Source: Candidatus Bathyarchaeia archaeon
Lineage (GTDB): Archaea; Thermoproteota; Bathyarchaeia; Bathyarchaeales; Bathycorpusculaceae
Direction of reading: 5' to 3'
DNA length: 64,000 nucleotides
Assembly (NCBI GenBank): GCA_038882975.1
Contig: JAVZNE010000002.1
Span: forward strand, 64,001-128,000
Shown one piece after another: positions 1-64,000 of the stretch (position 1 is the first letter of the stretch; each line of letters begins with the position of its first letter). Made by a program: the position numbers and the translations under genes. Under the pieces are notes generated by a model. The model ran no database searches. It saw only the letters and a program-made list of their open reading frames with translations, and had not been told where the DNA came from.

Positions 1-960
1 ATAGCGGGACAAAGTCCAGAGCCGCAAAAACTGCTCGAAGGTTTAAGGAAATGCGATTTCGTTGTTGTTGTAGACGCATTTATGACGCCAACAGCAGTAG
101 CATGCGCCGATATAGTTTTGCCAGTATGCACCTTCATAGAAAGATACGGACTTAGAGCATGGTGGACCCCCTTGGAGGCAATGGTTAAAGCCATAGAACC
201 TTTGGGAGAAACAAAATCTGACTATGAAATATGTTTAGAACTTGCCAGAAGATTCAACCCCAAAATTAAGTGGAAAGATCCCAAAGAGATGTTTACAGAT
301 CTTGCGAAAGCTGCGGGCATAGATTACGATGAACTTTGCGAAAAAGTTTGGATGTTCACGCCAAAAGGTCACTCTTCAAGGCCGTATAAAAGATATGAAA
401 GAGCACTATTAAGGCTCGACGGCAAGCCTGGTTTTCAAACACCTTCAGGAAAAGTTGAGTTATGGTCCTCGCTGCTGGAGGACTGGGGGTTAGAACCACT
501 GCCATATTATGAGGAACCACCCTTCAGCCCCATAAGAACACCTGAACTTTACAGGGAGTACCCGCTTATTCTGGGGACTGGGAGAAGGTCATGGGCGTTT
601 TTCCATTCAGAGCATAGGCAAATTCCATGGCTTAGAGAACTAGATCCAGACCCTGTTGTGGAGATTAACCCCGAAACCGCAGCTAAATATGGCATTAAAG
701 ACGGCGACTGGGTGTGGATTGAAAACCATTTAGGAAAGTGTAAAAGAAAAGCCGTTGTAACGCCGATAATTCCTCCATGGATGGTTATGGCGCCTCACAA
801 TTGGTGGCTCCCCGAAAAACCCGCCGCAGAGCCGAGCCTCTACGGAACATGGGAAATAAACGTAAACCAGCTAGTACCATATGGCTATGTGGGTGAAGGC
901 GGGTTTGGTGCACCTTACAAAACAATGCTATGCAAAATATACAAAGCTGAGGAGGAGTAA
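1..960 (+). CDS. Molybdopterin-dependent oxidoreductase catalytic subunit (DMSO reductase family), 5'-truncated by window edge
   Basis: Frame open from base 1; VVVDAFMTPTA..ADIVLP, TPSGKVEL, FFHSEHRQIPWLRE and VEINPETAAKYGIKDGDWV bis-MGD C-terminal motifs. Confidence 0.9.
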   Translation: MAGQSPEPQKLLEGLRKCDFVVVVDAFMTPTAVACADIVLPVCTFIERYGLRAWWTPLEAMVKAIEPLGETKSDYEICLELARRFNPKIKWKDPKEMFTDLAKAAGIDYDELCEKVWMFTPKGHSSRPYKRYERALLRLDGKPGFQTPSGKVELWSSLLEDWGLEPLPYYEEPPFSPIRTPELYREYPLILGTGRRSWAFFHSEHRQIPWLRELDPDPVVEINPETAAKYGIKDGDWVWIENHLGKCKRKAVVTPIIPPWMVMAPHNWWLPEKPAAEPSLYGTWEINVNQLVPYGYVGEGGFGAPYKTMLCKIYKAEEE

Positions 961-963
961 TGC

Positions 964-1311
964 GTGAACAAAATCTCCAAAATAAAGTATGGGTTGCTTA
1001 TCGATTACGAGCACTGCACGGGCTGTCATACGTGTGAAATTGCATGTAAACAAGAGAACGAGCATCCTGTGGGAGAGTGGGGCATAAGAGTTTTGGAGTT
1101 TATTCAGCAGCTACCGAGCAAAAAGATCTACGTTACATACGTACCGTTCCCAACAGAGCTTTGTAATCTATGCATGGAACGTGTTAAGACGGGAAAACTG
1201 CCAGCTTGCGTAAAGCATTGCATGGCAAACTGTATGACTTTTGGCCCCATTGACAAATTAGCCAAAAAACTCAAGGAAAAACCAAGACAAGTGCTTTGGG
1301 CGCCAAAATAG
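964..1311 (+). CDS. Small 4Fe-4S subunit of the Mo-oxidoreductase
   Basis: LLIDYEHCTGCHTCEIACK, CNLC and PACVKHC motifs; 3 nt after the upstream stop. Confidence 0.88.
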   Translation: MNKISKIKYGLLIDYEHCTGCHTCEIACKQENEHPVGEWGIRVLEFIQQLPSKKIYVTYVPFPTELCNLCMERVKTGKLPACVKHCMANCMTFGPIDKLAKKLKEKPRQVLWAPK

Positions 1312-1331
1312 CATTCCGTAAAAAATAACAG

Positions 1332-2234
1332 TTACTTCACGGAGAATGTGGTTCTGGTTTCAACGGCGGACGCCCGGATATGCACTTTCTTCCTACACTT
1401 AACATTTAATTCTTTAACCAAAGCTTTATACGAGGTAAGCCTCTCTAATGCTTCGTTCCACGCACCAGATTTTATTTCCGAATGTAAAATTTCAGTTCTT
1501 TCATGGACTATAGCCTTCGGCGGGCAAACCTCTTGACATGCACCACAATATATACAGGATTTTCTATCCACAACTGGTTTTCCCTCATCGTCCAAGCTTA
1601 TACACTTTGAAGGACAAATATCAACGCAGATTTGACATTTTTCTGGGCATAAACTTGTATTCACTTTTATGAGTCCGTTCATAGGCTTTACGACTTTGAT
1701 GGCATCAAAGGGGCAGGCTATTTCACACTTTTTACAAAAGATGCAAAGCTGCTTATCCACTTGAACGTCAATTATTTTCGGCTTTTTAAGGGGCCCCTCG
1801 CCTTCGGTAATCACTTTTACCGCTTTTGTTGGGCAAATCTCTTGGCAAGCTAGCTCGCAAGTGGGATCGCATAAAGTAATGTTAACAGCAATGTCTTTAA
1901 CGATTTTCGGAAAGGCTTCATTTTCAATAACTGGGATTCTTTCTTTTCCATCAATTTCTATCTTAATAGCGTTTAGTGGACACAGAACAACGCACTCACC
2001 GCAAAAATGGCATTTTTCGGCGTCTATGTCGATTTGGCATCTTCTCAGCAATCTGCCTTCATGAACCTCGGCGGGAAATTTTGTAACGGCTTTCTCTGGG
2101 CAAATTTTTTCACAAATTCCGCATCCAACACAAAGTTCAGAGTTTAGCATTAAAACTTGACGAGATGACAAAGTAGCCCTTTCTAATGTTAGTTTTTTGC
2201 GTGATTTAGATTTAATAATAGTTCTTGATACCAT
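1332..2234 (-). CDS. Polyferredoxin, FwdF-like (six 4Fe-4S motifs)
   Basis: Six CxxCxxCxxxCP-type motifs; C-terminal IKSGAWNEALERL resembles FwdF. Confidence 0.8.
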   Translation of the reverse strand: MVSRTIIKSKSRKKLTLERATLSSRQVLMLNSELCVGCGICEKICPEKAVTKFPAEVHEGRLLRRCQIDIDAEKCHFCGECVVLCPLNAIKIEIDGKERIPVIENEAFPKIVKDIAVNITLCDPTCELACQEICPTKAVKVITEGEGPLKKPKIIDVQVDKQLCIFCKKCEIACPFDAIKVVKPMNGLIKVNTSLCPEKCQICVDICPSKCISLDDEGKPVVDRKSCIYCGACQEVCPPKAIVHERTEILHSEIKSGAWNEALERLTSYKALVKELNVKCRKKVHIRASAVETRTTFSVK

Positions 2235-2435
2235 GTAAGCTTCCTGCGTAGAGGATTTTAGGAAACTACTCCCTTGATATAAAGCTTTACTTAGATTAAT
2301 TCCATGTCAGTGAAAATGAGAATCTTCTTAAGTAGGAAATGGCACAAATCTGCTTTAAATCAGATAGACATATAAGAATTGATGGGAAAAACCAAGGTGA
2401 GGCTGTAAAGGCACGTTTAAGCGGAGCTTGATGGT

Positions 2436-4769
2436 TTGATAGGAGTCTATATTTGTCATTGCGGGCGTAACATTAAGGGAGTTGTGGACGTTGAAAAAGT
2501 TAAGGAAGCCGTTTCACGTTTTAGAGATGTAAAAGTAGCTGAAACCTATGATTATCTTTGCAGCACACCTGGACAGAAAATAATTAAGGATGGGATAAAA
2601 GAGAAAGGCGTCAACAGAGTTGTCGTGGCTGCTTGCTCGGTTCAGCTTCACCTCGAAACCTTTCGCAAGGCTGTAGCAGATGCGGGATTAAATCCGTACC
2701 TTCTTGAAATGGTGAATATAAGGGAACACTGCAGCTGGGTTCACAGCGATGTCGACAAAGCTACTCTAAAAGCTATAGACCTAATAAGAGGAGCGGTTAA
2801 CCGTGCGAGACATCTGGAGGAACTGCAACCAATAAAAACTGTGGTTAAAAAAGATGTGCTGGTTGTCGGGGGAGGCATCGCCGGAATCCAAGCAGCTCTT
2901 GAATTAGCAGCTAAGGGCTACAAGGTTTATCTTGTTGAGCGGAATCCCAGCGTTGGAGGCCACATGGCGCAGTTGAGCGAAACTTTTCCAACCCTTGACT
3001 GCTCCTACTGTATACTGGCGCCAAGAATGGTTCAGGTTTCACAGCATCCAAATGTAGAAGTAATCACTATGGCAGAGCCTATTGCGGTAAAGGGCATACC
3101 AGGAGACTACAAAGTCACCATCAAGTTGGAGCCCAGATATGTAGATGAGAGCAAATGTACTGGCTGTGATGAATGTGCAAAAGTTTGCCCCGTCCAAATA
3201 TTAAATGAATTTGACGAGAATTTGGAGTTGAGAAAAGCCATATACATTCCATACCCTCAAGCTGTGCCCCGCGTATACGCAATCGATGTTGACCGCTGCA
3301 TTAAATGCTTTAGATGTGTGGACGTTTGTGGTCCAAGGGCGATAAACTTTTCAAAGGAACCAAATGAAATCGAATTAAACGTGGGTGCAATAGTCATTGC
3401 CACCGGTTATGACTTAATTGACCCACGACATCTGGGCGAATATTCTTACGGAATACACCCGGACATTGTAACGAACTTAGAGTTCGAACGTATTATGCGT
3501 TTGGGATTTCGTAGACCTTCAGATGGAAAGATCCCCAAAAAAGTGGCTTTCATTCTATGTGCTGGAAGTCGAGCGCTTCGAGAAGGTTCGAAGGAATACT
3601 GTTGTAAAATAGGGTGCATGGTTGCAATTAAACAGTCTATAATCCTTATGAAGGCTGTGGCGGGAGCTGAGCCTTGGATTTTCTATCAGGATCTAAGGGC
3701 AGCTGGTAGGGGTTATGAAGAATTCCTCAGCAGAGCCAAAGACCAGGGTGTAAAGTTCATCAGGGGCTTACCGTCAAGGGTTATACCTATGAAGAATGGA
3801 CTGGTGGTTAAGGCTACAGATACAATCTCTGGAATTCAAATTGAAGAGAACTTTGATATGGTGGTTTTGAGCGCAGCTATTGTACCAAGCTCGGGAACAG
3901 AGGCCCTAGCAAAAATTTTTAGCATCAGCACCGGAACCGACGGTTTTCTCCTCGAGAAGCACTACAAACTTGACCCCGTGGACAGTTTGCGAAAAGCAAT
4001 TTTTGTATGTGGATGCGCCCTCGGTCCAAAGGACATACGGGAATCGGTTGAGGGAGCCATGGCTGCGGCTTCTAGAGCCGCATCCTTCATTGGCAAGGGT
4101 GAACTGGAACACCCTCCAGAAGTGCCCAGAATAAATGTGGACAAGTGTAATCTTTGCGGCGAATGCGTCGCCATATGTCCAACAGGAGCATTATTGCTTG
4201 AAGAATCAAATGTTAAAATTGTTCCGGTGGCTTGCATAAACTGTGGCGCATGTGTAACTGCATGCCCGAAAAAGGCCATAGACCTTGCAAACTTCACCGA
4301 GGAACAGATTATTGAACAGATTAAAGGCGTATGTGAAGGAGAAATTGACGAACCAAAAATAATAGTTTTCGTTGAAAAAACCACAGCCTACGCCTCCCTC
4401 GATCTTGCCGGGACAAGAAGGTATAGCTACATAGCCAATGTTCGACCTATCCCAGTGCCAAGCTGCATGCGCGTTGGAACAAAACATGTTCTGACAGCCT
4501 TGGCTTTCGGCGCTGACGGGGTAGGCTTAATTGAAGGTGATGATAGCCCCTTCGCCGGTGAAAAATTACGCCAATATACTAATAAACTTAAGGATGAGCT
4601 AAGACATTACGGCGTAAACCCGCTTAGACTGCAATCCACAACCACAACAGTTCCACAATACGATAAAACCGTTGACTTTCTACAAACCTTAAGCACCAGA
4701 ATTTCCCGCCTAGGCAAAATTCCACAACATGAAAGAGGAAAAATAAAAGAAGTGCTTAGGAACCTATAA
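2436..4769 (+). CDS. hdrA: Heterodisulfide reductase subunit A with C-terminal degenerate MvhD-like domain
   Basis: IGVYICHCG, VNIREHCSWVH, GGGIAG FAD motif, TFPTLDC, ferredoxin inserts, CAGSR..YCCKIGC, GPKDI; C-terminal AYASLDLAGTRRYSY..GADGV. Confidence 0.93.
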   Translation: MIGVYICHCGRNIKGVVDVEKVKEAVSRFRDVKVAETYDYLCSTPGQKIIKDGIKEKGVNRVVVAACSVQLHLETFRKAVADAGLNPYLLEMVNIREHCSWVHSDVDKATLKAIDLIRGAVNRARHLEELQPIKTVVKKDVLVVGGGIAGIQAALELAAKGYKVYLVERNPSVGGHMAQLSETFPTLDCSYCILAPRMVQVSQHPNVEVITMAEPIAVKGIPGDYKVTIKLEPRYVDESKCTGCDECAKVCPVQILNEFDENLELRKAIYIPYPQAVPRVYAIDVDRCIKCFRCVDVCGPRAINFSKEPNEIELNVGAIVIATGYDLIDPRHLGEYSYGIHPDIVTNLEFERIMRLGFRRPSDGKIPKKVAFILCAGSRALREGSKEYCCKIGCMVAIKQSIILMKAVAGAEPWIFYQDLRAAGRGYEEFLSRAKDQGVKFIRGLPSRVIPMKNGLVVKATDTISGIQIEENFDMVVLSAAIVPSSGTEALAKIFSISTGTDGFLLEKHYKLDPVDSLRKAIFVCGCALGPKDIRESVEGAMAAASRAASFIGKGELEHPPEVPRINVDKCNLCGECVAICPTGALLLEESNVKIVPVACINCGACVTACPKKAIDLANFTEEQIIEQIKGVCEGEIDEPKIIVFVEKTTAYASLDLAGTRRYSYIANVRPIPVPSCMRVGTKHVLTALAFGADGVGLIEGDDSPFAGEKLRQYTNKLKDELRHYGVNPLRLQSTTTTVPQYDKTVDFLQTLSTRISRLGKIPQHERGKIKEVLRNL

Positions 4770-5578
4770 TGAAAGAAAATGTAGAGCTTAAAACTTCTAT
4801 TGTAAAATTCTACGAGGAAAACCTAAGAAAGCGCATTAAAAGTTTTGTGCCACTATGTTATCATCCGGGAGGAATAGAAACAACCGAAGAAATATTAAAG
4901 GAGGCAAAGATAGGCAAAGACTCCCATGTTTTGGATGTTGCGTCTGGAATAGGTGACACTGCAATTTACTTAGCGGCAAATGTAGGATCAAGGGTTACTG
5001 GCATAGACTTGTCACAGGAAATGGTTGCATATGCAAATACTCTAGTGAAAGAGGTTGAACTTGATCCTCATATTACCTTTTTAATGGCAGACGCTGAAAA
5101 CCTCCCTTTTAAAGACAATGTGTTTGACGTTGCAATAAGTGAATGCTCTTTATGTTTAGTTCCAAATACGCGAAAGGCGTTATGCGAAATGAAAAGGGTT
5201 ATTAAACCGGAGGCTAAGGTTGTTGTGTCAGATGTTGTGTTGAAAGAAAAACTTTCTCCAAACCTAAACAATTTTTTGTCGTATGCTAGCTGCATCGCAG
5301 GCGCCAAAACGTTAGGCGAATACATCAATGAATTCGAGAAAGCTGGTTTAACGAGGATTATAACGGCGGATCTCTCTTTTCAAGTTGTTAAGCAGATTTG
5401 CCAATATTTAGAAAACCAGAAAACAAGCTCCGAAGAAATAGTGAAAGTTGGAGAATCTCTAGTTACAAGTTTTCCAGAAAGATACGATATGAAGACTTTT
5501 CAAACAATTTCCTTTTATCTATGGCTTACCGGGAAAATAGGGTATTATATGATAAGTGGTGTTAAAACAAAACGGTAA
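4769..5578 (+). CDS. Class I SAM-dependent methyltransferase (ArsM/UbiE-like)
   Basis: VLDVASGIG motif I, DAENLPF, ISECSLCL, SCIAGA; translationally coupled to hdrA (TAATG). Confidence 0.85.
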   Translation: MKENVELKTSIVKFYEENLRKRIKSFVPLCYHPGGIETTEEILKEAKIGKDSHVLDVASGIGDTAIYLAANVGSRVTGIDLSQEMVAYANTLVKEVELDPHITFLMADAENLPFKDNVFDVAISECSLCLVPNTRKALCEMKRVIKPEAKVVVSDVVLKEKLSPNLNNFLSYASCIAGAKTLGEYINEFEKAGLTRIITADLSFQVVKQICQYLENQKTSSEEIVKVGESLVTSFPERYDMKTFQTISFYLWLTGKIGYYMISGVKTKR

Positions 5579-5588
5579 AGGTGAAGGC

Positions 5589-6116
5589 TTAAGGTAGGAT
5601 ATACAAGGCTGCCTTTTTCCCTTTTAAAAGTGAAATAAGTCTTCGCCCTTTCCTCTCTTTAGCTACTTTTTCAAGGTAGTCCACTGTTCCACATACTATA
5701 GCACCTGTTGGACAAACCTCTTCACACGCTCTAGGCATCCAGTCAGGACGGTCATTGCAAAACGTGCACTTTTGCATCTTAAGGTCAGGGCCATACTTTG
5801 GCGCTCCGAAGGGGCAGACCCAGCTGCAAAGTCTGCAGCCTATGCATTTCTCTTTATCAACCAAGACCAATCCGTCTTCTCGTTTATAAATAGCCTTAGC
5901 AGGGCATGCAGCTATACAGTAGGGCTCTTCACAGTGCATGCATGCGATGGAAACATTTGTCCTTTCAACGGAAGGAAAAACGCCACTTTCAATCTCCATC
6001 ACCGTTCGGTAAGAGGGGACTGTTATGCCGTTCCAAACACGGCAAGCTATTTCGCAAGCATGACATTTTATGCATCTTTCAATGTCAACGAAAAAGCCTT
6101 TACGCGTTGACATCAA
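5589..6116 (-). CDS. 4Fe-4S dicluster subunit (DmsB/PsrB-like)
   Basis: CIKCHACEIAC, CMHCEEPYCIAACP, CIGCRLCSWVCP and KCTFC..ACEEVCP motifs. Confidence 0.9.
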   Translation of the reverse strand: MMSTRKGFFVDIERCIKCHACEIACRVWNGITVPSYRTVMEIESGVFPSVERTNVSIACMHCEEPYCIAACPAKAIYKREDGLVLVDKEKCIGCRLCSWVCPFGAPKYGPDLKMQKCTFCNDRPDWMPRACEEVCPTGAIVCGTVDYLEKVAKERKGRRLISLLKGKKAALYILP

Positions 6117-8212
6117 GCCTTCCTCACTCTAACTTTACATTCGTTATAGGCTACTGCACCACTAATTGGGTCTACATATGTACCTATAAGCTTATTGATA
6201 CTTGCACCTCTTCCTTTTGCGATTTTCCCCACACTCCAATGGCCAAAACCGAAACCATGCACCACTGCCACAACGCCGGGGAGAATGCCCTCTGTCACTT
6301 TAGCCTTAACAGTTATGCTGTCTAAAGGGGATTCTATAACTATGTAATCTCCATTTTTTACTCCATACTTCTCAGCATCTCTTGGATTTATTTCCGCCCA
6401 ATTTTCATTCTCAATATCCATCAACATTGGGATATTCTGTGTTACAAGATTCGCTTGAAAAGGCATTCTTGCACTTATCAACCTAAAAGGATATTTCTCG
6501 TCGGGAGCCACAGCAGATTCTTTATATTCAGGCAGCGGGTTATGACCCATAACCTCCATTAACGTAGAGTATATTTCAACTTTGCCTGAGGGAGTTTTCA
6601 GCCCATTTTCATATTTCCTATACCTTGGTTGACCAATCCAAAACCCTTTCTGTTTAAGCTCCTCCAACGTAAACGGCAAGCCCTCTATAATATTTTTCAT
6701 CCACTCCTCCTCCGATTTCCAGTTGAAATATTTTCCATAACCCATCTTCTCAGCTATCCCTCTAACTATTTCGTAGATGGGTTTCGCCTCCCCTGGTGGT
6801 GGCACAGCAGGCTCGGAGTATAAAACCATAGGTGCATGGTTGAATCCTTGAAGTATGTCGTACCTCTCGAAATAGCAAGCGTCAGGAAGAACTATGTCAC
6901 AATACATGGCCGTCTCACTAAGGTAAATATCCACGGCGACGGAAAATTCAAGAGCTTTAAACGCTTCAATCCAAAGCTTTGTGTTGGCATCACTCATAAT
7001 GGGGTTAATTTGTGAAAGGATTAACGCCTTGACGGGGTAGGGTTTTCCCTCAAGTATTACTTGTGGCAAAAGCGCCGAGGGAAAGTCAGGGGCGATAGAA
7101 AAACCCAATGCCTCCCGCAGAGAAGGCTTCTCTATCTTTGCCCTTTCCTCTTCAGGAACTTTAATTGGCGGATTAAGCTGCGGGTCAAGCCCTTGCGGGC
7201 TGCCCGTGAGCAGTAAAGAACCAGGCTTATCAACGTTTCCGGTTAAAGCATTCAACAGAAGAACAGCCCGCATCGAGTCAAAACCATTTGTGTAGCATGT
7301 AAACACATGGTATGAGCTGGAAACAGCTGGTTTTGCCGTGGCAAATTCTCTAGCTATCCTTCTTATGGTGGCGGCTGGTACTCCGGTTATGCTTTCAGCC
7401 CACTCAGGTGTGTAACCCTTCTCGTTAAGGTGTTCTCTAAACTCGCTGAAGCCGTAACAGTAGTTTTCTACAAATTCTTTATCATAGAGGTTCTCGTCAA
7501 TTATTGTTTTGGCCATCGCCAACGCCATAGCCCCATCTGTGCCCGGTCTTATCGGAACCCATTCATCTGCTTTCTCAGCTGTTTTTGAAAGGCGTGGGTT
7601 AACCACGACAAGTTTTGCTCCTCTATCTTTAGCCTCCATTAAACCTTGCAGAAATCCTACAATCCTTGGAGCTTCGAGAGGCTCTTTACCCCATAACAAG
7701 ACGTACTTCGCATTCTCGTAATCTTCTATTGCCCAAAAAGTTCCAAAAAGGGATATGCAAGCGGTATCAAATGTAGCATCACAAGCGGCCGTGTGATCAT
7801 AAACGTTGGGAGAACCGTAAAGAAGGTACAGAAAGCTCCTGTAGAAGGTGACGCATCCCTGTCCATGATCTATTGAAACAACGGATTCGGGGCCATATTT
7901 TTCCCTTATTTCTTTAAGTTTTTCAGCTATTATGGTGAAAGCTTCATCCCATGTTATTCTTTTAAATTTTCCTTCGCCTCTCTCTCCAACCCTCATAAGG
8001 GGATATTTCAACCTATCTGGGTCGTAGGCGAACCAAATGCTAGCTAAGCCTTTTACGCACCTTTTGCCCTTTGTATTGGGGTTATCTGGATTACCCCTAG
8101 TGTATATTACTTTTCCATCTTTTACATAAACCTCTATAGAGCATCGAAAGGGGCAAACATGGCAAAACGACCTAAACATCTTTGAACCTTTCAGTTTCTC
8201 CGCGGCTTCCAT
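6113..8212 (-). CDS. Molybdopterin oxidoreductase, PhsA/PsrA-like, no Tat signal
   Basis: N-terminal CHVCPFRC..C FS0 motif, DHTAAC putative Cys ligand, IRPGTDGA, TPSGKVEI, EINPRDA. Confidence 0.88.
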   Translation of the reverse strand: MEAAEKLKGSKMFRSFCHVCPFRCSIEVYVKDGKVIYTRGNPDNPNTKGKRCVKGLASIWFAYDPDRLKYPLMRVGERGEGKFKRITWDEAFTIIAEKLKEIREKYGPESVVSIDHGQGCVTFYRSFLYLLYGSPNVYDHTAACDATFDTACISLFGTFWAIEDYENAKYVLLWGKEPLEAPRIVGFLQGLMEAKDRGAKLVVVNPRLSKTAEKADEWVPIRPGTDGAMALAMAKTIIDENLYDKEFVENYCYGFSEFREHLNEKGYTPEWAESITGVPAATIRRIAREFATAKPAVSSSYHVFTCYTNGFDSMRAVLLLNALTGNVDKPGSLLLTGSPQGLDPQLNPPIKVPEEERAKIEKPSLREALGFSIAPDFPSALLPQVILEGKPYPVKALILSQINPIMSDANTKLWIEAFKALEFSVAVDIYLSETAMYCDIVLPDACYFERYDILQGFNHAPMVLYSEPAVPPPGEAKPIYEIVRGIAEKMGYGKYFNWKSEEEWMKNIIEGLPFTLEELKQKGFWIGQPRYRKYENGLKTPSGKVEIYSTLMEVMGHNPLPEYKESAVAPDEKYPFRLISARMPFQANLVTQNIPMLMDIENENWAEINPRDAEKYGVKNGDYIVIESPLDSITVKAKVTEGILPGVVAVVHGFGFGHWSVGKIAKGRGASINKLIGTYVDPISGAVAYNECKVRVRKA

Positions 8213-8234
8213 GCATATCGCCTTGGAAATCCAG

Positions 8235-8255
8235 TACGTTAAAGTTACGTTAAAG
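8235..8255. promoter_or_regulatory. Tandem direct repeat TACGTTAAAG x2 in divergent promoter (possible operator)
   Basis: TACGTTAAAG at 8235-8244 and 8246-8255, between the divergent Mo-enzyme and hdrC genes. Confidence 0.35.
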
Positions 8256-8317
8256 GTGGGGAATATTTATTAGTTGCTGAATTCAAATAAGAGTTTACAA
8301 GTTGAAAGTGATTTTAA

Positions 8318-8794
8318 ATGGCTTTACATGGCGGTTCAGAAGATCTAACAAAGAAAATTGTTGAGATGAGCGGGCAAAACATTTTTTCATGTAATTTATG
8401 CGGCAAATGTACGGCTGGTTGTCCAATAGCAGATGTCATGGATATAAAGCCTCATCAAGTTGTAAGGTTGGCCCAAATACAAGCTGAAATTTTGTTGACG
8501 TCTAGGGCAATATGGCTTTGTGCATGTTGCCTTGCATGTGTGTCCCGGTGTCCAAAGCAGATAGATATCCCCAAATTGATGGAATCCTTCAGAAATTTGG
8601 TTTTGTCTGGTGGGATAGACTTCCTTGAATATGCTCCCGATTTGTCAACGCAGCTTCCAGTGCAAGCAATGGTTGCTGCACGGAGCAGATATACCTCAGT
8701 GAATTTGCCATCCGTGCGTCCAAGCATGAGGTTAGAGAAATATTTTACTCGTGAAAGGATACTAGCTCTGGTTAAGGGTGAAACCTCCAAATGA
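8318..8794 (+). CDS. hdrC: Heterodisulfide reductase subunit C
   Basis: CNLCGKCTAGCP and IWLCACCLACVSRCP. Confidence 0.9.
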   Translation: MALHGGSEDLTKKIVEMSGQNIFSCNLCGKCTAGCPIADVMDIKPHQVVRLAQIQAEILLTSRAIWLCACCLACVSRCPKQIDIPKLMESFRNLVLSGGIDFLEYAPDLSTQLPVQAMVAARSRYTSVNLPSVRPSMRLEKYFTRERILALVKGETSK

Positions 8795-9648
8795 AAGTTC
8801 CCTATTACCCAGGATGCCTACCCTATTCACGAACCATCGGACTAAATCTGCCTATAAAGGCGATTGCAAACGCCCTTAAAATTGAACTTATAGAAATTCC
8901 GGGGATTTGTTGCGGAGCGTTTTTCACAACAAACCCAGCAGATATGTATGGTCCGGTCCGCACTCTCATGGATGCGGGGAAAATTGGAAACGAGTTAATG
9001 ACCACATGCGCACTCTGTTATAACGTACTTAAGCAAGCAAACTCCACCATCAAAAGGGAACCAAAGAAACGCGAACAAATCAACGCTTTTCTAGGCGAGG
9101 AATATAACGGCGAAGTTAATGTACTTCATTTTCTAGAGTTTCTACGAGATAAAATCGGCTTTAACAAGTTAAATGGATATGTCAAAGTAAGCCTACAAGG
9201 CTTAAAAGTGGCTCCGTATTACGGCTGCCTGCTCTTACGGCCCTATGAGGAAATCAAACTTGACAACCCTGAGCATCCCACAATTTTTGAGGATTTTCTA
9301 ATAAACATAGACTGCGAACCCGTAGACTTCCCATACAAAACTGAATGCTGCGGGTCTTATTTAGCTGCCATCTCTTTTGACGCTGTCATAGAACACTCCT
9401 ATTCAATAATCAAATCAGCCTTACAAAGTGGAGCGGAAGCAATAGCTGTAGTTTGCCCGCTTTGCCACTTCAATCTTGACCAAATGCAAGAAAAGGTCAA
9501 GTTAAAATATAAAGATTTAAGCGAGATGCCCATATTCTATTTCACTCAGTTATTGGCAATAGCGTTAGGAATAAGGGATTCTTTGGGTTTTGAGCAACAT
9601 TTTGTTAATCCCTACCCTTTGCTGGACAAGAAATTAGGTAAAATCTGA
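8791..9648 (+). CDS. hdrB: Heterodisulfide reductase subunit B
   Basis: Two CCG domains: YYPGC..CCG..CALC and YYGC..ECCG..CPLC. Confidence 0.92.
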   Translation: MKVPYYPGCLPYSRTIGLNLPIKAIANALKIELIEIPGICCGAFFTTNPADMYGPVRTLMDAGKIGNELMTTCALCYNVLKQANSTIKREPKKREQINAFLGEEYNGEVNVLHFLEFLRDKIGFNKLNGYVKVSLQGLKVAPYYGCLLLRPYEEIKLDNPEHPTIFEDFLINIDCEPVDFPYKTECCGSYLAAISFDAVIEHSYSIIKSALQSGAEAIAVVCPLCHFNLDQMQEKVKLKYKDLSEMPIFYFTQLLAIALGIRDSLGFEQHFVNPYPLLDKKLGKI

Positions 9649-10109
9649 TGGAAAGGTCGAGAATGCTTAACCTAAGAGCCCACCACATACTATGTTTAAT
9701 AATACCAGATTCCAACGAATTCTGCACAACAGCCAGAAAAAAGTTTATGGAGAAAGGATACACCGACAATTACATTAACGCATACATGAAGGTATTTAAT
9801 ATTGTCCGCAGGAAAAAGGATGCAGAGATAAAAATCTTAGACAACCCAAAAAATGACGACACCTGTGTACGCTGCGGTAATTACGCCGACGGTACATGTA
9901 TTTCACCCCACGCAACAACCTTTGCAAAGTGGGACAAAGAAATCCTAACCATTTTTGAGTTAAAGGTTAACGATGTTTTAAAGGTGCGAGACTTAATCAA
10001 GCTTGTCAAGAGAAGAGTTGACCCAAATAACATGCCGGGAGTCTGCCGAGGCTGCCTATTTAATTTGGACAGCAAATGCCGCGAAAGGCTTGTCTCCGCG
10101 AACCTTTAA
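9648..10109 (+). CDS. DUF1284-like Cys-rich protein
   Basis: LRAHHILCL N-terminus, DDTCVRC, CRGC. Confidence 0.65.
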   Translation: MERSRMLNLRAHHILCLIIPDSNEFCTTARKKFMEKGYTDNYINAYMKVFNIVRRKKDAEIKILDNPKNDDTCVRCGNYADGTCISPHATTFAKWDKEILTIFELKVNDVLKVRDLIKLVKRRVDPNNMPGVCRGCLFNLDSKCRERLVSANL

Positions 10110-10185
10110 CAACAACCAGCAGTCCTTTAGTCTCCGGCTTTAAACGCACAAATCTTATAGAAGAAAAGGAAACTCTATATCAGCC

Positions 10186-11235
10186 GTGTTTAACATGAAA
10201 AATGAAGTTGAAAATGTTATGGAAGAACTGCCAAACTCCATGGAAACAGGTAGACACTTTTATTATCTGAAGTTGCTGGAGCTTTGGGATGGATCAACCC
10301 TTCACTTGCCAATAATAGTAGTTTCAGGGAGGAAGACATGTCCCACTTTGTGTATTGTTGCATCCGTTATGGGTGACGAATTTCCAGGAACAGTTGTGGC
10401 TAGAAAGGTTGCGCTGGAATTAGATCCCGGAAAATTAAGAGGAACAATTATATCCGTTCCGATAGCGAACCCACCGTCATTCGGCTTTGGATCACATCCA
10501 CCCCTACACGTAAGCCCCCTAGACCACATGAACATGAATAGAATTTTTCCGGGTCGCCAAGACGGATATCCAAGCGAAAGAATCGCTTACGCAATTTTTG
10601 AGAAAGTTGTACGGAAAATGAAGGCAAACTATGTTGTCTCTTTTCATGGAGGGGGACCCTACTGTGAAGTTTACCCAGCCACCTACTTCACGGAAACAAA
10701 AGTTACAGAAGCCTCAATAGAGCTGGCCCTAGCCTTCGGAGTTGAACTGAACACAAAAATTTCGGAGGAGCTTCTTCCAACAGAGGAGCCTGAACGAGTT
10801 ACCGGCACATTGGATGCATGCTGCGGAAGACACGCCATACCAGCTATAATCGCAGACATCGGCGGATGGGGCATACTCTCAAATTACGGCTACTCATGGG
10901 TGGAAATAGGGTCTCGTGGAATTCTGAACATAATGAGATACTACAAAATGATTCCCGGAAAAGCTAAATTCCACCCGAAAGCTAAAGTTTTCGAAGGAAG
11001 AGTTTGGGTAAGACCGAACACAGGTGGATTTTTCGAAGCTAAAGTAAAACTAGGCCAAGGAGTTTCTAAAGGAAAAACTCTCGGCATAGTAACTGACGTT
11101 TTCGGGAAGAAAAAAGAAGAATTAATAGCCCCAAAAGATGGGGTCGTGCAACTCATAAGAACATACCCTGTTATAGGTTCAGGAGAAGAAGCATTCCTCA
11201 TCCATTACGGCGGCAAACCTATAAAACCACAATAG
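10186..11235 (+). CDS. Succinylglutamate desuccinylase/aspartoacylase (M14) family protein
   Basis: GDE, VPIANP, NMNRIFPG, SFHGG, C-terminal barrel (APKDGVV). Confidence 0.82.
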   Translation: MFNMKNEVENVMEELPNSMETGRHFYYLKLLELWDGSTLHLPIIVVSGRKTCPTLCIVASVMGDEFPGTVVARKVALELDPGKLRGTIISVPIANPPSFGFGSHPPLHVSPLDHMNMNRIFPGRQDGYPSERIAYAIFEKVVRKMKANYVVSFHGGGPYCEVYPATYFTETKVTEASIELALAFGVELNTKISEELLPTEEPERVTGTLDACCGRHAIPAIIADIGGWGILSNYGYSWVEIGSRGILNIMRYYKMIPGKAKFHPKAKVFEGRVWVRPNTGGFFEAKVKLGQGVSKGKTLGIVTDVFGKKKEELIAPKDGVVQLIRTYPVIGSGEEAFLIHYGGKPIKPQ

Positions 11236-11249
11236 GAACTGATGCAACC

Positions 11250-11945
11250 ATGGTGAATTCAAAAGAAGAGACCTTTGAAAACAGCCTTTTATGCGACACC
11301 CTAAAGAACTGCGGTAAAGTGTACTTTTTACTAGGAAAGATTTATGAAAAGGAAGTGACCGCTAACCTTCTTAAATCTCTTAGCGAAAGCATAACATTTT
11401 TTAGAAGCAAAAAGTTAAGCGACGAGGAATTAGAAAAAGGAATTGAACTGTTGGACGAGTATTTAAGTAAGCAAAGAAGCCGTGGCTTCGAGTGTGCAGA
11501 AGCAGAGTTGGCAGTTGATTATGCCAACCTTTTTCTAGGAGTTAAGGGCTTGCCTCATCCTTCAGAGTCAGCCTACAAGTGCGGTTTTATAATGGCAAGT
11601 CCTTGCGAGGAAGTACTTCGAACATATCAAAAGGCAAATCTTAACCTTAAAGAGGATTATAAAGAGCCAGCAGACCACATTGCCGTAGAACTATACTTCA
11701 TGGCAAACCTGTGCTGGAAAACCGCAGAAAATTTAGCCAAAAATAAGAAACACGAAGCCAAAAAGTGTTTACAAATAATGAAAGACTTTCTAAACAATCA
11801 TCTACTATCATGGATCCCGTCGTTCACTACGAACATTTCGAATTTAGCTATAACGGATTTTTATAGAGGTCTAGCAATAATCACTAAAAGGTTTGCCGAG
11901 CTTAACAAAGCCTTAACGGAACAAGCGCTTAAACTTTTAGCCTAA
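11250..11945 (+). CDS. TorD/DmsD family molybdoenzyme maturation chaperone
   Basis: DYANLFLG, HPSESAY, EPADHIAVELYFM, FLNNHLLSW. Confidence 0.9.
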   Translation: MVNSKEETFENSLLCDTLKNCGKVYFLLGKIYEKEVTANLLKSLSESITFFRSKKLSDEELEKGIELLDEYLSKQRSRGFECAEAELAVDYANLFLGVKGLPHPSESAYKCGFIMASPCEEVLRTYQKANLNLKEDYKEPADHIAVELYFMANLCWKTAENLAKNKKHEAKKCLQIMKDFLNNHLLSWIPSFTTNISNLAITDFYRGLAIITKRFAELNKALTEQALKLLA

Positions 11946-12023
11946 AACGCTGTTTACGGAAGTTTTTAAATAATTGCTCTTTAGTAACTGTTATCCAAAA
12001 CAATTGTAGAGGGGTAGGAGTCA

Positions 12024-14720
12024 ATGGATATTAAAGAATTATCGGACATTGCGTCGTCTTTAAGTCTTGCCTTCGACGGGGCAGCTTTAACCCGGGAAAC
12101 GCCGCTGAAGGAAGAAACTGCGAAAGAAATAGACTCAGACGACGTGAAGGTTTGCTATGTAAGTCACGGTCTTGGAGGCATCTCAGGTTCAGCTGAACCT
12201 CTCGAAGTTCACGTTAAAAATGGTAGAATATTGAGAATAAAGCCCATCCACTTCCCTGAGGTGAGGCTTTACGAGATAAAGGCTCGGGGAAAGACTTTCA
12301 CTCAGCCTGCTAAAACCTTACCATACTGGGTTAGCCTAGCCTACAAGAAACGTGTTTATTCACCTAACAGAGTAAGGTACCCCTTGAAAAGGGTGGATTG
12401 GAGCCCCGAAAACAGGAATCCCCAAAACAGAGGTAAAAGCGGTTTTGTTAGAATAACGTGGGAGGAAGCCCTAGACATAATTGAGAAGGAACTTAAACGC
12501 ATAAAAGAAACTTATGGACTGTGGTCCGTTCTTGTACAAGATGACGGGCATGGACAAGGAGGAGCTGTCCAAACACCCCACGGCATCCACCATGAATTGT
12601 TCCGCCAGCTTGGGGGATGGACACAGCAAGTTAGAAACCCCGACAGCTGGGAAGGATACTACTGGGGCGCAAAACACGTGTGGGGAATGGAGGGACCCCA
12701 CGCAGGGCTTCCACATCAAGACGCTATATTTGATGATATTCTTGAAAATACTGAAGTGCTAATTTTCACGGGATGCGATCCTGAAGCCACCGTTGCCGGA
12801 TTTGCGGGGCAGATCGGCAGCATCATGTGCCGATGGTTCAAAGAAGCTGGCATTAAAATAATTGCAATATCTCCCGACTGCAACTTTGCAAATGCAATAC
12901 ACGCCAATAAATGGATTCCAATAAGGCCAAATACGGATGGCGCGTTATATTTGGCAATTGCATATCTGTGGATAAAGAATGGAACGTACGACCAGAATTT
13001 TGTCCAAACCCACTGCGTTGGCTTTGAGGAATTCCGTAAATACGTAACCGGAGAGGAGGATGGAGTACCGAAAACACCAGAGTGGGCTGAGAAAATAACA
13101 GGGATTCCTTCTAGGGTTATAAAGGCGTTGGCTAAAGTATGGGTTAAAAAGCGGACATCTCTTGCACTTTTCTTCGGCGGTCCAAAAATTAGAGGCCCCT
13201 ACTCTCATGAAACAGCTAGGTTAGAAGTAATATGTTTGGCAATGCAGGGATTGGGAAAACCCGGGAGACAATTACTTAGAGGGTTCTACCCGGCCGCTAC
13301 TGGCAAAAGGATAGCGCCGATCCCTCAGTATCCAGAGACTACGAGAAGTTTTGTTAGCAGTCCCATGGCCAGATACACTGTTACAGCCGTTTCCCCAGTG
13401 ATTGTGCCAAAGGTGCTGGTAGCCGACGCAATTTTGAACCCCCCGATAACATGGTATGGTACAGGGGCGATAAGCGCAACAAGGGAAGATCAATTTAAAA
13501 AGTATACGTTTCCACCTGAGGGCCACCCGGGTATACGTATGATTTGGAACGCCAACGGCTGCTATATCACTTGCTGGAACAGTAAGATAATAGACGCATA
13601 TAGAAGCCCCCAGATAGAGTTCATAGTGGCTGTTACTCCTTGGCTTGAAAACGAGGCCATGTTTGCTGATATAATACTTCCAGCACAGACGATTTTTGAA
13701 CATGAAGATCTAATAATAACCAGTAGATCTGCGGTGAGCGCAACCACGTATCAGGAAAAATGTATTGAACCCATAGGTGAATCAAAAAGCGATTATGAAA
13801 TATGCCGTTTAATAGCCCAAAGGATGGGTGTTGGAAATGCTTTTCCACCACAAGAGGAGCTCATGAAAAGCTTATACGAAGCATCTTACGCTGCGACAAA
13901 ATATGGAGTAAGCTGGGAAGAATTCAAGAAAAGGAAAATATTCATCCCGGACCACCCAACATGGGAGGAATGGAAACAAATCCAAAATAATATAGCTACA
14001 ACCTATGGCCTAACATGGGGCGCCAAGCCAGGACTAACATGGTTCTATGAATTGCCGGAAGGAAAAGGTCTTGAAACCCCCACGGGCAAGCTAGAGATAG
14101 TTTCTAGCGGATTAGCCGAGCACTTTCCGGATGATGAGGAAAGGCCTCCTCTCCCCCGGTACATACCCTATGGGGAGACGCATCAAGAAAGTCTACTCCA
14201 CCCGAGAGCCAAAAAATACCCATTACTTTTGGAGTCAAACCATCCGAAATGGAGATTTCACGCACAAGGAGACGACATAACATGGTTGAGGGAAATACCC
14301 ACATGCAAAGTAAGGGGGCCGGATGGTTACCTATACGAGCCCGTTTGGATTCATCCCATCGACGCAGCCAAAAGAGGCATAAAAACAGGGGATATAGTGA
14401 AAGTTTACAATGAACTAGGAACGGTGCTCTGCGGAGCCTACGTAACGGAACGAATAATGCCTGGAAGCGTCCTTGCGCATCACGGGGCAAGGGCTGACTT
14501 GGTATCCATAAGCCCGCTCATAGATAGAGGTGGAGCAATCGACCTAATTGTTCCGCCCAAACCAATGTCTAAAAACGCTGTGGGTCAAGTTTGCAGCGGC
14601 ATCCTTGTTGAAGTTGAAAAAGTGGATATTACTGAGCTCATGAAAAAATATCCGGAGGCTTTTAAGCGTCCACAACATCCGGATGTTGGTCCATTCTATG
14701 AAACCTGGGTTATGGGGTGA
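12024..14720 (+). CDS. Molybdopterin enzyme, pyrogallol-phloroglucinol transhydroxylase large subunit (AthL)-like
   Basis: RNPQNRGKSGFVRITWEEALD, NPDSWEGYYWGAKHVWG (Ser ligand motif), no N-terminal FS0 Cys motif, YEPVWIHPIDAAKRGI. Confidence 0.85.
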   Translation: MDIKELSDIASSLSLAFDGAALTRETPLKEETAKEIDSDDVKVCYVSHGLGGISGSAEPLEVHVKNGRILRIKPIHFPEVRLYEIKARGKTFTQPAKTLPYWVSLAYKKRVYSPNRVRYPLKRVDWSPENRNPQNRGKSGFVRITWEEALDIIEKELKRIKETYGLWSVLVQDDGHGQGGAVQTPHGIHHELFRQLGGWTQQVRNPDSWEGYYWGAKHVWGMEGPHAGLPHQDAIFDDILENTEVLIFTGCDPEATVAGFAGQIGSIMCRWFKEAGIKIIAISPDCNFANAIHANKWIPIRPNTDGALYLAIAYLWIKNGTYDQNFVQTHCVGFEEFRKYVTGEEDGVPKTPEWAEKITGIPSRVIKALAKVWVKKRTSLALFFGGPKIRGPYSHETARLEVICLAMQGLGKPGRQLLRGFYPAATGKRIAPIPQYPETTRSFVSSPMARYTVTAVSPVIVPKVLVADAILNPPITWYGTGAISATREDQFKKYTFPPEGHPGIRMIWNANGCYITCWNSKIIDAYRSPQIEFIVAVTPWLENEAMFADIILPAQTIFEHEDLIITSRSAVSATTYQEKCIEPIGESKSDYEICRLIAQRMGVGNAFPPQEELMKSLYEASYAATKYGVSWEEFKKRKIFIPDHPTWEEWKQIQNNIATTYGLTWGAKPGLTWFYELPEGKGLETPTGKLEIVSSGLAEHFPDDEERPPLPRYIPYGETHQESLLHPRAKKYPLLLESNHPKWRFHAQGDDITWLREIPTCKVRGPDGYLYEPVWIHPIDAAKRGIKTGDIVKVYNELGTVLCGAYVTERIMPGSVLAHHGARADLVSISPLIDRGGAIDLIVPPKPMSKNAVGQVCSGILVEVEKVDITELMKKYPEAFKRPQHPDVGPFYETWVMG

Positions 14721-14726
14721 ACATAT

Positions 14727-15569
14727 ATGGGGAAAGTCTTTGTCATAGACGTAGCTAAGTGCAATGGTTGCTACTGCTGCCAAATAGCATGCAAAGATGA
14801 ACATGTGGAAAACGATTGGAGACCCTACACGAAACCGCAGCCTGACACTGGACATTTTTGGCTGAAAATTGAAGAACAGGAAAGGGGCAGCACCCCCAAA
14901 GTTAGAGTAACCTACATACCGCGCCTCTGTATGCACTGCGATAGCCCGCCATGCATCACGGCATGCCCTGTCAGGGCGATAACAAAGAGGGCGGATGGAA
15001 TAGTCCTCATAGATCAAGCGAAATGTAATGGATGCAAACAGTGTCTGGATGCTTGTCCATACAATGCGATATATTTTAACGACCAATTTAAGGTCGCCCA
15101 AAAATGCACCATGTGCGCTCACATATTGGATGGAAAGGATCCACTTGTTAAAGTTCCAAGATGCGTTGAAGTCTGTCCCCATAACGCCATAATTTTCGGA
15201 GAGTATGCCGAACTGAAAGACTTAATTGAAAAAGCGGAATTTCTAAAACCCGAATACGACACCAAACCGCGAGTCTACTATCTAAACATGCCGAAGCCAT
15301 TCATAGCGGGAGAGGTTTACGACCCAGAACTGGATGAATGCATTGAAGGAGCAAAAGTGGTTGCAGTGAACCTGAGAACTGGGAAAACACATCACACCGA
15401 GACTGACGAGTTCGGAGACTTCTGGCTTGAAAACCTAGAGTGGGGAAACACTTACAAGGTTAATATAGAAAAGGAAGGCTACGTTCCGTGGTCTATAGAC
15501 GAAGTAAAAACGGATAAAGATGTAAACTTAGGCGAAATAACATTACTGAAAAAACCCAAAAAACGCTGA
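14727..15569 (+). CDS. Transhydroxylase small subunit (BthL)-like Fe-S protein with C-terminal beta-sandwich domain
   Basis: IDVAKCNGCYCCQIACKDEH, CMHC, KCTMCAH; C-terminal TDEFGDFWLENL domain. Confidence 0.85.
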   Translation: MGKVFVIDVAKCNGCYCCQIACKDEHVENDWRPYTKPQPDTGHFWLKIEEQERGSTPKVRVTYIPRLCMHCDSPPCITACPVRAITKRADGIVLIDQAKCNGCKQCLDACPYNAIYFNDQFKVAQKCTMCAHILDGKDPLVKVPRCVEVCPHNAIIFGEYAELKDLIEKAEFLKPEYDTKPRVYYLNMPKPFIAGEVYDPELDECIEGAKVVAVNLRTGKTHHTETDEFGDFWLENLEWGNTYKVNIEKEGYVPWSIDEVKTDKDVNLGEITLLKKPKKR

Positions 15570-15637
15570 CGAGGAAACTATTTTAGCCAAAATGGCAAAG
15601 TTATAAAGCAAAGGCTATGCATTTGGCGAGTGGTGAT

Positions 15638-15973
15638 ATGATAAAAGTAAAATTTGAAGAGGCTAAACCATACGACGCCCGTGGACACTTTAACATGGTT
15701 GCATTGAGACTCCAACACAAAGAAAACACTGGGGTCGAAAAATTTTGGGTCGGTTTGTCACATTTTCTTCCCGGCGGAGGGGCAGAAATGTCTGCCAGCA
15801 ATTTCGAGAGAGTGTATGTAATGCTATCTGGCAAAATTACCGTAATAGCAGAGGACGGAAAGGAAATAGAGCTTGAACCCCTTGATTCAATTTACATACC
15901 ACCCGGCGAAAAGCGCTCACTAATCAACAGAACTAACATGCCGGCGAGCATGCTGGTCATTTGCAGCACTTAG
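15638..15973 (+). CDS. Cupin domain protein
   Basis: SHFLPGGGAEM..ERVYVMLSG..DSIYIPPGE; ATG at 15638 follows a GGTGA SD (alternative start 15617). Confidence 0.85.
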   Translation: MIKVKFEEAKPYDARGHFNMVALRLQHKENTGVEKFWVGLSHFLPGGGAEMSASNFERVYVMLSGKITVIAEDGKEIELEPLDSIYIPPGEKRSLINRTNMPASMLVICST

Positions 15974-15991
15974 ACCAAAAACAAAATAAGG

Positions 15992-16894
15992 ATGGTTCTT
16001 TCACCACTTATGGCGGAGAGTGAATTTATGCGTGAAGATGTGCTGGAAAAGTATTTGCATGGATTTTTAGACAAAAGCGCCCTTGGCAAGCCAGAAGATG
16101 CCCTCAAAAAGCCGCTAGCTAAAATCTTTGGAAAGAATGTTGAGATTTTCGATTTAACACAGCCTTTCAGTGGGATGACACCAATATGGCCTTACGCAGC
16201 TGGAAACCCGCAGGTCACAAGGCTACGTTCTCATAACCATGATCGTGTGGTGGCACATTCTATAACGCATACAATGCACATCGCGACACATGTGGATGCA
16301 CCGCTTCACGTTGAAGAGGGCTACCCATCAATTGACCAAATGCCTTTGGAGCGTTACATAGGAGATGGTGTTGTCGTCTCAATTCCTAAGAAAACATGGG
16401 AAGTGATTACCCCTGAAGATCTTGAGAAGGTTGACCCTCCAATATTGGAGGGCGACATAGTGATAATCAACTCTGGTTGGCATGTTTACTATGGAGACAG
16501 CACTCGTTACTTCTGTTATGCCCCAGGATTATACAAGGATGCGGCAGAATGGTTTGTCAAGAAGAAAGTCAAAGGTGTTGGTGTTGACGAGCCCGCCATT
16601 GATCATCCGCTTGGAACGAGGCTTGTCCAGACAGCAGGGGGCTTCCAGCCTCTCTTACCATGGCTGATTGAAGCGTACAAGAAAGCTACTGGAAGAGATG
16701 TCTATCAAGATTTCCCATACTGGGAGCCATGTCACAGAATACTATACACGCATGGAATCTTTGGAATAGAAAACGTTGGAGGAGAAATAGACAAGGTAAC
16801 TGGCAAGAGATGTGTCATAGCTGCTTTTCCGCTCAAATGGATTGGGGGCGACGGGTCAATGGTCCGCTTAGTAGCCATGGTGGAGAAAAGGTAG
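15992..16894 (+). CDS. Cyclase (kynurenine formamidase-like) family metallohydrolase
   Basis: HIATHVDAPLH metal motif, GVGVD, HRILY..GIENVGG, GGDGSMVRLVA. Confidence 0.88.
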   Translation: MVLSPLMAESEFMREDVLEKYLHGFLDKSALGKPEDALKKPLAKIFGKNVEIFDLTQPFSGMTPIWPYAAGNPQVTRLRSHNHDRVVAHSITHTMHIATHVDAPLHVEEGYPSIDQMPLERYIGDGVVVSIPKKTWEVITPEDLEKVDPPILEGDIVIINSGWHVYYGDSTRYFCYAPGLYKDAAEWFVKKKVKGVGVDEPAIDHPLGTRLVQTAGGFQPLLPWLIEAYKKATGRDVYQDFPYWEPCHRILYTHGIFGIENVGGEIDKVTGKRCVIAAFPLKWIGGDGSMVRLVAMVEKR

Positions 16895-16905
16895 GGAGGA
16901 TAACC

Positions 16906-17676
16906 GTGGAGGACTTGTTCAGGCTTGACGGCAAAATAGCAGTTGTGATAGGCGGTGGTGGAGGTATAGGAAGAAACCTCGCCGAGGGATTAGTTCGATA
17001 CGGTGCAAAAGTAGTCATAGCCAGCAGAAACCTAGAAAACCTAGAAAAAGTGGCTAGAGAAATAAGCTCAACCTATAATGGCGAAGTCACTGCTTTTCAA
17101 GTTGACGTTACAAACGACGAAAGTGTAGCGCGATTAAGGGACCAAGTGGTATCAAAGTATGGCACTGTTGACATCCTAGTAAATTCACAAGGATATAACG
17201 TGAAAAGCTCTGCGGCAGAGTTCCCAACAAATGAATGGAACACGTTATTTGACATCAACGTTAAAGGCACAATGCTGGCATGCCGAGAGTTTGGAAAAGT
17301 AATGATTGAGAAAAGAAAGGGAAAAATAATCAACATGTCATCGGTCAGAGGTATCCGCGCAACAAAATGGCCCGGCAACCTTGGCTACTGCACAACAAAA
17401 AGCGCTGTAGACATGATTACAAAAGCTTTGGCGGCTGAATGGGCTCCATACAACGTTAACGTTAACGCCATCGCTCCGGCATGGGTGGATACAGGCTTTT
17501 CTCCAAGCTTAAGAGACCCCGCCCGTTTAAAAATAGCCCTAGAAAGCATTCCCATGGGAAGAATCGCTACACCTAAAGATGTAGTTGGCGTATGTGTCTT
17601 TCTCGCATCACCTGCGTCAGACTATGTAACTGGCCAAATAATCTATGTGGATGGCGGACTTACCCTCATAGGGTAA
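16906..17676 (+). CDS. Short-chain dehydrogenase/reductase (candidate phloroglucinol reductase-like)
   Basis: GGGGGIG, YCTTK catalytic motif, VNAIAP, YVTGQIIYVDGG; GTG at 16906 after GGAGG. Confidence 0.88.
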   Translation: MEDLFRLDGKIAVVIGGGGGIGRNLAEGLVRYGAKVVIASRNLENLEKVAREISSTYNGEVTAFQVDVTNDESVARLRDQVVSKYGTVDILVNSQGYNVKSSAAEFPTNEWNTLFDINVKGTMLACREFGKVMIEKRKGKIINMSSVRGIRATKWPGNLGYCTTKSAVDMITKALAAEWAPYNVNVNAIAPAWVDTGFSPSLRDPARLKIALESIPMGRIATPKDVVGVCVFLASPASDYVTGQIIYVDGGLTLIG

Positions 17677-17779
17677 TGAAACTATTCTTTCCTTGTTCCT
17701 TTTTCTTTATGAAATCGTTAAAGCCTTTGTAGTGAACGCCCAGAAGGTATACAAAGAAAACGGGAGATAGAGTAAGCGT

Positions 17780-19012
17780 TTACCACCATTTTTCGAGAAT
17801 TATGCATCCGTAGGCGCCATATGCGCCGTAAGCTGTACACGCCCCAATTTTAAGGTTTTTCTTCGCTTGCCTTTCTTGAGCTTCTCCTCTGAGCTGCCTA
17901 AACAACTCGTGGATCATCATAAAGGCTTGGCTCATCACCGCCTCGCCGAAGGATGCCGTCCCGCCACTTAGGTTTACTGGCAGTTTGCCATCGTGCCTGA
18001 TCTGCTTCTCCTTAATGAGTTTGTCTGTTTCTTCCCTTTCCCATCCCATTAGTTGGTCTATCCAGTTTATGGTGTGGAAGCAGCTTGTGTCATGACATTC
18101 AACAATGTCGATGTCCTCAGCTGTGATACCAGCCAGTTTGTAGGCTTTTTCTACTGGTTTGCGCCACTCAGTGAAAGGTTTAAGCCCTTTTGCTCCACCT
18201 TGTGTGGAGAAAACGCGGAGCCGTGGTATGGGCTCGCCATAAACTGGACCCCCTACCGCTGAAGCCGCTATCTTTACTGGTTTATCCGTTATTTTCCTCG
18301 CCGTGTCGCCGTCTGTTATAACAGCTGCTCCTCCACCGCTGCTAGTTGCGCATATCATATACAAGTGTAAGGGGTCGCAGACAACGGGTGAACTTAGAAC
18401 GTCTCTGGCTAAAAACACTTTTTTGTATCGAGCATATGGGTTTCTAGCGCCATACTCGCTTTGAATCTCCTTCACTAAGGCCATAAGCTCTTTTATACTG
18501 TCAACATCTTGTCCCATTTCGTACGCGCGTCGCCTTGCCCACATAGCCCAGTAGGCGGGATTGGTCGCGCCAATAACTTTTATTGCAGCAGCGTATGGAT
18601 CCGGGTCTAGAATCGACTGCCCTGGCAGGTAAAACCCCTTTGGAGAATTGTCTATCCCGGCGATAAGCACCTTTTTAAGCGAGCCAGTTTTTATCATGGA
18701 ATCCGCAACAGCAAAGGATATGGAAGCACTTGCACAAGCTGCACAAACATTTACACATTGCGCGTTACTTGTGCCTATTCTTTCTGCAAGCCTATGAGCA
18801 AAATGTTGAGCACTTGTTGTGATATAAGATGGATTGTCAAAGGGAATTGCCGTAGTGTTAGTGATTATCGCATCAAGCTCTCCCGGCTTCATTTTAGCTT
18901 CCCTGAGAGCCCTTACGGCAACTTCTGCAAGCTTATCTATAAGCAGCGGAGTGGGCTGACCAGCTTCAACCCACTCTGTTATTGCAACACTAACAATTGC
19001 ACTTTCAGGCAT
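17780..19012 (-). CDS. Thiolase, SCP2/BbsB/PhlC-like type
   Basis: NVCAACASAS, GARNPYA, ECHD, VNLSGG, QLRGEA. Confidence 0.88.
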   Translation of the reverse strand: MPESAIVSVAITEWVEAGQPTPLLIDKLAEVAVRALREAKMKPGELDAIITNTTAIPFDNPSYITTSAQHFAHRLAERIGTSNAQCVNVCAACASASISFAVADSMIKTGSLKKVLIAGIDNSPKGFYLPGQSILDPDPYAAAIKVIGATNPAYWAMWARRRAYEMGQDVDSIKELMALVKEIQSEYGARNPYARYKKVFLARDVLSSPVVCDPLHLYMICATSSGGGAAVITDGDTARKITDKPVKIAASAVGGPVYGEPIPRLRVFSTQGGAKGLKPFTEWRKPVEKAYKLAGITAEDIDIVECHDTSCFHTINWIDQLMGWEREETDKLIKEKQIRHDGKLPVNLSGGTASFGEAVMSQAFMMIHELFRQLRGEAQERQAKKNLKIGACTAYGAYGAYGCIILEKWW

Positions 19013-19013
19013 G

Positions 19014-19430
19014 TTACATCACCGGCTCAAAGAAATAGCTTAAATAGACGCTTTCGTCGTCCTCGTAAAGTTTGTCGATTTTAAGTCTTAACCTCATGCC
19101 TATCTTAAGCAGCTTTTCATCTGGAACTTTTATTCTGCTGACAACTATTATGCCTTCAGGAAGCTCCACGGCGCCGACCACATAAGGTGCTTTATGGTAT
19201 TGGAACGGCTCGCGTAAACTGTATGCATGAACAGTATATGTATACAGCGTCCCCTCAGTGCTCAAGAACCACTCCTCAACATTGACGCTGTGGTCACACT
19301 CCGGGTTATTGCAAACGTTAGACTTTGGAAATTGTATGCTTCCACATTTAGGACATCTACTACCGATTAGCCGCGGATTTTCAGACGGCCATTCAAAAAG
19401 TCCATCCATTATAGGAACTTCTTTCTTCAT
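19014..19430 (-). CDS. DUF35 Zn-ribbon/OB-fold thiolase partner
   Basis: LIGSRCPKCG..FP..C..C, GTLYTYT, PYVVGAVELPEG; likely start ATG 19430. Confidence 0.88.
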   Translation of the reverse strand: MKKEVPIMDGLFEWPSENPRLIGSRCPKCGSIQFPKSNVCNNPECDHSVNVEEWFLSTEGTLYTYTVHAYSLREPFQYHKAPYVVGAVELPEGIIVVSRIKVPDEKLLKIGMRLRLKIDKLYEDDESVYLSYFFEPVM

Positions 19431-19541
19431 ATTAACTAACCTCTTAAAAAGTGAGCTGCTACTGATTTTAATTTTTTGGTAATAGAAAACTAAATTAACA
19501 AAGGGTGAATACATGAAAGCGCAGCACGATAAAGAGGGTGA

Positions 19542-20339
19542 GTGATGGACTCGGAATTTAAACGCATAATTTATGAGAAAAAGGACGGTGTCGCATGGAT
19601 CACCTTAAACAACCCAGAACGCTACAACGCCCTCGATTACGAGATGCGAAAGGAATTAAAAACTGCTCTAGAAGACGTGGGCAAAGATGGCAACATAGTT
19701 GCGGTCGTCATTAAAGGATCAGAAAAAGCATTTAGCGCCGGAGGGGATGTTCGCGCTTTTGCAGAAATGAAGCCTTTTGAGGTTCTAGAACTGATTAGAG
19801 ATGTTGGAACAGCCTTTGTCTTGGGAAAAATCATTAGAGACATGCCAAAACCAGTCATAGCAGCAGTAAGCGGATACTGTTTGGGAGCAGGGTTTGAACT
19901 AGCTCAAGCATGCGATATAATATTCGCCTCAGAAGACGCTGTTTTCGGCCAGCCCGAAATAAACGTTGGACTTATCCCCGGCGGTGGTGGAACCCAGAGG
20001 CTGCCAAGATTCATTGGAGAAAAGAAGGCTAAGGAATTAATTTTTACTGGAGATAGATTGTCAGCCAAAGAAATGGCCGAATTAGGTTTGATCAACAAAG
20101 TTGTTCCGTTAGATCAGCTCATGAACACTGTTAACGAGTTTATTGAAAAAATTAAAAGCAAAAGTCCGTTGGTAATTGGAATCGCCAAGGAAGCAATAAA
20201 CCAATCCTTGGAAACAAGTTTATCCGAAGGCTTCAAATACGAGGCCCAACTCTTCGCACAGTTGTTCAGCACCGAAGACCAAAAAGAAGGGGCAAAGGCA
20301 TTTCTAGAAAAAAGAAAGCCTGTTTGGAAGGGAAAATAA
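19542..20339 (+). CDS. Enoyl-CoA hydratase/isomerase (crotonase family)
   Basis: AFSAGGD, GAGFELA, FGQPEINVGLIPGGGGTQRL. Confidence 0.93.
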   Translation: MMDSEFKRIIYEKKDGVAWITLNNPERYNALDYEMRKELKTALEDVGKDGNIVAVVIKGSEKAFSAGGDVRAFAEMKPFEVLELIRDVGTAFVLGKIIRDMPKPVIAAVSGYCLGAGFELAQACDIIFASEDAVFGQPEINVGLIPGGGGTQRLPRFIGEKKAKELIFTGDRLSAKEMAELGLINKVVPLDQLMNTVNEFIEKIKSKSPLVIGIAKEAINQSLETSLSEGFKYEAQLFAQLFSTEDQKEGAKAFLEKRKPVWKGK

Positions 20340-20415
20340 CCGAGAGAAACATGTGGCAAGAATAGTCCAACCTAAATAATGTTTATAAATGTTCAACGGA
20401 GAAAACTAATCCAAC

Positions 20416-21564
20416 GTGAGTTGTATGATAAAAGCACCCTTAGAAGGAATAAAAGTACTCGATTTCACACATGAAGTTGCTGGACCACACTGCACAATGC
20501 TACTAGGTGATCTTGGTGCCGATATAATAAAGGTGGAGATGCCCGGGAAAGGAGACAGAGGAAGACACTGGGTTGGCATGAGAGAAACCATATTTATTAC
20601 AAATAACAGAAACAAGAAAAGCATTGTTTTAGACCTCAAAAGCGAAGAGGGAAGAAAAATAGCGTTCGAACTGGCAAAAAGGGTTGATGTGTTAGTTGAA
20701 AATTTTGTGCCTGGAACTATGAAGAAATTCGGCTTGGACTATGAAAGCATCAAAAGGGTTAACCCGAGAATAATTTATTGCTCGATTTCTGGATATGGGC
20801 AAGACGGCCCCTACAGTAGCCGCCCGGCATGGGATCCGATCATCGAGGCTGAATCCGGGTTAATGTCGCTTACTGGAGACCCAGAACCATGTTTGCCTTC
20901 AAGGATACCCGCCTCAATCATAGACTACGGCGCCGGTGTGTATGCAGCATTAGCAATAGTTTCAGCTTTACTGTATCGAGAGAAAACTGGAAACGGACAA
21001 ATGATTGACATCTCAATGCTTGATATCTCCGCGCTTTGGGCGGGATATTGGATTGCTTACAGTTCAATAACAGGGGAAGTCCGAGAAAGAATGGGTTCAG
21101 CTGCTCCTGTCGGAGCACCATACCAAGTTTTCAGAACAAAAGACTCCTACATTTTCATCGCAGCCTTTGAAGATGAACACTGGAAGAAATTATGCCAAGT
21201 TATAAAGGCGGAAAGTCTTTTGAACGATCCCTTGTATTCAACGAGGGAGAGCAGAGCTGCAAACAGAAAAATCCTTGTGGAAAAACTTGATAAGATAATC
21301 AGCGCATGGAACACTAAGGATTTGGTGGATGCTCTAATTGCAGCTGGAGTGCCATGTGCCCCCGTAAACAATACATTGGAAGTGGCAAGCCACCCACAAC
21401 TACTCTACCGAGGCATGATTGTTGAAATAGAATATAGGGGACAGAGAGTAAAAGTTCCAGGGATACCCTTCAAATTCTCTGAATGCCAATTAAAAATTAG
21501 GCACCTTCCACCGGAAATAGGGCAACACACAGAGGAAATTTTACATGCCCTCGGATTCAAATAG
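20416..21564 (+). CDS. CaiB/BaiF (class III) CoA-transferase
   Basis: PLEGIKVLD, GADIIKVE, NRNKKS, ISGYGQDGP, PEIGQHTEEIL. Confidence 0.93.
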   Translation: MSCMIKAPLEGIKVLDFTHEVAGPHCTMLLGDLGADIIKVEMPGKGDRGRHWVGMRETIFITNNRNKKSIVLDLKSEEGRKIAFELAKRVDVLVENFVPGTMKKFGLDYESIKRVNPRIIYCSISGYGQDGPYSSRPAWDPIIEAESGLMSLTGDPEPCLPSRIPASIIDYGAGVYAALAIVSALLYREKTGNGQMIDISMLDISALWAGYWIAYSSITGEVRERMGSAAPVGAPYQVFRTKDSYIFIAAFEDEHWKKLCQVIKAESLLNDPLYSTRESRAANRKILVEKLDKIISAWNTKDLVDALIAAGVPCAPVNNTLEVASHPQLLYRGMIVEIEYRGQRVKVPGIPFKFSECQLKIRHLPPEIGQHTEEILHALGFK

Positions 21565-21646
21565 TAGCAGCTGAAAACATCCTTCCCAAATTTTTACTAG
21601 CATAACTAAGTAAAACTTAAGGTATTTTAAAAGATAAGGTGCGAGC

Positions 21647-22858
21647 TTAACTTTTCCTCAAAGGTAAGAGAAAAAGAATGGATAACGCTGAAGTGACGAT
21701 GGCGAGTAGAAACGACGATCTGAGAGTCCCAGTCATGTCGGCTATCCACCCAGCTATTGGAGGTGAGGCCATGCATCCTACTCCGAGGAATATGGTCATT
21801 AAACCCAGTGCCATGCCAGCATGTTCTAAGGAAAATATATCTGATGTTAAGGCGGTGTAGAGGGGCCAGGCAGCCCCATAACCGGCACCGTAAATGGCGG
21901 ATGAGACAGCTAGCATGATGGATTCCAAATTTGGAAAATTCCGAGCTACGACCATGCCTAAGATGCCTACTGTTGATATGCCTCCGCATAACAACATAGT
22001 TTTCAACCTACCAATAAACTCGGAAAGCGACGCCAAAACCAGGGTTCCTGGTATTGCTCCAAAAGCAATTATGCTCACAAGCATGGAGGCAAATTTGTAA
22101 GGCATGCCTATTTCTTGAAAGCCATATGTGCTAAGAAATGTGAAGGGGATCATTACGTAAAAACCGACAAGCATATACGAAAAGCCCACAAGCCACAATT
22201 TTATATTTTTGACTATTGCAACGCTTTCTTTCAAGAAGTTTTTGCCAACACTCCTGCTTTGACTTTGAGCGAAACCTTCTGGATAGGCTTTGAACAAGAG
22301 CCAAGTCATAGGGGCAAGCAAGAAGCCAGCCGCACTAAACACACGCCATCCAAGCTTCCAGCTTCCAATTTCTACCAACATTGGCAAAATTATGCCTGTT
22401 ACTGCGAAGCCTATTGGCGCACCGATATTCACCATTGCAACTGCGAAGGCCCTTTTCTTGAACCATCTCTGGACAACCACAACAACTGGAACCCAGCATG
22501 CTGCACAGCCAATACCTGCCAGCATGAAGGATAAACTTGCCTCCACCAACGTATTAGACAAGCTCATAAAAAGCGTGCCAGCACCTAGCACCAATATAAA
22601 AAGGGTGATTATCTTTCTTGCGTCAAATCTATCTACAATAACGCCTAGAAAAAACGAGAAGACAGTATAGCCAATGAAATAAGATGTGTAAATAACTCCG
22701 GCCTCAAGTTTCGAAGCGTTCAGTGAAGCCACCATTTCTGGGAGCAAAACGCCATAGCCATATCTGATTGAGTAATGGACAAGTATTATAAAAAACCCTA
22801 CAAGCAAAACAGAAACACCTTTGCCAGTAACAGCACCGGCACGCTTTTTTAACAGCAT
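21647..22858 (-). CDS. MFS transporter
   Basis: About 12 hydrophobic segments; GVIVDRFDARK motif A. Confidence 0.9.
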   Translation of the reverse strand: MLLKKRAGAVTGKGVSVLLVGFFIILVHYSIRYGYGVLLPEMVASLNASKLEAGVIYTSYFIGYTVFSFFLGVIVDRFDARKIITLFILVLGAGTLFMSLSNTLVEASLSFMLAGIGCAACWVPVVVVVQRWFKKRAFAVAMVNIGAPIGFAVTGIILPMLVEIGSWKLGWRVFSAAGFLLAPMTWLLFKAYPEGFAQSQSRSVGKNFLKESVAIVKNIKLWLVGFSYMLVGFYVMIPFTFLSTYGFQEIGMPYKFASMLVSIIAFGAIPGTLVLASLSEFIGRLKTMLLCGGISTVGILGMVVARNFPNLESIMLAVSSAIYGAGYGAAWPLYTALTSDIFSLEHAGMALGLMTIFLGVGCMASPPIAGWIADMTGTLRSSFLLAIVTSALSILFLLPLRKS

Positions 22859-23195
22859 ACAATAAAATTATGACATGCGCCTTAAAACTTTTAGTTTCTT
22901 TTTCATTATAAGCTCGCTTAGTTCTTGTTTAACTCATGAAATCTTACTCAAAATGACGGCGTTATCCATCGTTTATCTCATATTTATGCCGTTTACAGCC
23001 TAAGAATTCAAACAAATGCTAACTATAAGCTGCATAAGGTTCTTATGTCAAATTTTTACCGTCTTTTATTGGTTCTATATAGGGGGAGCATCAGTGCACC
23101 TGCAATTTTAAATTTCCATTAACAACGTTTCAGATTAAATATCGGAAAGCCTATAAATTCTATTGGACCAGCCACCAGCGATAGTGACGTTAAAG

Positions 23196-23510
23196 ATGGA
23201 TGACGCAACAAAGCGCATAGCGAGACAGCGAATCCAAAGTCTTTTCCGTTTAGCCAGGGAAACCTATCATAATGATCCTTTTTTGGCTCAGCGTTATGTG
23301 GATATAGCCCGCCGTGTTGCTATGGCGGCTAAAATCCGTCTTCCAACAGAGTATAGGCGCATGGTTTGCCGCCACTGCAAAAGCCTTATCTTGCCCGGCG
23401 TCAGCTGTCGTGTCCGCATAAAACAGCAGAGAGAACCCCACGTGGTTATCACGTGCTTAAAATGTGGAAAGCATATGCGCATACCCCTAAAAAGGAAGAA
23501 GAAAGAATGA
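23196..23510 (+). CDS. rnp4: Ribonuclease P protein component 4 (Rpp21)
   Basis: IARQRI..RY, CRHC..L.PG, CLKCG zinc motifs. Confidence 0.92.
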   Translation: MDDATKRIARQRIQSLFRLARETYHNDPFLAQRYVDIARRVAMAAKIRLPTEYRRMVCRHCKSLILPGVSCRVRIKQQREPHVVITCLKCGKHMRIPLKRKKKE

Positions 23511-23800
23511 GCAAACTTACCAGTAGAATGAAGCGCCGCATTAAAAGCGAGTTTGGCGGAGAAAAGCCAACGATTTGGATTGGGAAAAAACAAGTCTCCG
23601 ATGAACTGGTCAAAGAGATTGAGAAGCAGCTTGAGAAAAGGGAAGTAGTCAAAATCAAAATTTTGAAAAGCGCCTTGCAGGAGGGGAAAGCCAGCGAAAT
23701 AGCGTCAACAATTTCCAAGCAGACAGAAGCCGACTTAGTGGAGGTTAGAGGACATACTTTCATCCTTTATAAACGTAAAAGAAAAGCTCCAAAAGAGTGA
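23507..23800 (+). CDS. YhbY/CRM RNA-binding protein
   Basis: PTIWIGK, EVVKIKIL, VEVRGHTFILYK; ATG overlaps the rnp4 stop. Confidence 0.9.
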   Translation: MSKLTSRMKRRIKSEFGGEKPTIWIGKKQVSDELVKEIEKQLEKREVVKIKILKSALQEGKASEIASTISKQTEADLVEVRGHTFILYKRKRKAPKE

Positions 23801-23849
23801 AAGCCTTTAGTATAAAAACAACACTTTTAATATTTGGGGCATAGAAAAC

Positions 23850-24166
23850 ATGGGCGACAATATTAAGAAGGCCTTTTTCAGTAAATATGAGGAAAATTTT
23901 GAAAAAAGTAACCCAAAACCAAAAGACGTCATTGTAATGTTTAAATGGCTTGAAAATGAAAGTAAAAACGCCAAATTTTTGAGGACATTGAAAATTTAGA
24001 TGAGCTAAGACGAAATGTTGAAGCCCATTTTTCTCAATTTACAAACCTAAGAAGAAAAGTAGAAGAAGAATCTCTTAAAGTCAATAAAGTACTCAAGAAA
24101 AGGCTGGAAGAACTCAGAAAAACGCGCGAAGCAAAGGAGGAAGAAAAAGAAACGCCGCCCAAATAA
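23850..24166 (+). pseudogene. Frameshifted hypothetical charged/coiled-coil protein (~105 aa if repaired)
   Basis: ATG 23850 frame stops after 49 codons; one extra T in the T5 run at 23976-23980 joins it to an open frame ending TAA 24164-24166. Confidence 0.5.
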
Positions 24167-24217
24167 TCACGCGAGTTTGAAGGTTTTAAACTTTAGCTTA
24201 ATAGTTATTAAGAAGAA

Positions 24218-25132
24218 TCATTTCTCTTCGGGCATTCGAAGGTATTTTATGACTATTGGGCGCGAAAATCCCGTTATTTCTGCAATTTCGTCGATTGTCA
24301 GCCCTTGTTGTCTGAGTGCTCGCATTGTTTGTATGTCTTTGGGTGTTGGGCTTATGCCTTTTATGTGTGGTGTTATTGGAGTTTTCATTTTTAAGTATTC
24401 CATTAGTCTTTCTGGTTCAACTAGGCTTAGGACTGTTGGTGGCGTTGGTATTGTTGTGTTTGGTATGTAGAATTTTCCGTGTTGGAGTATTAAGTCCACT
24501 TGGGGGGCTTTTTCTCCTCTAATGTATGGTCTAATTTGCCTTAAGATTTCTATTAGTTTGTCTCCTGCAAGTTCTATTCTCCAGTTTCCCCTGTATAGGC
24601 GGGGTGTTACGCCCAAAATTTTTGCGAAGTGTTCAATGTCTTCAAGGTCTGTTTTTGCCACCCTAAATCTTGGATAGTAGCCCCAATATTCCCTACCATA
24701 TATGTCATGCACAACTGTGGGGCTTCTCTGGTATCTTAGGTATCCCTCATCCATTAATAATTGGGCTAGCTGGGCGGCTTCTATTGGGTTTAGCTTTGGG
24801 ATTACTTCGGGTGGGCGTGCACGAGGACGCACAATAACTTGATTGAGATTTGATGTTTGGTTTTCTATTAGGGGTTGGGGGTCTCTTCCATAAGGCATTG
24901 GGAAGTATCGTGCTTCATATCCTAACGCTTTAAGCCTTTCCACATGGATTCTAGCATATTCCATTTTAGAGAAAGGTCTAGGCTCTAGGCGTCTCCCCGT
25001 TGCTGGGTGAACGGCAACAACTTTCCACCATAATGCTTCACGTTGGGGGTTGTGGAGTGAAACTCCGCAAATAACACATTTCTCCCACTCTTCAGCATTA
25101 AGTGAACCGCAAGCAGGACAGCGTTTGCTCAT
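24218..25132 (-). CDS. Zn-ribbon + LAGLIDADG endonuclease-like + HTH protein
   Basis: CPACG..CVICG; AQLAQLLMDEG..PRFRVAKTDLEDIEHFAKILG..WRIELAG..ILRQIRPY; C-terminal GLTIDEIAEITGFSRPIVIKYL. Confidence 0.7.
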   Translation of the reverse strand: MSKRCPACGSLNAEEWEKCVICGVSLHNPQREALWWKVVAVHPATGRRLEPRPFSKMEYARIHVERLKALGYEARYFPMPYGRDPQPLIENQTSNLNQVIVRPRARPPEVIPKLNPIEAAQLAQLLMDEGYLRYQRSPTVVHDIYGREYWGYYPRFRVAKTDLEDIEHFAKILGVTPRLYRGNWRIELAGDKLIEILRQIRPYIRGEKAPQVDLILQHGKFYIPNTTIPTPPTVLSLVEPERLMEYLKMKTPITPHIKGISPTPKDIQTMRALRQQGLTIDEIAEITGFSRPIVIKYLRMPEEK

Positions 25133-25686
25133 TCCGTTACCCTCTCAAGTGAAGATATAGGTTCAGTCCTTAGAATTATGGAGAGAATTCCATCAACAAG
25201 GTTGTTCAAAAACCTTACAATATTGTCCGCCTTACCTACAAACTTTCGGAAAACCTCATAGGCTTCTCCCGTTTCTGTCCCTTGAGGAAACATCTTCGCC
25301 AACTCTACCCAATAGAGATTTTCGTCTTCCCCGACACTAATGACATCAAAACCGTTTTTCAAGGCTAAATTCCTTAAAAGCCTAAAATAATTGTCAATTA
25401 AGACGTTGTTTCTCCAATGTCTGGTTTTATGAGCTATTTCCAGTGACGAATAGCAATTCCGTAGCTTCAATAATCCTATGCTTGTGTCAATATCCAATTC
25501 CAAGTTTTCTGGAATGCCCCCTAGCTTTAACCCCTCTATTTCCTCAATGTCTAATCCATAAATTTTACCAGTAACATCCTCACATTCGCAAACATACTCT
25601 TTTCCATCAATCGCAACCTTTACTGGAACCTTAAATAGCGCACCGTTAAATTGAACTTCCTCAACCTCTAAAACTTCAATTTTCAC
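25129..25686 (-). CDS. Hypothetical protein
   Basis: 185-aa ORF coupled to its neighbours in a minus-strand operon. Confidence 0.7.
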   Translation of the reverse strand: MKIEVLEVEEVQFNGALFKVPVKVAIDGKEYVCECEDVTGKIYGLDIEEIEGLKLGGIPENLELDIDTSIGLLKLRNCYSSLEIAHKTRHWRNNVLIDNYFRLLRNLALKNGFDVISVGEDENLYWVELAKMFPQGTETGEAYEVFRKFVGKADNIVRFLNNLVDGILSIILRTEPISSLERVTE

Positions 25687-25689
25687 TAA

Positions 25690-25911
25690 TCAGACCTCCT
25701 CGACAGTCAGTTTCACTATGTAACGGAAGTTAAGGAAAACTTTGGAATTTCCTACAAGGTATAGTATAACTGGAGAGCCATACCTAAATCCACGTAAAAC
25801 TCCATTAATAACTTCACCATTTGAAAGAGTCGCCGAACATCTACAGCCAACAGCCTCAGCCAACATCCTACCAATCTTATCTAACTTTCTATTCTTAATC
25901 ACTCTGGACAT
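25690..25911 (-). CDS. Sm/LSm/Hfq-like small protein
   Basis: GCRCSATLSNGEVINGVLRGF (Sm1-like) and VFLNFRYIVKL (Sm2-like); likely start ATG 25911. Confidence 0.55.
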   Translation of the reverse strand: MSRVIKNRKLDKIGRMLAEAVGCRCSATLSNGEVINGVLRGFRYGSPVILYLVGNSKVFLNFRYIVKLTVEEV

Positions 25912-26035
25912 TCTTAAGCAACTCCCTAAAAACCTCATCAACACTCTTAGCCTTCCACTTTTCCTTTAACTCGTTCAACTTAGCCCAAACCTCAAATGAA
26001 ACCCTAACACTTTTTCTATTCCTCAATTCAGACAC
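25895..26035 (-). CDS. Small ribbon-helix-helix (CopG/antitoxin-like) protein, not in ORF track
   Basis: GTG 26035: MSELRNRKSVRVSFEVWAKLNELKEKWKAKSVDEVFRELLKNVQSD (46 aa), beta-alpha-alpha pattern. Confidence 0.6.
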   Translation of the reverse strand: MSELRNRKSVRVSFEVWAKLNELKEKWKAKSVDEVFRELLKNVQSD

Positions 26036-26038
26036 CCC

Positions 26039-26359
26039 TCAAAGGTAAATTTCATCGCCCATCCCCTTCAACTGCCTAAGAATACGCAACCAATCCTGCA
26101 TCTGAATGAAAAGGTCAAAATCGTTTCGAATACGCTCTTCAATCTTCTTCAGCATGAACTGCAGTAAGCAGGGCTTACAACGCTGAATGATGCCCTCCAA
26201 AGTCGCAACAGCCACTTCATTTTCAAGAATGTTCGGCGATTCCCAGTCTACGGCTAACAGATAACGCATAAATGGGTCAACCGCTTCCCAGCCCCTTTTC
26301 TCTTCGGCGTTTCGAATAGGTGGCGACTTCTTAACCCGAATGTCTGGAGGCTCATTCAT
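26039..26359 (-). CDS. Hypothetical protein
   Basis: 106-aa ORF abutting the upstream ORF stop. Confidence 0.6.
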   Translation of the reverse strand: MNEPPDIRVKKSPPIRNAEEKRGWEAVDPFMRYLLAVDWESPNILENEVAVATLEGIIQRCKPCLLQFMLKKIEERIRNDFDLFIQMQDWLRILRQLKGMGDEIYL

Positions 26360-26833
26360 CTAAGTTACGCCCCTCACAAATTCAACAATCCCCAATGCTT
26401 CAAGAACAGACCCCAAGTAATAGTAAATGAACAAAAACAAAATGCGAACTCTATAAGCATAAAGCCACATTTTATATTGCTTTTCATCAAGAAATTGGAG
26501 CAACAATGCTTGAATCTCGTCGCTCTTGACCGTTTGCCACCTGTGACCTTTGTAAATTGAAACCTCCTTCCGTCCGACTCCGAGCTTGTCTAAATAATCG
26601 CCTTTGCCAGACACCCTATTGGCAAACTTAAGGGTTAACCCAACGGTAGTCTTCGCCCGATTGACAGCGTACGCCTCAATTTCCTCCTCTCTTTTTTGGA
26701 GCAAAATGCTGCTCTTTCTGAGTGCCCTATGTAGTTCTGGCAGTTCTGGAACCCCCGCTATTATGTCAGTTGCTAGCGCTTCCGCAACCTGAGCCGGCAT
26801 GTCATCGATTTTTAATTTTCTTGTTGGTGGCAA
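26360..26833 (-). CDS. Hypothetical protein
   Basis: 157-aa ORF, first gene of the minus-strand operon. Confidence 0.6.
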   Translation of the reverse strand: MPPTRKLKIDDMPAQVAEALATDIIAGVPELPELHRALRKSSILLQKREEEIEAYAVNRAKTTVGLTLKFANRVSGKGDYLDKLGVGRKEVSIYKGHRWQTVKSDEIQALLLQFLDEKQYKMWLYAYRVRILFLFIYYYLGSVLEALGIVEFVRGVT

Positions 26834-26911
26834 TTTGCAACACCAGTTCTAATGTTAAACACAATAATATTTTTATGCAAAAGAGATATAAAACTTTCGG
26901 AGAAGACCATC

Positions 26912-27322
26912 ATGTTGCAAGGAGAATCAAGGCTTGTTATTTACAAAACAAAGTATAGAAACAAAACATACGATAAGTGCCTCATTAATATTCCAGCTAG
27001 CATTTTCAAAGATGAAAGATTTCCCTTCAAAAGTGAAGAAGAACTTAAAATCACAATTTACCCCGATGAAAAGGTTATAATTCTCTTTTCCTCAGACATT
27101 TGGAAGGAGCTAGTTAATCTTTCTCAAGAATTAGCTAAAGCCTATAGTAAAGGAATCGAAATAATAGACTCTGACAAGTCGCTTTCAACCCTACAAAAAG
27201 ACGTTGCTAAACTAGTTTATGACAGAATATTTAAACAAGAATTACAAAAATTCCTATCCACCACAATAAAAGAAGCTATTGAACATGCCAAACGTGGAAC
27301 AAAAGCCCTCAACACAAACTAA
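26912..27322 (+). CDS. AbrB/MazE-like swapped-hairpin regulator (putative)
   Basis: CLINIPASIFKDERFPFKSEEELKITI pattern; divergent from the element operon; ATG 26912 after TATA and GGAG. Confidence 0.5.
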   Translation: MLQGESRLVIYKTKYRNKTYDKCLINIPASIFKDERFPFKSEEELKITIYPDEKVIILFSSDIWKELVNLSQELAKAYSKGIEIIDSDKSLSTLQKDVAKLVYDRIFKQELQKFLSTTIKEAIEHAKRGTKALNTN

Positions 27323-27342
27323 CCTTTACCAAACAAAAATTT

Positions 27343-27439
27343 TCCGAACCAAAAACACAACATCTGAACCATAAAATTAAAGACTCTGAACCGAACAACC
27401 AAAAAATCTGAACCAAACCCAAAAACCAAAAACTGAACC
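27343..27439 (+). repeat. Iteron-like WCYGAACC repeats (x5) in an A/C-rich, G-poor tract
   Basis: TCCGAACC 27343; TCTGAACC 27363, 27385, 27407; ACTGAACC 27432. Confidence 0.65.
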
Positions 27440-27554
27440 AAAACAAGACCCCCAACACCCACCCCTCCCCTGCCACCCCTAACCAAATCCAACTCACAAC
27501 CCAAAACAAATATATTGGGCTTGGTGAATTACTGAAGGAAAACAACGGAGAAAA

Positions 27555-28028
27555 ATGGAATTGCCGACTCCAAACGATGTGCCAGCATCAGAATTCATCC
27601 AAAAACTAGCCCACTATTTAAAGGAAAATGTGGACGAGGTGACGCCCCCAGCATGGGCAAGCATAGTAAAAACCGGTGCTCACACACAGAGAACGCCTGA
27701 CAATTCGGACTGGTGGTATGTACGATGCGCCTCACTGTTGAGGAAAATATACATTCATGGACCAATAGGAATCGAGAGACTACGCGCAGAATACGGTGGC
27801 AGAAAAGATTTTGGTGTTAGGCCAGAACACGCCGTTAAGGCAGGCGGGGCAATAATAAGAAAGGCTTTGCAACAGCTTGAAAACGCCGGACTTGTCGAAA
27901 AGTTTCAGAACAAAGGAAGGCGAATAACAAAAGAAGGGAGAAAACTCCTAGAGGAAATAGCTGAAGAGATAATGAAAGACCTGCTCAAGAAAATGCCTCA
28001 ACTGGAGAAATACCAAAAGAGTGATTAA
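27555..28028 (+). CDS. rps19e: 30S ribosomal protein S19e
   Basis: [36 protein letters not shown]. Confidence 0.97.
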
Positions 28029-28360
28029 TGATGTCGGAGGAAGAGCTTGAAGAACTTCGCCAGAAAAAGCTTTTGGCACTGCAGCGAAGGATAGCCGAAG
28101 AACAGCGGAGAGCCCAAATGGAACAGCAACTCGAAATGCAAAAACAAGCCATATTAAAAAGCATACTAACACCAGAAGCGAGGCAAAGGTTGGCGAATCT
28201 AAAACTTGTTAAGCCAGAGTTTACGGCGCAGCTGGAGCTCCAGCTAATCCAGTTAGCTCAAATGGGAAAGCTGCCAGTACCTCTGACCGACGAGCAACTT
28301 AAAAAAATACTAATCCAGCTTCAGGGTCAAAGGCGTGAAATAAAGATAAGAAGGATTTAA
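28028..28360 (+). CDS. PDCD5-family DNA-binding protein
   Basis: [19 protein letters not shown]; conserved position after rps19e. Confidence 0.93.
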
Positions 28361-28361
28361 T

Positions 28362-28517
28362 ATGGCTAGATTCAAGCCTCCAGCCAAAAAGAGGAGACTG
28401 GCAAAAGCTGGAAAACAGAAAAGGGCTGTTCCAACATGGGTTATAGCAAAAACTGCCGGAAAATTTAGAACTCATCCAAAAAGGAGACATTGGAGAACCC
28501 GCAAAATAAAGGCTTAA
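28362..28517 (+). CDS. rpl39e: 50S ribosomal protein L39e (not in ORF track)
   Basis: Hand translation [39 protein letters not shown]. Confidence 0.95.
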
Positions 28518-28530
28518 GAGGTGAAAAGGC

Positions 28531-29061
28531 ATGAGGGCAGAAGAAGCCAAAGAAAAGACAAGTGAAGATGTTGAGGAGGAAGCTGGCAGAGGAGAAACCG
28601 AGCAAAAAGAAGAGGAAACCACCGAAGAGGCGAGAGGAGAGGAAGCTGCAGAGGAATCTTTAGAGGAAGAATTAGTAGAGGAGACTGAAGCTGAAAAACC
28701 GCTAGAAGAGGAGGAAGCCAAAGAAGAGGTTAAGCCTCCAAGAGAGGAGATTGAAGAAGAAATTGTTGAAGAAAGATTTTATACTATACCGCTTGGTAAG
28801 GCTTGGCTTGTACCTCCGAACAAGAGGGCGCCAAAAGCCATTAGGATAATACGGGATTTTATTAAAAGGCATATGAAGCTGGAGGCAAAAAGAGAGGGCG
28901 AGGAAGAAGAGGAAGCCGAGCCTAAGAAGCTCATAATAAGTAATGAGGTAAATGAGAGGGTTTGGAGCAGGGGTATAGAGAAGCCTCCGCGGAAAATACG
29001 TGTGAGAGCCGCTAGAGATAGGGATGGAAACGTTACTGTTTATCTGGCTGAAGGAGACTAA
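28531..29061 (+). CDS. rpl31e: 50S ribosomal protein L31e with long acidic N-terminal extension
   Basis: ERFYTIPL, RAPKAIRIIRDFIKRHMK, VNERVWSRGIEKPPRKIRVRA. Confidence 0.93.
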   Translation: MRAEEAKEKTSEDVEEEAGRGETEQKEEETTEEARGEEAAEESLEEELVEETEAEKPLEEEEAKEEVKPPREEIEEEIVEERFYTIPLGKAWLVPPNKRAPKAIRIIRDFIKRHMKLEAKREGEEEEEAEPKKLIISNEVNERVWSRGIEKPPRKIRVRAARDRDGNVTVYLAEGD

Positions 29062-29063
29062 GC

Positions 29064-29759
29064 TTGGCAATTTACCTAGCAAGCCTCTTTGGAAGCTCAA
29101 GCATAGGAGTATATTCGCTAGCCACCGAGAAGATACTTATAATCCCAAAGTTTGTCCCCCTCAAAAAAGCTGAAAGAATTGGAAATTGGCTTAAAGTCAA
29201 ACTTGTACACACAACTATAGGAGGCTCAATACTGGTCGGCGCTTTGGCGTGCGCCAACTCAAATGGAATTCTTCTGCCCCACTTTGTAAGAGACTATGAA
29301 ATTGATGCAATAAAAGCCGCATTCGACGGAAACATAACAGTCATGGAAACAAAGAAGACAGCTTACGGAAACATGGTTCTGGCAAACGATTACGGTGCAA
29401 TTGTAGACCCAAGGTTGAAGACGTCTGAAATTAGGAAAATCTCCGACACCCTCGGTGTTGAGGCTGTCCCCGGGGAAATAGCTCAACTCCCATATGTAGG
29501 CTCATTGGCGGTTGCAACTAATAAAGGTGTGTTAGCGCATCCACTGCTGAAGGAAGAGGAGCGTAAGCTTTTGGAAGATGTTCTAAAAGTACCGGTGGAC
29601 GTTGGCACGGTTAACTGCGGCATACCATACGTGGGAACAGGACTAATAAGTAACAGCCACGCTGCCGTTGCTGGTTCGCTTACAACCGGCCCAGAAATGT
29701 TTATAATTGGACATGCCTTGGGTGTAGTAAAGGAAGATGAGCAAAGTGAAAGTTTTTAG
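29064..29759 (+). CDS. eif6: Translation initiation factor 6
   Basis: IGVYSLATE, GNMVLANDYGA, GTVNCG, TTGPE. Confidence 0.95.
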   Translation: MAIYLASLFGSSSIGVYSLATEKILIIPKFVPLKKAERIGNWLKVKLVHTTIGGSILVGALACANSNGILLPHFVRDYEIDAIKAAFDGNITVMETKKTAYGNMVLANDYGAIVDPRLKTSEIRKISDTLGVEAVPGEIAQLPYVGSLAVATNKGVLAHPLLKEEERKLLEDVLKVPVDVGTVNCGIPYVGTGLISNSHAAVAGSLTTGPEMFIIGHALGVVKEDEQSESF

Positions 29760-29976
29760 AGTTACGGGCGAAATTAGAAAACCAAATCTGAAAACCCATT
29801 TCAGAAAAGAGGTCATAGCGGTTAAGCCCGAACACGCCATAGAAAAAGTCTATACTGAATTGGGCAGCAAACACCGCGTTAAACGCTTCCACATAAAAAT
29901 AACCAGCGTGGACGAAATCTCGCTACAAGAAATTGAAGACCCATTGATAAGGAAGATGGTAGTAGGGGAAATATAA
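29737..29976 (+). CDS. rpl18a: 50S ribosomal protein L18a/LX
   Basis: FRKEVIA..AIEKVYTELGSKHRVKR. Confidence 0.92.
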   Translation: MSKVKVFRVTGEIRKPNLKTHFRKEVIAVKPEHAIEKVYTELGSKHRVKRFHIKITSVDEISLQEIEDPLIRKMVVGEI

Positions 29977-29977
29977 G

Positions 29978-30412
29978 TTGGCGGCAAAAGCTGAAGAAGA
30001 GCTAAGAAGATTAAGCGTTGAAATGCGCATTTTAGAACAGACAGCGGAAGCCCTGCAATCGCGAATAAACATGATAAATGCGGTAATAACGGACTTGACT
30101 TATGCAAACATGACATTGGAAGGCTTAGAAAAGCAGAAGGAGAACGCGGAGCTTCTGGTCCCGATAGGTGGAAATTCCTACATAAAAGCGAGGCTTGAAA
30201 CTCCTGACAAGGTAACCGTGGGAATTGGAGCTGGCGTCTCAGTTGAGAAAACTTTGCAAGAAGCCAAGGAGATAATTAGGAAAAGGCTTGAGGAGTTGGA
30301 AAAGAGTAGGACGTCCCTCCAGCAGCAGTTTTCACAAGTTGTTGATAGAATAAATGAAGATAGGGAACGATTTGAGGAGTTGGCGTCCCATTTAAGAAAG
30401 GAGTCTTCCTAA
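29978..30412 (+). CDS. pfdA: Prefoldin alpha subunit
   Basis: ELLVPIGGNSYIKA, VGIGAGVSVEK, coiled coils. Confidence 0.95.
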   Translation: MAAKAEEELRRLSVEMRILEQTAEALQSRINMINAVITDLTYANMTLEGLEKQKENAELLVPIGGNSYIKARLETPDKVTVGIGAGVSVEKTLQEAKEIIRKRLEELEKSRTSLQQQFSQVVDRINEDRERFEELASHLRKESS

Positions 30413-30416
30413 AGGG

Positions 30417-31322
30417 ATGTTTGAGAGGCTTAAGTCTGGCTTAAGCAGTCTAATAAGCAAGATTACAACAACAGAGCTTAAACCCGAAAACCTCCGACAA
30501 ATACTTTCAGAGTTTAAGCTAAATCTGATAGAGAACGACGTTGCAGTTCCTGTGGCAGAACGCATATGCGAAGAAATAGAAAAACGCTTGAACGGGGTTC
30601 AGGTCAAAAGGCTTGAGGACAAAAAGAAGGTTGTGGAGCAGCACCTCCGTGAAGTACTCTTAGGGGTTATGCGCACAAACAGCAAAATAGATTTGTTTAA
30701 AGCAATTGAGGAGAAAAGAAAGCAAAGGGAGCCTTTTGTCATCGTTTTTGTTGGGATAAACGGCACTGGAAAAACAACGACAATAGCCAAGGTTGCCAAA
30801 CTCCTGAACAATAATGGTTATACTGTTGTACTTGCTTGTAGTGACACCTACCGAGCGGGCTCCATTGAACAATTAGAGACCCATGCTAAGCGTTTAGGCA
30901 TACGAATGATAAAGCACAAGTATGGTGCAGACCCAGCGGCTGTAGCTTATGATGCAATAAGCCATGCAAAGGCTCACGGAATTCACGCTGTCTTGATAGA
31001 TACTGCGGGTCGGATGCAGACAAACCGCAACTTGATGAGTGAACTTGCAAAAATTAAGCGGGTTGTAAACCCTGACCTAACTATCTTAACGGTCGACTCT
31101 TTAACCGGCAATGATGCAGTAATGCAAGCAGAAGAATTTCACAAAAGTGTTGGCATAGACGCAACAATTCTGACGAAGGTGGATGCTGACATTAAAGGCG
31201 GTTCAGCCCTAAGTGTAACATACGTTACACAAAAACCCATCTTGTTTGTTGGAACCGGACAAAGATATGAGGATTTAGAGGAATTTCAGCCTGAAAAATT
31301 TGTTGACATGATACTGAAATAA
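30417..31322 (+). CDS. ftsY: SRP receptor FtsY
   Basis: GINGTGKTTT, DTYRAG, DTAGR, TKVD, GTGQ. Confidence 0.97.
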   Translation: MFERLKSGLSSLISKITTTELKPENLRQILSEFKLNLIENDVAVPVAERICEEIEKRLNGVQVKRLEDKKKVVEQHLREVLLGVMRTNSKIDLFKAIEEKRKQREPFVIVFVGINGTGKTTTIAKVAKLLNNNGYTVVLACSDTYRAGSIEQLETHAKRLGIRMIKHKYGADPAAVAYDAISHAKAHGIHAVLIDTAGRMQTNRNLMSELAKIKRVVNPDLTILTVDSLTGNDAVMQAEEFHKSVGIDATILTKVDADIKGGSALSVTYVTQKPILFVGTGQRYEDLEEFQPEKFVDMILK

Positions 31323-31328
31323 TCGGTT

Positions 31329-31844
31329 CTATTGTTTATGCTCATCTACCGTGAAACGTAGCCGCTTAAAAATTTCTTTAAAGCCCAGCTTCCTAAATAG
31401 TTTTAGGGATGGAATGTTGTTAGAGTAGACGTCGGCCTCCACGCATTCCACACCCTTGCCAATGAACCAATCGAGCATAGCCTTCACAAGTGCTTTACCG
31501 ATGCCACGCCTTCTGTAAGATTTTTCAACAAAACAGTCGCATATATAGCCCCTCTTACCCTTATAAGCCCAAGGCTGGCTAACCCAGCCAAGTGAGTAGC
31601 CAACGATTTTCCCTTCAACTTCGGCGACAAAAACAACAGTGTTCTCACCCTTTATGTTCTTGAGAAGCCAGCTTGGACTTTGAAACTCACTGGGCAGTGG
31701 AGAAATCATAGAGTCCATAGCGCTCTCGTCCCTTCCAAGCTTTTCCGAAAGCTTAACAATCTCCTGTAAATCCTCTTCATTGGCATGTCGAATCTTCACA
31801 TCTACAAGAGAAACGCTTGAGGATTTCGCTTTGTTGGACGACAT
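31329..31844 (-). CDS. GNAT family N-acetyltransferase
   Basis: VEKSYRRRGIGKALV acetyl-CoA motif A; N..SLKLFRKLGF. Confidence 0.9.
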   Translation of the reverse strand: MSSNKAKSSSVSLVDVKIRHANEEDLQEIVKLSEKLGRDESAMDSMISPLPSEFQSPSWLLKNIKGENTVVFVAEVEGKIVGYSLGWVSQPWAYKGKRGYICDCFVEKSYRRRGIGKALVKAMLDWFIGKGVECVEADVYSNNIPSLKLFRKLGFKEIFKRLRFTVDEHKQ

Positions 31845-31866
31845 AAAATCACTTCCAAAATTTGAG

Positions 31867-32937
31867 CTATTGCAACGCTCCGCTGGAAACATTTAATTTC
31901 TTGAGAATTTCCTTGTGCAATTTCGGATGAGTCAAATCTTCATTAATATCAATGAACTTAATTCTCAATCTTCGATCCGCCTCTGCTGGAAGTTTTGCAA
32001 CACCAAGCACTTCAAACCTAAACAAAGCCGATTTATACCAGTTAATTCCCGGATTTTTGCTCACTTTAAAGCCCAAATCATAGGCGAATTCTTCGTAGTT
32101 GGCAGTGCCATAATCCATCGGGTACACGGAAAAGCCTTGAATAATGTCCGTGATTACACATTTCATTTTGGCAAGCAACTTCTGAACAACCAGCCACTTT
32201 TTCAACGAGGCTTCGTAATGGGTTAAACCAAAATATCCCACGCCGCTTTCTTTGAGGCAAGCTACACCCCTCGTTATAAAGGCCTTTAAGCCAGAAACCG
32301 TTTCGAGAGGCTCCGAAGAGAATACATCGAATTTCCTTCGAAGCTCCTTCGGCAACGGTTCAGCCACATTGTATTCAACAAATTCTATGTTAAAGCCATA
32401 ATCCTTATTGACTTCTTGCAAGAAATCGCCCAACCGCTTGTCAATGTCTAAGACAGTTATGCGGGAAGGCAAACCAGTTAGAGCTAAGGCAATGCTCAAT
32501 AGGTCGTCATCACCAATCAAAACGATTTCTTTTTGATCTAGGTCCCCATAATAGTGCATTAGGGCTGCCCGCGCAACCACATCTTGCTCAAGCATGTAAC
32601 CCTGGAAAAAGTTAAGGGAAGGACTTGGCCTTTTTTCAGCAATCTTCTTGAACTTTTCGAGAACTTCCTTGAACTTTGCCTCGGGAATTATCCGCTTGCC
32701 AAGGCATGAAGGGCAGATTTTTCCCTCAAAGTCTAGGCTTCTTGGGCTGATTTTTTCTTTGCCCTTCTCGGTTATATAGAAGCCGTTTTCATCAGTGGCG
32801 ATAAGCCTTTCGCTATTTAGTCTTTTAAGCGCTGCTACAAAGTCCTTCAAGGGGCTGTTAATCTTGTCCAGAAGCTCCCAGAAGGTTTTCCTTGAAACTG
32901 CAAGTTCACGAAGTATTCTGGCTTCCAACCTCTCCAA
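31867..32937 (-). CDS. bpsA: Branched-chain polyamine synthase (N4-bis(aminopropyl)spermidine synthase)
   Basis: IGDDDLLSIA, VLDIDKRL, EPLET, WYKS; likely TTG start 32937. Confidence 0.85.
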   Translation of the reverse strand: MERLEARILRELAVSRKTFWELLDKINSPLKDFVAALKRLNSERLIATDENGFYITEKGKEKISPRSLDFEGKICPSCLGKRIIPEAKFKEVLEKFKKIAEKRPSPSLNFFQGYMLEQDVVARAALMHYYGDLDQKEIVLIGDDDLLSIALALTGLPSRITVLDIDKRLGDFLQEVNKDYGFNIEFVEYNVAEPLPKELRRKFDVFSSEPLETVSGLKAFITRGVACLKESGVGYFGLTHYEASLKKWLVVQKLLAKMKCVITDIIQGFSVYPMDYGTANYEEFAYDLGFKVSKNPGINWYKSALFRFEVLGVAKLPAEADRRLRIKFIDINEDLTHPKLHKEILKKLNVSSGALQ

Positions 32938-33271
32938 TAATATCCCTCCTAATAACACGTTTCTCAACACTTTTGGGCTGAAACTCCTCCAGCAACAATT
33001 CAAAAGCCTTCAAGGCCGGACCGTCATCACCACATGTGAAAATATCTAAAGCTACATAACCATACTCAGGCCATGTGTGAACACTCAAGTGCGACTCACT
33101 TAGGAGATAAATGGCGGAAACCCCATAAGGCTCAAACTGATGAAAACTTGAAGAAATAACATGCAAACCAGATTTAGCAACTACCCTATCCAAAACCACC
33201 CGAAGCTCTTCCGCTCTTGAAATCTTCCGGGGATCCACACCCCGAAATTCGGCGATAATGTGGATGCCCAT
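32906..33271 (-). CDS. speD: S-adenosylmethionine decarboxylase proenzyme
   Basis: GIHIIAE, HQFEPYGVS, LSESHLSVHTWPE, DIFTCG. Confidence 0.95.
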   Translation of the reverse strand: MGIHIIAEFRGVDPRKISRAEELRVVLDRVVAKSGLHVISSSFHQFEPYGVSAIYLLSESHLSVHTWPEYGYVALDIFTCGDDGPALKAFELLLEEFQPKSVEKRVIRRDIIGEVGSQNTS

Positions 33272-33436
33272 ATCGAACACCCAGCATTATCGTCGAACTC
33301 GGAAGCATGTTCCGCATGGTTTTAGGCCAACTATGCATACGTTTTCTATCCTCTGAGATTTTCCCGAAAATTTTCCTTTTATAAATTTTTTGCTGCCTAA
33401 ACCTCAACATTAAAGATACACAATAACCTTATCGCT

Positions 33437-33916
33437 TCAAATTTTGGGCATAGACTCCTTAAACTTTTGCAAATTCATCGGGATGAGAACCTCCCTCTTT
33501 AACAGTTCGCATGGCCAATGTTTACATTCATCACAGTATTTAATTCCCCTCTTTGCGGCACACACTCTTCTTTTCGTCAACCACTTTTCCTTAGCTTTAA
33601 GAAACTTTGAAATACCCTTTTCTTTTATTTGCTTCATGTTACACCAAACGTCTAAAAACCATGCACTTGACTCTAATGTTTCTGCTTTGAAGAAATCGAA
33701 AGGCTTGCATGGGAAACTTTTGCAGTCTAAACATATTGTAAGGTTTTTGCTAGCTGCACATTTGTAGATCTTGCAGTATTTTTGATATTCTTTGCTTAAG
33801 CCTTTACCGCTTCTGCAACCCTCACACTCGCCTCTGAGTAAGCCAGTACACTCGCCACAGTAAAGACCACAGGGAGCAACAAGATTCCAATCTGTTGTTT
33901 TCAAGTTGTCAACCAC
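33437..33916 (-). CDS. DUF3795 Cys-rich protein
   Basis: APCGLYCGEC..CEGC..CKIYKCA..CLDCKSFPC. Confidence 0.8.
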   Translation of the reverse strand: MVDNLKTTDWNLVAPCGLYCGECTGLLRGECEGCRSGKGLSKEYQKYCKIYKCAASKNLTICLDCKSFPCKPFDFFKAETLESSAWFLDVWCNMKQIKEKGISKFLKAKEKWLTKRRVCAAKRGIKYCDECKHWPCELLKREVLIPMNLQKFKESMPKI

Positions 33917-33929
33917 ATGGTGCTCTAAC

Positions 33930-34844
33930 TTAGAATTTTTCAAGCAGTTTAAGCAATATAGCTTTCGCTGAGTAGAGGCGATTCTCGCTTTGCTCATAGA
34001 TAATCGAGTTTGGGCTCTCTATGATGTCTGCGCTTATCTCGTAGCCTCTGTGGATTGGCATGTCATGCATTATGTAGGCGCCGCTTCCCCGCAGTAGCTC
34101 CTTATTTATTTGATATGGCATCATAAGTTTGATGCGCTTTTCCTTTTCAGCGGCGAACTTCGGATCTGTGAAAAATTCCATGTCAACCCATGTGTCAGTG
34201 TAAACGAAGTCCGCGTCCTTTACGGCTTCCTTAACGTCCAATGTGGTCTCATAAAGTCCGGTTTTCTTAGCCTCCTCTAAAAGTTCATCGTCCCTTGAAG
34301 GTTCATTGAAAATTGGCGTTACAGTGGTTATTTTCACACCTGTTTTTGTGCATCCTTCAATGAGGGAGTTGCAGACGTTGTTATGAACCCCTATGTAAAC
34401 AAGCTTTAAACCCTTCAGCTTGCCTTTCTTCTCCTTCATGGTCATTAGGTCTGCTATTGCTTGGCTTGGATGATATTTTTCATCGCAACCATTTATTACC
34501 GGAACACGGGAGGCTTTAGCCATTACTTGTAGGTCGGCGTTTCGCAGAAGCCTTGCCATTATGCAGTCAACATTTCGAGACAAGTATTGTGTTTCGTCGC
34601 ATATGTCGGCTATTGTAAAGTTTGTTGTTCTCCAATCGATGTAAAGTGCATGGCCCCCAAGCTGTGTCATGGCAACCTCAAAAGAGACCCTGGTTCGTGT
34701 GGAGGTTTTCTGAAATATCATGGCCAGTGATTTGCCATCTAAAGCCCTTCGATATTTTTCTGGGTTTTGCTTCACCTCAATGGCCTTATCAATTATCTCC
34801 AAAAGTTGTTGCCCAGACAAATTTTTGAAGTTAATTAGATGCAT
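33930..34844 (-). CDS. argF: Ornithine carbamoyltransferase (transcarbamylase family)
   Basis: STRTRVSFE, HPSQ, EQSENRL; variant HDMP and DTWVDM motifs. Confidence 0.85.
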   Translation of the reverse strand: MHLINFKNLSGQQLLEIIDKAIEVKQNPEKYRRALDGKSLAMIFQKTSTRTRVSFEVAMTQLGGHALYIDWRTTNFTIADICDETQYLSRNVDCIMARLLRNADLQVMAKASRVPVINGCDEKYHPSQAIADLMTMKEKKGKLKGLKLVYIGVHNNVCNSLIEGCTKTGVKITTVTPIFNEPSRDDELLEEAKKTGLYETTLDVKEAVKDADFVYTDTWVDMEFFTDPKFAAEKEKRIKLMMPYQINKELLRGSGAYIMHDMPIHRGYEISADIIESPNSIIYEQSENRLYSAKAILLKLLEKF

Positions 34845-34947
34845 TTTGTTTTCACCAGCTTAAACCTAAGGCTTCAACAGTTTTAAGCATTATAAGTTTT
34901 ATGGAAACCTTTATCTCTAAACGGGACATCTTGCAGTTGAGAATGAG

Positions 34948-35757
34948 ATGATTTTGATAGTTGCTTCGACAAAGGATTTGGCAAGCGTAAACATTACAAA
35001 ACAGATTTTAGGCAACTACCCTTTTAAGCTGGTCAAAAAAGGAGTTTACAACGCCGAAGTTCATGGTCGAAAAGTTGAACTTGTAATACTGAATGAGGAG
35101 TTAGTTTATGCACAGAACATCGCAATACTTCACCCTTCAATAGACCTTGTTATTTTTGTTTCAAGGCATAGTAGTCTAAGTGGGACACCAACGCTGTCGG
35201 TGCATACCCCCGGAAACCTTGGAGATGCGGACTTGGGGGGAATCCCGAGAAAGGTGTCCATAGCTCCGGCCGCCGCTATGAAAACGGCGCTGAGCACTAT
35301 GGCGCAGCTCGTTGAAGAAAGGCGTTTAAATTATAAAGTCTCCTACGAGTGTACCCACCATGGTCCATCATTGGATGTGCCGGCAATGTTCGCCGAATTA
35401 GGAAGCACCCCAAAAGACTGGGAAGATCTAAAGGCGGCGGAAGTTGTTGCACACGCCACTATGAGGGCAGTAGCAGATTTTGACAAGCAGACCAGCAGGG
35501 TTGTACTTGGCATCGGAGGACCACATTACAACGAAAAATTTACTAAAATGGCTTTAAAGGATGATATAGCCTTTGGTCACATCGTGCCAAAATATGCTGC
35601 TGCCAAGATTGATGAGGCTATTTTGAGGCAGTGTGCTGAAAGAACTTTGGAAAAGGTTGAGTTTGCTGTTTTGGACTGGAAGGGAATAAAGGGCGAAGAC
35701 AAGCCGAATATTGTTCAGCTGCTTAATAAGATAGGGCTGAAATTCCAAAAAGTTTAA
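34948..35757 (+). CDS. dtdA: D-aminoacyl-tRNA deacylase (archaeal DTD2)
   Basis: SRHSS, LSVHTPGN, ECTHHGP, ELGS, GGPHY. Confidence 0.93.
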   Translation: MILIVASTKDLASVNITKQILGNYPFKLVKKGVYNAEVHGRKVELVILNEELVYAQNIAILHPSIDLVIFVSRHSSLSGTPTLSVHTPGNLGDADLGGIPRKVSIAPAAAMKTALSTMAQLVEERRLNYKVSYECTHHGPSLDVPAMFAELGSTPKDWEDLKAAEVVAHATMRAVADFDKQTSRVVLGIGGPHYNEKFTKMALKDDIAFGHIVPKYAAAKIDEAILRQCAERTLEKVEFAVLDWKGIKGEDKPNIVQLLNKIGLKFQKV

Positions 35758-35849
35758 CAACCCTGCGGCTTTTACATTAACGCTTGGATAGAAAGGTTAA
35801 TAGAAATGCGTGTTTATCTGTATCAAATCGCAATTTGCTGGTTGGCGAA

Positions 35850-36017
35850 ATGGGTTTAAGGTCCTTCCTATCCCAATGCGCAAGAACATTAAAACTTGCA
35901 GTCAAGCCGGGAAGAAGCGAGCTGTGGCTATCGATAAAAATATGCTTCTTAGGCATAGGAGCCGTTGGACTAATAGGCTTTATAATAGCCATGCTGACGA
36001 GGCTAATACCGTTTTAA
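35850..36017 (+). CDS. secE: Protein translocase SecE/Sec61-gamma
   Basis: RTLKLAVKP..E..KICFLGI..VGLIGFII; upstream of spt5. Confidence 0.92.
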   Translation: MGLRSFLSQCARTLKLAVKPGRSELWLSIKICFLGIGAVGLIGFIIAMLTRLIPF

Positions 36018-36023
36018 ACTAAA

Positions 36024-36512
36024 ATGGAGCTGAAAACCTTGGAAAAATTACCCACAAAAATTTTCGCCGTAAGAACCACGACTGGCCAAGAAAGAAATGT
36101 AGCCAAGCTCGTTGCAGCGAGAATAGAAATGAACAAAATACCAATAAAAGCCATTCTCGTTCCAGACACGTTGAGGGGTTATATTTTCATGGAGGCAGAA
36201 GGCCCCCACTTTGTTGAGCAAGCCATAGCTGGCATAAAGCACGTAAGATCAAGAGTTCCGGACTTCGTTAGCTTTTCTGAAATTGAAAAGTATGTTGTTA
36301 GAAAACCCATCATAGAAGAGTTACATGAAAACGACATAGTTGAAGTTACAGACGGCCCCTTCAAAGGGATGCGGGCTAAAATCACACGCATCGACAGAAC
36401 AAAGGAGGAAGTAACGCTGGAACTTCTTGAAGCCACTTTTACGCTTCCAATAACTGTTCATTCAGATTATGTGAAGCTTATTGAAAAAGCAAAGACTGAG
36501 GGAGGCGCATAA
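36024..36512 (+). CDS. spt5: Transcription elongation factor Spt5
   Basis: [30 protein letters not shown]. Confidence 0.96.
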
Positions 36513-36514
36513 AC

Positions 36515-37009
36515 ATGAGCGAGAAAAAGGTTGTGGAGCTGCTTGTAAGCGGAGGCCAAGCAACGGCTGGTCCGCCATTAGGTCCGGCGCTGGGACCTCT
36601 TGGCGTTAACGTCATGGCTGTGGTGAACAAGATTAATGAGCTTACAAAGGATTATGCCGGAATGAAGGTTCCAGTGAAGGTCACCGTTGACCCTGAAACA
36701 AAAACCTTCGAAGTTAGTGTCGGAACGCCTACAGCCTCAGCCCTCATTGTCAGCGAGTTAAAAATTGAGAAAGGTTCTGGAAACCCAAAGGCACAGAAGG
36801 TTGGAAATTTAACAATGCAGCAGCTTATCCGCATAACGAAGATAAAGCGTCCAGAGCTGCTTTCGAAGACGCTGAAATCTGCGGCTAAGGAAATCCTTGG
36901 AACATGCGTCAGTATGGGTGTAACCGTAGAGGGGAAGGACCCGAAAGAGGTTATGCGGGAAATCGACGAGGGGAAATATGACAAAATATTTGCTGAGAGC
37001 GAAGCGTAA
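36515..37009 (+). CDS. rpl11: 50S ribosomal protein L11
   Basis: [26 protein letters not shown]. Confidence 0.97.
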
Positions 37010-37062
37010 AGGAACATTTTTATAAGGGCTTTATAATCCATCAATGGCACGGAGCCAGCAAA

Positions 37063-37716
37063 ATGCCAATAGAACAGAAAACACTGCTTTCAGCCTTAAA
37101 AGAGGCAAAAGAGAAAAGCGGTAAGAGAAACTTCACCCAGTCAGTTGAGCTTATCTTGAACTTACAAGACATTGACATGAAATCCCCGGAAGGAAGGCTT
37201 CAAGAAAACGTGGAGTTGCCCTATCCGCCACCAGAGAAAACAAACAAGATCTGCGTAATTGCCACTGGCGAACTTGCTCTTAAAGCGAAAAGGGCTAATG
37301 CAGACCTGGTGCTGGATAGGGCTGAACTTGAAGGATTAGCTGGAAAGAAGAAGGACTTGCGGAAACTAGCCAATGAATACGACTTCTTCATAGCTGAAGC
37401 CCCCCTAATGCCACTGGTAGGTAAGGTTTTAGGCCCCGCCCTTGGACCGAGAGGGAAAATGCCCATACCAGTTCCGCCAACAGCAGACATTGAAAGTTTG
37501 CTAAACAAGTACCGCAGAACAATCGTTGTTAGAATGCGCAACCAGCCAGTAATCCAGTGCCGAGTTGGAACGGAAAACATGAAAGAGGAAGAGCTAGCTG
37601 AAAACATACAAGCAGTCTTAAGGGTTGTTGAGGGGAAACTGAAAAGGGGAATGAAAAACATTAAATCAGTCTGCATAAAAACAACCATGGGCACACCAGT
37701 AAAGATTAAGCTATAA
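37063..37716 (+). CDS. rpl1: 50S ribosomal protein L1
   Basis: RNFTQSVEL, LGPRGKMP, KTTMG. Confidence 0.97.
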   Translation: MPIEQKTLLSALKEAKEKSGKRNFTQSVELILNLQDIDMKSPEGRLQENVELPYPPPEKTNKICVIATGELALKAKRANADLVLDRAELEGLAGKKKDLRKLANEYDFFIAEAPLMPLVGKVLGPALGPRGKMPIPVPPTADIESLLNKYRRTIVVRMRNQPVIQCRVGTENMKEEELAENIQAVLRVVEGKLKRGMKNIKSVCIKTTMGTPVKIKL

Positions 37717-37729
37717 AGAGGGGAAGCGT

Positions 37730-38605
37730 CTGCCGTCCCAACAAGTTTTGAAAGAAAAAATCGACGAGGTCGAAGAAATAACAAAAATTCTTAACCAATA
37801 TAGAGTGGTGGGCATAGCAAGCCTCCAGAAGGTTAGGGCTTCCCAGCTTCAAGAGTTTAAGAAAAAGTTGGCGGCAGACGTTTACATGCGAGTCGTAAAG
37901 AACACATTAATGAAAAGAGCTATTGAAAACTGTAAAGAAAAACAGGGACTGGAAAAACTGGAGAAATACTTGACAGGACCAAACGTCTTCCTCTTCACAA
38001 ACTTAAACCCATTTAAATTGGCGTTGCTTCTTGAAAAGGGAAAAGTTCGCCTAACAGCAAAGGCGGGTGATATAGCTTCTTTCGATGTCATAGTTCCAGC
38101 GGGAAATACTGGACAACCTCCAGGACCAATAATAAGCCAGTTGAACGCTGTGGGTTTGCCGACAAGAATTGAGGCTGGAAGCGTGTGGATAACAAAAGAC
38201 ACTTTGGTGGCGCGCAAAGGCGAAGTAATTTCCGACAAACTTGCAAGCGTTTTGTCGAAACTTGGAATAAAACCCGTTGAAGCAGGTCTCATAATGAAGG
38301 CTGTATACGACGAAGGCTTAATCATAGAAGGAGAACAGCTCAAGATAGATTTAGAGGAAACCAAGAAACAGTTTGAATCTGCCCATGCTGAAGCCTTTAA
38401 ACTGTCAATAGGTGTGGCTTACCCGACAAAGGAAAATGTACAAGTCTTAATCCACATCGCCCACCAAGAGGCATATTCTCTCTCGCTAGGTGCAGCTATA
38501 CCAACCAAAGAAACAATAAAAGACCTTATCAGGAAGGCTTATGCCGAAATGTTAAGCTTAAGTATGAGAATTCCCAATTTGGGAGAGGAAACGAAGCAAA
38601 GTTAA
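37730..38605 (+). CDS. rpl10: 50S ribosomal protein L10 (P0)
   Basis: VVKNTL, TNLNPFKL, PAGNTGQPPGP; start either CTG 37730 (after GAGGGG) or TTG 37748. Confidence 0.95.
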   Translation: MPSQQVLKEKIDEVEEITKILNQYRVVGIASLQKVRASQLQEFKKKLAADVYMRVVKNTLMKRAIENCKEKQGLEKLEKYLTGPNVFLFTNLNPFKLALLLEKGKVRLTAKAGDIASFDVIVPAGNTGQPPGPIISQLNAVGLPTRIEAGSVWITKDTLVARKGEVISDKLASVLSKLGIKPVEAGLIMKAVYDEGLIIEGEQLKIDLEETKKQFESAHAEAFKLSIGVAYPTKENVQVLIHIAHQEAYSLSLGAAIPTKETIKDLIRKAYAEMLSLSMRIPNLGEETKQS

Positions 38606-38632
38606 AATGGTTTAGGTAGAGGTGAAAAATGT

Positions 38633-38959
38633 ATGGAATACATTTACGCTGCAATGCTCCTCCACAAAGCTGGAAAACAAATAAACGAAGAAAACCTAAC
38701 ACAGGTTCTGACCGCAGCAGGAATAAATGTTGACGCCGTCAGAGTTAAAGCCCTAGTAGCCTCACTCTCAGAGGTCAACATAGACGAAGTTATAAAGGCA
38801 GCACCAACAATGATGGCAGCACCAGCCGCTGTACCAGCAGCCGCAGCACCAGCAGCAGCAGAAGCTAAACCTAAAGAGGAAGAGAAGAAAAAGAAGGAAG
38901 AAGAGGAGAAAGCCAGAGAAGAAGCAGCGCTTGAGGGGCTTGGAGCACTCTTCGGCTAA
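38633..38959 (+). CDS. rpl12: 50S ribosomal protein P1/L12
   Basis: [11 protein letters not shown], Ala-rich hinge, GLGALFG. Confidence 0.97.
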
Positions 38960-39048
38960 ACACGCCTTTTATTTTTGCAGATTACTAGAAAACCAGTTTA
39001 TAGAAGCCTAGTAATGGATATAAACTTCGTTCCAAATAAACGGCTATC

Positions 39049-39462
39049 ATGAAGCTCTGCAGCGCCTGCTTGTTAGGTATAAGATGCAGATACGACGGAA
39101 GAGACGCCCTCAACGAAAAAGTTATCACGCTATTGAAAAAGGAAATTCTCATACCGGTATGCCCAGAACAGCTCGGCGGCTTACCAACGCCAAGGGAACC
39201 AGCGGAAATCAGAGGTGAAAAAGTAATCACTAGATTTGGAAAGGATGTAACAGAGAACTTTAAGCGTGGGGCTGAAGAGGTTTGGAAAATCGCGAAATTG
39301 TTCGGTGTGAGGGAGGCGGTTTTAAAACAGGGAAGCCCGTCATGTGGTTGCGGGCGCATTTATGATGGCACGTTTTCTGGCAAGATTATAGAAGGTGATG
39401 GTATCACCGCAGCCATGCTCAAAAAGCATGGAATTAAGGTGATAACTGAAGAAGACCTATAG
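39049..39462 (+). CDS. DUF523 (2-thiouracil desulfurase-like) Fe-S protein
   Basis: SACLLG..CRYDG, VCPEQLGGLPTPR, SPSCG. Confidence 0.9.
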   Translation: MKLCSACLLGIRCRYDGRDALNEKVITLLKKEILIPVCPEQLGGLPTPREPAEIRGEKVITRFGKDVTENFKRGAEEVWKIAKLFGVREAVLKQGSPSCGCGRIYDGTFSGKIIEGDGITAAMLKKHGIKVITEEDL

Positions 39463-39485
39463 ATTCTGATTTGCGCTATACATTT

Positions 39486-40481
39486 TTATGTTTTTAAGTC
39501 TTTCAGTAACAGCAGAGGCAGCCATCCACAAATAATCATTAAGGTTCCGGGAAACGCCCTCAAGTTGAAATTCAATATTACTGCCTCAAAAATAAAGAAG
39601 GATGTCGCCATCGCAACAGCCGCCAGTAATGCAAGTTGTCGCCCATATTTCTTGCAGGTTTGCACGGTAATAAGTCCGGCAAAAAAGAAGTCTCCTAAAC
39701 CAAGTGACATGTAAAGGATTCCCCAGCTCGTCGTTATCACCGGAACTGTTGGCATGATAACAAGTACAGGTAGCCTTAAAGCGGAAACATGTGTCGCTGC
39801 CGAAACCATAGTTCCAGTTATAAGGACAAGAATTACATCTGCAACCGTTAAAAGCCCGGCAAAAATAAGTGTTGTTTTCCATGTGAAAAGTGTTCCCAGA
39901 TAAAGGGTTATTAAAATGGCGAACAATATGCCGTACATGTTAAGAAGGAATGGAAACCATATTGGGCTTCCGCTGTAGAAGACGTAGAGGATTATAAATA
40001 GGGCGGATGGTAGAAAAGCCAAATACCACCGCCGCCCAGTCTTCGTCCTTGTTTCTTCATAGGTTAGGGCTATGAAAGAAAAGCCAAGCATGCAATAGAA
40101 TGCCGCAGCCCCGTAAGCGGATAGCCCCCCTAATACGCTCATGTTGAAGAGGCTGACCGTCGCGGCTATAAAGCTGACTGTAAAAAAGCCAGCACAGAAG
40201 AGTTGGGCTTTGATTCTTCTTAAATCTGAAAAGATATATGTGAATATAAATAAAAGAGCAGCATAGGCGAACAGAAACATTGTCATAATAGCCATCTGCG
40301 GAACAAAAACCATAAGCGACACAGCTACACTTATAGCGGTTACGAGCAGAACAGCATCCTTAACGCCGAATTCCCTTTCCTCAAAAGTTATCTTCAGCTT
40401 TCTCTCAACCTTATCGTTTAGAAACGTTGCTGCTAAGGTGACCGCAAAAAGCGTTAGCGGCATGGCAAAGTCAAAGTACAT
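39486..40481 (-). CDS. Presenilin/signal peptide peptidase-like intramembrane aspartyl protease
   Basis: Multi-TM; ADVILV and LGLGDF catalytic aspartate motifs; PGT in place of PAL. Confidence 0.75.
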   Translation of the reverse strand: MYFDFAMPLTLFAVTLAATFLNDKVERKLKITFEEREFGVKDAVLLVTAISVAVSLMVFVPQMAIMTMFLFAYAALLFIFTYIFSDLRRIKAQLFCAGFFTVSFIAATVSLFNMSVLGGLSAYGAAAFYCMLGFSFIALTYEETRTKTGRRWYLAFLPSALFIILYVFYSGSPIWFPFLLNMYGILFAILITLYLGTLFTWKTTLIFAGLLTVADVILVLITGTMVSAATHVSALRLPVLVIMPTVPVITTSWGILYMSLGLGDFFFAGLITVQTCKKYGRQLALLAAVAMATSFFIFEAVILNFNLRAFPGTLMIICGWLPLLLLKDLKT

Positions 40482-40513
40482 GAGCGCAAATAGGCTAAAC
40501 AAACATTTAAACC

Positions 40514-41368
40514 TTAAACCGTGAAAGTGCAATTAAAAACCGCCAAAGAAGCAATTAGTGCCTCTTCGGTTCGTACGGTTTCCGTCCACTGCCCCGGAAT
40601 GGTGTTAACGACAAAATCTACGATTTGGTCAAGTTTTAGTCCTTCTTGTTTCGCTACTTCATACAGCCCCTTTGCCGGCGCCCCGAAGGCTATTAATATT
40701 TTTTCCGCTTTTTCCCACTTTTCAGTGATTACGTCTTTAACATAGGTGAAGAGAGCTCCGTATTTTGATGTGGCTATTTTCAGGTCAAATTTTCTATCCT
40801 TTACCAGTTTTCCGAACGGGTCTTCCCAAATGGTTACTGTGTACCCCCAATAGTGTGGGACATCGCTGCGGTTTGCGAGGCTTGTCACAATATGCTTGTT
40901 TACGCCAGTTACCTTTACGGTTACCCGCTTTCCGAGAGGCAAACGTACGTCTGGAATTAGTGCAAGTTTATCCACGCCCACATCCACGAGCGTGCCTTTC
41001 TCCGACTTCGCCACCGTAACACCCTCTCGGTAGTCGCCAACTCTTAGGTCTGCTGCCCTTTTGCCTAAGGGATGGTGTGGTGTTCTTAAAGGTGGAAGAA
41101 TACCAGCATAGCGCAGTTCGGGTTTCAACTTGAACAGTTTCTTGCGCAAATACTGCGGAGTTTCCATGTAACTTAGTAGCGTAGCGATTAAATCTATGTC
41201 TGCCTTCTGGTTTAGTTTTAAGTCGTCCTTGTAAATTATTATTTCTTCAACTCCAAAAATGGCGGCTGCCCTCCCAATCAAGCCTATTTTTGAGGTTTTT
41301 TCTCGAAGATGTGGTGTGTCGGAAACAACAGATGCTGGAATGGCTATCGCGATACTTTTCCTTTGCAA
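40514..41368 (-). CDS. SPOUT RNA methyltransferase (DUF171 / MTH1-like)
   Basis: IGRAAAIF, YMETPQYLRK, GILPPLRTPHH, TVRTEEA. Confidence 0.9.
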   Translation of the reverse strand: MQRKSIAIAIPASVVSDTPHLREKTSKIGLIGRAAAIFGVEEIIIYKDDLKLNQKADIDLIATLLSYMETPQYLRKKLFKLKPELRYAGILPPLRTPHHPLGKRAADLRVGDYREGVTVAKSEKGTLVDVGVDKLALIPDVRLPLGKRVTVKVTGVNKHIVTSLANRSDVPHYWGYTVTIWEDPFGKLVKDRKFDLKIATSKYGALFTYVKDVITEKWEKAEKILIAFGAPAKGLYEVAKQEGLKLDQIVDFVVNTIPGQWTETVRTEEALIASLAVFNCTFTV

Positions 41369-41452
41369 CTTTTACACCTTTCCGTTTTACTGTATGATGG
41401 CTTTTGCTTAAAAGCTAAAAGCAGACGGCCACTAACTGCATACCGATGCAAG

Positions 41453-42595
41453 ATGCCAAAAACATCAATTCTGGACAACCCAGACAAGATTAGAAGGGTA
41501 GATAAAAGCGGCATGCTTTCATTTTATGTTGACGCTGCAAAACATTATGAAAAAGCTGTCCAAATGGCCGAAAAAGTTGTGGTTAATTATCTAAAACCAA
41601 CATCGATAATTGTGGCCGGCATGGGCGGCTCAGCAATAGGCGGGGAACTCCTAAAAGACTGGGCGAGTGACGTGCTAAAAATTCCAGTGGAGGTTTGCAG
41701 GGAGTACATGCTGCCAGCCTATGCTAACAAGCACACATTGGCGTTCATTGTAAGCTACTCTGGAGAAACCGAAGAAACCCTAAGCGCCTTTCTTGAAGCA
41801 GTTAAGCAGAATTGCATGATAATCTGCATAAGCTCCGGGGGCGCCCTCTTAGATTTTGCGGAAAAATTAAAAATTCCAAGCGTTCGCATCCCAAAGGGAA
41901 TTCCGCCCAGGGCAGCCCTTCCATATCTTTTCACTCCGAAACTAATAATCTTGGAAAAACTTGGCTTAGTGGCGGAAGTTGGAGCTGAAATCTCTGAAGC
42001 CATTACGGTGTTAAGGCAAGTCTGCAGCGAAAATGCGCCGGAAACACCGTTCGAAGAAAACTTTTCCAAAAAACTCGCCGCTGACATTTGCGGAACATTT
42101 CCTGTTGTCTATGGCTTTGGATTCTACCGCTCAGTGGCGCAACGTTTCAAACAGCAATTCAACGAGAACAGCAAGATTCCAGCAAAATGGGATTTTTTCC
42201 CAGAGCTAAACCACAACGAGATTGTGGGTTGGGACGAAGCTGAGAAACTAGCAAGCTATTTCTCGGCGATAATTATGCGAGATAGAAGTGAGCCAGAGCC
42301 CATCAGATGCAGAATAGAGGCGACAAAGGAATTGCTAAGCAGCAAGACGAAGGGAATCTACGAGGTCTGGAGCCGAGGCGGGGGAAAGTTGGCTAGGATG
42401 TTGTCCGCAACTATCATTGGAGATTTTACAAGTGTTTATCTTGCAATCTTACGGGGCGTTGACCCGACACCAGTAAAGACAATTACCATGTTAAAGGATA
42501 AAATTGCTAAAACTGGTCTAAAAGAAAGAACAATTAGCGAACTGCAAAGCCTTGTTAAGAAAAGGGTTTATAGAACTAAAGCCTTTGAGCGATAA
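41453..42595 (+). CDS. Bifunctional phosphoglucose/phosphomannose isomerase
   Basis: GMGGSAIGG, SYSGETEETL, PRAA, QFNENSK, PELNHNE. Confidence 0.93.
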   Translation: MPKTSILDNPDKIRRVDKSGMLSFYVDAAKHYEKAVQMAEKVVVNYLKPTSIIVAGMGGSAIGGELLKDWASDVLKIPVEVCREYMLPAYANKHTLAFIVSYSGETEETLSAFLEAVKQNCMIICISSGGALLDFAEKLKIPSVRIPKGIPPRAALPYLFTPKLIILEKLGLVAEVGAEISEAITVLRQVCSENAPETPFEENFSKKLAADICGTFPVVYGFGFYRSVAQRFKQQFNENSKIPAKWDFFPELNHNEIVGWDEAEKLASYFSAIIMRDRSEPEPIRCRIEATKELLSSKTKGIYEVWSRGGGKLARMLSATIIGDFTSVYLAILRGVDPTPVKTITMLKDKIAKTGLKERTISELQSLVKKRVYRTKAFER

Positions 42596-43637
42596 ATTCT
42601 TCAAACATTCTTTCAGCTATTTCCAAAGACAGCAGTTGTGGGGGGCGTTTAAAGGCGTACACGCATATTGGGAGAATTGCCCCTTTCAATTTTCTGTTTA
42701 ATGCAATTTTAACAGCCCTTATAACGTCCAGCAACACTGAGCCCGCATTTGGCGCATCCACCGTTGAGAGGCGCATGTCTATCTGCATGGGCGTCCCGCA
42801 GAAGTATAGCCCCCTAATCCAGAAATAACTGTCGCGTCTGTTCTGCAAGAAATCCACATAATCCGTTGAACCCGCAATAACCTCCGCTTCGTATGGAAGT
42901 GCCGCCTTAACGGTTTCAGTTTTAACGGACCTTTTCAGCTCACGTGTCCTATCCAACGTGTCAAGCGACTCGGTACCTCCGCCAACGTCAAGCTGGTAAG
43001 TCTCAGTTATGCGCACACCATGCCTTGTAAGAAGCCTGAGCAACGTTTTGTGCAGTGTTGTGGCGCCTATCTGATCTACGAGGTCATCACCAACAAGAGG
43101 TAATCCTGCCTCTTCAAAGCGTCTAGCCCAAGCAGAGTCGCTTGCTATAAAGGTAGGTGTAGTGTTTATAAAGGCGCATCCCGCCTCCAAGGATTGGCTG
43201 GCATACCATTCAGAGGCTTTTACAGCACCGCTTGGGAGTAGGTTAAGTACAATTTCCGCCCCGCTTTCTTTTAGCACATTGGCAACCTTAACTTCATTTG
43301 AATCGTTTACTTGGATAACTTCTTTTGTATATTCGCCCACGCCATCTAAAACTGGCCCTTTCTGGACAATTACATCACATAGTGGCACATCCACAAGTTT
43401 TGGGACATTGTTCGGCGGGGCAAATATGGCTTCTGAAAGGTCTCGCCCAACTTTCCTGCTGTCAATGTCAAAGGCTGCAACTACTTGGATGTCTTTTGGG
43501 TGTAAGCCTCCCAAGAAGAGGTTGCGTAAACCCACACACTCATCACTGCTATTGAAGTTCTTATAGTACTGCAAGCCCTGTACAAGGGCAGATGCACAAT
43601 TTCCGACGCCGACAATGGCAACTTTTATTTTTGGCAA
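42576..43637 (-). CDS. ino1: myo-inositol-1-phosphate synthase
   Basis: VAIVGVGNCASALVQG, VGDD..GAT, YQLDVGG, DAPNAG. Confidence 0.9.
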   Translation of the reverse strand: MPKIKVAIVGVGNCASALVQGLQYYKNFNSSDECVGLRNLFLGGLHPKDIQVVAAFDIDSRKVGRDLSEAIFAPPNNVPKLVDVPLCDVIVQKGPVLDGVGEYTKEVIQVNDSNEVKVANVLKESGAEIVLNLLPSGAVKASEWYASQSLEAGCAFINTTPTFIASDSAWARRFEEAGLPLVGDDLVDQIGATTLHKTLLRLLTRHGVRITETYQLDVGGGTESLDTLDRTRELKRSVKTETVKAALPYEAEVIAGSTDYVDFLQNRRDSYFWIRGLYFCGTPMQIDMRLSTVDAPNAGSVLLDVIRAVKIALNRKLKGAILPICVYAFKRPPQLLSLEIAERMFEEFIAQRL

Positions 43638-43723
43638 GCCTAAGCCACCACTTTTGTTCCTTTCATATTGCATACGGATTTATAAAGCTCTATGCCAATC
43701 CATTAGCGTTAAGCGTGGTAAAA

Positions 43724-43963
43724 ATGAAAACATGGTTAGATGTTTCAGTTCTGCGCTGTCCAAACTGCGGACGCCACTATGTTGAAGCGTCATGGTATGT
43801 TGTTGAGATGGAGGCGGACATTGAATGCGGAGAGTGCGGGAAAGAATTTAACAGCAAAAAGAACGCATTGGACAGAGTTCTCCTAGGATTTGAAATAGGT
43901 GAAGATGGCAAACTCCAAAAAGTTGAAGTTGCTAAACACTTTAAAATAGAGAAAAACGAATAA
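43724..43963 (+). CDS. Small zinc-ribbon protein
   Basis: CPNCG..CGECG; ATG 43724. Confidence 0.75.
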   Translation: MKTWLDVSVLRCPNCGRHYVEASWYVVEMEADIECGECGKEFNSKKNALDRVLLGFEIGEDGKLQKVEVAKHFKIEKNE

Positions 43964-44034
43964 ATTGGTTCGCATCGTCACACAAGCATCATCATTTGGG
44001 AAGCCTTAAAGATTTCGAAGCCTCAACATAGAAG

Positions 44035-45804
44035 GTGGTTAAGAACTTGAAAAACCAAGCGCCGGACAAGTTCACAATAATCAACGAGTTAGCCCGCCGA
44101 AGAGGTTTCTTTTGGCAATCTTACGAAATATACGGGGGCGTAAGCGGTTTTGTGACCTATGGCTTTTTGGGTTCAAAGCTAAAACAAAACATTGAAAATA
44201 AGCTTAGGGAAATCTTCGTCAACAAACTTGGAATAATGGAGATAGAAGCCCCAATCATCGCGCCAAGCAAAGTTTTCGAGGCGTCAGGCCACGTTGACCA
44301 TTTCAAAGAGCCCATGGTTGAATGCCTAAAATGCAAAAGGCGGTTTCGAGCAGACCACTTGCTTGAAGAAACAGCGGGGCTGAGAGCCTCAGACGTCGAA
44401 AAATTAAGCCTAGAAGAGCTGAAAGAAGCTATTGAAAAACATGACGCACGATGCCCAGAATGCGGAGGCACCTTCAGCGAACCAAAGCATTTCCTAACAA
44501 TGTTTAAGACCACTATAGGCCCGTACTCAGAAGCTGTTGGATATGGCCGCCCAGAGGCTGCCCAAAGCATTTTCGTAGAGTTTAGACGCTTATACGAGAT
44601 GGCACGGGAGAAACTGCCCTTCGGTGTGATGCAAATCGGCCATGCATTGCGAAACGAGATTTCGCCGAGGCAAGGTTTGATAAGGCTCAGGGAATTCACT
44701 ATTATTGATATAGAGTTTTTCTTTGACCCAGAAGATCCAGGCTGTTTCTTGTTGGAAGAGGTGGGAGACGAGACTTTAAGGCTTGTTTTAGCCGAAAGCA
44801 AGCTTCGCGGTTCAGAAGAAATAGTGGAGGTCACGGTTAAAGAGGCTCTTGATAGAGGCTACATTAAAGTTTCTTGGCAAGCGGCTTTCATGGCGCTAGC
44901 CAAAAGATTGCTAATGGAATTGGGTGTGCCAGCTGAAAATCAAAGGTTTATCGAGAAATTGCCATGGGAGCGGGCACACTATTCCCTTCAAAGCTTCGAC
45001 CAAGAAGTTTACGTTGACCGCTGGGGATGGATTGAAGTTTCTGGACATGCCTACAGAACGGATTACGATTTAAAACAACACATGCAATTTAGCGGGACAG
45101 ACACAAGGGTGTTTAAAGAGTACGAAAAGCCTATAGTGAAAGAGAAAAAAGTTGTTAAGCCTTTGATGGCGAAGCTTGGACCAACTTTTAAGGGAGAGGC
45201 ACAAAAAATTTCTGAGATGCTATCTGAAGTTAACCCTGAAGAAATTGAAAGCGCATTTGAGGCGAAAGGCTACTTCATGCTTGGGGAATACAAAATTTTG
45301 CCTGAACATGTGGAGATTATAACGTGTAAAGTGAAGGAAAGGGGTAGACGTTTCATACCTCATGTTGTAGAGCCTAGTTTCGGCTCTGATAGGCTTGTTT
45401 ACGTGGCTCTTGAGTATGCATACCACGTGAAAGACGACAGAGTAGTGCTTAGTTTTCCAAGGGATATAGCGCCAATACAGGTTGGAGTTTACCCACTCGT
45501 AAGCAAGGATGGCTTGCCAGAGAAGGCTTTGCAAGTTTACAAAATGCTGGTCAATGAAGGCTTCACAGCAGAATATGATGAGGCGGGCTCCATTGGGAGA
45601 CGCTACGCCAGAGCGGATGAGGCGGGCATACCGTTGGGGATAACGATTGATTATGATACTTTGAAGGACGACACTGTCACCATTCGAGACCGAGACACTT
45701 GGAGGCAGGTTAGAAACCGCATAGATGCCTTACCAGAACTTTTGCACAAATATTTCCACAAAAAAATCGAGTTCGAAGATTTAGGCACCCTTGTCAAGGA
45801 ATAG
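44035..45804 (+). CDS. glyS: Glycine--tRNA ligase (alpha2 type)
   Basis: RRGFFW..YEIYGG, RPEAAQ, RNEISPRQG, EPSFG, IGRRYAR.DE. Confidence 0.97.
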   Translation: MVKNLKNQAPDKFTIINELARRRGFFWQSYEIYGGVSGFVTYGFLGSKLKQNIENKLREIFVNKLGIMEIEAPIIAPSKVFEASGHVDHFKEPMVECLKCKRRFRADHLLEETAGLRASDVEKLSLEELKEAIEKHDARCPECGGTFSEPKHFLTMFKTTIGPYSEAVGYGRPEAAQSIFVEFRRLYEMAREKLPFGVMQIGHALRNEISPRQGLIRLREFTIIDIEFFFDPEDPGCFLLEEVGDETLRLVLAESKLRGSEEIVEVTVKEALDRGYIKVSWQAAFMALAKRLLMELGVPAENQRFIEKLPWERAHYSLQSFDQEVYVDRWGWIEVSGHAYRTDYDLKQHMQFSGTDTRVFKEYEKPIVKEKKVVKPLMAKLGPTFKGEAQKISEMLSEVNPEEIESAFEAKGYFMLGEYKILPEHVEIITCKVKERGRRFIPHVVEPSFGSDRLVYVALEYAYHVKDDRVVLSFPRDIAPIQVGVYPLVSKDGLPEKALQVYKMLVNEGFTAEYDEAGSIGRRYARADEAGIPLGITIDYDTLKDDTVTIRDRDTWRQVRNRIDALPELLHKYFHKKIEFEDLGTLVKE

Positions 45805-45880
45805 TTTTCGTTACCTTTTTTAATACTTCCACAATATTATTGTTGACGGCTATTAATACAGTTTTGCGGCGGGAAGAAGC

Positions 45881-46540
45881 TTGGTGCTTCCGGCAGAAAC
45901 AGAGGAACGCGTTAAACGCAGAGCATTAAGCGTGTGCCAAGAGCACCTAAGAAAAGTATTAGATTTAACGCGGAAAGTTCCTCAAATGATTGAATGCTTC
46001 ATAAAAAACGATAAGGCGCGCGCAAAGCAAATTTACAATGAAATAAGAATGGGCGAGGAAGACGTTGACAACGCTAGGCGCCTGGTTTCCCGCGAGTTGG
46101 CAGAGATAGGCGCCATCCTATTAAGCCGCGAAGACTTCTTAAGATTCACAAATTTGGCTGGGGAGATTGCTGACTTCTCCGAAGGAATAGCCTTCCGCAT
46201 CCTCGAGATAATGGAGCACAACTGGAACGTACCAACAGAGATTAAAAGGGACCTCTTGAAGCTTTCAGAAGCCTCGCTGGAAACTGTACTTAAACTGAGG
46301 GAAACGATGATGGTTTTGGCTTATGGTTCAGAGAAGGCTATGGAAAAAGCCAGCGAGGTTGAGTCGGCGGAACGAGTCGTTGACGAGCTTTATCGAACCC
46401 TTGAAATAAAACTTCTAAATAGCAAATTGGAAATTCCTGCACTAATACTTTTGAGGGATATTCTACAACTTTTGGAGGATTCCGCTGACAAAGCAGAGGA
46501 TGCTGCAGACGCCGCAAGGGTCTTATCCTTCATAATGTAA
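45881..46540 (+). CDS. DUF47/PhoU-like helical protein
   Basis: E..VDNARR, REDF, E..VDELYR, LEDSADKAEDAAD. Confidence 0.8.
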   Translation: MVLPAETEERVKRRALSVCQEHLRKVLDLTRKVPQMIECFIKNDKARAKQIYNEIRMGEEDVDNARRLVSRELAEIGAILLSREDFLRFTNLAGEIADFSEGIAFRILEIMEHNWNVPTEIKRDLLKLSEASLETVLKLRETMMVLAYGSEKAMEKASEVESAERVVDELYRTLEIKLLNSKLEIPALILLRDILQLLEDSADKAEDAADAARVLSFIM

Positions 46541-46561
46541 ATGCAAAGCGAAGGACAACAC

Positions 46562-47119
46562 ATGCCAAGAAAAATACCAGTAGAATTCATCGAAAACTTT
46601 CTGGTGGTTTGGAACCCAAGTGACGGGTCTGAACTTTACAAAATAGGGTTTTATGGCAAGCCGCTTGGCATACCGAAACCAAAAATTCCAGAGTTTAATG
46701 TCCCATTAATTCTAGATTTAATGGAGGGTTTATACCTCGCTGAAAAAGGTGTAATAACGGTTTACGAGGGCGCGGAAAAAACCCGTGTAAGCCTTAAGAA
46801 ACTGCGGCAGAAAGCTCGAACATTATATGAAGAGTTTGACGAGAAATACGCGGTTTACCGCGACTTGCGGGACAGCGGGCTAGTTGTCACGCCGGGGATA
46901 AAGTTTGGATGCGACTTCGCAGTTTACAAGCATGGACCAGGATTGGAACACGCGCCATACATGGTTTCAGTTAAGAAGGCTTCATCCGAGTTAACAGCCA
47001 CAGAAATAGTTAAGGCGGGAAGATTAGCGACAACTGTGCGCAAAAGGTTCATAATAGCAGTGCCAGACATGGAAAAGGGGAAAATAAGGTACCTAATCTT
47101 CAAATGGTTTAAGGCATAG
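46562..47119 (+). CDS. endA: tRNA-intron endonuclease
   Basis: VYRDLRDSG..PGIKFGCDFAVY..H..GRLATTVRK catalytic Tyr/His/Lys. Confidence 0.93.
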   Translation: MPRKIPVEFIENFLVVWNPSDGSELYKIGFYGKPLGIPKPKIPEFNVPLILDLMEGLYLAEKGVITVYEGAEKTRVSLKKLRQKARTLYEEFDEKYAVYRDLRDSGLVVTPGIKFGCDFAVYKHGPGLEHAPYMVSVKKASSELTATEIVKAGRLATTVRKRFIIAVPDMEKGKIRYLIFKWFKA

Positions 47120-47123
47120 CCTC

Positions 47124-47606
47124 CTACGCTTTACCAGCGCTTTTCAGAATTATTTGAAGAATTTCTTCTTCTAGGGTTAGTCCTTCCCTCGGATTCTCAA
47201 CTATTTTTCCCAATTCTACGCCTTTCTTGTTAAAAACAAGGATTAAGGGGATTTTGTCCACATGAAATTTCTCAACTTCCGATGGCGATGGTGGAATGCT
47301 CCACTTTCGGCTAGGATTTAACGGATCTCTCTTCAACCCTCCGAAAATTCTCACCTCTAATCCTGTGGCTTCTGAAATTAATGCCAATACCGGGATGTTT
47401 GCGGCGCAATCTTTGCACCATTCAGCGGAAAAAGCAACCACCACAACGTTGTCTACGATATGCTTTAATTTACCAATCACCTCCCAGTTTAACTTGTATG
47501 TTTCCTTCCGCTCAAGAAACTTTGCACGATAGGGTTCGCTAATGCTTGCGATATACCGGTTTACGGGCATCGTTCTTAGTTTGATTTCTTCCAAATCAAT
47601 TTTCAT
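47124..47606 (-). CDS. Thioredoxin-family protein
   Basis: AEWCKDC, KIP cis-Pro, ELGKIVENP. Confidence 0.85.
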   Translation of the reverse strand: MKIDLEEIKLRTMPVNRYIASISEPYRAKFLERKETYKLNWEVIGKLKHIVDNVVVVAFSAEWCKDCAANIPVLALISEATGLEVRIFGGLKRDPLNPSRKWSIPPSPSEVEKFHVDKIPLILVFNKKGVELGKIVENPREGLTLEEEILQIILKSAGKA

Positions 47607-47608
47607 TG

Positions 47609-48889
47609 TTAGCCCGGCGCTATTGTCTGGTTTGCAAATTCACCTTTAACGTACTGGTGGGGATAAATCTTTGTCGCTTTGAGAATACACCCCTCTGCTA
47701 TTGTGACGTCGTCGGCTATCACTGATGTTTCGCTTATCTTTGTTGGCTTCCTTGCATTGGAGTGTATTGTCACATGTCTCCCTACGATGCAGTCTTTTAT
47801 TTCGGATTTTGCTTCTATTATGACTCTATCCATTATAGCCGAGTTTTCTATGGTTACACCGTTCTCTATTTTAGTGTAGTTGTCGATGCACGAGTTTGCA
47901 ATGCGAACCCCGTCGCCTATCTCACAGTGTCTTCCGATCAAAACTGAACCTTCAACTTCGATTCTACCTTCTTTAATTTTCCTTATGATTTCCTTCCTAC
48001 GCCTTATGGATTCCGGGCTTTCACCTTGAACCCAAACCCTTGCCTTTTCGTCTATTCTCCCGCCAAAATCCGTAAGCGAAGAGAAGCGTCCTTCAAGCAT
48101 GTCCCTCATGGCTTCCAAATAGCGTTTTGGAGTGCCAACATCATACCAGCTTCCTTTCAGAACATAACCATAAACCGGTCTGCCAGTTTCAATCACGTAT
48201 GGAATAAAATCGTAACCGAAGTCCAAGCGTTTCCGCTCCTTCATCAGCTTTTTAACACCCTTTTCTTTGAAGATCTTTCTTATTTCAGGGGAAACCATGT
48301 ACAAGCCAGTGTTAGCCAAATTTGACGGTGCCTCCTTAGGCGTTGGCTTTTCCACAAACTTGCGAATTCTCATGCCTTTGTCTATGTCGGCTATTCCATA
48401 ACCCTCGACGTTCTCAACTTCGCGAAGTGCTATTGTTATGACGGCTTCTTTTTCACGGTGAAATTCGATGAGCTCCTTTAAATTGACGTCAAATATGTTA
48501 TCTCCTTGCACTGCAAACACGGGGTCCCTAACGTTATAGTATTCTATGTTTATTCTTGCCGAGTCGGCGCTTCCTAAATCGTCTATGTTTGGTTGGTATT
48601 TGATGTGTACACGGGGCGTTATACCATAACGGGCTGAAAATCCATAACCAGACTCAAAGTAGTCATGTAAATCCCTATAATTCGTGTAGCCTTTAACACC
48701 GAAAATGAAGTTTCTTATCCCTTGACGGGCAAGAGACAATAGCGAAAACTCTATTAAGGGTCTGTTTAGTAGGCGGATGCACGCCTTGCTAGTCTCAGCT
48801 GTTAGGGGCAGGAGTCTAGTGGCTTTGCCTCCCACCGGGATTATTACCCTTAGTCTTTCTGGTTCATAGTTGTGGCGCAAAAGCCTCAC
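47609..48889 (-). CDS. NDP-sugar pyrophosphorylase (nucleotidyltransferase + left-handed beta-helix)
   Basis: GGKATRLLPLT..K, QGD, FVEKP, WYDVGT, hexapeptide tail. Confidence 0.92.
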   Translation of the reverse strand: MRLLRHNYEPERLRVIIPVGGKATRLLPLTAETSKACIRLLNRPLIEFSLLSLARQGIRNFIFGVKGYTNYRDLHDYFESGYGFSARYGITPRVHIKYQPNIDDLGSADSARINIEYYNVRDPVFAVQGDNIFDVNLKELIEFHREKEAVITIALREVENVEGYGIADIDKGMRIRKFVEKPTPKEAPSNLANTGLYMVSPEIRKIFKEKGVKKLMKERKRLDFGYDFIPYVIETGRPVYGYVLKGSWYDVGTPKRYLEAMRDMLEGRFSSLTDFGGRIDEKARVWVQGESPESIRRRKEIIRKIKEGRIEVEGSVLIGRHCEIGDGVRIANSCIDNYTKIENGVTIENSAIMDRVIIEAKSEIKDCIVGRHVTIHSNARKPTKISETSVIADDVTIAEGCILKATKIYPHQYVKGEFANQTIAPG

Positions 48890-48986
48890 CAGCTTTTACA
48901 ATGCATATTATGGTTAAGCGTATTAAACTTTCTAAAGGAAACGTGAATTTTATAACCAAAGCCCAATTTATCTTAATACAAAAGGT

Positions 48987-49862
48987 TTGGGCTTCATGAA
49001 AAAAATCGTTGGCTTTGTTCGTCTAATGCGACCCCTAAACTGTTCGATGATGGGCTTCGCAGTTATAGTTGGAGCTACCATCGCAAATTCAAAGGCTTTG
49101 GCAGATTCGTGGAGCAACCTAATTTATGGGTTCTTTACCGGTTTTCTACTGACGGCGGCCGCCATGGCCGTAAACGACTACTATGATAGGGAGATAGACG
49201 CCATAAACGAGCCTTCCAGACCCATTCCAAGCGGCGCGGTTAAACCGAAAGAAGCGCTGGTCTTCTCCTTCACACTTACAGCGTTAGGTTTGGCTGTAGC
49301 TGCCCTTACATGTATCAACACAATGTCCATTCACTGTTTTTTAACAGCCCTAATTTTTTGGCTCATTTCAGTGGCGTATGCCACAGCTGGAAAGCGGACA
49401 GGGCTTTTGGGAAACTTTTTAGTTAGCTCTTGTGTTTCAGCTCCTTTCATTTACGGAAGCTTGACGGTGACCAGTAATGTTGAACTGAGCATTTTGATTT
49501 TTGTCTCTATGGTTTTCCTATCAAACACCGGGAGGGAGATAACTAAGGGAATAGTTGACATTGAAGGCGACAGAAAACGCAACGTTAAGACTTTAGCCGT
49601 ACGTTATGGACCACGAAAAGCTGCAATCACAGCGGCAATTTTTTATCTAACTGCAGTGGCGCTAACCCCTATGCCGCCGATATTAAATCTTGTTACTTTT
49701 TGGTTTATCCCATTGGTGGCTATAACGGATGCGGGGCTTGCAGCATCCTCAATAATGCTTTTAATGAACTATTCGAGGGAAAATGCACGAAAGGTAAAAA
49801 ATCACGTTTTGATATGGTTCCTTGCGGGACTGGGAGCCTTTGTAGCTGGAAGCTTACGTTAG
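48987..49862 (+). CDS. Digeranylgeranylglyceryl phosphate synthase (UbiA family)
   Basis: LMRP.N, NDYYDREIDAINEPSRPIPSG, REITKGIVDIEGD. Confidence 0.9.
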   Translation: MGFMKKIVGFVRLMRPLNCSMMGFAVIVGATIANSKALADSWSNLIYGFFTGFLLTAAAMAVNDYYDREIDAINEPSRPIPSGAVKPKEALVFSFTLTALGLAVAALTCINTMSIHCFLTALIFWLISVAYATAGKRTGLLGNFLVSSCVSAPFIYGSLTVTSNVELSILIFVSMVFLSNTGREITKGIVDIEGDRKRNVKTLAVRYGPRKAAITAAIFYLTAVALTPMPPILNLVTFWFIPLVAITDAGLAASSIMLLMNYSRENARKVKNHVLIWFLAGLGAFVAGSLR

Positions 49863-49957
49863 GTGCTGGCATTGTGTTTTGACCTCGTCCTAAAAGTTGG
49901 AATTAATAAGCAGTTAATAACGTTATTAGATTGACAAAACCCGTGAAGTGCCCTTAA

Positions 49958-50404
49958 TTGAACGGTGAAGATGAAGATAAACTTGAATATGCCCTTCGAG
50001 GAAAAGCCTGGAAGGTTTACTGGCTTCTATTAAAGAACGGCCGGCCTATGAGTGTACGGGAAGTGCAGAAGGCTTTGCATTTCAGCAGTCCCAGCGTGGC
50101 GCAACACCATCTTGAACAGCTTCGTGAAATGGGCCTAGTTCAGAAACAGGATGTAGGTGGTCACTATTATCTTGTCAGTGAAGTTAAGATTGGTGTGCTC
50201 CGCCACTTTGTTAAATTGGGTAGGCTTCTCTTTCCAAGATATTTGTTTTATGCAGTTTTCTCCACAACCTTCTTTGCGACTTACCTTGTACTTACAATGC
50301 CCAATTTCACAAGGGAAAGCTTATTCCTAATAGTTTTCGGAGCCATTGTCGCGACAATATTCTGGTATGAAACTATCCGGGTATGGTCTTTGAAGCCATT
50401 CTAA
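49958..50404 (+). CDS. Winged-HTH regulator with C-terminal transmembrane helices
   Basis: SVREVQKALHFSSPSVAQHHLEQL HTH followed by two hydrophobic segments. Confidence 0.8.
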   Translation: MNGEDEDKLEYALRGKAWKVYWLLLKNGRPMSVREVQKALHFSSPSVAQHHLEQLREMGLVQKQDVGGHYYLVSEVKIGVLRHFVKLGRLLFPRYLFYAVFSTTFFATYLVLTMPNFTRESLFLIVFGAIVATIFWYETIRVWSLKPF

Positions 50405-50475
50405 TCGTTAGACGAGGTGTACTAAAAATTAGGATAAAATAAAAGGATAAGGACTATCTTAAGCGGTGAAATGAG

Positions 50476-52374
50476 TTGTTAAGGGAAGTTAAGCGGCAGT
50501 CGGCAACTTATGGGTTAACAGCAGTCTTAATCGCTCTAATACTAGGGGCACTGTGCTACAACCTTAAAATACAACCAAATGGAAGCAAAAACCAAAATCA
50601 GCCTCCACCACAACCCTCTCCGCAACCATCTCCACAGCCATCTCCCCAACCTTCACCACAACCATCGCCAGAACCAATACCAGAGCCAACACCCCAGCCC
50701 CCACCACAACCCCTAAAAACCTTCTCGTCATATGAAGAGCTGTTAAACTTTCTATCGGCAAACACAAACATTACAGGGCCTCCTCTATATTTGGGACCGT
50801 TAGACAGAGATGTTTTGGCGGAGATAACAGGCTTGCGCATACTTGGCGGTGAAGGCGCATATTCGACGACAAATGTGCAAGTTGCAGGTGTTGATGAAGC
50901 TGATATCGTAAAGACTGACGGCGAATATGTATACGCAATAGCTAAGAACAACATCTATATTGTGAAAGCATACCCGCCAGAAAATATAACTATAATGTCA
51001 AAAATAGCGTTTGAAAATTGCACGTTTCCCGCTGGGCTATTCATAAGTGCAGACGGCAATAAACTAGCAGTTCTGGGAGGCACATATCGCCCAATTCGAT
51101 TGCCACCCCTTCCATGGACATATGATTACGTATGGCTAGATATTTACGGTTACAACCTATACTACGCTATGGATGTAAAAGCGTTTATCCACGTCTACGA
51201 CGTTTCAAGCAAGTCAAGCCCGATCTTGATAAGAAATTTCACAATGAGTGGAAGCTATTTTAACTCGCGAATGATAGGCGAATATGTGTACGCTGTTATA
51301 AGTCAGCCAGTCTACATAATCAACAGTACTGTTATTCTCCCGCAAATATATTTGGAAGACGGTGTTAGAGAAATTGAAGCGACAAAAATATACTATTCAA
51401 ATGTTTCCGAGAATTTCTACACCTTTACAACAATTGTCGCTTTAAACATAATGAACTCGACTGAGGAGCCAAACACTTTAACCCTACTGATTGGAGGGAC
51501 AAGCACCTTATACGTTTCATTAAACAACATCTACATAACATTCCACAACTTTAACTGGCAAACGACAACAATCTACAGAATAAAAATAGAAAATGGAACC
51601 ATGAGTTGGAAAGCAACAGGAACTGTGCTAGGACATGAACGTAACCAATTTTCCATGGATGAATATGACGGCTATTTTAGAATTGCAACAGCACATTGGG
51701 TGAACGGGACGCGGCGGAACGACTTATATATATTGGATATGAATTTAGCCATCGTTGGAAACTTAACAAACATTGCACCTGGCGAAAGCTTAGACTCAAC
51801 AAGGTTCATTGGAAACCGTTGCTACCTCACAACATCGGTTGTGCGGAAAGATCCATTCTTTGTAATAGATATCGAAAACCCAAGAGAACCAAAGCTATTA
51901 GGCAAACTGGAATTTCCAGGGTTTACTCAATATTTACATCCATACGACGAAAACCATCTAATAGGCGTCGGTATAGATGTAAACAGAAGAGTTCAAATAC
52001 TAATGTTTGACGTAAGTAACGTTAGTAATCCAATTGTAATGAACAACTTTACGGTTCCGGATTGTTCGGAAACACCAGTTCTATGGGAGCATAAGGCGTT
52101 TCTCTTTGATAAGGCAAAAGAGTTGCTAGTTATACCAGTGTCTATATATGACTGTTCGTGGCAAGGAGTCTACGTGTTTAACATAGCAAACTATGCACTT
52201 ACGCTTAAAGGAAATGTTACGCATCTCGAAAGCGGCGTTGATGAATGGAATTACGTTTACTGGATTAAAAGAGTCCTATACATTGAAGACATGCTTTACA
52301 CGATATCTGAAATGAAGCTAAAGATAAACTGGTTGGAAGACCTTTCGCCAAAAGGGGAAATATTCTTTCCCTAA
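50476..52374 (+). CDS. Membrane-anchored secreted beta-propeller protein
   Basis: N-terminal TM, Pro-rich linker, YSTTNVQVAGVDEADIVKTDG, NQFSMDEY, PGFTQYLHP. Confidence 0.88.
   Translation: MLREVKRQSATYGLTAVLIALILGALCYNLKIQPNGSKNQNQPPPQPSPQPSPQPSPQPSPQPSPEPIPEPTPQPPPQPLKTFSSYEELLNFLSANTNITGPPLYLGPLDRDVLAEITGLRILGGEGAYSTTNVQVAGVDEADIVKTDGEYVYAIAKNNIYIVKAYPPENITIMSKIAFENCTFPAGLFISADGNKLAVLGGTYRPIRLPPLPWTYDYVWLDIYGYNLYYAMDVKAFIHVYDVSSKSSPILIRNFTMSGSYFNSRMIGEYVYAVISQPVYIINSTVILPQIYLEDGVREIEATKIYYSNVSENFYTFTTIVALNIMNSTEEPNTLTLLIGGTSTLYVSLNNIYITFHNFNWQTTTIYRIKIENGTMSWKATGTVLGHERNQFSMDEYDGYFRIATAHWVNGTRRNDLYILDMNLAIVGNLTNIAPGESLDSTRFIGNRCYLTTSVVRKDPFFVIDIENPREPKLLGKLEFPGFTQYLHPYDENHLIGVGIDVNRRVQILMFDVSNVSNPIVMNNFTVPDCSETPVLWEHKAFLFDKAKELLVIPVSIYDCSWQGVYVFNIANYALTLKGNVTHLESGVDEWNYVYWIKRVLYIEDMLYTISEMKLKINWLEDLSPKGEIFFP
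50599..50713 (+). repeat. Coding Pro-rich (PQPS)n tandem linker
   Basis: 12-nt period, synonymous-diverged units encoding PQPS x5, then PEPI/PEPT. Confidence 0.8.
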
Positions 52375-53738
52375 ACTCCTTCCTTTTTCGGCTCTACGTG
52401 AACGGTGACTATGGTTTCCGTAAACTTGCGTTTTACCCCGTTTTCGATTTTTGATGCCACTTTATGGGCTTCCTCTATTGTTATTTGGCTTGTGAAACAG
52501 CAGTCTATGTTTATGTAGCGCTTTCCGCCAACAACGTATGTGACTATTCGCTTAACCGAGAACACTTGTTGCAGGCTTTCAGCCGTTTTATAGATTACTT
52601 GCTGAATTTCCCTTTCATCCACTACTGGGCCTCGCTGTTTCATGTCAAATGGTTCGATGTGGACTGTTACGTTGCCGATGTTTTCCAGTTTTTCGCTTAG
52701 CCTACCCTCTATCTTCTCAGCAAGCTCATGAGCTTCACTTACAGACAAGGAAGGATCAACATACGCGTGCAATGTAACGTAGAGTTTGCCATGAGAATAA
52801 ACAACGTTTACTTCGTGAACCTCTTTGACGCCCTCAACTTCCTCAGCCAACTTTTCCACAAGTTTGGAGGTTAAAATTTCCTTTTCTGGTGGCTCCACGT
52901 GGATTGTGACTTCAGCGTTCCCCAAAGCGTTCTTCAGCTTATCTTCAACCTGTGATGCAAGTGCGTGGGCTTCCTCTAGCCCCATATAATCTGGAACTTG
53001 TATGGCGGCTTCAACAAAGGTTTTGTCTCCAGCCCTTCTAACCCTCAACCCTTTAACGCTGGAAACGCCTATTGTTGAGGCTATTTCCTTCCGCACCTTA
53101 TCTGCAACATCCCTTGAGATTGCGTCGCTTAGCTCCATTCCACTTGTTTTAACCAGCCTAATGCTTAGGTAGCCTATGGCGGCGCTTAGAATAAGAGAGG
53201 CTGCTGCGTCTGATATTGGAAAGCCTATTGTTGCGAGTCCAAATCCTAAGAGGGCGATAAGCGTCGAGCCTAAATCTGCCAGGGCATGGTAAAATCCCGC
53301 TTTTACTGTGACGCTTTCCATTTCCACAGAGTGCAGCACTTTAACCCTTAAAATGTCTATGCAGAAAGTATAGCCAATCGCGGCAAAACCAGCCATCTCC
53401 CACTCTTGATTTAAGGGTTCGCCATGTAACAGTCTTTGAACAGCCCTGATAATTAAGAATATGGCTGTGCCGAGGAGTATGACCCCGCCGATGAGCCCGC
53501 CTAGCGGCTCAATTTTCTCGTGCCCGTACATGTGTTCCTCGTCAGGCGGTTTAATGGCAGCCCTAGCTGCCACTAATAAAATGAACATGGTTACAGCGTC
53601 TAGCAGAGCGTGCATGCCGTCGCTTAGAATGGCTAGGCTGCCAACAGCCAAACCCAAAACAACTTCTACGATTACCACGCTGGATATGGCGATAGCTGAA
53701 ATTTTTAGGCTTCTAAGTCCAGTCTCTTTTAAAGGCAT
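52371..53738 (-). CDS. Cation diffusion facilitator with three C-terminal dimerisation domains
   Basis: SDGMHALLD, HMYGHEK, HALAD; three EAH..A..IE..VTIHVEP-type repeats. Confidence 0.92.
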   Translation of the reverse strand: MPLKETGLRSLKISAIAISSVVIVEVVLGLAVGSLAILSDGMHALLDAVTMFILLVAARAAIKPPDEEHMYGHEKIEPLGGLIGGVILLGTAIFLIIRAVQRLLHGEPLNQEWEMAGFAAIGYTFCIDILRVKVLHSVEMESVTVKAGFYHALADLGSTLIALLGFGLATIGFPISDAAASLILSAAIGYLSIRLVKTSGMELSDAISRDVADKVRKEIASTIGVSSVKGLRVRRAGDKTFVEAAIQVPDYMGLEEAHALASQVEDKLKNALGNAEVTIHVEPPEKEILTSKLVEKLAEEVEGVKEVHEVNVVYSHGKLYVTLHAYVDPSLSVSEAHELAEKIEGRLSEKLENIGNVTVHIEPFDMKQRGPVVDEREIQQVIYKTAESLQQVFSVKRIVTYVVGGKRYINIDCCFTSQITIEEAHKVASKIENGVKRKFTETIVTVHVEPKKEGV

Positions 53739-53941
53739 TATCCATCAAATAGATTGCCCAGCCCTCGGGATTTAAGGATTGTGAAACAAGGCTTAGCAAA
53801 ACATTTAAAACAATAGCCTTACATGATTATGTGGGTATCAAAGTGCAAGGTGAACACTTTAACCCAACATAGCCCCTTAAAAAGCTTCACTCAACCCTTT
53901 AGATTTGTTTCTCATGAAATTTTTGAAGGAGGCACAAAACA

Positions 53942-55234
53942 GTGAGCGTAAGCGACATTCTAGATGGAAAACTGACCGAACGCGAGGTTGAGATAAAAGG
54001 CTGGCTTGTCAACAAACGCTCAAGCGGTGGAGTCCAATTCCTAATAGTACGCGACGGGACAGGCTTCATACAGGCAACAATCCACAAAGATGAGGTTTCC
54101 GCGAAAGTTTTTGAAAACACAGAAAAGTTGACGCAGGAATCCTCTATAGTATTGAAGGGCGTCGTTAAAGAGGATAAACGTGCACCTGGAGGCTACGAGA
54201 TAAGGGTTAAGGACTTGCAGGTTGTGCATTTGGCGGAACGTGAATACCCATTGGCGAAAAAGGAGCATGGCATCGACTTCCTAATGAATTATAGGCAGTT
54301 GTGGATCAGAAGCCCAAGGCAGACAGCCATCTTAAGGATTAGGGCTGAAGTGATTAAGGCTTGCAGAGACTTTCTTGACAGCAGAGGCTTCGTCTTAACA
54401 GACGCCCCAATATTCACGCCCGCCGCTGTTGAAGGAACAACAACCCTTTTTGAAGTCCCATATTTTGGTGAAAAGGCTTACCTAACCCAAAGCGGGCAAC
54501 TTTATGTTGAAGCCACCATAGCCGCCTTTGGAAAAGTCTACTGTTTCGGCCCAACATTTAGGGCTGAAAAGTCCAAAACGCCCAGACACTTAACAGAGTT
54601 TTGGATGGTTGAACCGGAGATAGCCTTCTGCGACTTTGAGGAAAACTTGAAAATTCAAGAGGAAATGGTAACCTACATTGTTAAAACCGTTCTAGAGAAG
54701 CGGCGAAGAGAGCTTGAAACCCTCAAGCGGGACATAACACCTTTAAAGAAGGTTGAGCCTCCCTTCGAGAGAATAAGCTACACAGAGGCTGTGGAAATGC
54801 TGCAGAAGGCTGGCTTCCCTATCCAATGGGGAGAAGACCTTGGAGCACCCCACGAACGGCACATTTCCCTTCAGTTTGAAAAGCCAGTTTTTGTACACAG
54901 ATACCCAGCCAAGGCTAAAGCCTTCTACATGCAGCCAGACCCAGAAAACCCAGAAGTCGTATTATGCGCCGATTTGATGGCGCCGGAAGGCTATGGAGAA
55001 ATAATAGGCGGAAGCCAACGCATCCACGACCTCAAACTACTGGAAAAACGCCTAGAGGAGTTTGGCTTGCCAAAACAAGCCTACGAATGGTACCTGGATT
55101 TGCGGAGGTATGGCTCAGTGCCGCATTCAGGCTTTGGACTGGGAATTGAGCGAACAGTCATGTGGATTTGCAAGCTAAAGCATATAAGAGAAACAATACC
55201 CTTCCCAAGAACATTAACCCGTATATACCCGTAG
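53942..55234 (+). CDS. asnS: Asparagine--tRNA ligase
   Basis: [39 protein letters not shown]. Confidence 0.95.
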
Positions 55235-55249
55235 AGTTTTAGTTTCTTG

Positions 55250-58072
55250 TTATTTCCACTTCCAAACTTTTCTACCCATGAATATCTCCGGGAATATCAA
55301 AAGTCCCCAGCTAGCTACTCCAGCAACATATGCGAGGTCGGTTAGGCTTAAGCCCGTTAGATGGAACAATTGCTGTGTGATTGGTATGTAAGTTATTCCA
55401 AGGGTTAATGCTACAGATGCCAAATCAGCTATAACGAAAAACTTGTTTTCAAAGGCTTTCCTGCCCATTCTCCAAACGCTACGCTTTTCCGAACGGCAAT
55501 TCCAGACAACAAAAAGTTCAAACAGCGCTGCTTGGACGAATGCTGTTGTGGTGGCTTCTCGATAGGTAAGCTGCCTTGCTACCTCATCAATTGTCCCATC
55601 TGGGCGAATCCACGGGTGAGATGGCCAGACGTAATATTCTAAGCAGAAGACAAGGAAAGTTCCGGTTGCTTGCAGTATGAAGGAGGCTATTATGAATGCT
55701 CCCATTCCGTGGAGGATGCCTTCTTCGGGTTTACGTGGCGGTCTATCCATGACATCAATATCTGGTGGATCTGTTGCAAGGGCTACTGCGGGAGCGCCAT
55801 CTGTTACAAGGTTTATCCACAGTATCATTGCTGGCAATAGTGGAAGTGGAAACAGTTCTGGTGAGAATATTCCCCCTAGAATGGCAAATGTGCCTATAAC
55901 TAGCAGTTCATCGAAGTTGCATGATATTAGAAAACGTGCGTATTTCCTTATATTGTCGTAGATAACCCTTCCTTGCTCCACAGCCTTAACTATTGTTGCG
56001 AAGTTGTCGTCTGTGAGAACAAGGTCCGACGCTTCCCGCGTAACGTCTGTGCCGCTAATGCCCATCGCGACACCAACATCGGCGGCTTTAACAGCTGGCG
56101 CATCATTAACGCCGTCACCAGTCATTGCCACTATGTGACCTTTCTTTTTCAAAGCATTGACAATCTTTAGCTTGTGTTCCGGTGAAACGCGAGCATAGAC
56201 TGTTACTTTTTCAACTATTTCTTCAAATTCCTCGTCGCTTAGCTGGTCCATTTCAGCGCCAGTTAAGACCATGTCTCCTTCCTTGTATATTCCAACCTCC
56301 TTTGCAACAGCAATGGCGGTCAGCTTGTGGTCGCCTGTTATCATAACCGTTTTTATGCCAGCCTTTTGGCATTTCTTGTTGGCTTCTATGGCTTCCTCTC
56401 TTGGAGGGTCTATCATTCCTTGAAGCCCAACAAAAACCATTCCCCTTTCAACAGTTTCAGCATCATACTTTGTCATGGTTGGCGGCAAGCGCTTATACGC
56501 CGTAGCAAGAACTCTGAGAGCGTTTCCAGCCAATTGCTCGTTCACAGCCAGAACCTCTTTTTTCCGTTCTTCTGTAAGCCTCCTTTCTTTTCCTCCCTCA
56601 AATACGTGGGTACATCTTTCCAGAACGACTTCAGGCGCGCCCTTCATGTAGGCGTGAACCTCGCCTTCCGGAGTCTTGTGGATTGTGGTCATGCGTTTCC
56701 TTTCAGAAGTGAAGGGTATTTCACCAACGCGTGGATAACTATTTTCTAAAGCCTCCTTGCTAAGTCCAGCCTTGGTAGCCGCTACAACAAGTGCTCCTTC
56801 TGTCGGATCGCCGAAGATTTCCCAACTGTTGTTTTGCTCGTTTTTTCTTAAGCTGGCATTGTTGCATAGGGCACCTATTCTTAAAACAAATTCAAGACTG
56901 CTATCAGGCTTTACAGGGTCTCCGTCAATGCGAAACTCACCCTTAGGCTCATAACCAACCCCAGTCACTTCAACAAGTTTTCCATCAACATAGATTTGGC
57001 GAACAGTCATTTCGCCTTTAGTTATCGTCCCGGTTTTGTCAGAGCATATGACCGTCACCGCGCCGAGGCTTTCTGCTGATGAAAGCCGCCTCACTATAGC
57101 GTTGCGCTTTGCAAATTCCCTCGCCCCTAGGGCCAGCGCTATAGTAACAATGGCTGGTAGGCCCTCAGGAACTGCGGATATTGCCAATGAGATTGAGGAC
57201 ATAAAAGCTTGAATGAAGCCTTCGGGTTCAAAGTGCATCTTCATTATTACCTCAAACGCTTCCAGTGCAAAAATGAGTACACAGACAGCTATCACGACCT
57301 TGGCAATTTTGCTGGCAAACCTATCCAATTTCTTCTGAAGGGGTGTTTCTTCCTCCTCAGCGGTCTGAACCATCTCGGCGATTTTGCCGAACTCGGTGTT
57401 CATTCCTGTGGCGGTTACAACAGCTTTGCCCCTGCCGTAAACAATGTGGGTTGCGGAGAAAACCATATTTCTCTTTTCTGAAACGGGAGTATCCTCCCTC
57501 AAAACCACTAACTCTTTCTCGACTGGTGTGGATTCTCCGGTTAGAACAGCCTCATTCGCCTTTAACTCAACAACTTCAATGAGCCGCGCGTCTGCTGGAA
57601 CATGGTCGCCTTCCTCAAGTGCTAAAATGTCGCCGGGAACAACCTCACTTGCCGGAATAATAATCTCTTTTCCATCTCTTATTACACGGGCTTTTGGAGC
57701 TGCCAACTTTTTGAGGGCTTCAACAGCCTTTTCAGCCCTATATTCTTGAACAAATCCTGTAATTGCACATAAAAGGACTATGGCACCTATCGTTATAGAG
57801 TCTGCGTAGGCCTCAAGAAACTCGCCTTGCAGCATTTCGTAGTATCCAACAATAGCTGAGAATATGGTGGCCGCAATCAACAACAAAATGAAGACGTCTT
57901 TGAACTCATCCAAAAACATGTGGAGAGCTGTCCGACGCTTTACCTTCTTAATTTCGTTTGGTCCATATTTTTTAAGTCTTTCAAGGGCTTCAGATGATGA
58001 TAAACCGTTATGACTTACTCCTAACTCCTTAAAGACTTCGTCAACTTCCATTGCATGCCAAGGCTTCGACAT
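55250..58072 (-). CDS. P-type cation-transporting ATPase (P2A, Ca2+-like)
   Basis: LTGES, PEGL, DKTGT, KGAPE, GDGVND, WINLVTDG. Confidence 0.95.
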   Translation of the reverse strand: MSKPWHAMEVDEVFKELGVSHNGLSSSEALERLKKYGPNEIKKVKRRTALHMFLDEFKDVFILLLIAATIFSAIVGYYEMLQGEFLEAYADSITIGAIVLLCAITGFVQEYRAEKAVEALKKLAAPKARVIRDGKEIIIPASEVVPGDILALEEGDHVPADARLIEVVELKANEAVLTGESTPVEKELVVLREDTPVSEKRNMVFSATHIVYGRGKAVVTATGMNTEFGKIAEMVQTAEEEETPLQKKLDRFASKIAKVVIAVCVLIFALEAFEVIMKMHFEPEGFIQAFMSSISLAISAVPEGLPAIVTIALALGAREFAKRNAIVRRLSSAESLGAVTVICSDKTGTITKGEMTVRQIYVDGKLVEVTGVGYEPKGEFRIDGDPVKPDSSLEFVLRIGALCNNASLRKNEQNNSWEIFGDPTEGALVVAATKAGLSKEALENSYPRVGEIPFTSERKRMTTIHKTPEGEVHAYMKGAPEVVLERCTHVFEGGKERRLTEERKKEVLAVNEQLAGNALRVLATAYKRLPPTMTKYDAETVERGMVFVGLQGMIDPPREEAIEANKKCQKAGIKTVMITGDHKLTAIAVAKEVGIYKEGDMVLTGAEMDQLSDEEFEEIVEKVTVYARVSPEHKLKIVNALKKKGHIVAMTGDGVNDAPAVKAADVGVAMGISGTDVTREASDLVLTDDNFATIVKAVEQGRVIYDNIRKYARFLISCNFDELLVIGTFAILGGIFSPELFPLPLLPAMILWINLVTDGAPAVALATDPPDIDVMDRPPRKPEEGILHGMGAFIIASFILQATGTFLVFCLEYYVWPSHPWIRPDGTIDEVARQLTYREATTTAFVQAALFELFVVWNCRSEKRSVWRMGRKAFENKFFVIADLASVALTLGITYIPITQQLFHLTGLSLTDLAYVAGVASWGLLIFPEIFMGRKVWKWK

Positions 58073-58183
58073 CTAAACGCCTCTTCCAAGCTTGCAAATT
58101 TAAAAGACTCATACCGCAACTTACTTATAAAATTCGCTATTTACCAGCCTTTTTAAAGCATGTTTCAGAAAAAGGGAGGGAGC

Positions 58184-60271
58184 TTAAGCGATTAGCAGGA
58201 GAATCAGTGGAGCGAAGACTTCGGCTACCAGCGACATAACTGTAATCATTGTGTTTAGTGATGGCCCAGCTGTGTCCTTGAAGGGGTCTCCGACAGTGTC
58301 GCCAGTCACAGCAGCCTTGTGGGCTTCTGAACCTTTTCCGCCATGCGCTCCAGCCTCAATATATTTTTTGGCGTTGTCCCAAAGCCCGCCAGCATTAGCC
58401 ATAAACAAGGCGAAGATTATGCCAGTAACAATGCTTCCAGCCAAGAATCCCGCCAAAGCCTCTTTTCCAAGCGCAATCAATGTTATGATGGGAACGATTA
58501 TGGCTAGTAGGCACGGAAGCATAAGCTCTTTTATGGCGCCTTTAGTAGCTATGTCCACACATCGGGCGTAGTCAGGCTTGGCTTTGCCCTCCATAAGCCC
58601 TGGAATCTCCTTGAACTGGCGCCTAACCTCCTCAACCATTCTCTCGGCATTTCGTCCCACAGCCAAAATTAGTAAGGCTGATAGAAGCGGGGGCATCATA
58701 CCACCCAAGAAAATGCCAGCAACCATTTTTGGATCCATTAAATTAAGAGTTAACTCTGTATTAAGTAGGTGCTCGACTAGCTCTTTGTAGGCACCAAAAA
58801 GCGCAAGAACCGTTAGAGCTGCGGCACCTATGGCGAAGCCCTTGGTTATGGCTTTTGTTGTATTCCCTGCCGCGTCTAACCTATCTGCAACTTCGATAAC
58901 CTCTTCACCTAAACCTGACTGTTCAGCTATGCCTTTTGCATTATCGGAAACTGGTCCGTAAGCATCTGCCGATATCGTCATTCCAACAGTTGCAAGCATT
59001 CCTACAGCAGCTATTGCAATGCCATAGACAACATCGACCCCAAAGGCTGCAGCCAAGTTCCACGCGGCAATAGTGGCAGCGCAGATGCCAATTACGGGTG
59101 GAACTATGCTCACAACACCGTAGGAAAATCCTGTAAGTATGTTTATCGCGGCACCGGTTGTTGAGGCTCTCGCCACCTTCTGTGCTGGCGCCCTATCAAT
59201 GGACGTGAAGTAGTCAGAGGTTATACCAATTATTACCCCAGCGACTAACCCAGCAACCGTTGGAAGAAACACCCCAAGCCATTGATTGTCCGGCAGTCCT
59301 GAAAACCGGGTAACAACAAATAGGAAGACAGCAAAGATTATCCATGTAGCGAATGATCCTCTGTTAAGGGCGGCTCCAGGATTTCCTTTAATACTTAACT
59401 TTACAATAAAAGCGCCTATTATTGAAGCGAAAAGTCCAACGGCAGCGATTAAAAGAGGCAATGCCACTAAGCTGCTCATGCCCATTGTTGCACCAATCAT
59501 CATAGCCGCCACGATGCTGGCAATGTATGAGTCAATTAAGTCAGCACCCATCCCCGCAACATCCCCAACATTATCCCCAACATTGTCTGCAATAACCGCT
59601 GGATTTCTCGGGTCATCCTCCGGAATCCCAAGCTCAACCTTCCCCACAAGATCTGCACTAATATCCGCAGTCTTAGTGTATATGCCTCCACCGGCTTTTG
59701 CAAAAAGCGCTAAAGCGCTAGCTCCAAAACTAAAACCCAAAACCATATGAGTAGCGTTGACTTGGATCTTTTCCGGTATCCAACCCAGCACTGGCGGCAG
59801 AACCATACTAAAAAGGTAATAGAGTAGACTTACTCCTAAAAGGGCTAAACCAACAATGAATAAGCCCATGACCGCACCGCCGTAAAAGGCCACAGGGAAA
59901 GCCTTTTTTAATCCTTGCCTCGCCGCATTGGCCGTCCTAACATTGGCCTCAACAGCCGCTATCATGCCTATATATGCAGCAACAGTTGTACAAAGAGAGC
60001 CGAAAAGATAGGCAACAGCCATACTTAGTCCAAATGTAAAACTTTCATAAAGAGTGTATAGCACTCCAAGAACAGCTGCCATTATGACGGCAAAGACAGC
60101 CAATGTCATATTCTGCCTTCTCAAATATGCTTTTGCGCCCTCTTTTATGGCGCTGGCAATCTCCCGCATGCGTTCAGTGCCACAATCTTGGCTGGCAACA
60201 TACTTGTATAGGTAAATAGCCAAGCCAACAGCAGCCAATCCGGCTATCGGCGTAACATAAAACCACTCCAT
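58184..60271 (-). CDS. hppA: Membrane-bound pyrophosphatase (K+-independent H+-PPase signature)
   Basis: [46 protein letters not shown]. Confidence 0.95.
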
Positions 60272-60409
60272 ACACCGAACCTCTGCAAGCCGCTCCTTTT
60301 ACAAACCGTCTGAAATGAAACCCCAAGCTTATAAATTTACTGCAAAAACCTAGAAGGCTAGCGTATTTGTAAAGCAAAAGCAAGCACAAATATGACCTTG
60401 CCGGTAAAT

Positions 60410-60533
60410 TGGCGCCGGGGAGGGGATTCGAACCCCTGCGAGCCCGAAGGCCCACTGGCTCCCTTGTCAAAGCCCCTTCTAAACGGTTAGGCGGATCTCG
60501 AGGCCAGCGCGTTAACCACTCCGCCACCCCGGC
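60410..60533 (-). tRNA. tRNA-Ser(CGA) with 36-nt canonical intron (60461-60496) and encoded CCA
   Basis: GCCGGGG/CCCCGGC acceptor stem, CTGGC/GCCAG anticodon stem, CGA anticodon at 60498-60500, long variable arm, GTTCGAATCC T-arm. Confidence 0.95.
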
Positions 60534-60568
60534 CTCACAAATTAAGAAGGCATTTATTCTAAAAGGGT

Positions 60569-61372
60569 TTATGCCTTTAAAAGCGACGGGAAAAACCACT
60601 TTTTGCCTTCGACTTTCTTCTTTCCATCCCATTCATGTAAGATTCTAACGGCTTCGTTGGCTACTTTTATGACGTTTTCCTCGCCTTCGCCGGGTTTAAA
60701 TTCGCCAGTGCAGCGGTTAGCGTATACTGCGCAGACCGCCCCAGCCCTTAGTCCGTAAAGATTCGCAAGCGTGTAGAGGGTTGCGGTTTCCATTTCAAAG
60801 TTGAGGACGCCAGCCTTTTGCAAGGCTGGGATCATTTTGGCTGCTTCGGTTTTGGTTGGGCGGTTCTGTCCAGCGTAAAAGTCTGATGTTGTGGCTGTCA
60901 CGCCAACATGATAGTTGCCAATGCCGAGGCTTTCAGCCGCTTCAATCAGCGCTAAAAGAACTTCGTAATTGGCTGTGGCGGGGTATTCTGGCATTACGTA
61001 ACAGTTGCTTGTGCCGTCAAGGCGAACGGCAGCCGATGAAATAACGATGTCACCGCATTTCACACTTTTTTGAATGGCTCCACAGCTTCCAACACGGATA
61101 AAAGTGTGAACTCCTATGGCTGAAGCCTCATTAACAACTATTGCCATGCACGCTGGCCCAATACCGCTTGAAATGGCGGATATTGGAACCCCCCTATAAG
61201 TGCCAGTGAAACTCCGAAACTCTCTGTGGCATGAAACTTCTCTGGCTGAATCCCAGAATCCAGTTATTTTTGGAACACGGTCTGGGTCGCCTGGAACAAG
61301 CAGATACTCTGTCAAATCGCCTTTTCCACACGCTATGTGATACTGCTTGCCACTTGCTCCGGCTTGGTGCAT
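60569..61372 (-). CDS. udp: Uridine/nucleoside phosphorylase
   Basis: QYHI, PGDPDRV, HREF, RVGSCG, NFEME. Confidence 0.88.
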   Translation of the reverse strand: MHQAGASGKQYHIACGKGDLTEYLLVPGDPDRVPKITGFWDSAREVSCHREFRSFTGTYRGVPISAISSGIGPACMAIVVNEASAIGVHTFIRVGSCGAIQKSVKCGDIVISSAAVRLDGTSNCYVMPEYPATANYEVLLALIEAAESLGIGNYHVGVTATTSDFYAGQNRPTKTEAAKMIPALQKAGVLNFEMETATLYTLANLYGLRAGAVCAVYANRCTGEFKPGEGEENVIKVANEAVRILHEWDGKKKVEGKKWFFPSLLKA

Positions 61373-61376
61373 GAGG

Positions 61377-62405
61377 TTACCTCCCAGTTTGTAGTTTCTT
61401 GGGCATTGCCAAGTCCGCTATGTCGACACTATGCTCGTATATTTGATGGAGAGTTGAAATCGCAGCCAGAAGATGAGGCATTATCTCGAGACTTTGCGCT
61501 TTGGCATTTTTTTCAATGGCTGCTAAGGCTTTTTCTATTTTCTCCCTCATGTTCCGCACATCTTCTGCCAAGCCAGCATCACCAGCAAAGAAAGCCTTTA
61601 AAGCGTTTTCATGAGCCTCAAAACAGAGGGAATGAAATTCAACAATAAGCTTCTTCAATGTTTCATCCAGCTTTGCCCCCTTCAACTCTGCCACTTTAAA
61701 GGCCGTGCGCACACACTCGTCTCCAATGGTTTCTACAAGACTTGCGGCTAAACGGTAGTCGAGACATTCGATTGGCTGAACCCCAAGCTTTTCACTTAGA
61801 CTTGGATTCTGGATAATCGTTCTAAGAATCCTTACAAGGAGGAAGTAGAGCCTATTGACCTCCTCGTCGCGGGCTATTACACTTTTTGCCATAGACAAAT
61901 CGCCGTCAATAAGCGCATTTACAACATCCCGGTGCATACCCGCAACAATCGAGTAGCCCCTTCTTAAGATCTTTTCAGGTGGAAAACTGGAAGGCTCAAG
62001 CAAGCACTGCAAAACAATTTTTGAATAGTCCTCTTCAACTATTTCAAGGCCCACTAGGCGGCTGGCCGTCTTTTTAACACTCTCGCGAATCTCAAAGTTT
62101 ATGGGTTCTTTACCCTCCACGCGGATAATGTCGAATCCGAGCAAATATTTCCCAATGATTTCTCGGCTTAAATATGGCCCAGGCTTTAAAATAATAGTGC
62201 GGGGGGAGGGAGCTGCCCCATATTCCGGGTCTATAAGAAGTTTGCCATCGCTGGTTTCGTTTACCGCCACAACAGATCCGCGTTTCAATCCATATCGTTC
62301 AGCCCAATCCTTAGGGATGCAGACGAAGAAAGTGCCGCTTGGCGTCCGCTGAATCTTGCGAATGGTGCCCAATTTACACCACACCATAATGCGTGTATGC
62401 AACAA
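61377..62405 (-). CDS. Phosphate uptake regulator (AbrB + PhoU domains)
   Basis: RKIQRT..FVCIPKDWA AbrB domain; RDEEVNRLYFL, ETIGD; true start possibly TTG 62372. Confidence 0.88.
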   Translation of the reverse strand: MLHTRIMVWCKLGTIRKIQRTPSGTFFVCIPKDWAERYGLKRGSVVAVNETSDGKLLIDPEYGAAPSPRTIILKPGPYLSREIIGKYLLGFDIIRVEGKEPINFEIRESVKKTASRLVGLEIVEEDYSKIVLQCLLEPSSFPPEKILRRGYSIVAGMHRDVVNALIDGDLSMAKSVIARDEEVNRLYFLLVRILRTIIQNPSLSEKLGVQPIECLDYRLAASLVETIGDECVRTAFKVAELKGAKLDETLKKLIVEFHSLCFEAHENALKAFFAGDAGLAEDVRNMREKIEKALAAIEKNAKAQSLEIMPHLLAAISTLHQIYEHSVDIADLAMPKKLQTGR

Positions 62406-62455
62406 CGCGTATTAACAGATTTAAACAAAACTTCAATATATAAACTTAAGCATAA

Positions 62456-63052
62456 GTGTTGAAATTGAAGGACAAAGTTATAATTGGTATAGACTTGGCG
62501 GGCAAAGAGGAAAATCCAACGGGATTGGCAATTTGGCGAAATAAAACTGTGGAAACATGCCTAATTTACACAAACAAAGAAATTTTGGAAGAAGTATTTC
62601 AAGTAAACCCAAAAATTGTGGCAATAGATGCTCCACTAAAACTTCCAAAAAGTGGAATTTTTAGAAAAGCGGACAAGGAGCTCATCAAAAGGGGTTACCG
62701 CGTTTTTCCACCAGGCTTGCCAGCTATGAAAAAGCTAACCCTTCGGGCAATTGAGCTAAATAGGTTAATAATAAAGGGAGGCATACAAACAATAGAAGTG
62801 CACCCAACCTCAACAAGAAAGGCTTTGGGCATGCCGACAAAAGATTGGGAAGTCATTCAAAACATCCTAAAGTGCATAGGCCTAGCCGGGTCTCTAACCG
62901 AACATAGGCTAACGCCGCATGAAATAGACGCCATAACCGCAGCCCTAACGGGCGCGCTCTACATGGAAGACTTAACGGAATTTGTAGGTGACCATGAGGA
63001 AGGCTACATTGTAATTCCAATCAAACAAGATTGGAGGGAGATAAGGCTGTGA
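62456..63052 (+). CDS. DUF429 RNase H-fold predicted nuclease
   Basis: IGIDLAG, AIDAPL, IEVHP, HEIDAITAA. Confidence 0.85.
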   Translation: MLKLKDKVIIGIDLAGKEENPTGLAIWRNKTVETCLIYTNKEILEEVFQVNPKIVAIDAPLKLPKSGIFRKADKELIKRGYRVFPPGLPAMKKLTLRAIELNRLIIKGGIQTIEVHPTSTRKALGMPTKDWEVIQNILKCIGLAGSLTEHRLTPHEIDAITAALTGALYMEDLTEFVGDHEEGYIVIPIKQDWREIRL

Positions 63053-64000
63053 GCTCTTCGGAGAAGCTTCAAAAAGCTGTGGAACTCACCATCGCAGCGG
63101 GATACCAGCTTAACAAAGAGGCGTTTGAGTTCTTAAACGAGGCATCTGCCACCGAAGATCCCATTGAAATTATGAGTAAAGCTTTAGCCAAAATAGAAAC
63201 ATTGAAGGATAAGCCACTTTTTATCGAAAGAAGCCTTCTAGAAGAGCTTGTAAGAAAGGCTGAACGGATTGAAGGCTCTCCTTTAACACCACAACTAAAA
63301 GAAGCCCCTTCACAATCAATCCTTCAAGAACAGCTTGTACAGCCACAACTAATCATTGAAGGAAAGAGGCTTTTCCGCCCCTACGCCAAAGAAGTGGAAG
63401 CCGAAATCGAAGTTATTGAAGATGCTGGCAGTAAACTAAGCTCAAGCGGAACATTGGAGGATTACCTTGAATACTTTCGAGACAGATTTAACCGAATTGA
63501 AAAGTTGCTAAGACAGAGGATAGACGTGCGAGGAGCGGTTTCAATTGCTGAAGCGGCAAGGGCTCCGCCCAACACAAAACTCAAAGTAATCGGCATGATA
63601 ACAGAGAAAAGAGAGGCTAAACAAAAAATTCTCTTAACATTGGAAGATCTCAGCGCAAGCGCCACTGTTCTGGTGCCGCAAAATGCTCCCTCCGACCTTT
63701 TAACCAAGGCAAGAGCCCTTTTGTTGGATGAGATTATTTGTGTTAGCGTAACTAAAACTCGCGGAAAATTGTTAATAGCAGAAGACATAATCCTTCCAGA
63801 TGTTGCCCCCAAAAATCAGAATAAGGCTCCTGTACCTGTTTATGCTGTGCTCACCTCAGATCTGCACGTGGGCAGCTTAAAATTCCGGGAAGAGTTTTTC
63901 AATAGGTTTGTTTTGTGGCTGAAGGGCGAATACGGAAATAGGCAAATGCAGGAAATAGCCAGCCACGTAAAATATGTTTTGATAGCCGGTGACATCGTTG
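63049..64000 (+). CDS. polB: DNA polymerase D small subunit DP1, 3'-truncated (not in ORF track)
   Basis: GTG 63049; hand translation gives YFRDRF, VIGMITEKR..LEDLS (OB fold), TSDLHVGS and VLIAGDIV (phosphoesterase motifs). Confidence 0.93.
   Translation, partial: MSSSEKLQKAVELTIAAGYQLNKEAFEFLNEASATEDPIEIMSKALAKIETLKDKPLFIERSLLEELVRKAERIEGSPLTPQLKEAPSQSILQEQLVQPQLIIEGKRLFRPYAKEVEAEIEVIEDAGSKLSSSGTLEDYLEYFRDRFNRIEKLLRQRIDVRGAVSIAEAARAPPNTKLKVIGMITEKREAKQKILLTLEDLSASATVLVPQNAPSDLLTKARALLLDEIICVSVTKTRGKLLIAEDIILPDVAPKNQNKAPVPVYAVLTSDLHVGSLKFREEFFNRFVLWLKGEYGNRQMQEIASHVKYVLIAGDIV

Follow-up and report, generated by a model that had tools for sequence, protein, structure and literature searches.

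Can an archaeon open the ring of trihydroxybenzenes without oxygen? This question was raised by positions 11250-22858 of a 64,000-nucleotide stretch of Bathyarchaeia DNA (the window), in which a first-pass annotation had recognised gene classes suggestive of pyrogallol or phloroglucinol degradation. The ORF list and the Pfam and NCBIfam searches confirmed every class that it had named (torD, Mo enzyme, Fe-S subunit, cupin, cyclase, SDR, thiolase/DUF35, crotonase, CoA-transferase and MFS transporter) as an intact ORF in its expected place (Table 1), as well as the co-directional run, which extended over 11250-17676 of the plus strand with intergenic gaps of -4 to 78 bases. The names borne by the closest proteins and loci point to a Bathyarchaeia MAG. 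The gene classes fit a route via phloroglucinol, and the degradation reading was supported in part: the Mo enzyme of this stretch is not the AthL/BthL orthologue, and the published lower half of the pathway was not matched.

Table 1. Genes of the flagged stretch, with positions in the window
Feature	Position	Strand	Domain or motif evidence
TorD/DmsD-type cofactor-insertion chaperone for Mo enzyme	11250-11945	+	Pfam Nitrate_red_del, 98.9 bits
'Type A' AthL-family Mo-bisPGD catalytic subunit	12024-14720	+	Pfam AhtL-like first domain; motif RNPDSWEGYYWG
Fe-S subunit of type A enzyme	14727-15569	+	Pfam Fer4_11, CarboxypepD_reg
Small cupin	15617-15973	+	Pfam Cupin_2
Cyclase-family hydrolase, 'cyc-1' lineage	15992-16894	+	Pfam Cyclase, 121 bits
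Classical SDR	Long ORF 16729-17676; likely start 16891	+	Pfam adh_short_C2, 210 bits
SCP-x/archaeal-type thiolase-like enzyme	17780-19012	-	Pfam Thiolase_C_1
DUF35 Zn-ribbon/OB-fold thiolase partner	19014-19514	-	Pfam OB_ChsH2_C, zf-ChsH2
Canonical crotonase (enoyl-CoA hydratase, ECH)	19542-20339	+	Pfam ECH_1, 249 bits
Class III CoA-transferase	20416-21564	+	Pfam CoA_transf_3, 417 bits
MFS transporter	21647-22858	-	Pfam MFS_1, 178 bits

The SDR most likely starts at the GTG at 16891, overlapping the stop of the cyclase gene, because the SDR domain does not begin until residue 69 of the long ORF, of whose 315 residues orthologues cover just 256. The true DUF35 ORF is probably about 20 codons shorter than the one called, since its orthologues aligned over 138-147 of 166 residues. 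Membership of the MFS transporter in the system is uncertain; its gene was absent from all of the loci L001-L014, which were searched for it, and an MFS gene is present within the Novosphingobium cluster.

According to the available text of Zhou et al. (2023, mBio, PMC10470551), the phloroglucinol cluster of Clostridium scatologenes comprises PGR, DPGC, TfD and TAL, the lower steps being assigned to the dehydrogenase TfD (HADH) and the BKACE lyase TAL, and the dihydrophloroglucinol cyclohydrolase (CsDPGC) carries a Trp20/Tyr22 pair. The archaeal locus shares with that cluster, as far as it is described there, an SDR adjoining a cyclase-family hydrolase, and a cyclase with both the metal motif (HIATHVDAPLH, intact) and the Trp-x-Tyr pair, W66-P-Y68 aligning as the counterpart of Trp20/Tyr22. 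The cyclase was 50-53% identical to those of cyclase-cupin-SDR-HADH-BKACE clusters in Novosphingobium and Rhizorhabdus and of a Mycobacterium cyclase-cupin-BKACE cluster (with the SDR separated but nearby and no HADH annotated in the stretch); with the protein P0170 of Archaeoglobus fulgidus it shared 62% identity. This recurrence of its lineage in phloroglucinol clusters, together with the conserved pair, is in keeping with the proposal that a cyclase performs the ring-opening step, and makes the protein a candidate dihydrophloroglucinol cyclohydrolase.

A small cupin accompanies the archaeal genes, and none is mentioned in the portion of Zhou et al. 2023 (PMC10470551) available to us. The cupin of the window was 41-48% identical to its counterparts in the clusters of Novosphingobium, Rhizorhabdus, Mycobacterium and Acetoanaerobium, which lie near a cyclase and an SDR; it was missing from L001 and L002 among the loci searched. 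In phloroglucinol clusters a cupin gene is a recurring accessory. The cupin-SDR-cyclase trio has homologues in such clusters of related archaea as well as of several bacterial phyla; HADH and BKACE accompany it in Acetoanaerobium, Novosphingobium, Rhizorhabdus and one related genome from the Bathyarchaeia.

The SDR contains the GGGGGIG and YxxxK motifs. Its best PDB match was 1vl8 (204 bits); 5g4k, which we take to be phloroglucinol reductase, was outside the best 60 of 378 matches, so that in addition to its archaeal host the island differs from the C. scatologenes cluster in having an SDR of a 1vl8-like and not a 5g4k-like lineage. Identity reached 43% with the SDR of the Acetoanaerobium cupin-SDR-HADH-cyclase-BKACE cluster and just 34-35% with proteobacterial cluster SDRs. 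When the SDR subfamily was used to retrieve metagenome loci, 53 of 5 kb or more were found. A cyclase was present in 34 of these, a cupin in 26, an HADH in 31, a BKACE in 30 and an AthL-family Mo gene in 20. The earlier designation as an SDR reductase was supported by this recurrence in phloroglucinol clusters but not by closeness to the solved reductase-type SDR 5g4k; we consider the protein a candidate phloroglucinol reductase-equivalent, a role that rests on synteny.

Upstream of these genes, the TorD protein matched the NCBIfam TorD model at 101 bits, under the model cut-off; a TorD gene also precedes the Mo gene in L002 (48% identity), and some homologues, about 1130 aa long, are TorD-Mo fusions. 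In the PDB search both type A subunits had AthL/BthL of Pelobacter acidigallici (4v4c/4v4d/4v4e) as closest solved relative: the catalytic subunit matched 4v4c_A at 451.5 bits, DMSO reductase scoring 233 bits, and the Fe-S subunit matched 4v4c_B at 194 bits, the alignment extending through the C-terminal domain. As in AthL, the Ser ligand lies in an NPDSWEG context, and D207-S208 and H176 align with D174-S175 and H144. Inspection of the sequence revealed neither a twin-arginine leader nor the N-terminal Cys cluster motif (FS0) in the Mo subunit, again as in AthL/BthL, and the type A enzyme is predicted to be cytoplasmic. The pocket is unlike that of AthL, since in the alignment P185 occupies the position of R153 and both the FYFPGY motif (Y404) and the insertion bearing Y560 are missing. 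We take R153, Y404 and Y560 to be substrate residues, their roles having reportedly been described by Messerschmidt in 2004. The Fe-S partner resembles BthL in its C-terminal beta-barrel domain. It differs in having four complete cluster motifs, as against three in BthL and in the partners of the AthL orthologues; its first 190 aa contain 17 Cys, whereas those partners have 12.

Comparison with AthL/BthL located the true orthologous pair outside the flagged stretch, upstream of the window in the same genome (G000:C2:58994-62441, about 15 kb upstream), adjoining Mo-cofactor genes and an ABC importer. This paralogue matched 4v4c_A end to end at 1096 bits and kept every residue checked. The type A enzyme was therefore rejected as a pyrogallol transhydroxylase on three grounds: 451 versus 1096 bits, lost residues and four Fe-S motifs. 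The 'AthL-like' and 'BthL-like' labels of the first-pass annotation hold for family membership and the closest solved relative, not for orthology.

AthL-family enzymes accompany the phloroglucinol module across many lineages. AthL orthologues were located 6-18 kb from the cyclase of the module in G000, G001, G003 and G005 (in G005 measured from its 61% cyclase paralogue), and in G221 a match about 14 kb from the cyclase was 43% identical to type A, the same value as for the AthL orthologue of G000, in a comparison of which AthL was not part. Among 25 AthL-family genes that adjoin pathway genes in metagenome loci, 17 fell on the orthologue side and eight on the type A side.

The cyclase, SDR, thiolase, DUF35 and crotonase occurred together in all nine variant loci compared (32-84% identity), so the gene arrangement is more than chance. 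In L090 they form a single co-directional run, AthL-orthologue-FeS-ECH-cyclase-SDR-CoAT-DUF35-thiolase. The published lower pathway was not matched: no BKACE lyase (TAL) was found in the genome, which is 94.7% complete, and no hydroxyacyl dehydrogenase (HADH, TfD) at the locus. Compared with the C. scatologenes cluster as presented in the available text, the archaeal island has instead a crotonase, a Cys/Glu thiolase-like enzyme, a DUF35 protein and a class III CoA-transferase. The two gene sets were complementary in their distribution, as none of seven metagenome loci bearing crotonase, thiolase and DUF35 had HADH or BKACE, and no SDR-anchored locus with HADH or BKACE had a crotonase.

The thiolase-like protein best matched the archaeal thiolase 6esq (102 bits) and then PhlC 5m3k (81 bits) in the PDB. 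In all nine variant loci DUF35 adjoins it, and the ACAS/ACAT Cys is kept while GE replaces GH, changing the catalytic His to Glu, unlike in the Bbs, 6esq or PhlACB systems; moreover, no HMG-CoA synthase or PhlA partner is present, as it is in the archaeal thiolase/HMGCS/DUF35 complex or PhlACB. The context of the second catalytic Glu of the crotonase, GQPEINVG, was conserved in seven of eight aligned loci (GQTEINVG in L077); that of the first, GAGFELAQACD, was read in the protein of the window alone. The CoA-transferase, found in 5/9 variant loci, was kept with 71-82% identity in L002, L056, L057 and L058 and with 37-39% in L090 and L101, and was not in L001 or L071. It was 37% identical to the CoA-transferase of the Novosphingobium cluster. 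It is likely the activating enzyme for the ring-opened acid.

Brune and Schink in 1992 and Krumholz and colleagues in 1987 reportedly worked out an older CoA-dependent phloroglucinol route with extracts of Pelobacter acidigallici and Eubacterium oxidoreducens cells; it is said to pass through a 3-hydroxyacyl-CoA intermediate to a final thiolysis to acetyl units. To our knowledge no genes were ever assigned to it, making a sequence comparison impossible. The CoA-transferase and thiolase classes fit this route, which does not predict a crotonase that is always present or a thiolase with Glu in place of His, as found in the variant module.

Homology, synteny, signature residues and complementary gene distribution together support the reading that we consider rather probable, namely that the island encodes a variant of the bacterial phloroglucinol route for trihydroxybenzenes without oxygen, with a CoA-dependent lower half. 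The stretch would represent two units of a larger, sporadic Bathyarchaeia island through which hydroxylated benzenes would be fermented to acetyl-CoA. Unit 1 (11250-15569) would be a two-subunit Mo-bisPGD enzyme from the AthL family, located in the cytoplasm and assisted by TorD; its full four-cluster electron wire and altered pocket suggest that it probably hydroxylates or dehydroxylates another hydroxybenzene in a net redox reaction, the product of which would enter the phloroglucinol route. In unit 2 (15617-21564), all of whose steps are deduced from gene content, the SDR would reduce phloroglucinol to dihydrophloroglucinol with NADPH, the cyclase would open the ring to 3-hydroxy-5-oxohexanoate, and the class III CoA-transferase would form the CoA ester. 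Crotonase and the Cys/Glu thiolase-like enzyme with DUF35 would then act in place of TfD and TAL, in our preferred but speculative reading by dehydration to 5-oxohex-2-enoyl-CoA followed by thiolysis to acetyl-CoA and crotonyl-CoA. Equally speculatively, these products might be carried on to acetate and ATP by housekeeping crotonase, HADH and thiolase with an ADP-forming acetyl-CoA synthetase; elsewhere the genome contains HADH-ECH at C9, thiolase-ECH-HADH at C4 and ATP-grasp_5 (ACD-type) genes at C15 and C7.

A less likely alternative is that the substrate of the variant module is some other, related compound, either a reduced aromatic or a cyclic beta-diketone; it might derive from resorcinol, hydroxyhydroquinone or substituted phloroglucinols, and would be supplied by the type A Mo enzyme. 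In the cyclase tree cyc-1 formed a separate subclade of 26 rows with support 100, within a mostly archaeal clade of 81 rows, and G001, G002 and G005 hold both cyc-1 and a 61% paralogue cyclase lineage, the paralogue of G001 lying in a canonical cyclase-HADH-BKACE-cupin-SDR cluster, so the variant module may serve a different substrate. (The cyc-1 cyclase of G005 is solitary, amid housekeeping genes.) The unusual type A pocket points the same way, as does the constant presence of a crotonase that published phloroglucinol chemistry does not need. Yet G000 and G221 have cyc-1 as their only cyclase lineage and both have an AthL orthologue (in G221 judged by identity to type A), whose product would be phloroglucinol; in L077, L081 and L090 the module lies directly behind an AthL-orthologue-side enzyme (58-69% identity); the Trp-x-Tyr pair is identical in cyc-1; and the cupin of the window is 75% identical to that of the canonical cluster of G001.

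The module has no dehydrogenase besides the SDR although the pathway requires one oxidation step, so either the SDR role or the lower chemistry is misassigned. It is accordingly conceivable, if rather improbable, that the SDR serves as the 3-hydroxyacyl-CoA dehydrogenase in a beta-oxidation set of the bbs type, with ring reduction by another enzyme or with the SDR doing both the reduction and the later re-oxidation. The class III CoA-transferase, crotonase, SDR and thiolase-DUF35 resemble BbsEF, BbsH, BbsCD and BbsAB, equalling the bbs operon minus acyl-CoA dehydrogenase; the SDR is FabG-like, and BbsD was among the PDB matches of related cluster SDRs. The NCBIfam matches to BbsB (79 bits) and BbsA (44 bits, from DUF35), however, were well under the cut-offs, and the missing acyl-CoA dehydrogenase sets the locus apart from benzylsuccinate beta-oxidation. 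Moreover, three cluster-SDR queries found no other SDR in the genome that might reduce the ring, and members of this SDR subfamily occur alongside HADH in canonical clusters, with a single SDR in 46 of the 53 SDR-anchored loci; since HADH already fills the dehydrogenase role there, the SDR in those clusters must be the reductase.

Finally, fortuitous adjacency of an ordinary S-/N-oxide or other respiratory-type reductase to genes of general short-chain acyl-CoA or lipid metabolism could account for the JGI name 'trimethylamine-N-oxide reductase' of homologues, the NCBIfam bisC/dmsA/torA matches (263-333 bits, under cut-offs), the other thiolase, ECH and HADH sets of the genome and the type A Mo-FeS orthologues (81-84% identity) near MtrH, fibrillarin or amino-acid-type ABC transporter genes in L006 and L008, but is very improbable, because the AthL score is double that of any DMSO or TMAO reductase, the Tat leader is missing, type-A-side enzymes adjoin phloroglucinol genes in the unrelated loci L073, L106, L107 and L108, the five-gene module recurs cyclase included, and the genome has one specific copy each of cyclase, cupin and SDR. 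L006 and L008 are the two of L003-L008 with long flanks annotated, and indicate that linkage of the Mo-FeS pair to the module is not obligatory; L003-L005, with short flanks, had no module gene beside the pair.

The island is sporadic in Bathyarchaeia, its cyclase occurring in 2/201 genomes of the class, 2/61 relatives and 0/13 congeners. The statement that no archaeal example had been characterised needs correcting, as an Archaeoglobus instance of the cluster had already been listed from bioinformatics in the available text of Zhou et al. 2023 (PMC10470551). Most likely, a hot-spring Bathyarchaeia archaeon would open plant-derived trihydroxybenzene rings anaerobically, and the CoA-dependent lower half predicted here would be a previously undescribed form of the phloroglucinol pathway.

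All the gene classes named in the first-pass annotation were found at the locus by ORF listing and by Pfam/NCBIfam scans, and their positions are compiled in the table. The most likely start codon of the SDR is GTG 16891, which gives a 4-base overlap with the cyclase stop, because its domain begins at residue 69 and its orthologues cover 256 of 315 residues. The genome to which the window belongs (G000) has 1.42 Mb, with 94.68% completeness and 2.9% contamination, and the closest proteins and loci bore Bathyarchaeia names. The sole strong DNA match among public runs was a hot-springs metagenome, from which this DNA may derive, and no RNA run was listed among the public runs for positions 11250-21200.

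Genes of the island, with their positions in the window, strand and source of the assignment
Gene	Position	Strand	Source
TorD-like chaperone	11250-11945	+	ORF listing, Pfam/NCBIfam
Mo-bisPGD subunit	12024-14720	+	ORF listing, Pfam/NCBIfam
Fe-S subunit	14727-15569	+	ORF listing, Pfam/NCBIfam
Cupin	15617-15973	+	ORF listing, Pfam/NCBIfam
Cyclase family protein	15992-16894	+	ORF listing, Pfam/NCBIfam
SDR	16729-17676 (ORF)	+	ORF listing, Pfam/NCBIfam
Thiolase-like protein	17780-19012	-	ORF listing, Pfam/NCBIfam
DUF35	19014-19514	-	ORF listing, Pfam/NCBIfam
Crotonase	19542-20339	+	ORF listing, Pfam/NCBIfam
Class III CoA-transferase	20416-21564	+	ORF listing, Pfam/NCBIfam
MFS transporter	21647-22858	-	ORF listing, Pfam/NCBIfam

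Immediately 5' of the TorD gene there is an AstE/AspA-family gene (succinylglutamate desuccinylase/aspartoacylase-like, 10186-11235), which was not found in the compared loci L001-L014. At the other side, ~1.4 kb past the MFS gene, the minus-strand gene 24218-25132 encodes a protein of 304 aa that has a zinc ribbon at the N-terminus and a resolvase-type HTH_7 domain at the C-terminus, and it may represent the edge of the island. Neither a tRNA nor an integration site was found in the window. The search for gallate decarboxylase in the own genome gave a single copy of a UbiD-family gene; UbiD enzymes function also in archaeal isoprenoid synthesis.

According to the passages of Zhou et al. (2023, PMC10470551) dealing with the enzymes, phloroglucinol is degraded by an SDR (PGR), a Mn-dependent cyclase-family protein (DPGC), an HADH-type enzyme (TfD) and a BKACE (TAL), and Trp20 and Tyr22 of CsDPGC are DPGC-specific substitutions, the corresponding residues in isatin hydrolase being Ile and Leu. 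When the window cyclase was compared with plasmid records by tblastn, 30 records were obtained, the best of them 51-53% identical. The run cyclase-cupin-SDR-3-hydroxyacyl-CoA dehydrogenase (HADH)-(MFS)-BKACE was present in plasmids pLA3 of Novosphingobium pentaromativorans and pSWIT02 of Rhizorhabdus wittichii; in Mycobacterium riyadhense the cyclase was alongside an SDR, a cupin and a BKACE, and an unannotated Acetoanaerobium record showed by Pfam the order cupin-SDR-HADH-cyclase-BKACE. Identity of the window cyclase was 50-53% to the cluster cyclases of Novosphingobium, Rhizorhabdus and Mycobacterium, 62% to P0170 of Archaeoglobus fulgidus and 61% to the cyclase of a canonical cluster, that is, one with HADH and BKACE, in the related genome G001. 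The window cupin was 41-48% identical to the cupins of the Novosphingobium, Rhizorhabdus, Mycobacterium and Acetoanaerobium records and fell only into generic cupin clusters of the ESM Atlas, and the SDR shared 43% identity with that of Acetoanaerobium and 34-35% with those of the proteobacteria.

The window cyclase has the fold of DPGC (PF04199, Pfam Cyclase 121 bits), and its metal motif HIATHVDAPLH was conserved across 13 aligned sequences. The Trp/Tyr pair of DPGC corresponded to W66-P-Y68, a placement made through the spacing from the Pfam domain start (13 and 15 residues); this spacing was identical in the Acetoanaerobium cyclase, and WPY was found in 13/13 cyclases aligned. In a quick IQ-TREE maximum likelihood tree of 126 rows, which contained both the window and the cluster cyclases, the former was located in a distinct 26-row subclade (support 100) nested in a mostly archaeal clade of 81 rows (support 100), which also included the Archaeoglobus proteins and the G001 canonical-cluster cyclase. 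The cupin-cyclase-SDR trio is predicted from these comparisons to belong to the phloroglucinol pathway. However, TfD and TAL are co-located in the published four-gene cluster and the window locus has neither of them. Several cyclase homologues (P0135, P0140-P0144 and P0167) were longer, with 464-515 aa and 48-50% identity over the cyclase part, and carried an extra region of ~200 residues with no Pfam domain recorded.

The window SDR is a classical one (adh_short_C2, 210 bits), with the GGGGGIG, NMSS and YCTTK motifs. Its best PDB match was 1vl8 (204 bits), and 5g4k, which together with 5g4l we take to be the solved phloroglucinol reductase, was not among the best 60 of 378 PDB matches, the lowest of those listed having 124.8 bits. 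The best PDB match of the Novosphingobium cluster SDR was 5g4k (180 bits) and that of the Acetoanaerobium cluster SDR was 1vl8 (215 bits, with 147 for 5g4k), indicating that phloroglucinol clusters use two SDR lineages, and the window SDR belongs to the 1vl8-like one.

With a profile of the 1vl8-like lineage, 572 relatives were found in metagenome contigs and 80 loci were kept, 53 of them of at least 5 kb. Within 9 kb of the SDR, these 53 loci had a cyclase (34), a cupin (26), an HADH (31), a BKACE (30) or an AthL-family Mo gene (20). Most of them (46/53) had a single SDR, and the second SDR of the other 7 was no better match to a 5g4k-type query. Likewise, three cluster SDR queries each matched the window SDR alone in the own genome, where the cyclase, cupin and class III transferase were also single-copy by these queries. 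Synteny and elimination together identify the window SDR as the predicted ring reductase of such clusters, a role which would not be recognisable from its sequence alone.

The lower half of the pathway was where the window locus departed from the canonical clusters, since it has a crotonase, a thiolase-like enzyme, DUF35 and a CoA-transferase in the place of HADH and BKACE. No BKACE was detected in the own genome, either as PF05853 (0 matches at 94.68% completeness) or by tblastn with two BKACE queries, and its HADH genes were found only outside contig C2, one at C9:28477-29340 with a crotonase after it and one at C4:83541-84446 in the vicinity of a thiolase and a crotonase. The same variant set was located immediately 3' of the orthologues of the window Mo enzyme pair in L001 and L002, in the order CoA-transferase-cyclase-SDR-crotonase-DUF35-thiolase in the related genomes G001, G002 and G003 (the last without SDR), and also in the metagenome loci L071, L072, L077, L081, L090, L100 and L101. 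By ORF clustering, the cyclase, SDR, thiolase, DUF35 and crotonase families were present in 9/9 variant loci, with 32% to 84% identity to the window proteins, the CoA-transferase in 5/9 and the cupin in 3/9. None of the seven metagenome loci that carry the crotonase, the thiolase and DUF35 had HADH or BKACE, and the crotonase was absent from every SDR-anchored metagenome locus having HADH or BKACE. This complementary pattern argues for a functional replacement of HADH and BKACE.

In 9/9 loci the thiolase-like protein kept the nucleophilic Cys and had a Glu at the place occupied by the catalytic His in thiolases, 6esq and PhlC. The context of the second catalytic Glu of the crotonase was kept in 7/8 loci aligned (L077 reads GQTEINVG); that of the first was read in the window protein only. 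G001 bears, besides the variant set, a canonical cluster with a 2-oxoacid:ferredoxin oxidoreductase, an ADP-forming acyl-CoA synthetase, the 61% identical cyclase, HADH, BKACE, cupin (75%), SDR (47%) and an acetyl-CoA-synthetase-like gene, so that both versions exist in this archaeal group, sometimes in one genome. In that cluster (L059:4765-15783, on G001:C8), cyclase-HADH-BKACE-cupin-SDR were flanked by the oxidoreductase and both subunits of the ADP-forming synthetase, and also by the acetyl-CoA-synthetase-like gene, which is of the AMP-forming type.

The locus was also compared with the Bbs-type beta-oxidation module, of which it has 4/5 classes (CoA-transferase III, crotonase, SDR and thiolase-DUF35). 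However, the Bbs module includes an acyl-CoA dehydrogenase, and no such domain was found in any ORF between 11250 and 22858; BbsA scored 44 bits (cut-off 250) and BbsB 79 bits (cut-off 750).

Turning phloroglucinol into three acetates involves no net redox change, so the reduction by the SDR must be balanced by one oxidation, and the module has no second dehydrogenase. Three ways of closing this balance can be considered. In one of them, the crotonase would dehydrate 3-hydroxy-5-oxohexanoyl-CoA, the Cys/Glu thiolase-like enzyme would split the resulting 5-oxohex-2-enoyl-CoA into acetyl-CoA and crotonyl-CoA, and the oxidation would be postponed to the C4 level, where it could be carried out by the HADH-crotonase pairs of the genome. 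Alternatively, a housekeeping HADH could oxidise 3-hydroxy-5-oxohexanoyl-CoA and the thiolase cleave the triacetyl-CoA, or the one SDR could perform both steps on the same carbinol. On chemical grounds we favour dehydration by the crotonase followed by cleavage, because it is the only one of the three that gives the invariable crotonase a role. An ADP-forming acetyl-CoA synthetase would then yield ATP, and genes for this enzyme were found via ATP-grasp_5 on contigs C15 and C7.

The first-pass annotation had mapped the AthL-like Mo enzyme of the island onto the pyrogallol transhydroxylation step, an assignment that the comparisons did not bear out. Although pyrogallol hydroxytransferase 4v4c_A was the best PDB match of its large subunit, this match was in two pieces and reached 451.5 bits (the best match to a DMSO reductase, 233 bits), as compared with 1096.1 bits across residues 12-860 for a paralogue, G000:C2:58994-61582, which was found by the own-genome search and ends 2.4 kb 5' of the window start. 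The two proteins were 40-43% identical. The Pfam domains of the window enzyme (Molybdopterin, Molydop_binding and AhtL-like_1st), the alignment of its D207-S208 (NPDSWEG context) with D174-S175 of AthL, and an acidic N-terminus with neither a twin-arginine (RR) leader nor the Cys motif for an FS0 cluster place it in the DMSO-reductase family as a cytoplasmic protein with a Ser ligand and no FS0. The substrate/co-substrate pocket of AthL, which Messerschmidt et al. 2004 are said to have described, consists of His144, Arg153, Tyr404 and Tyr560. One of these four was kept in the window enzyme (H176, aligned with H144); Pro185 occupies the place of Arg153, the FYFPGYAEGG motif (Y404) is absent, and the Tyr560 insertion is also absent, with Val at the aligned place. 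All four were kept by the upstream orthologue, in SSHHxWGNxGYR (H144, R153), FYFPGYAEGGISGD (Y404) and the GGY of the Y560 insertion.

The Fe-S subunit of the window had 4v4c_B as best match (194 vs 120 bits; 197 bits for the Fe-S partner of the upstream paralogue) and a C-terminal beta-barrel domain (CarboxypepD_reg, 48 bits, with the 4v4c_B alignment reaching residue 272). It contains four complete cluster motifs, with 17 Cys within the first 190 aa, and is thus not a three-cluster subunit like BthL, although the C-terminal domain is present. Four complete motifs and 16-17 Cys were shared by this subunit, its L071 orthologue and two partners of type B enzymes, a third group of the family; the partners of the enzymes on the orthologue side, that is, the true AthL-like ones (own genome, L077 and L090), had 12 Cys and one motif fewer, and BthL likewise lacked one motif in the alignment. 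We refer to the window enzyme as type A because of its four-motif partner, its changed pocket residues and the existence of a closer AthL paralogue in its own genome. Type A is a distinct member of the AthL family, in which the electron wire is complete and the pocket is changed, and the most reasonable guess of its activity is a net redox hydroxylation or dehydroxylation of another phenol. The family is a large one, 4915 of the 8000 candidates that were scored having E <= 0.001; homologue no. 120 still had 951 bits and 51% identity, and those with names included Bathyarchaeia, Nezhaarchaeales, Conexivisphaera and Nitrososphaerota.

Before the island, the window encodes at 2436-4769 a fusion of an HdrA-like flavoprotein with an MvhD/FlpD domain, at 4769-5578 a methyltransferase, at 6113-8212 on the minus strand an FdhA-like Mo enzyme, and at 8318-9648 proteins resembling HdrC and HdrB; an HdrC/B-like pair and a DUF1284 gene were likewise located 5' of the Mo gene in L002. 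These Hdr-type genes may provide the electron-transfer partner of the four-cluster enzyme. The region of the true orthologue pair (G000:C2:50300-62450, L061:6244-18351 in the stretch upstream of the window) also contains, 5' of the AthL gene, MoeA, MobB and a MobA-like gene, an ABC importer encoded by five genes (a Peripla_BP_6 binding protein with two permeases and two ATPases), and in addition a 200-aa protein without Pfam match. A similar importer was found 5' of the type A orthologue in L008. Another Mo-bisPGD enzyme, of ~823 aa and with an N-terminal Fe4S4 (FS0) domain, spans window positions 1-960 and L061:18393-19901, and contig C2 has at least 6 Mo-bisPGD genes in ~45 kb. At E <= 1e-150 there were 7 AthL-family paralogues in G221, 5 in G025 and 2 to 8 in G001-G005, a marked expansion in some Bathyarchaeia with genomes of 1.3-1.7 Mb.

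Orthologues of the type A pair (81-84% identity) had no module genes adjacent in L003-L006 and L008, showing that the adjacency seen in the window is not obligatory; L007 holds the Mo gene only. The long annotated flanks of L006 encode MtrH, DUF1847 and fibrillarin; those of L008 encode AcnX and an ABC transporter of the amino-acid type. In L006, the MtrH-family methyltransferase and DUF1847 genes (8929-9834 and 13583-14266) flank the type A orthologue pair; MtrH-like proteins of Bathyarchaeia have been connected with the O-demethylation of methoxylated aromatics, and this neighbourhood may hint at methoxy-aromatic use. Type A was immediately 5' of the module in the window, L001, L002, L071 and L072. 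The type B pair (55%) was 3-5 kb from the module in L056 and L058, with two ORFs in between in L058, of which the one scanned was an FBPase, so this proximity may be due to chance. Enzymes of the orthologue side, 58-69% identical to the upstream paralogue, were immediately 5' of the module in L077, L081 and L090, the last being a co-directional run of orthologue-side Mo, FeS, crotonase, cyclase, SDR, CoA-transferase, DUF35, thiolase, second Mo and second FeS genes. Near the SDR in metagenome loci there were 25 AthL-family genes (17 of the orthologue side and 8 of the type A side), and both sides were present in L106 and L107. On one contig, the AthL orthologue was ~18 kb from the cyclase in G000, ~14 kb in G001 and ~14 kb in G003, and in G005 it was ~6 kb from a 61% identical cyclase paralogue. 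In G221, a match whose 43% identity to type A equals that of the own AthL orthologue was ~14 kb from the cyclase. AthL-family genes and the module meet repeatedly.

At E <= 1e-40 the cyclase was found in 2/201 genomes sampled from the class and in 2/61 relatives, the own genome being included in both counts, and in 0/13 genomes of the same genus; the type A enzyme was found in 4/61 relatives (E <= 1e-150). The patchy occurrence of the island may reflect a gain by transfer. In G005, the cyclase of the window lineage (cyc-1) was surrounded by housekeeping genes only. The 87% identical cyclase orthologue of G221 (C7:11268-12149) has one in-frame TGA; sequencing error, pseudogenisation and recoding are all possible causes.

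Bacteria are already known to have the upper pathway (reductase and cyclohydrolase) as well as the transhydroxylase. The first-pass annotation knew of no characterised archaeal example; Zhou et al. (2023, PMC10470551) already list the four-gene cluster for Archaeoglobus, on bioinformatic evidence only. Among the papers examined in our literature search, none linked Bathyarchaeia to the phloroglucinol/pyrogallol route, although the locus lists of Zhou et al. 2023 may include Thermoproteota/Bathyarchaeia. Known ring-cleavage genes were not found in the cultured Bathyarchaeia lineage reported by Yu et al. (2023, PMC10989822).

As judged from gene content and sequence, the island is a real, conserved gene system, and it is predicted to encode, in ecologically important archaea, a variant of the anaerobic phloroglucinol pathway already known. 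The new elements of this variant would be its undescribed lower half and an AthL-family enzyme that is uncharacterised. Bathyarchaeia rank among the most abundant archaea of sediments and are credited with the use of lignin-derived aromatics. A bolder proposal, to which we give a rather low probability, is that the five-gene set constitutes an undescribed lower pathway (a vinylogous retro-Claisen cleavage after dehydration, or an SDR hydride lent for dearomatisation and regained after ring opening) and, at the same time, that the four-cluster type A relatives form a new class of redox-active phenol hydroxylases/dehydroxylases feeding further hydroxybenzenes into phloroglucinol; if this were true, Bathyarchaeia would have a real capacity for anaerobic cleavage of aromatic rings. 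The presence of 2 to 8 AthL-family paralogues in small genomes suggests broad, unexplored Mo-dependent phenol transformations. A CoA-dependent lower route was reportedly inferred decades ago from cell extracts, and to our knowledge it has no assigned genes; the island, whose gene set recurs across divergent lineages, points to genes for such a pathway and offers concrete candidate genes with which a member of the Bathyarchaeia could open the rings of trihydroxybenzenes from tannins and flavonoids under anoxic conditions.
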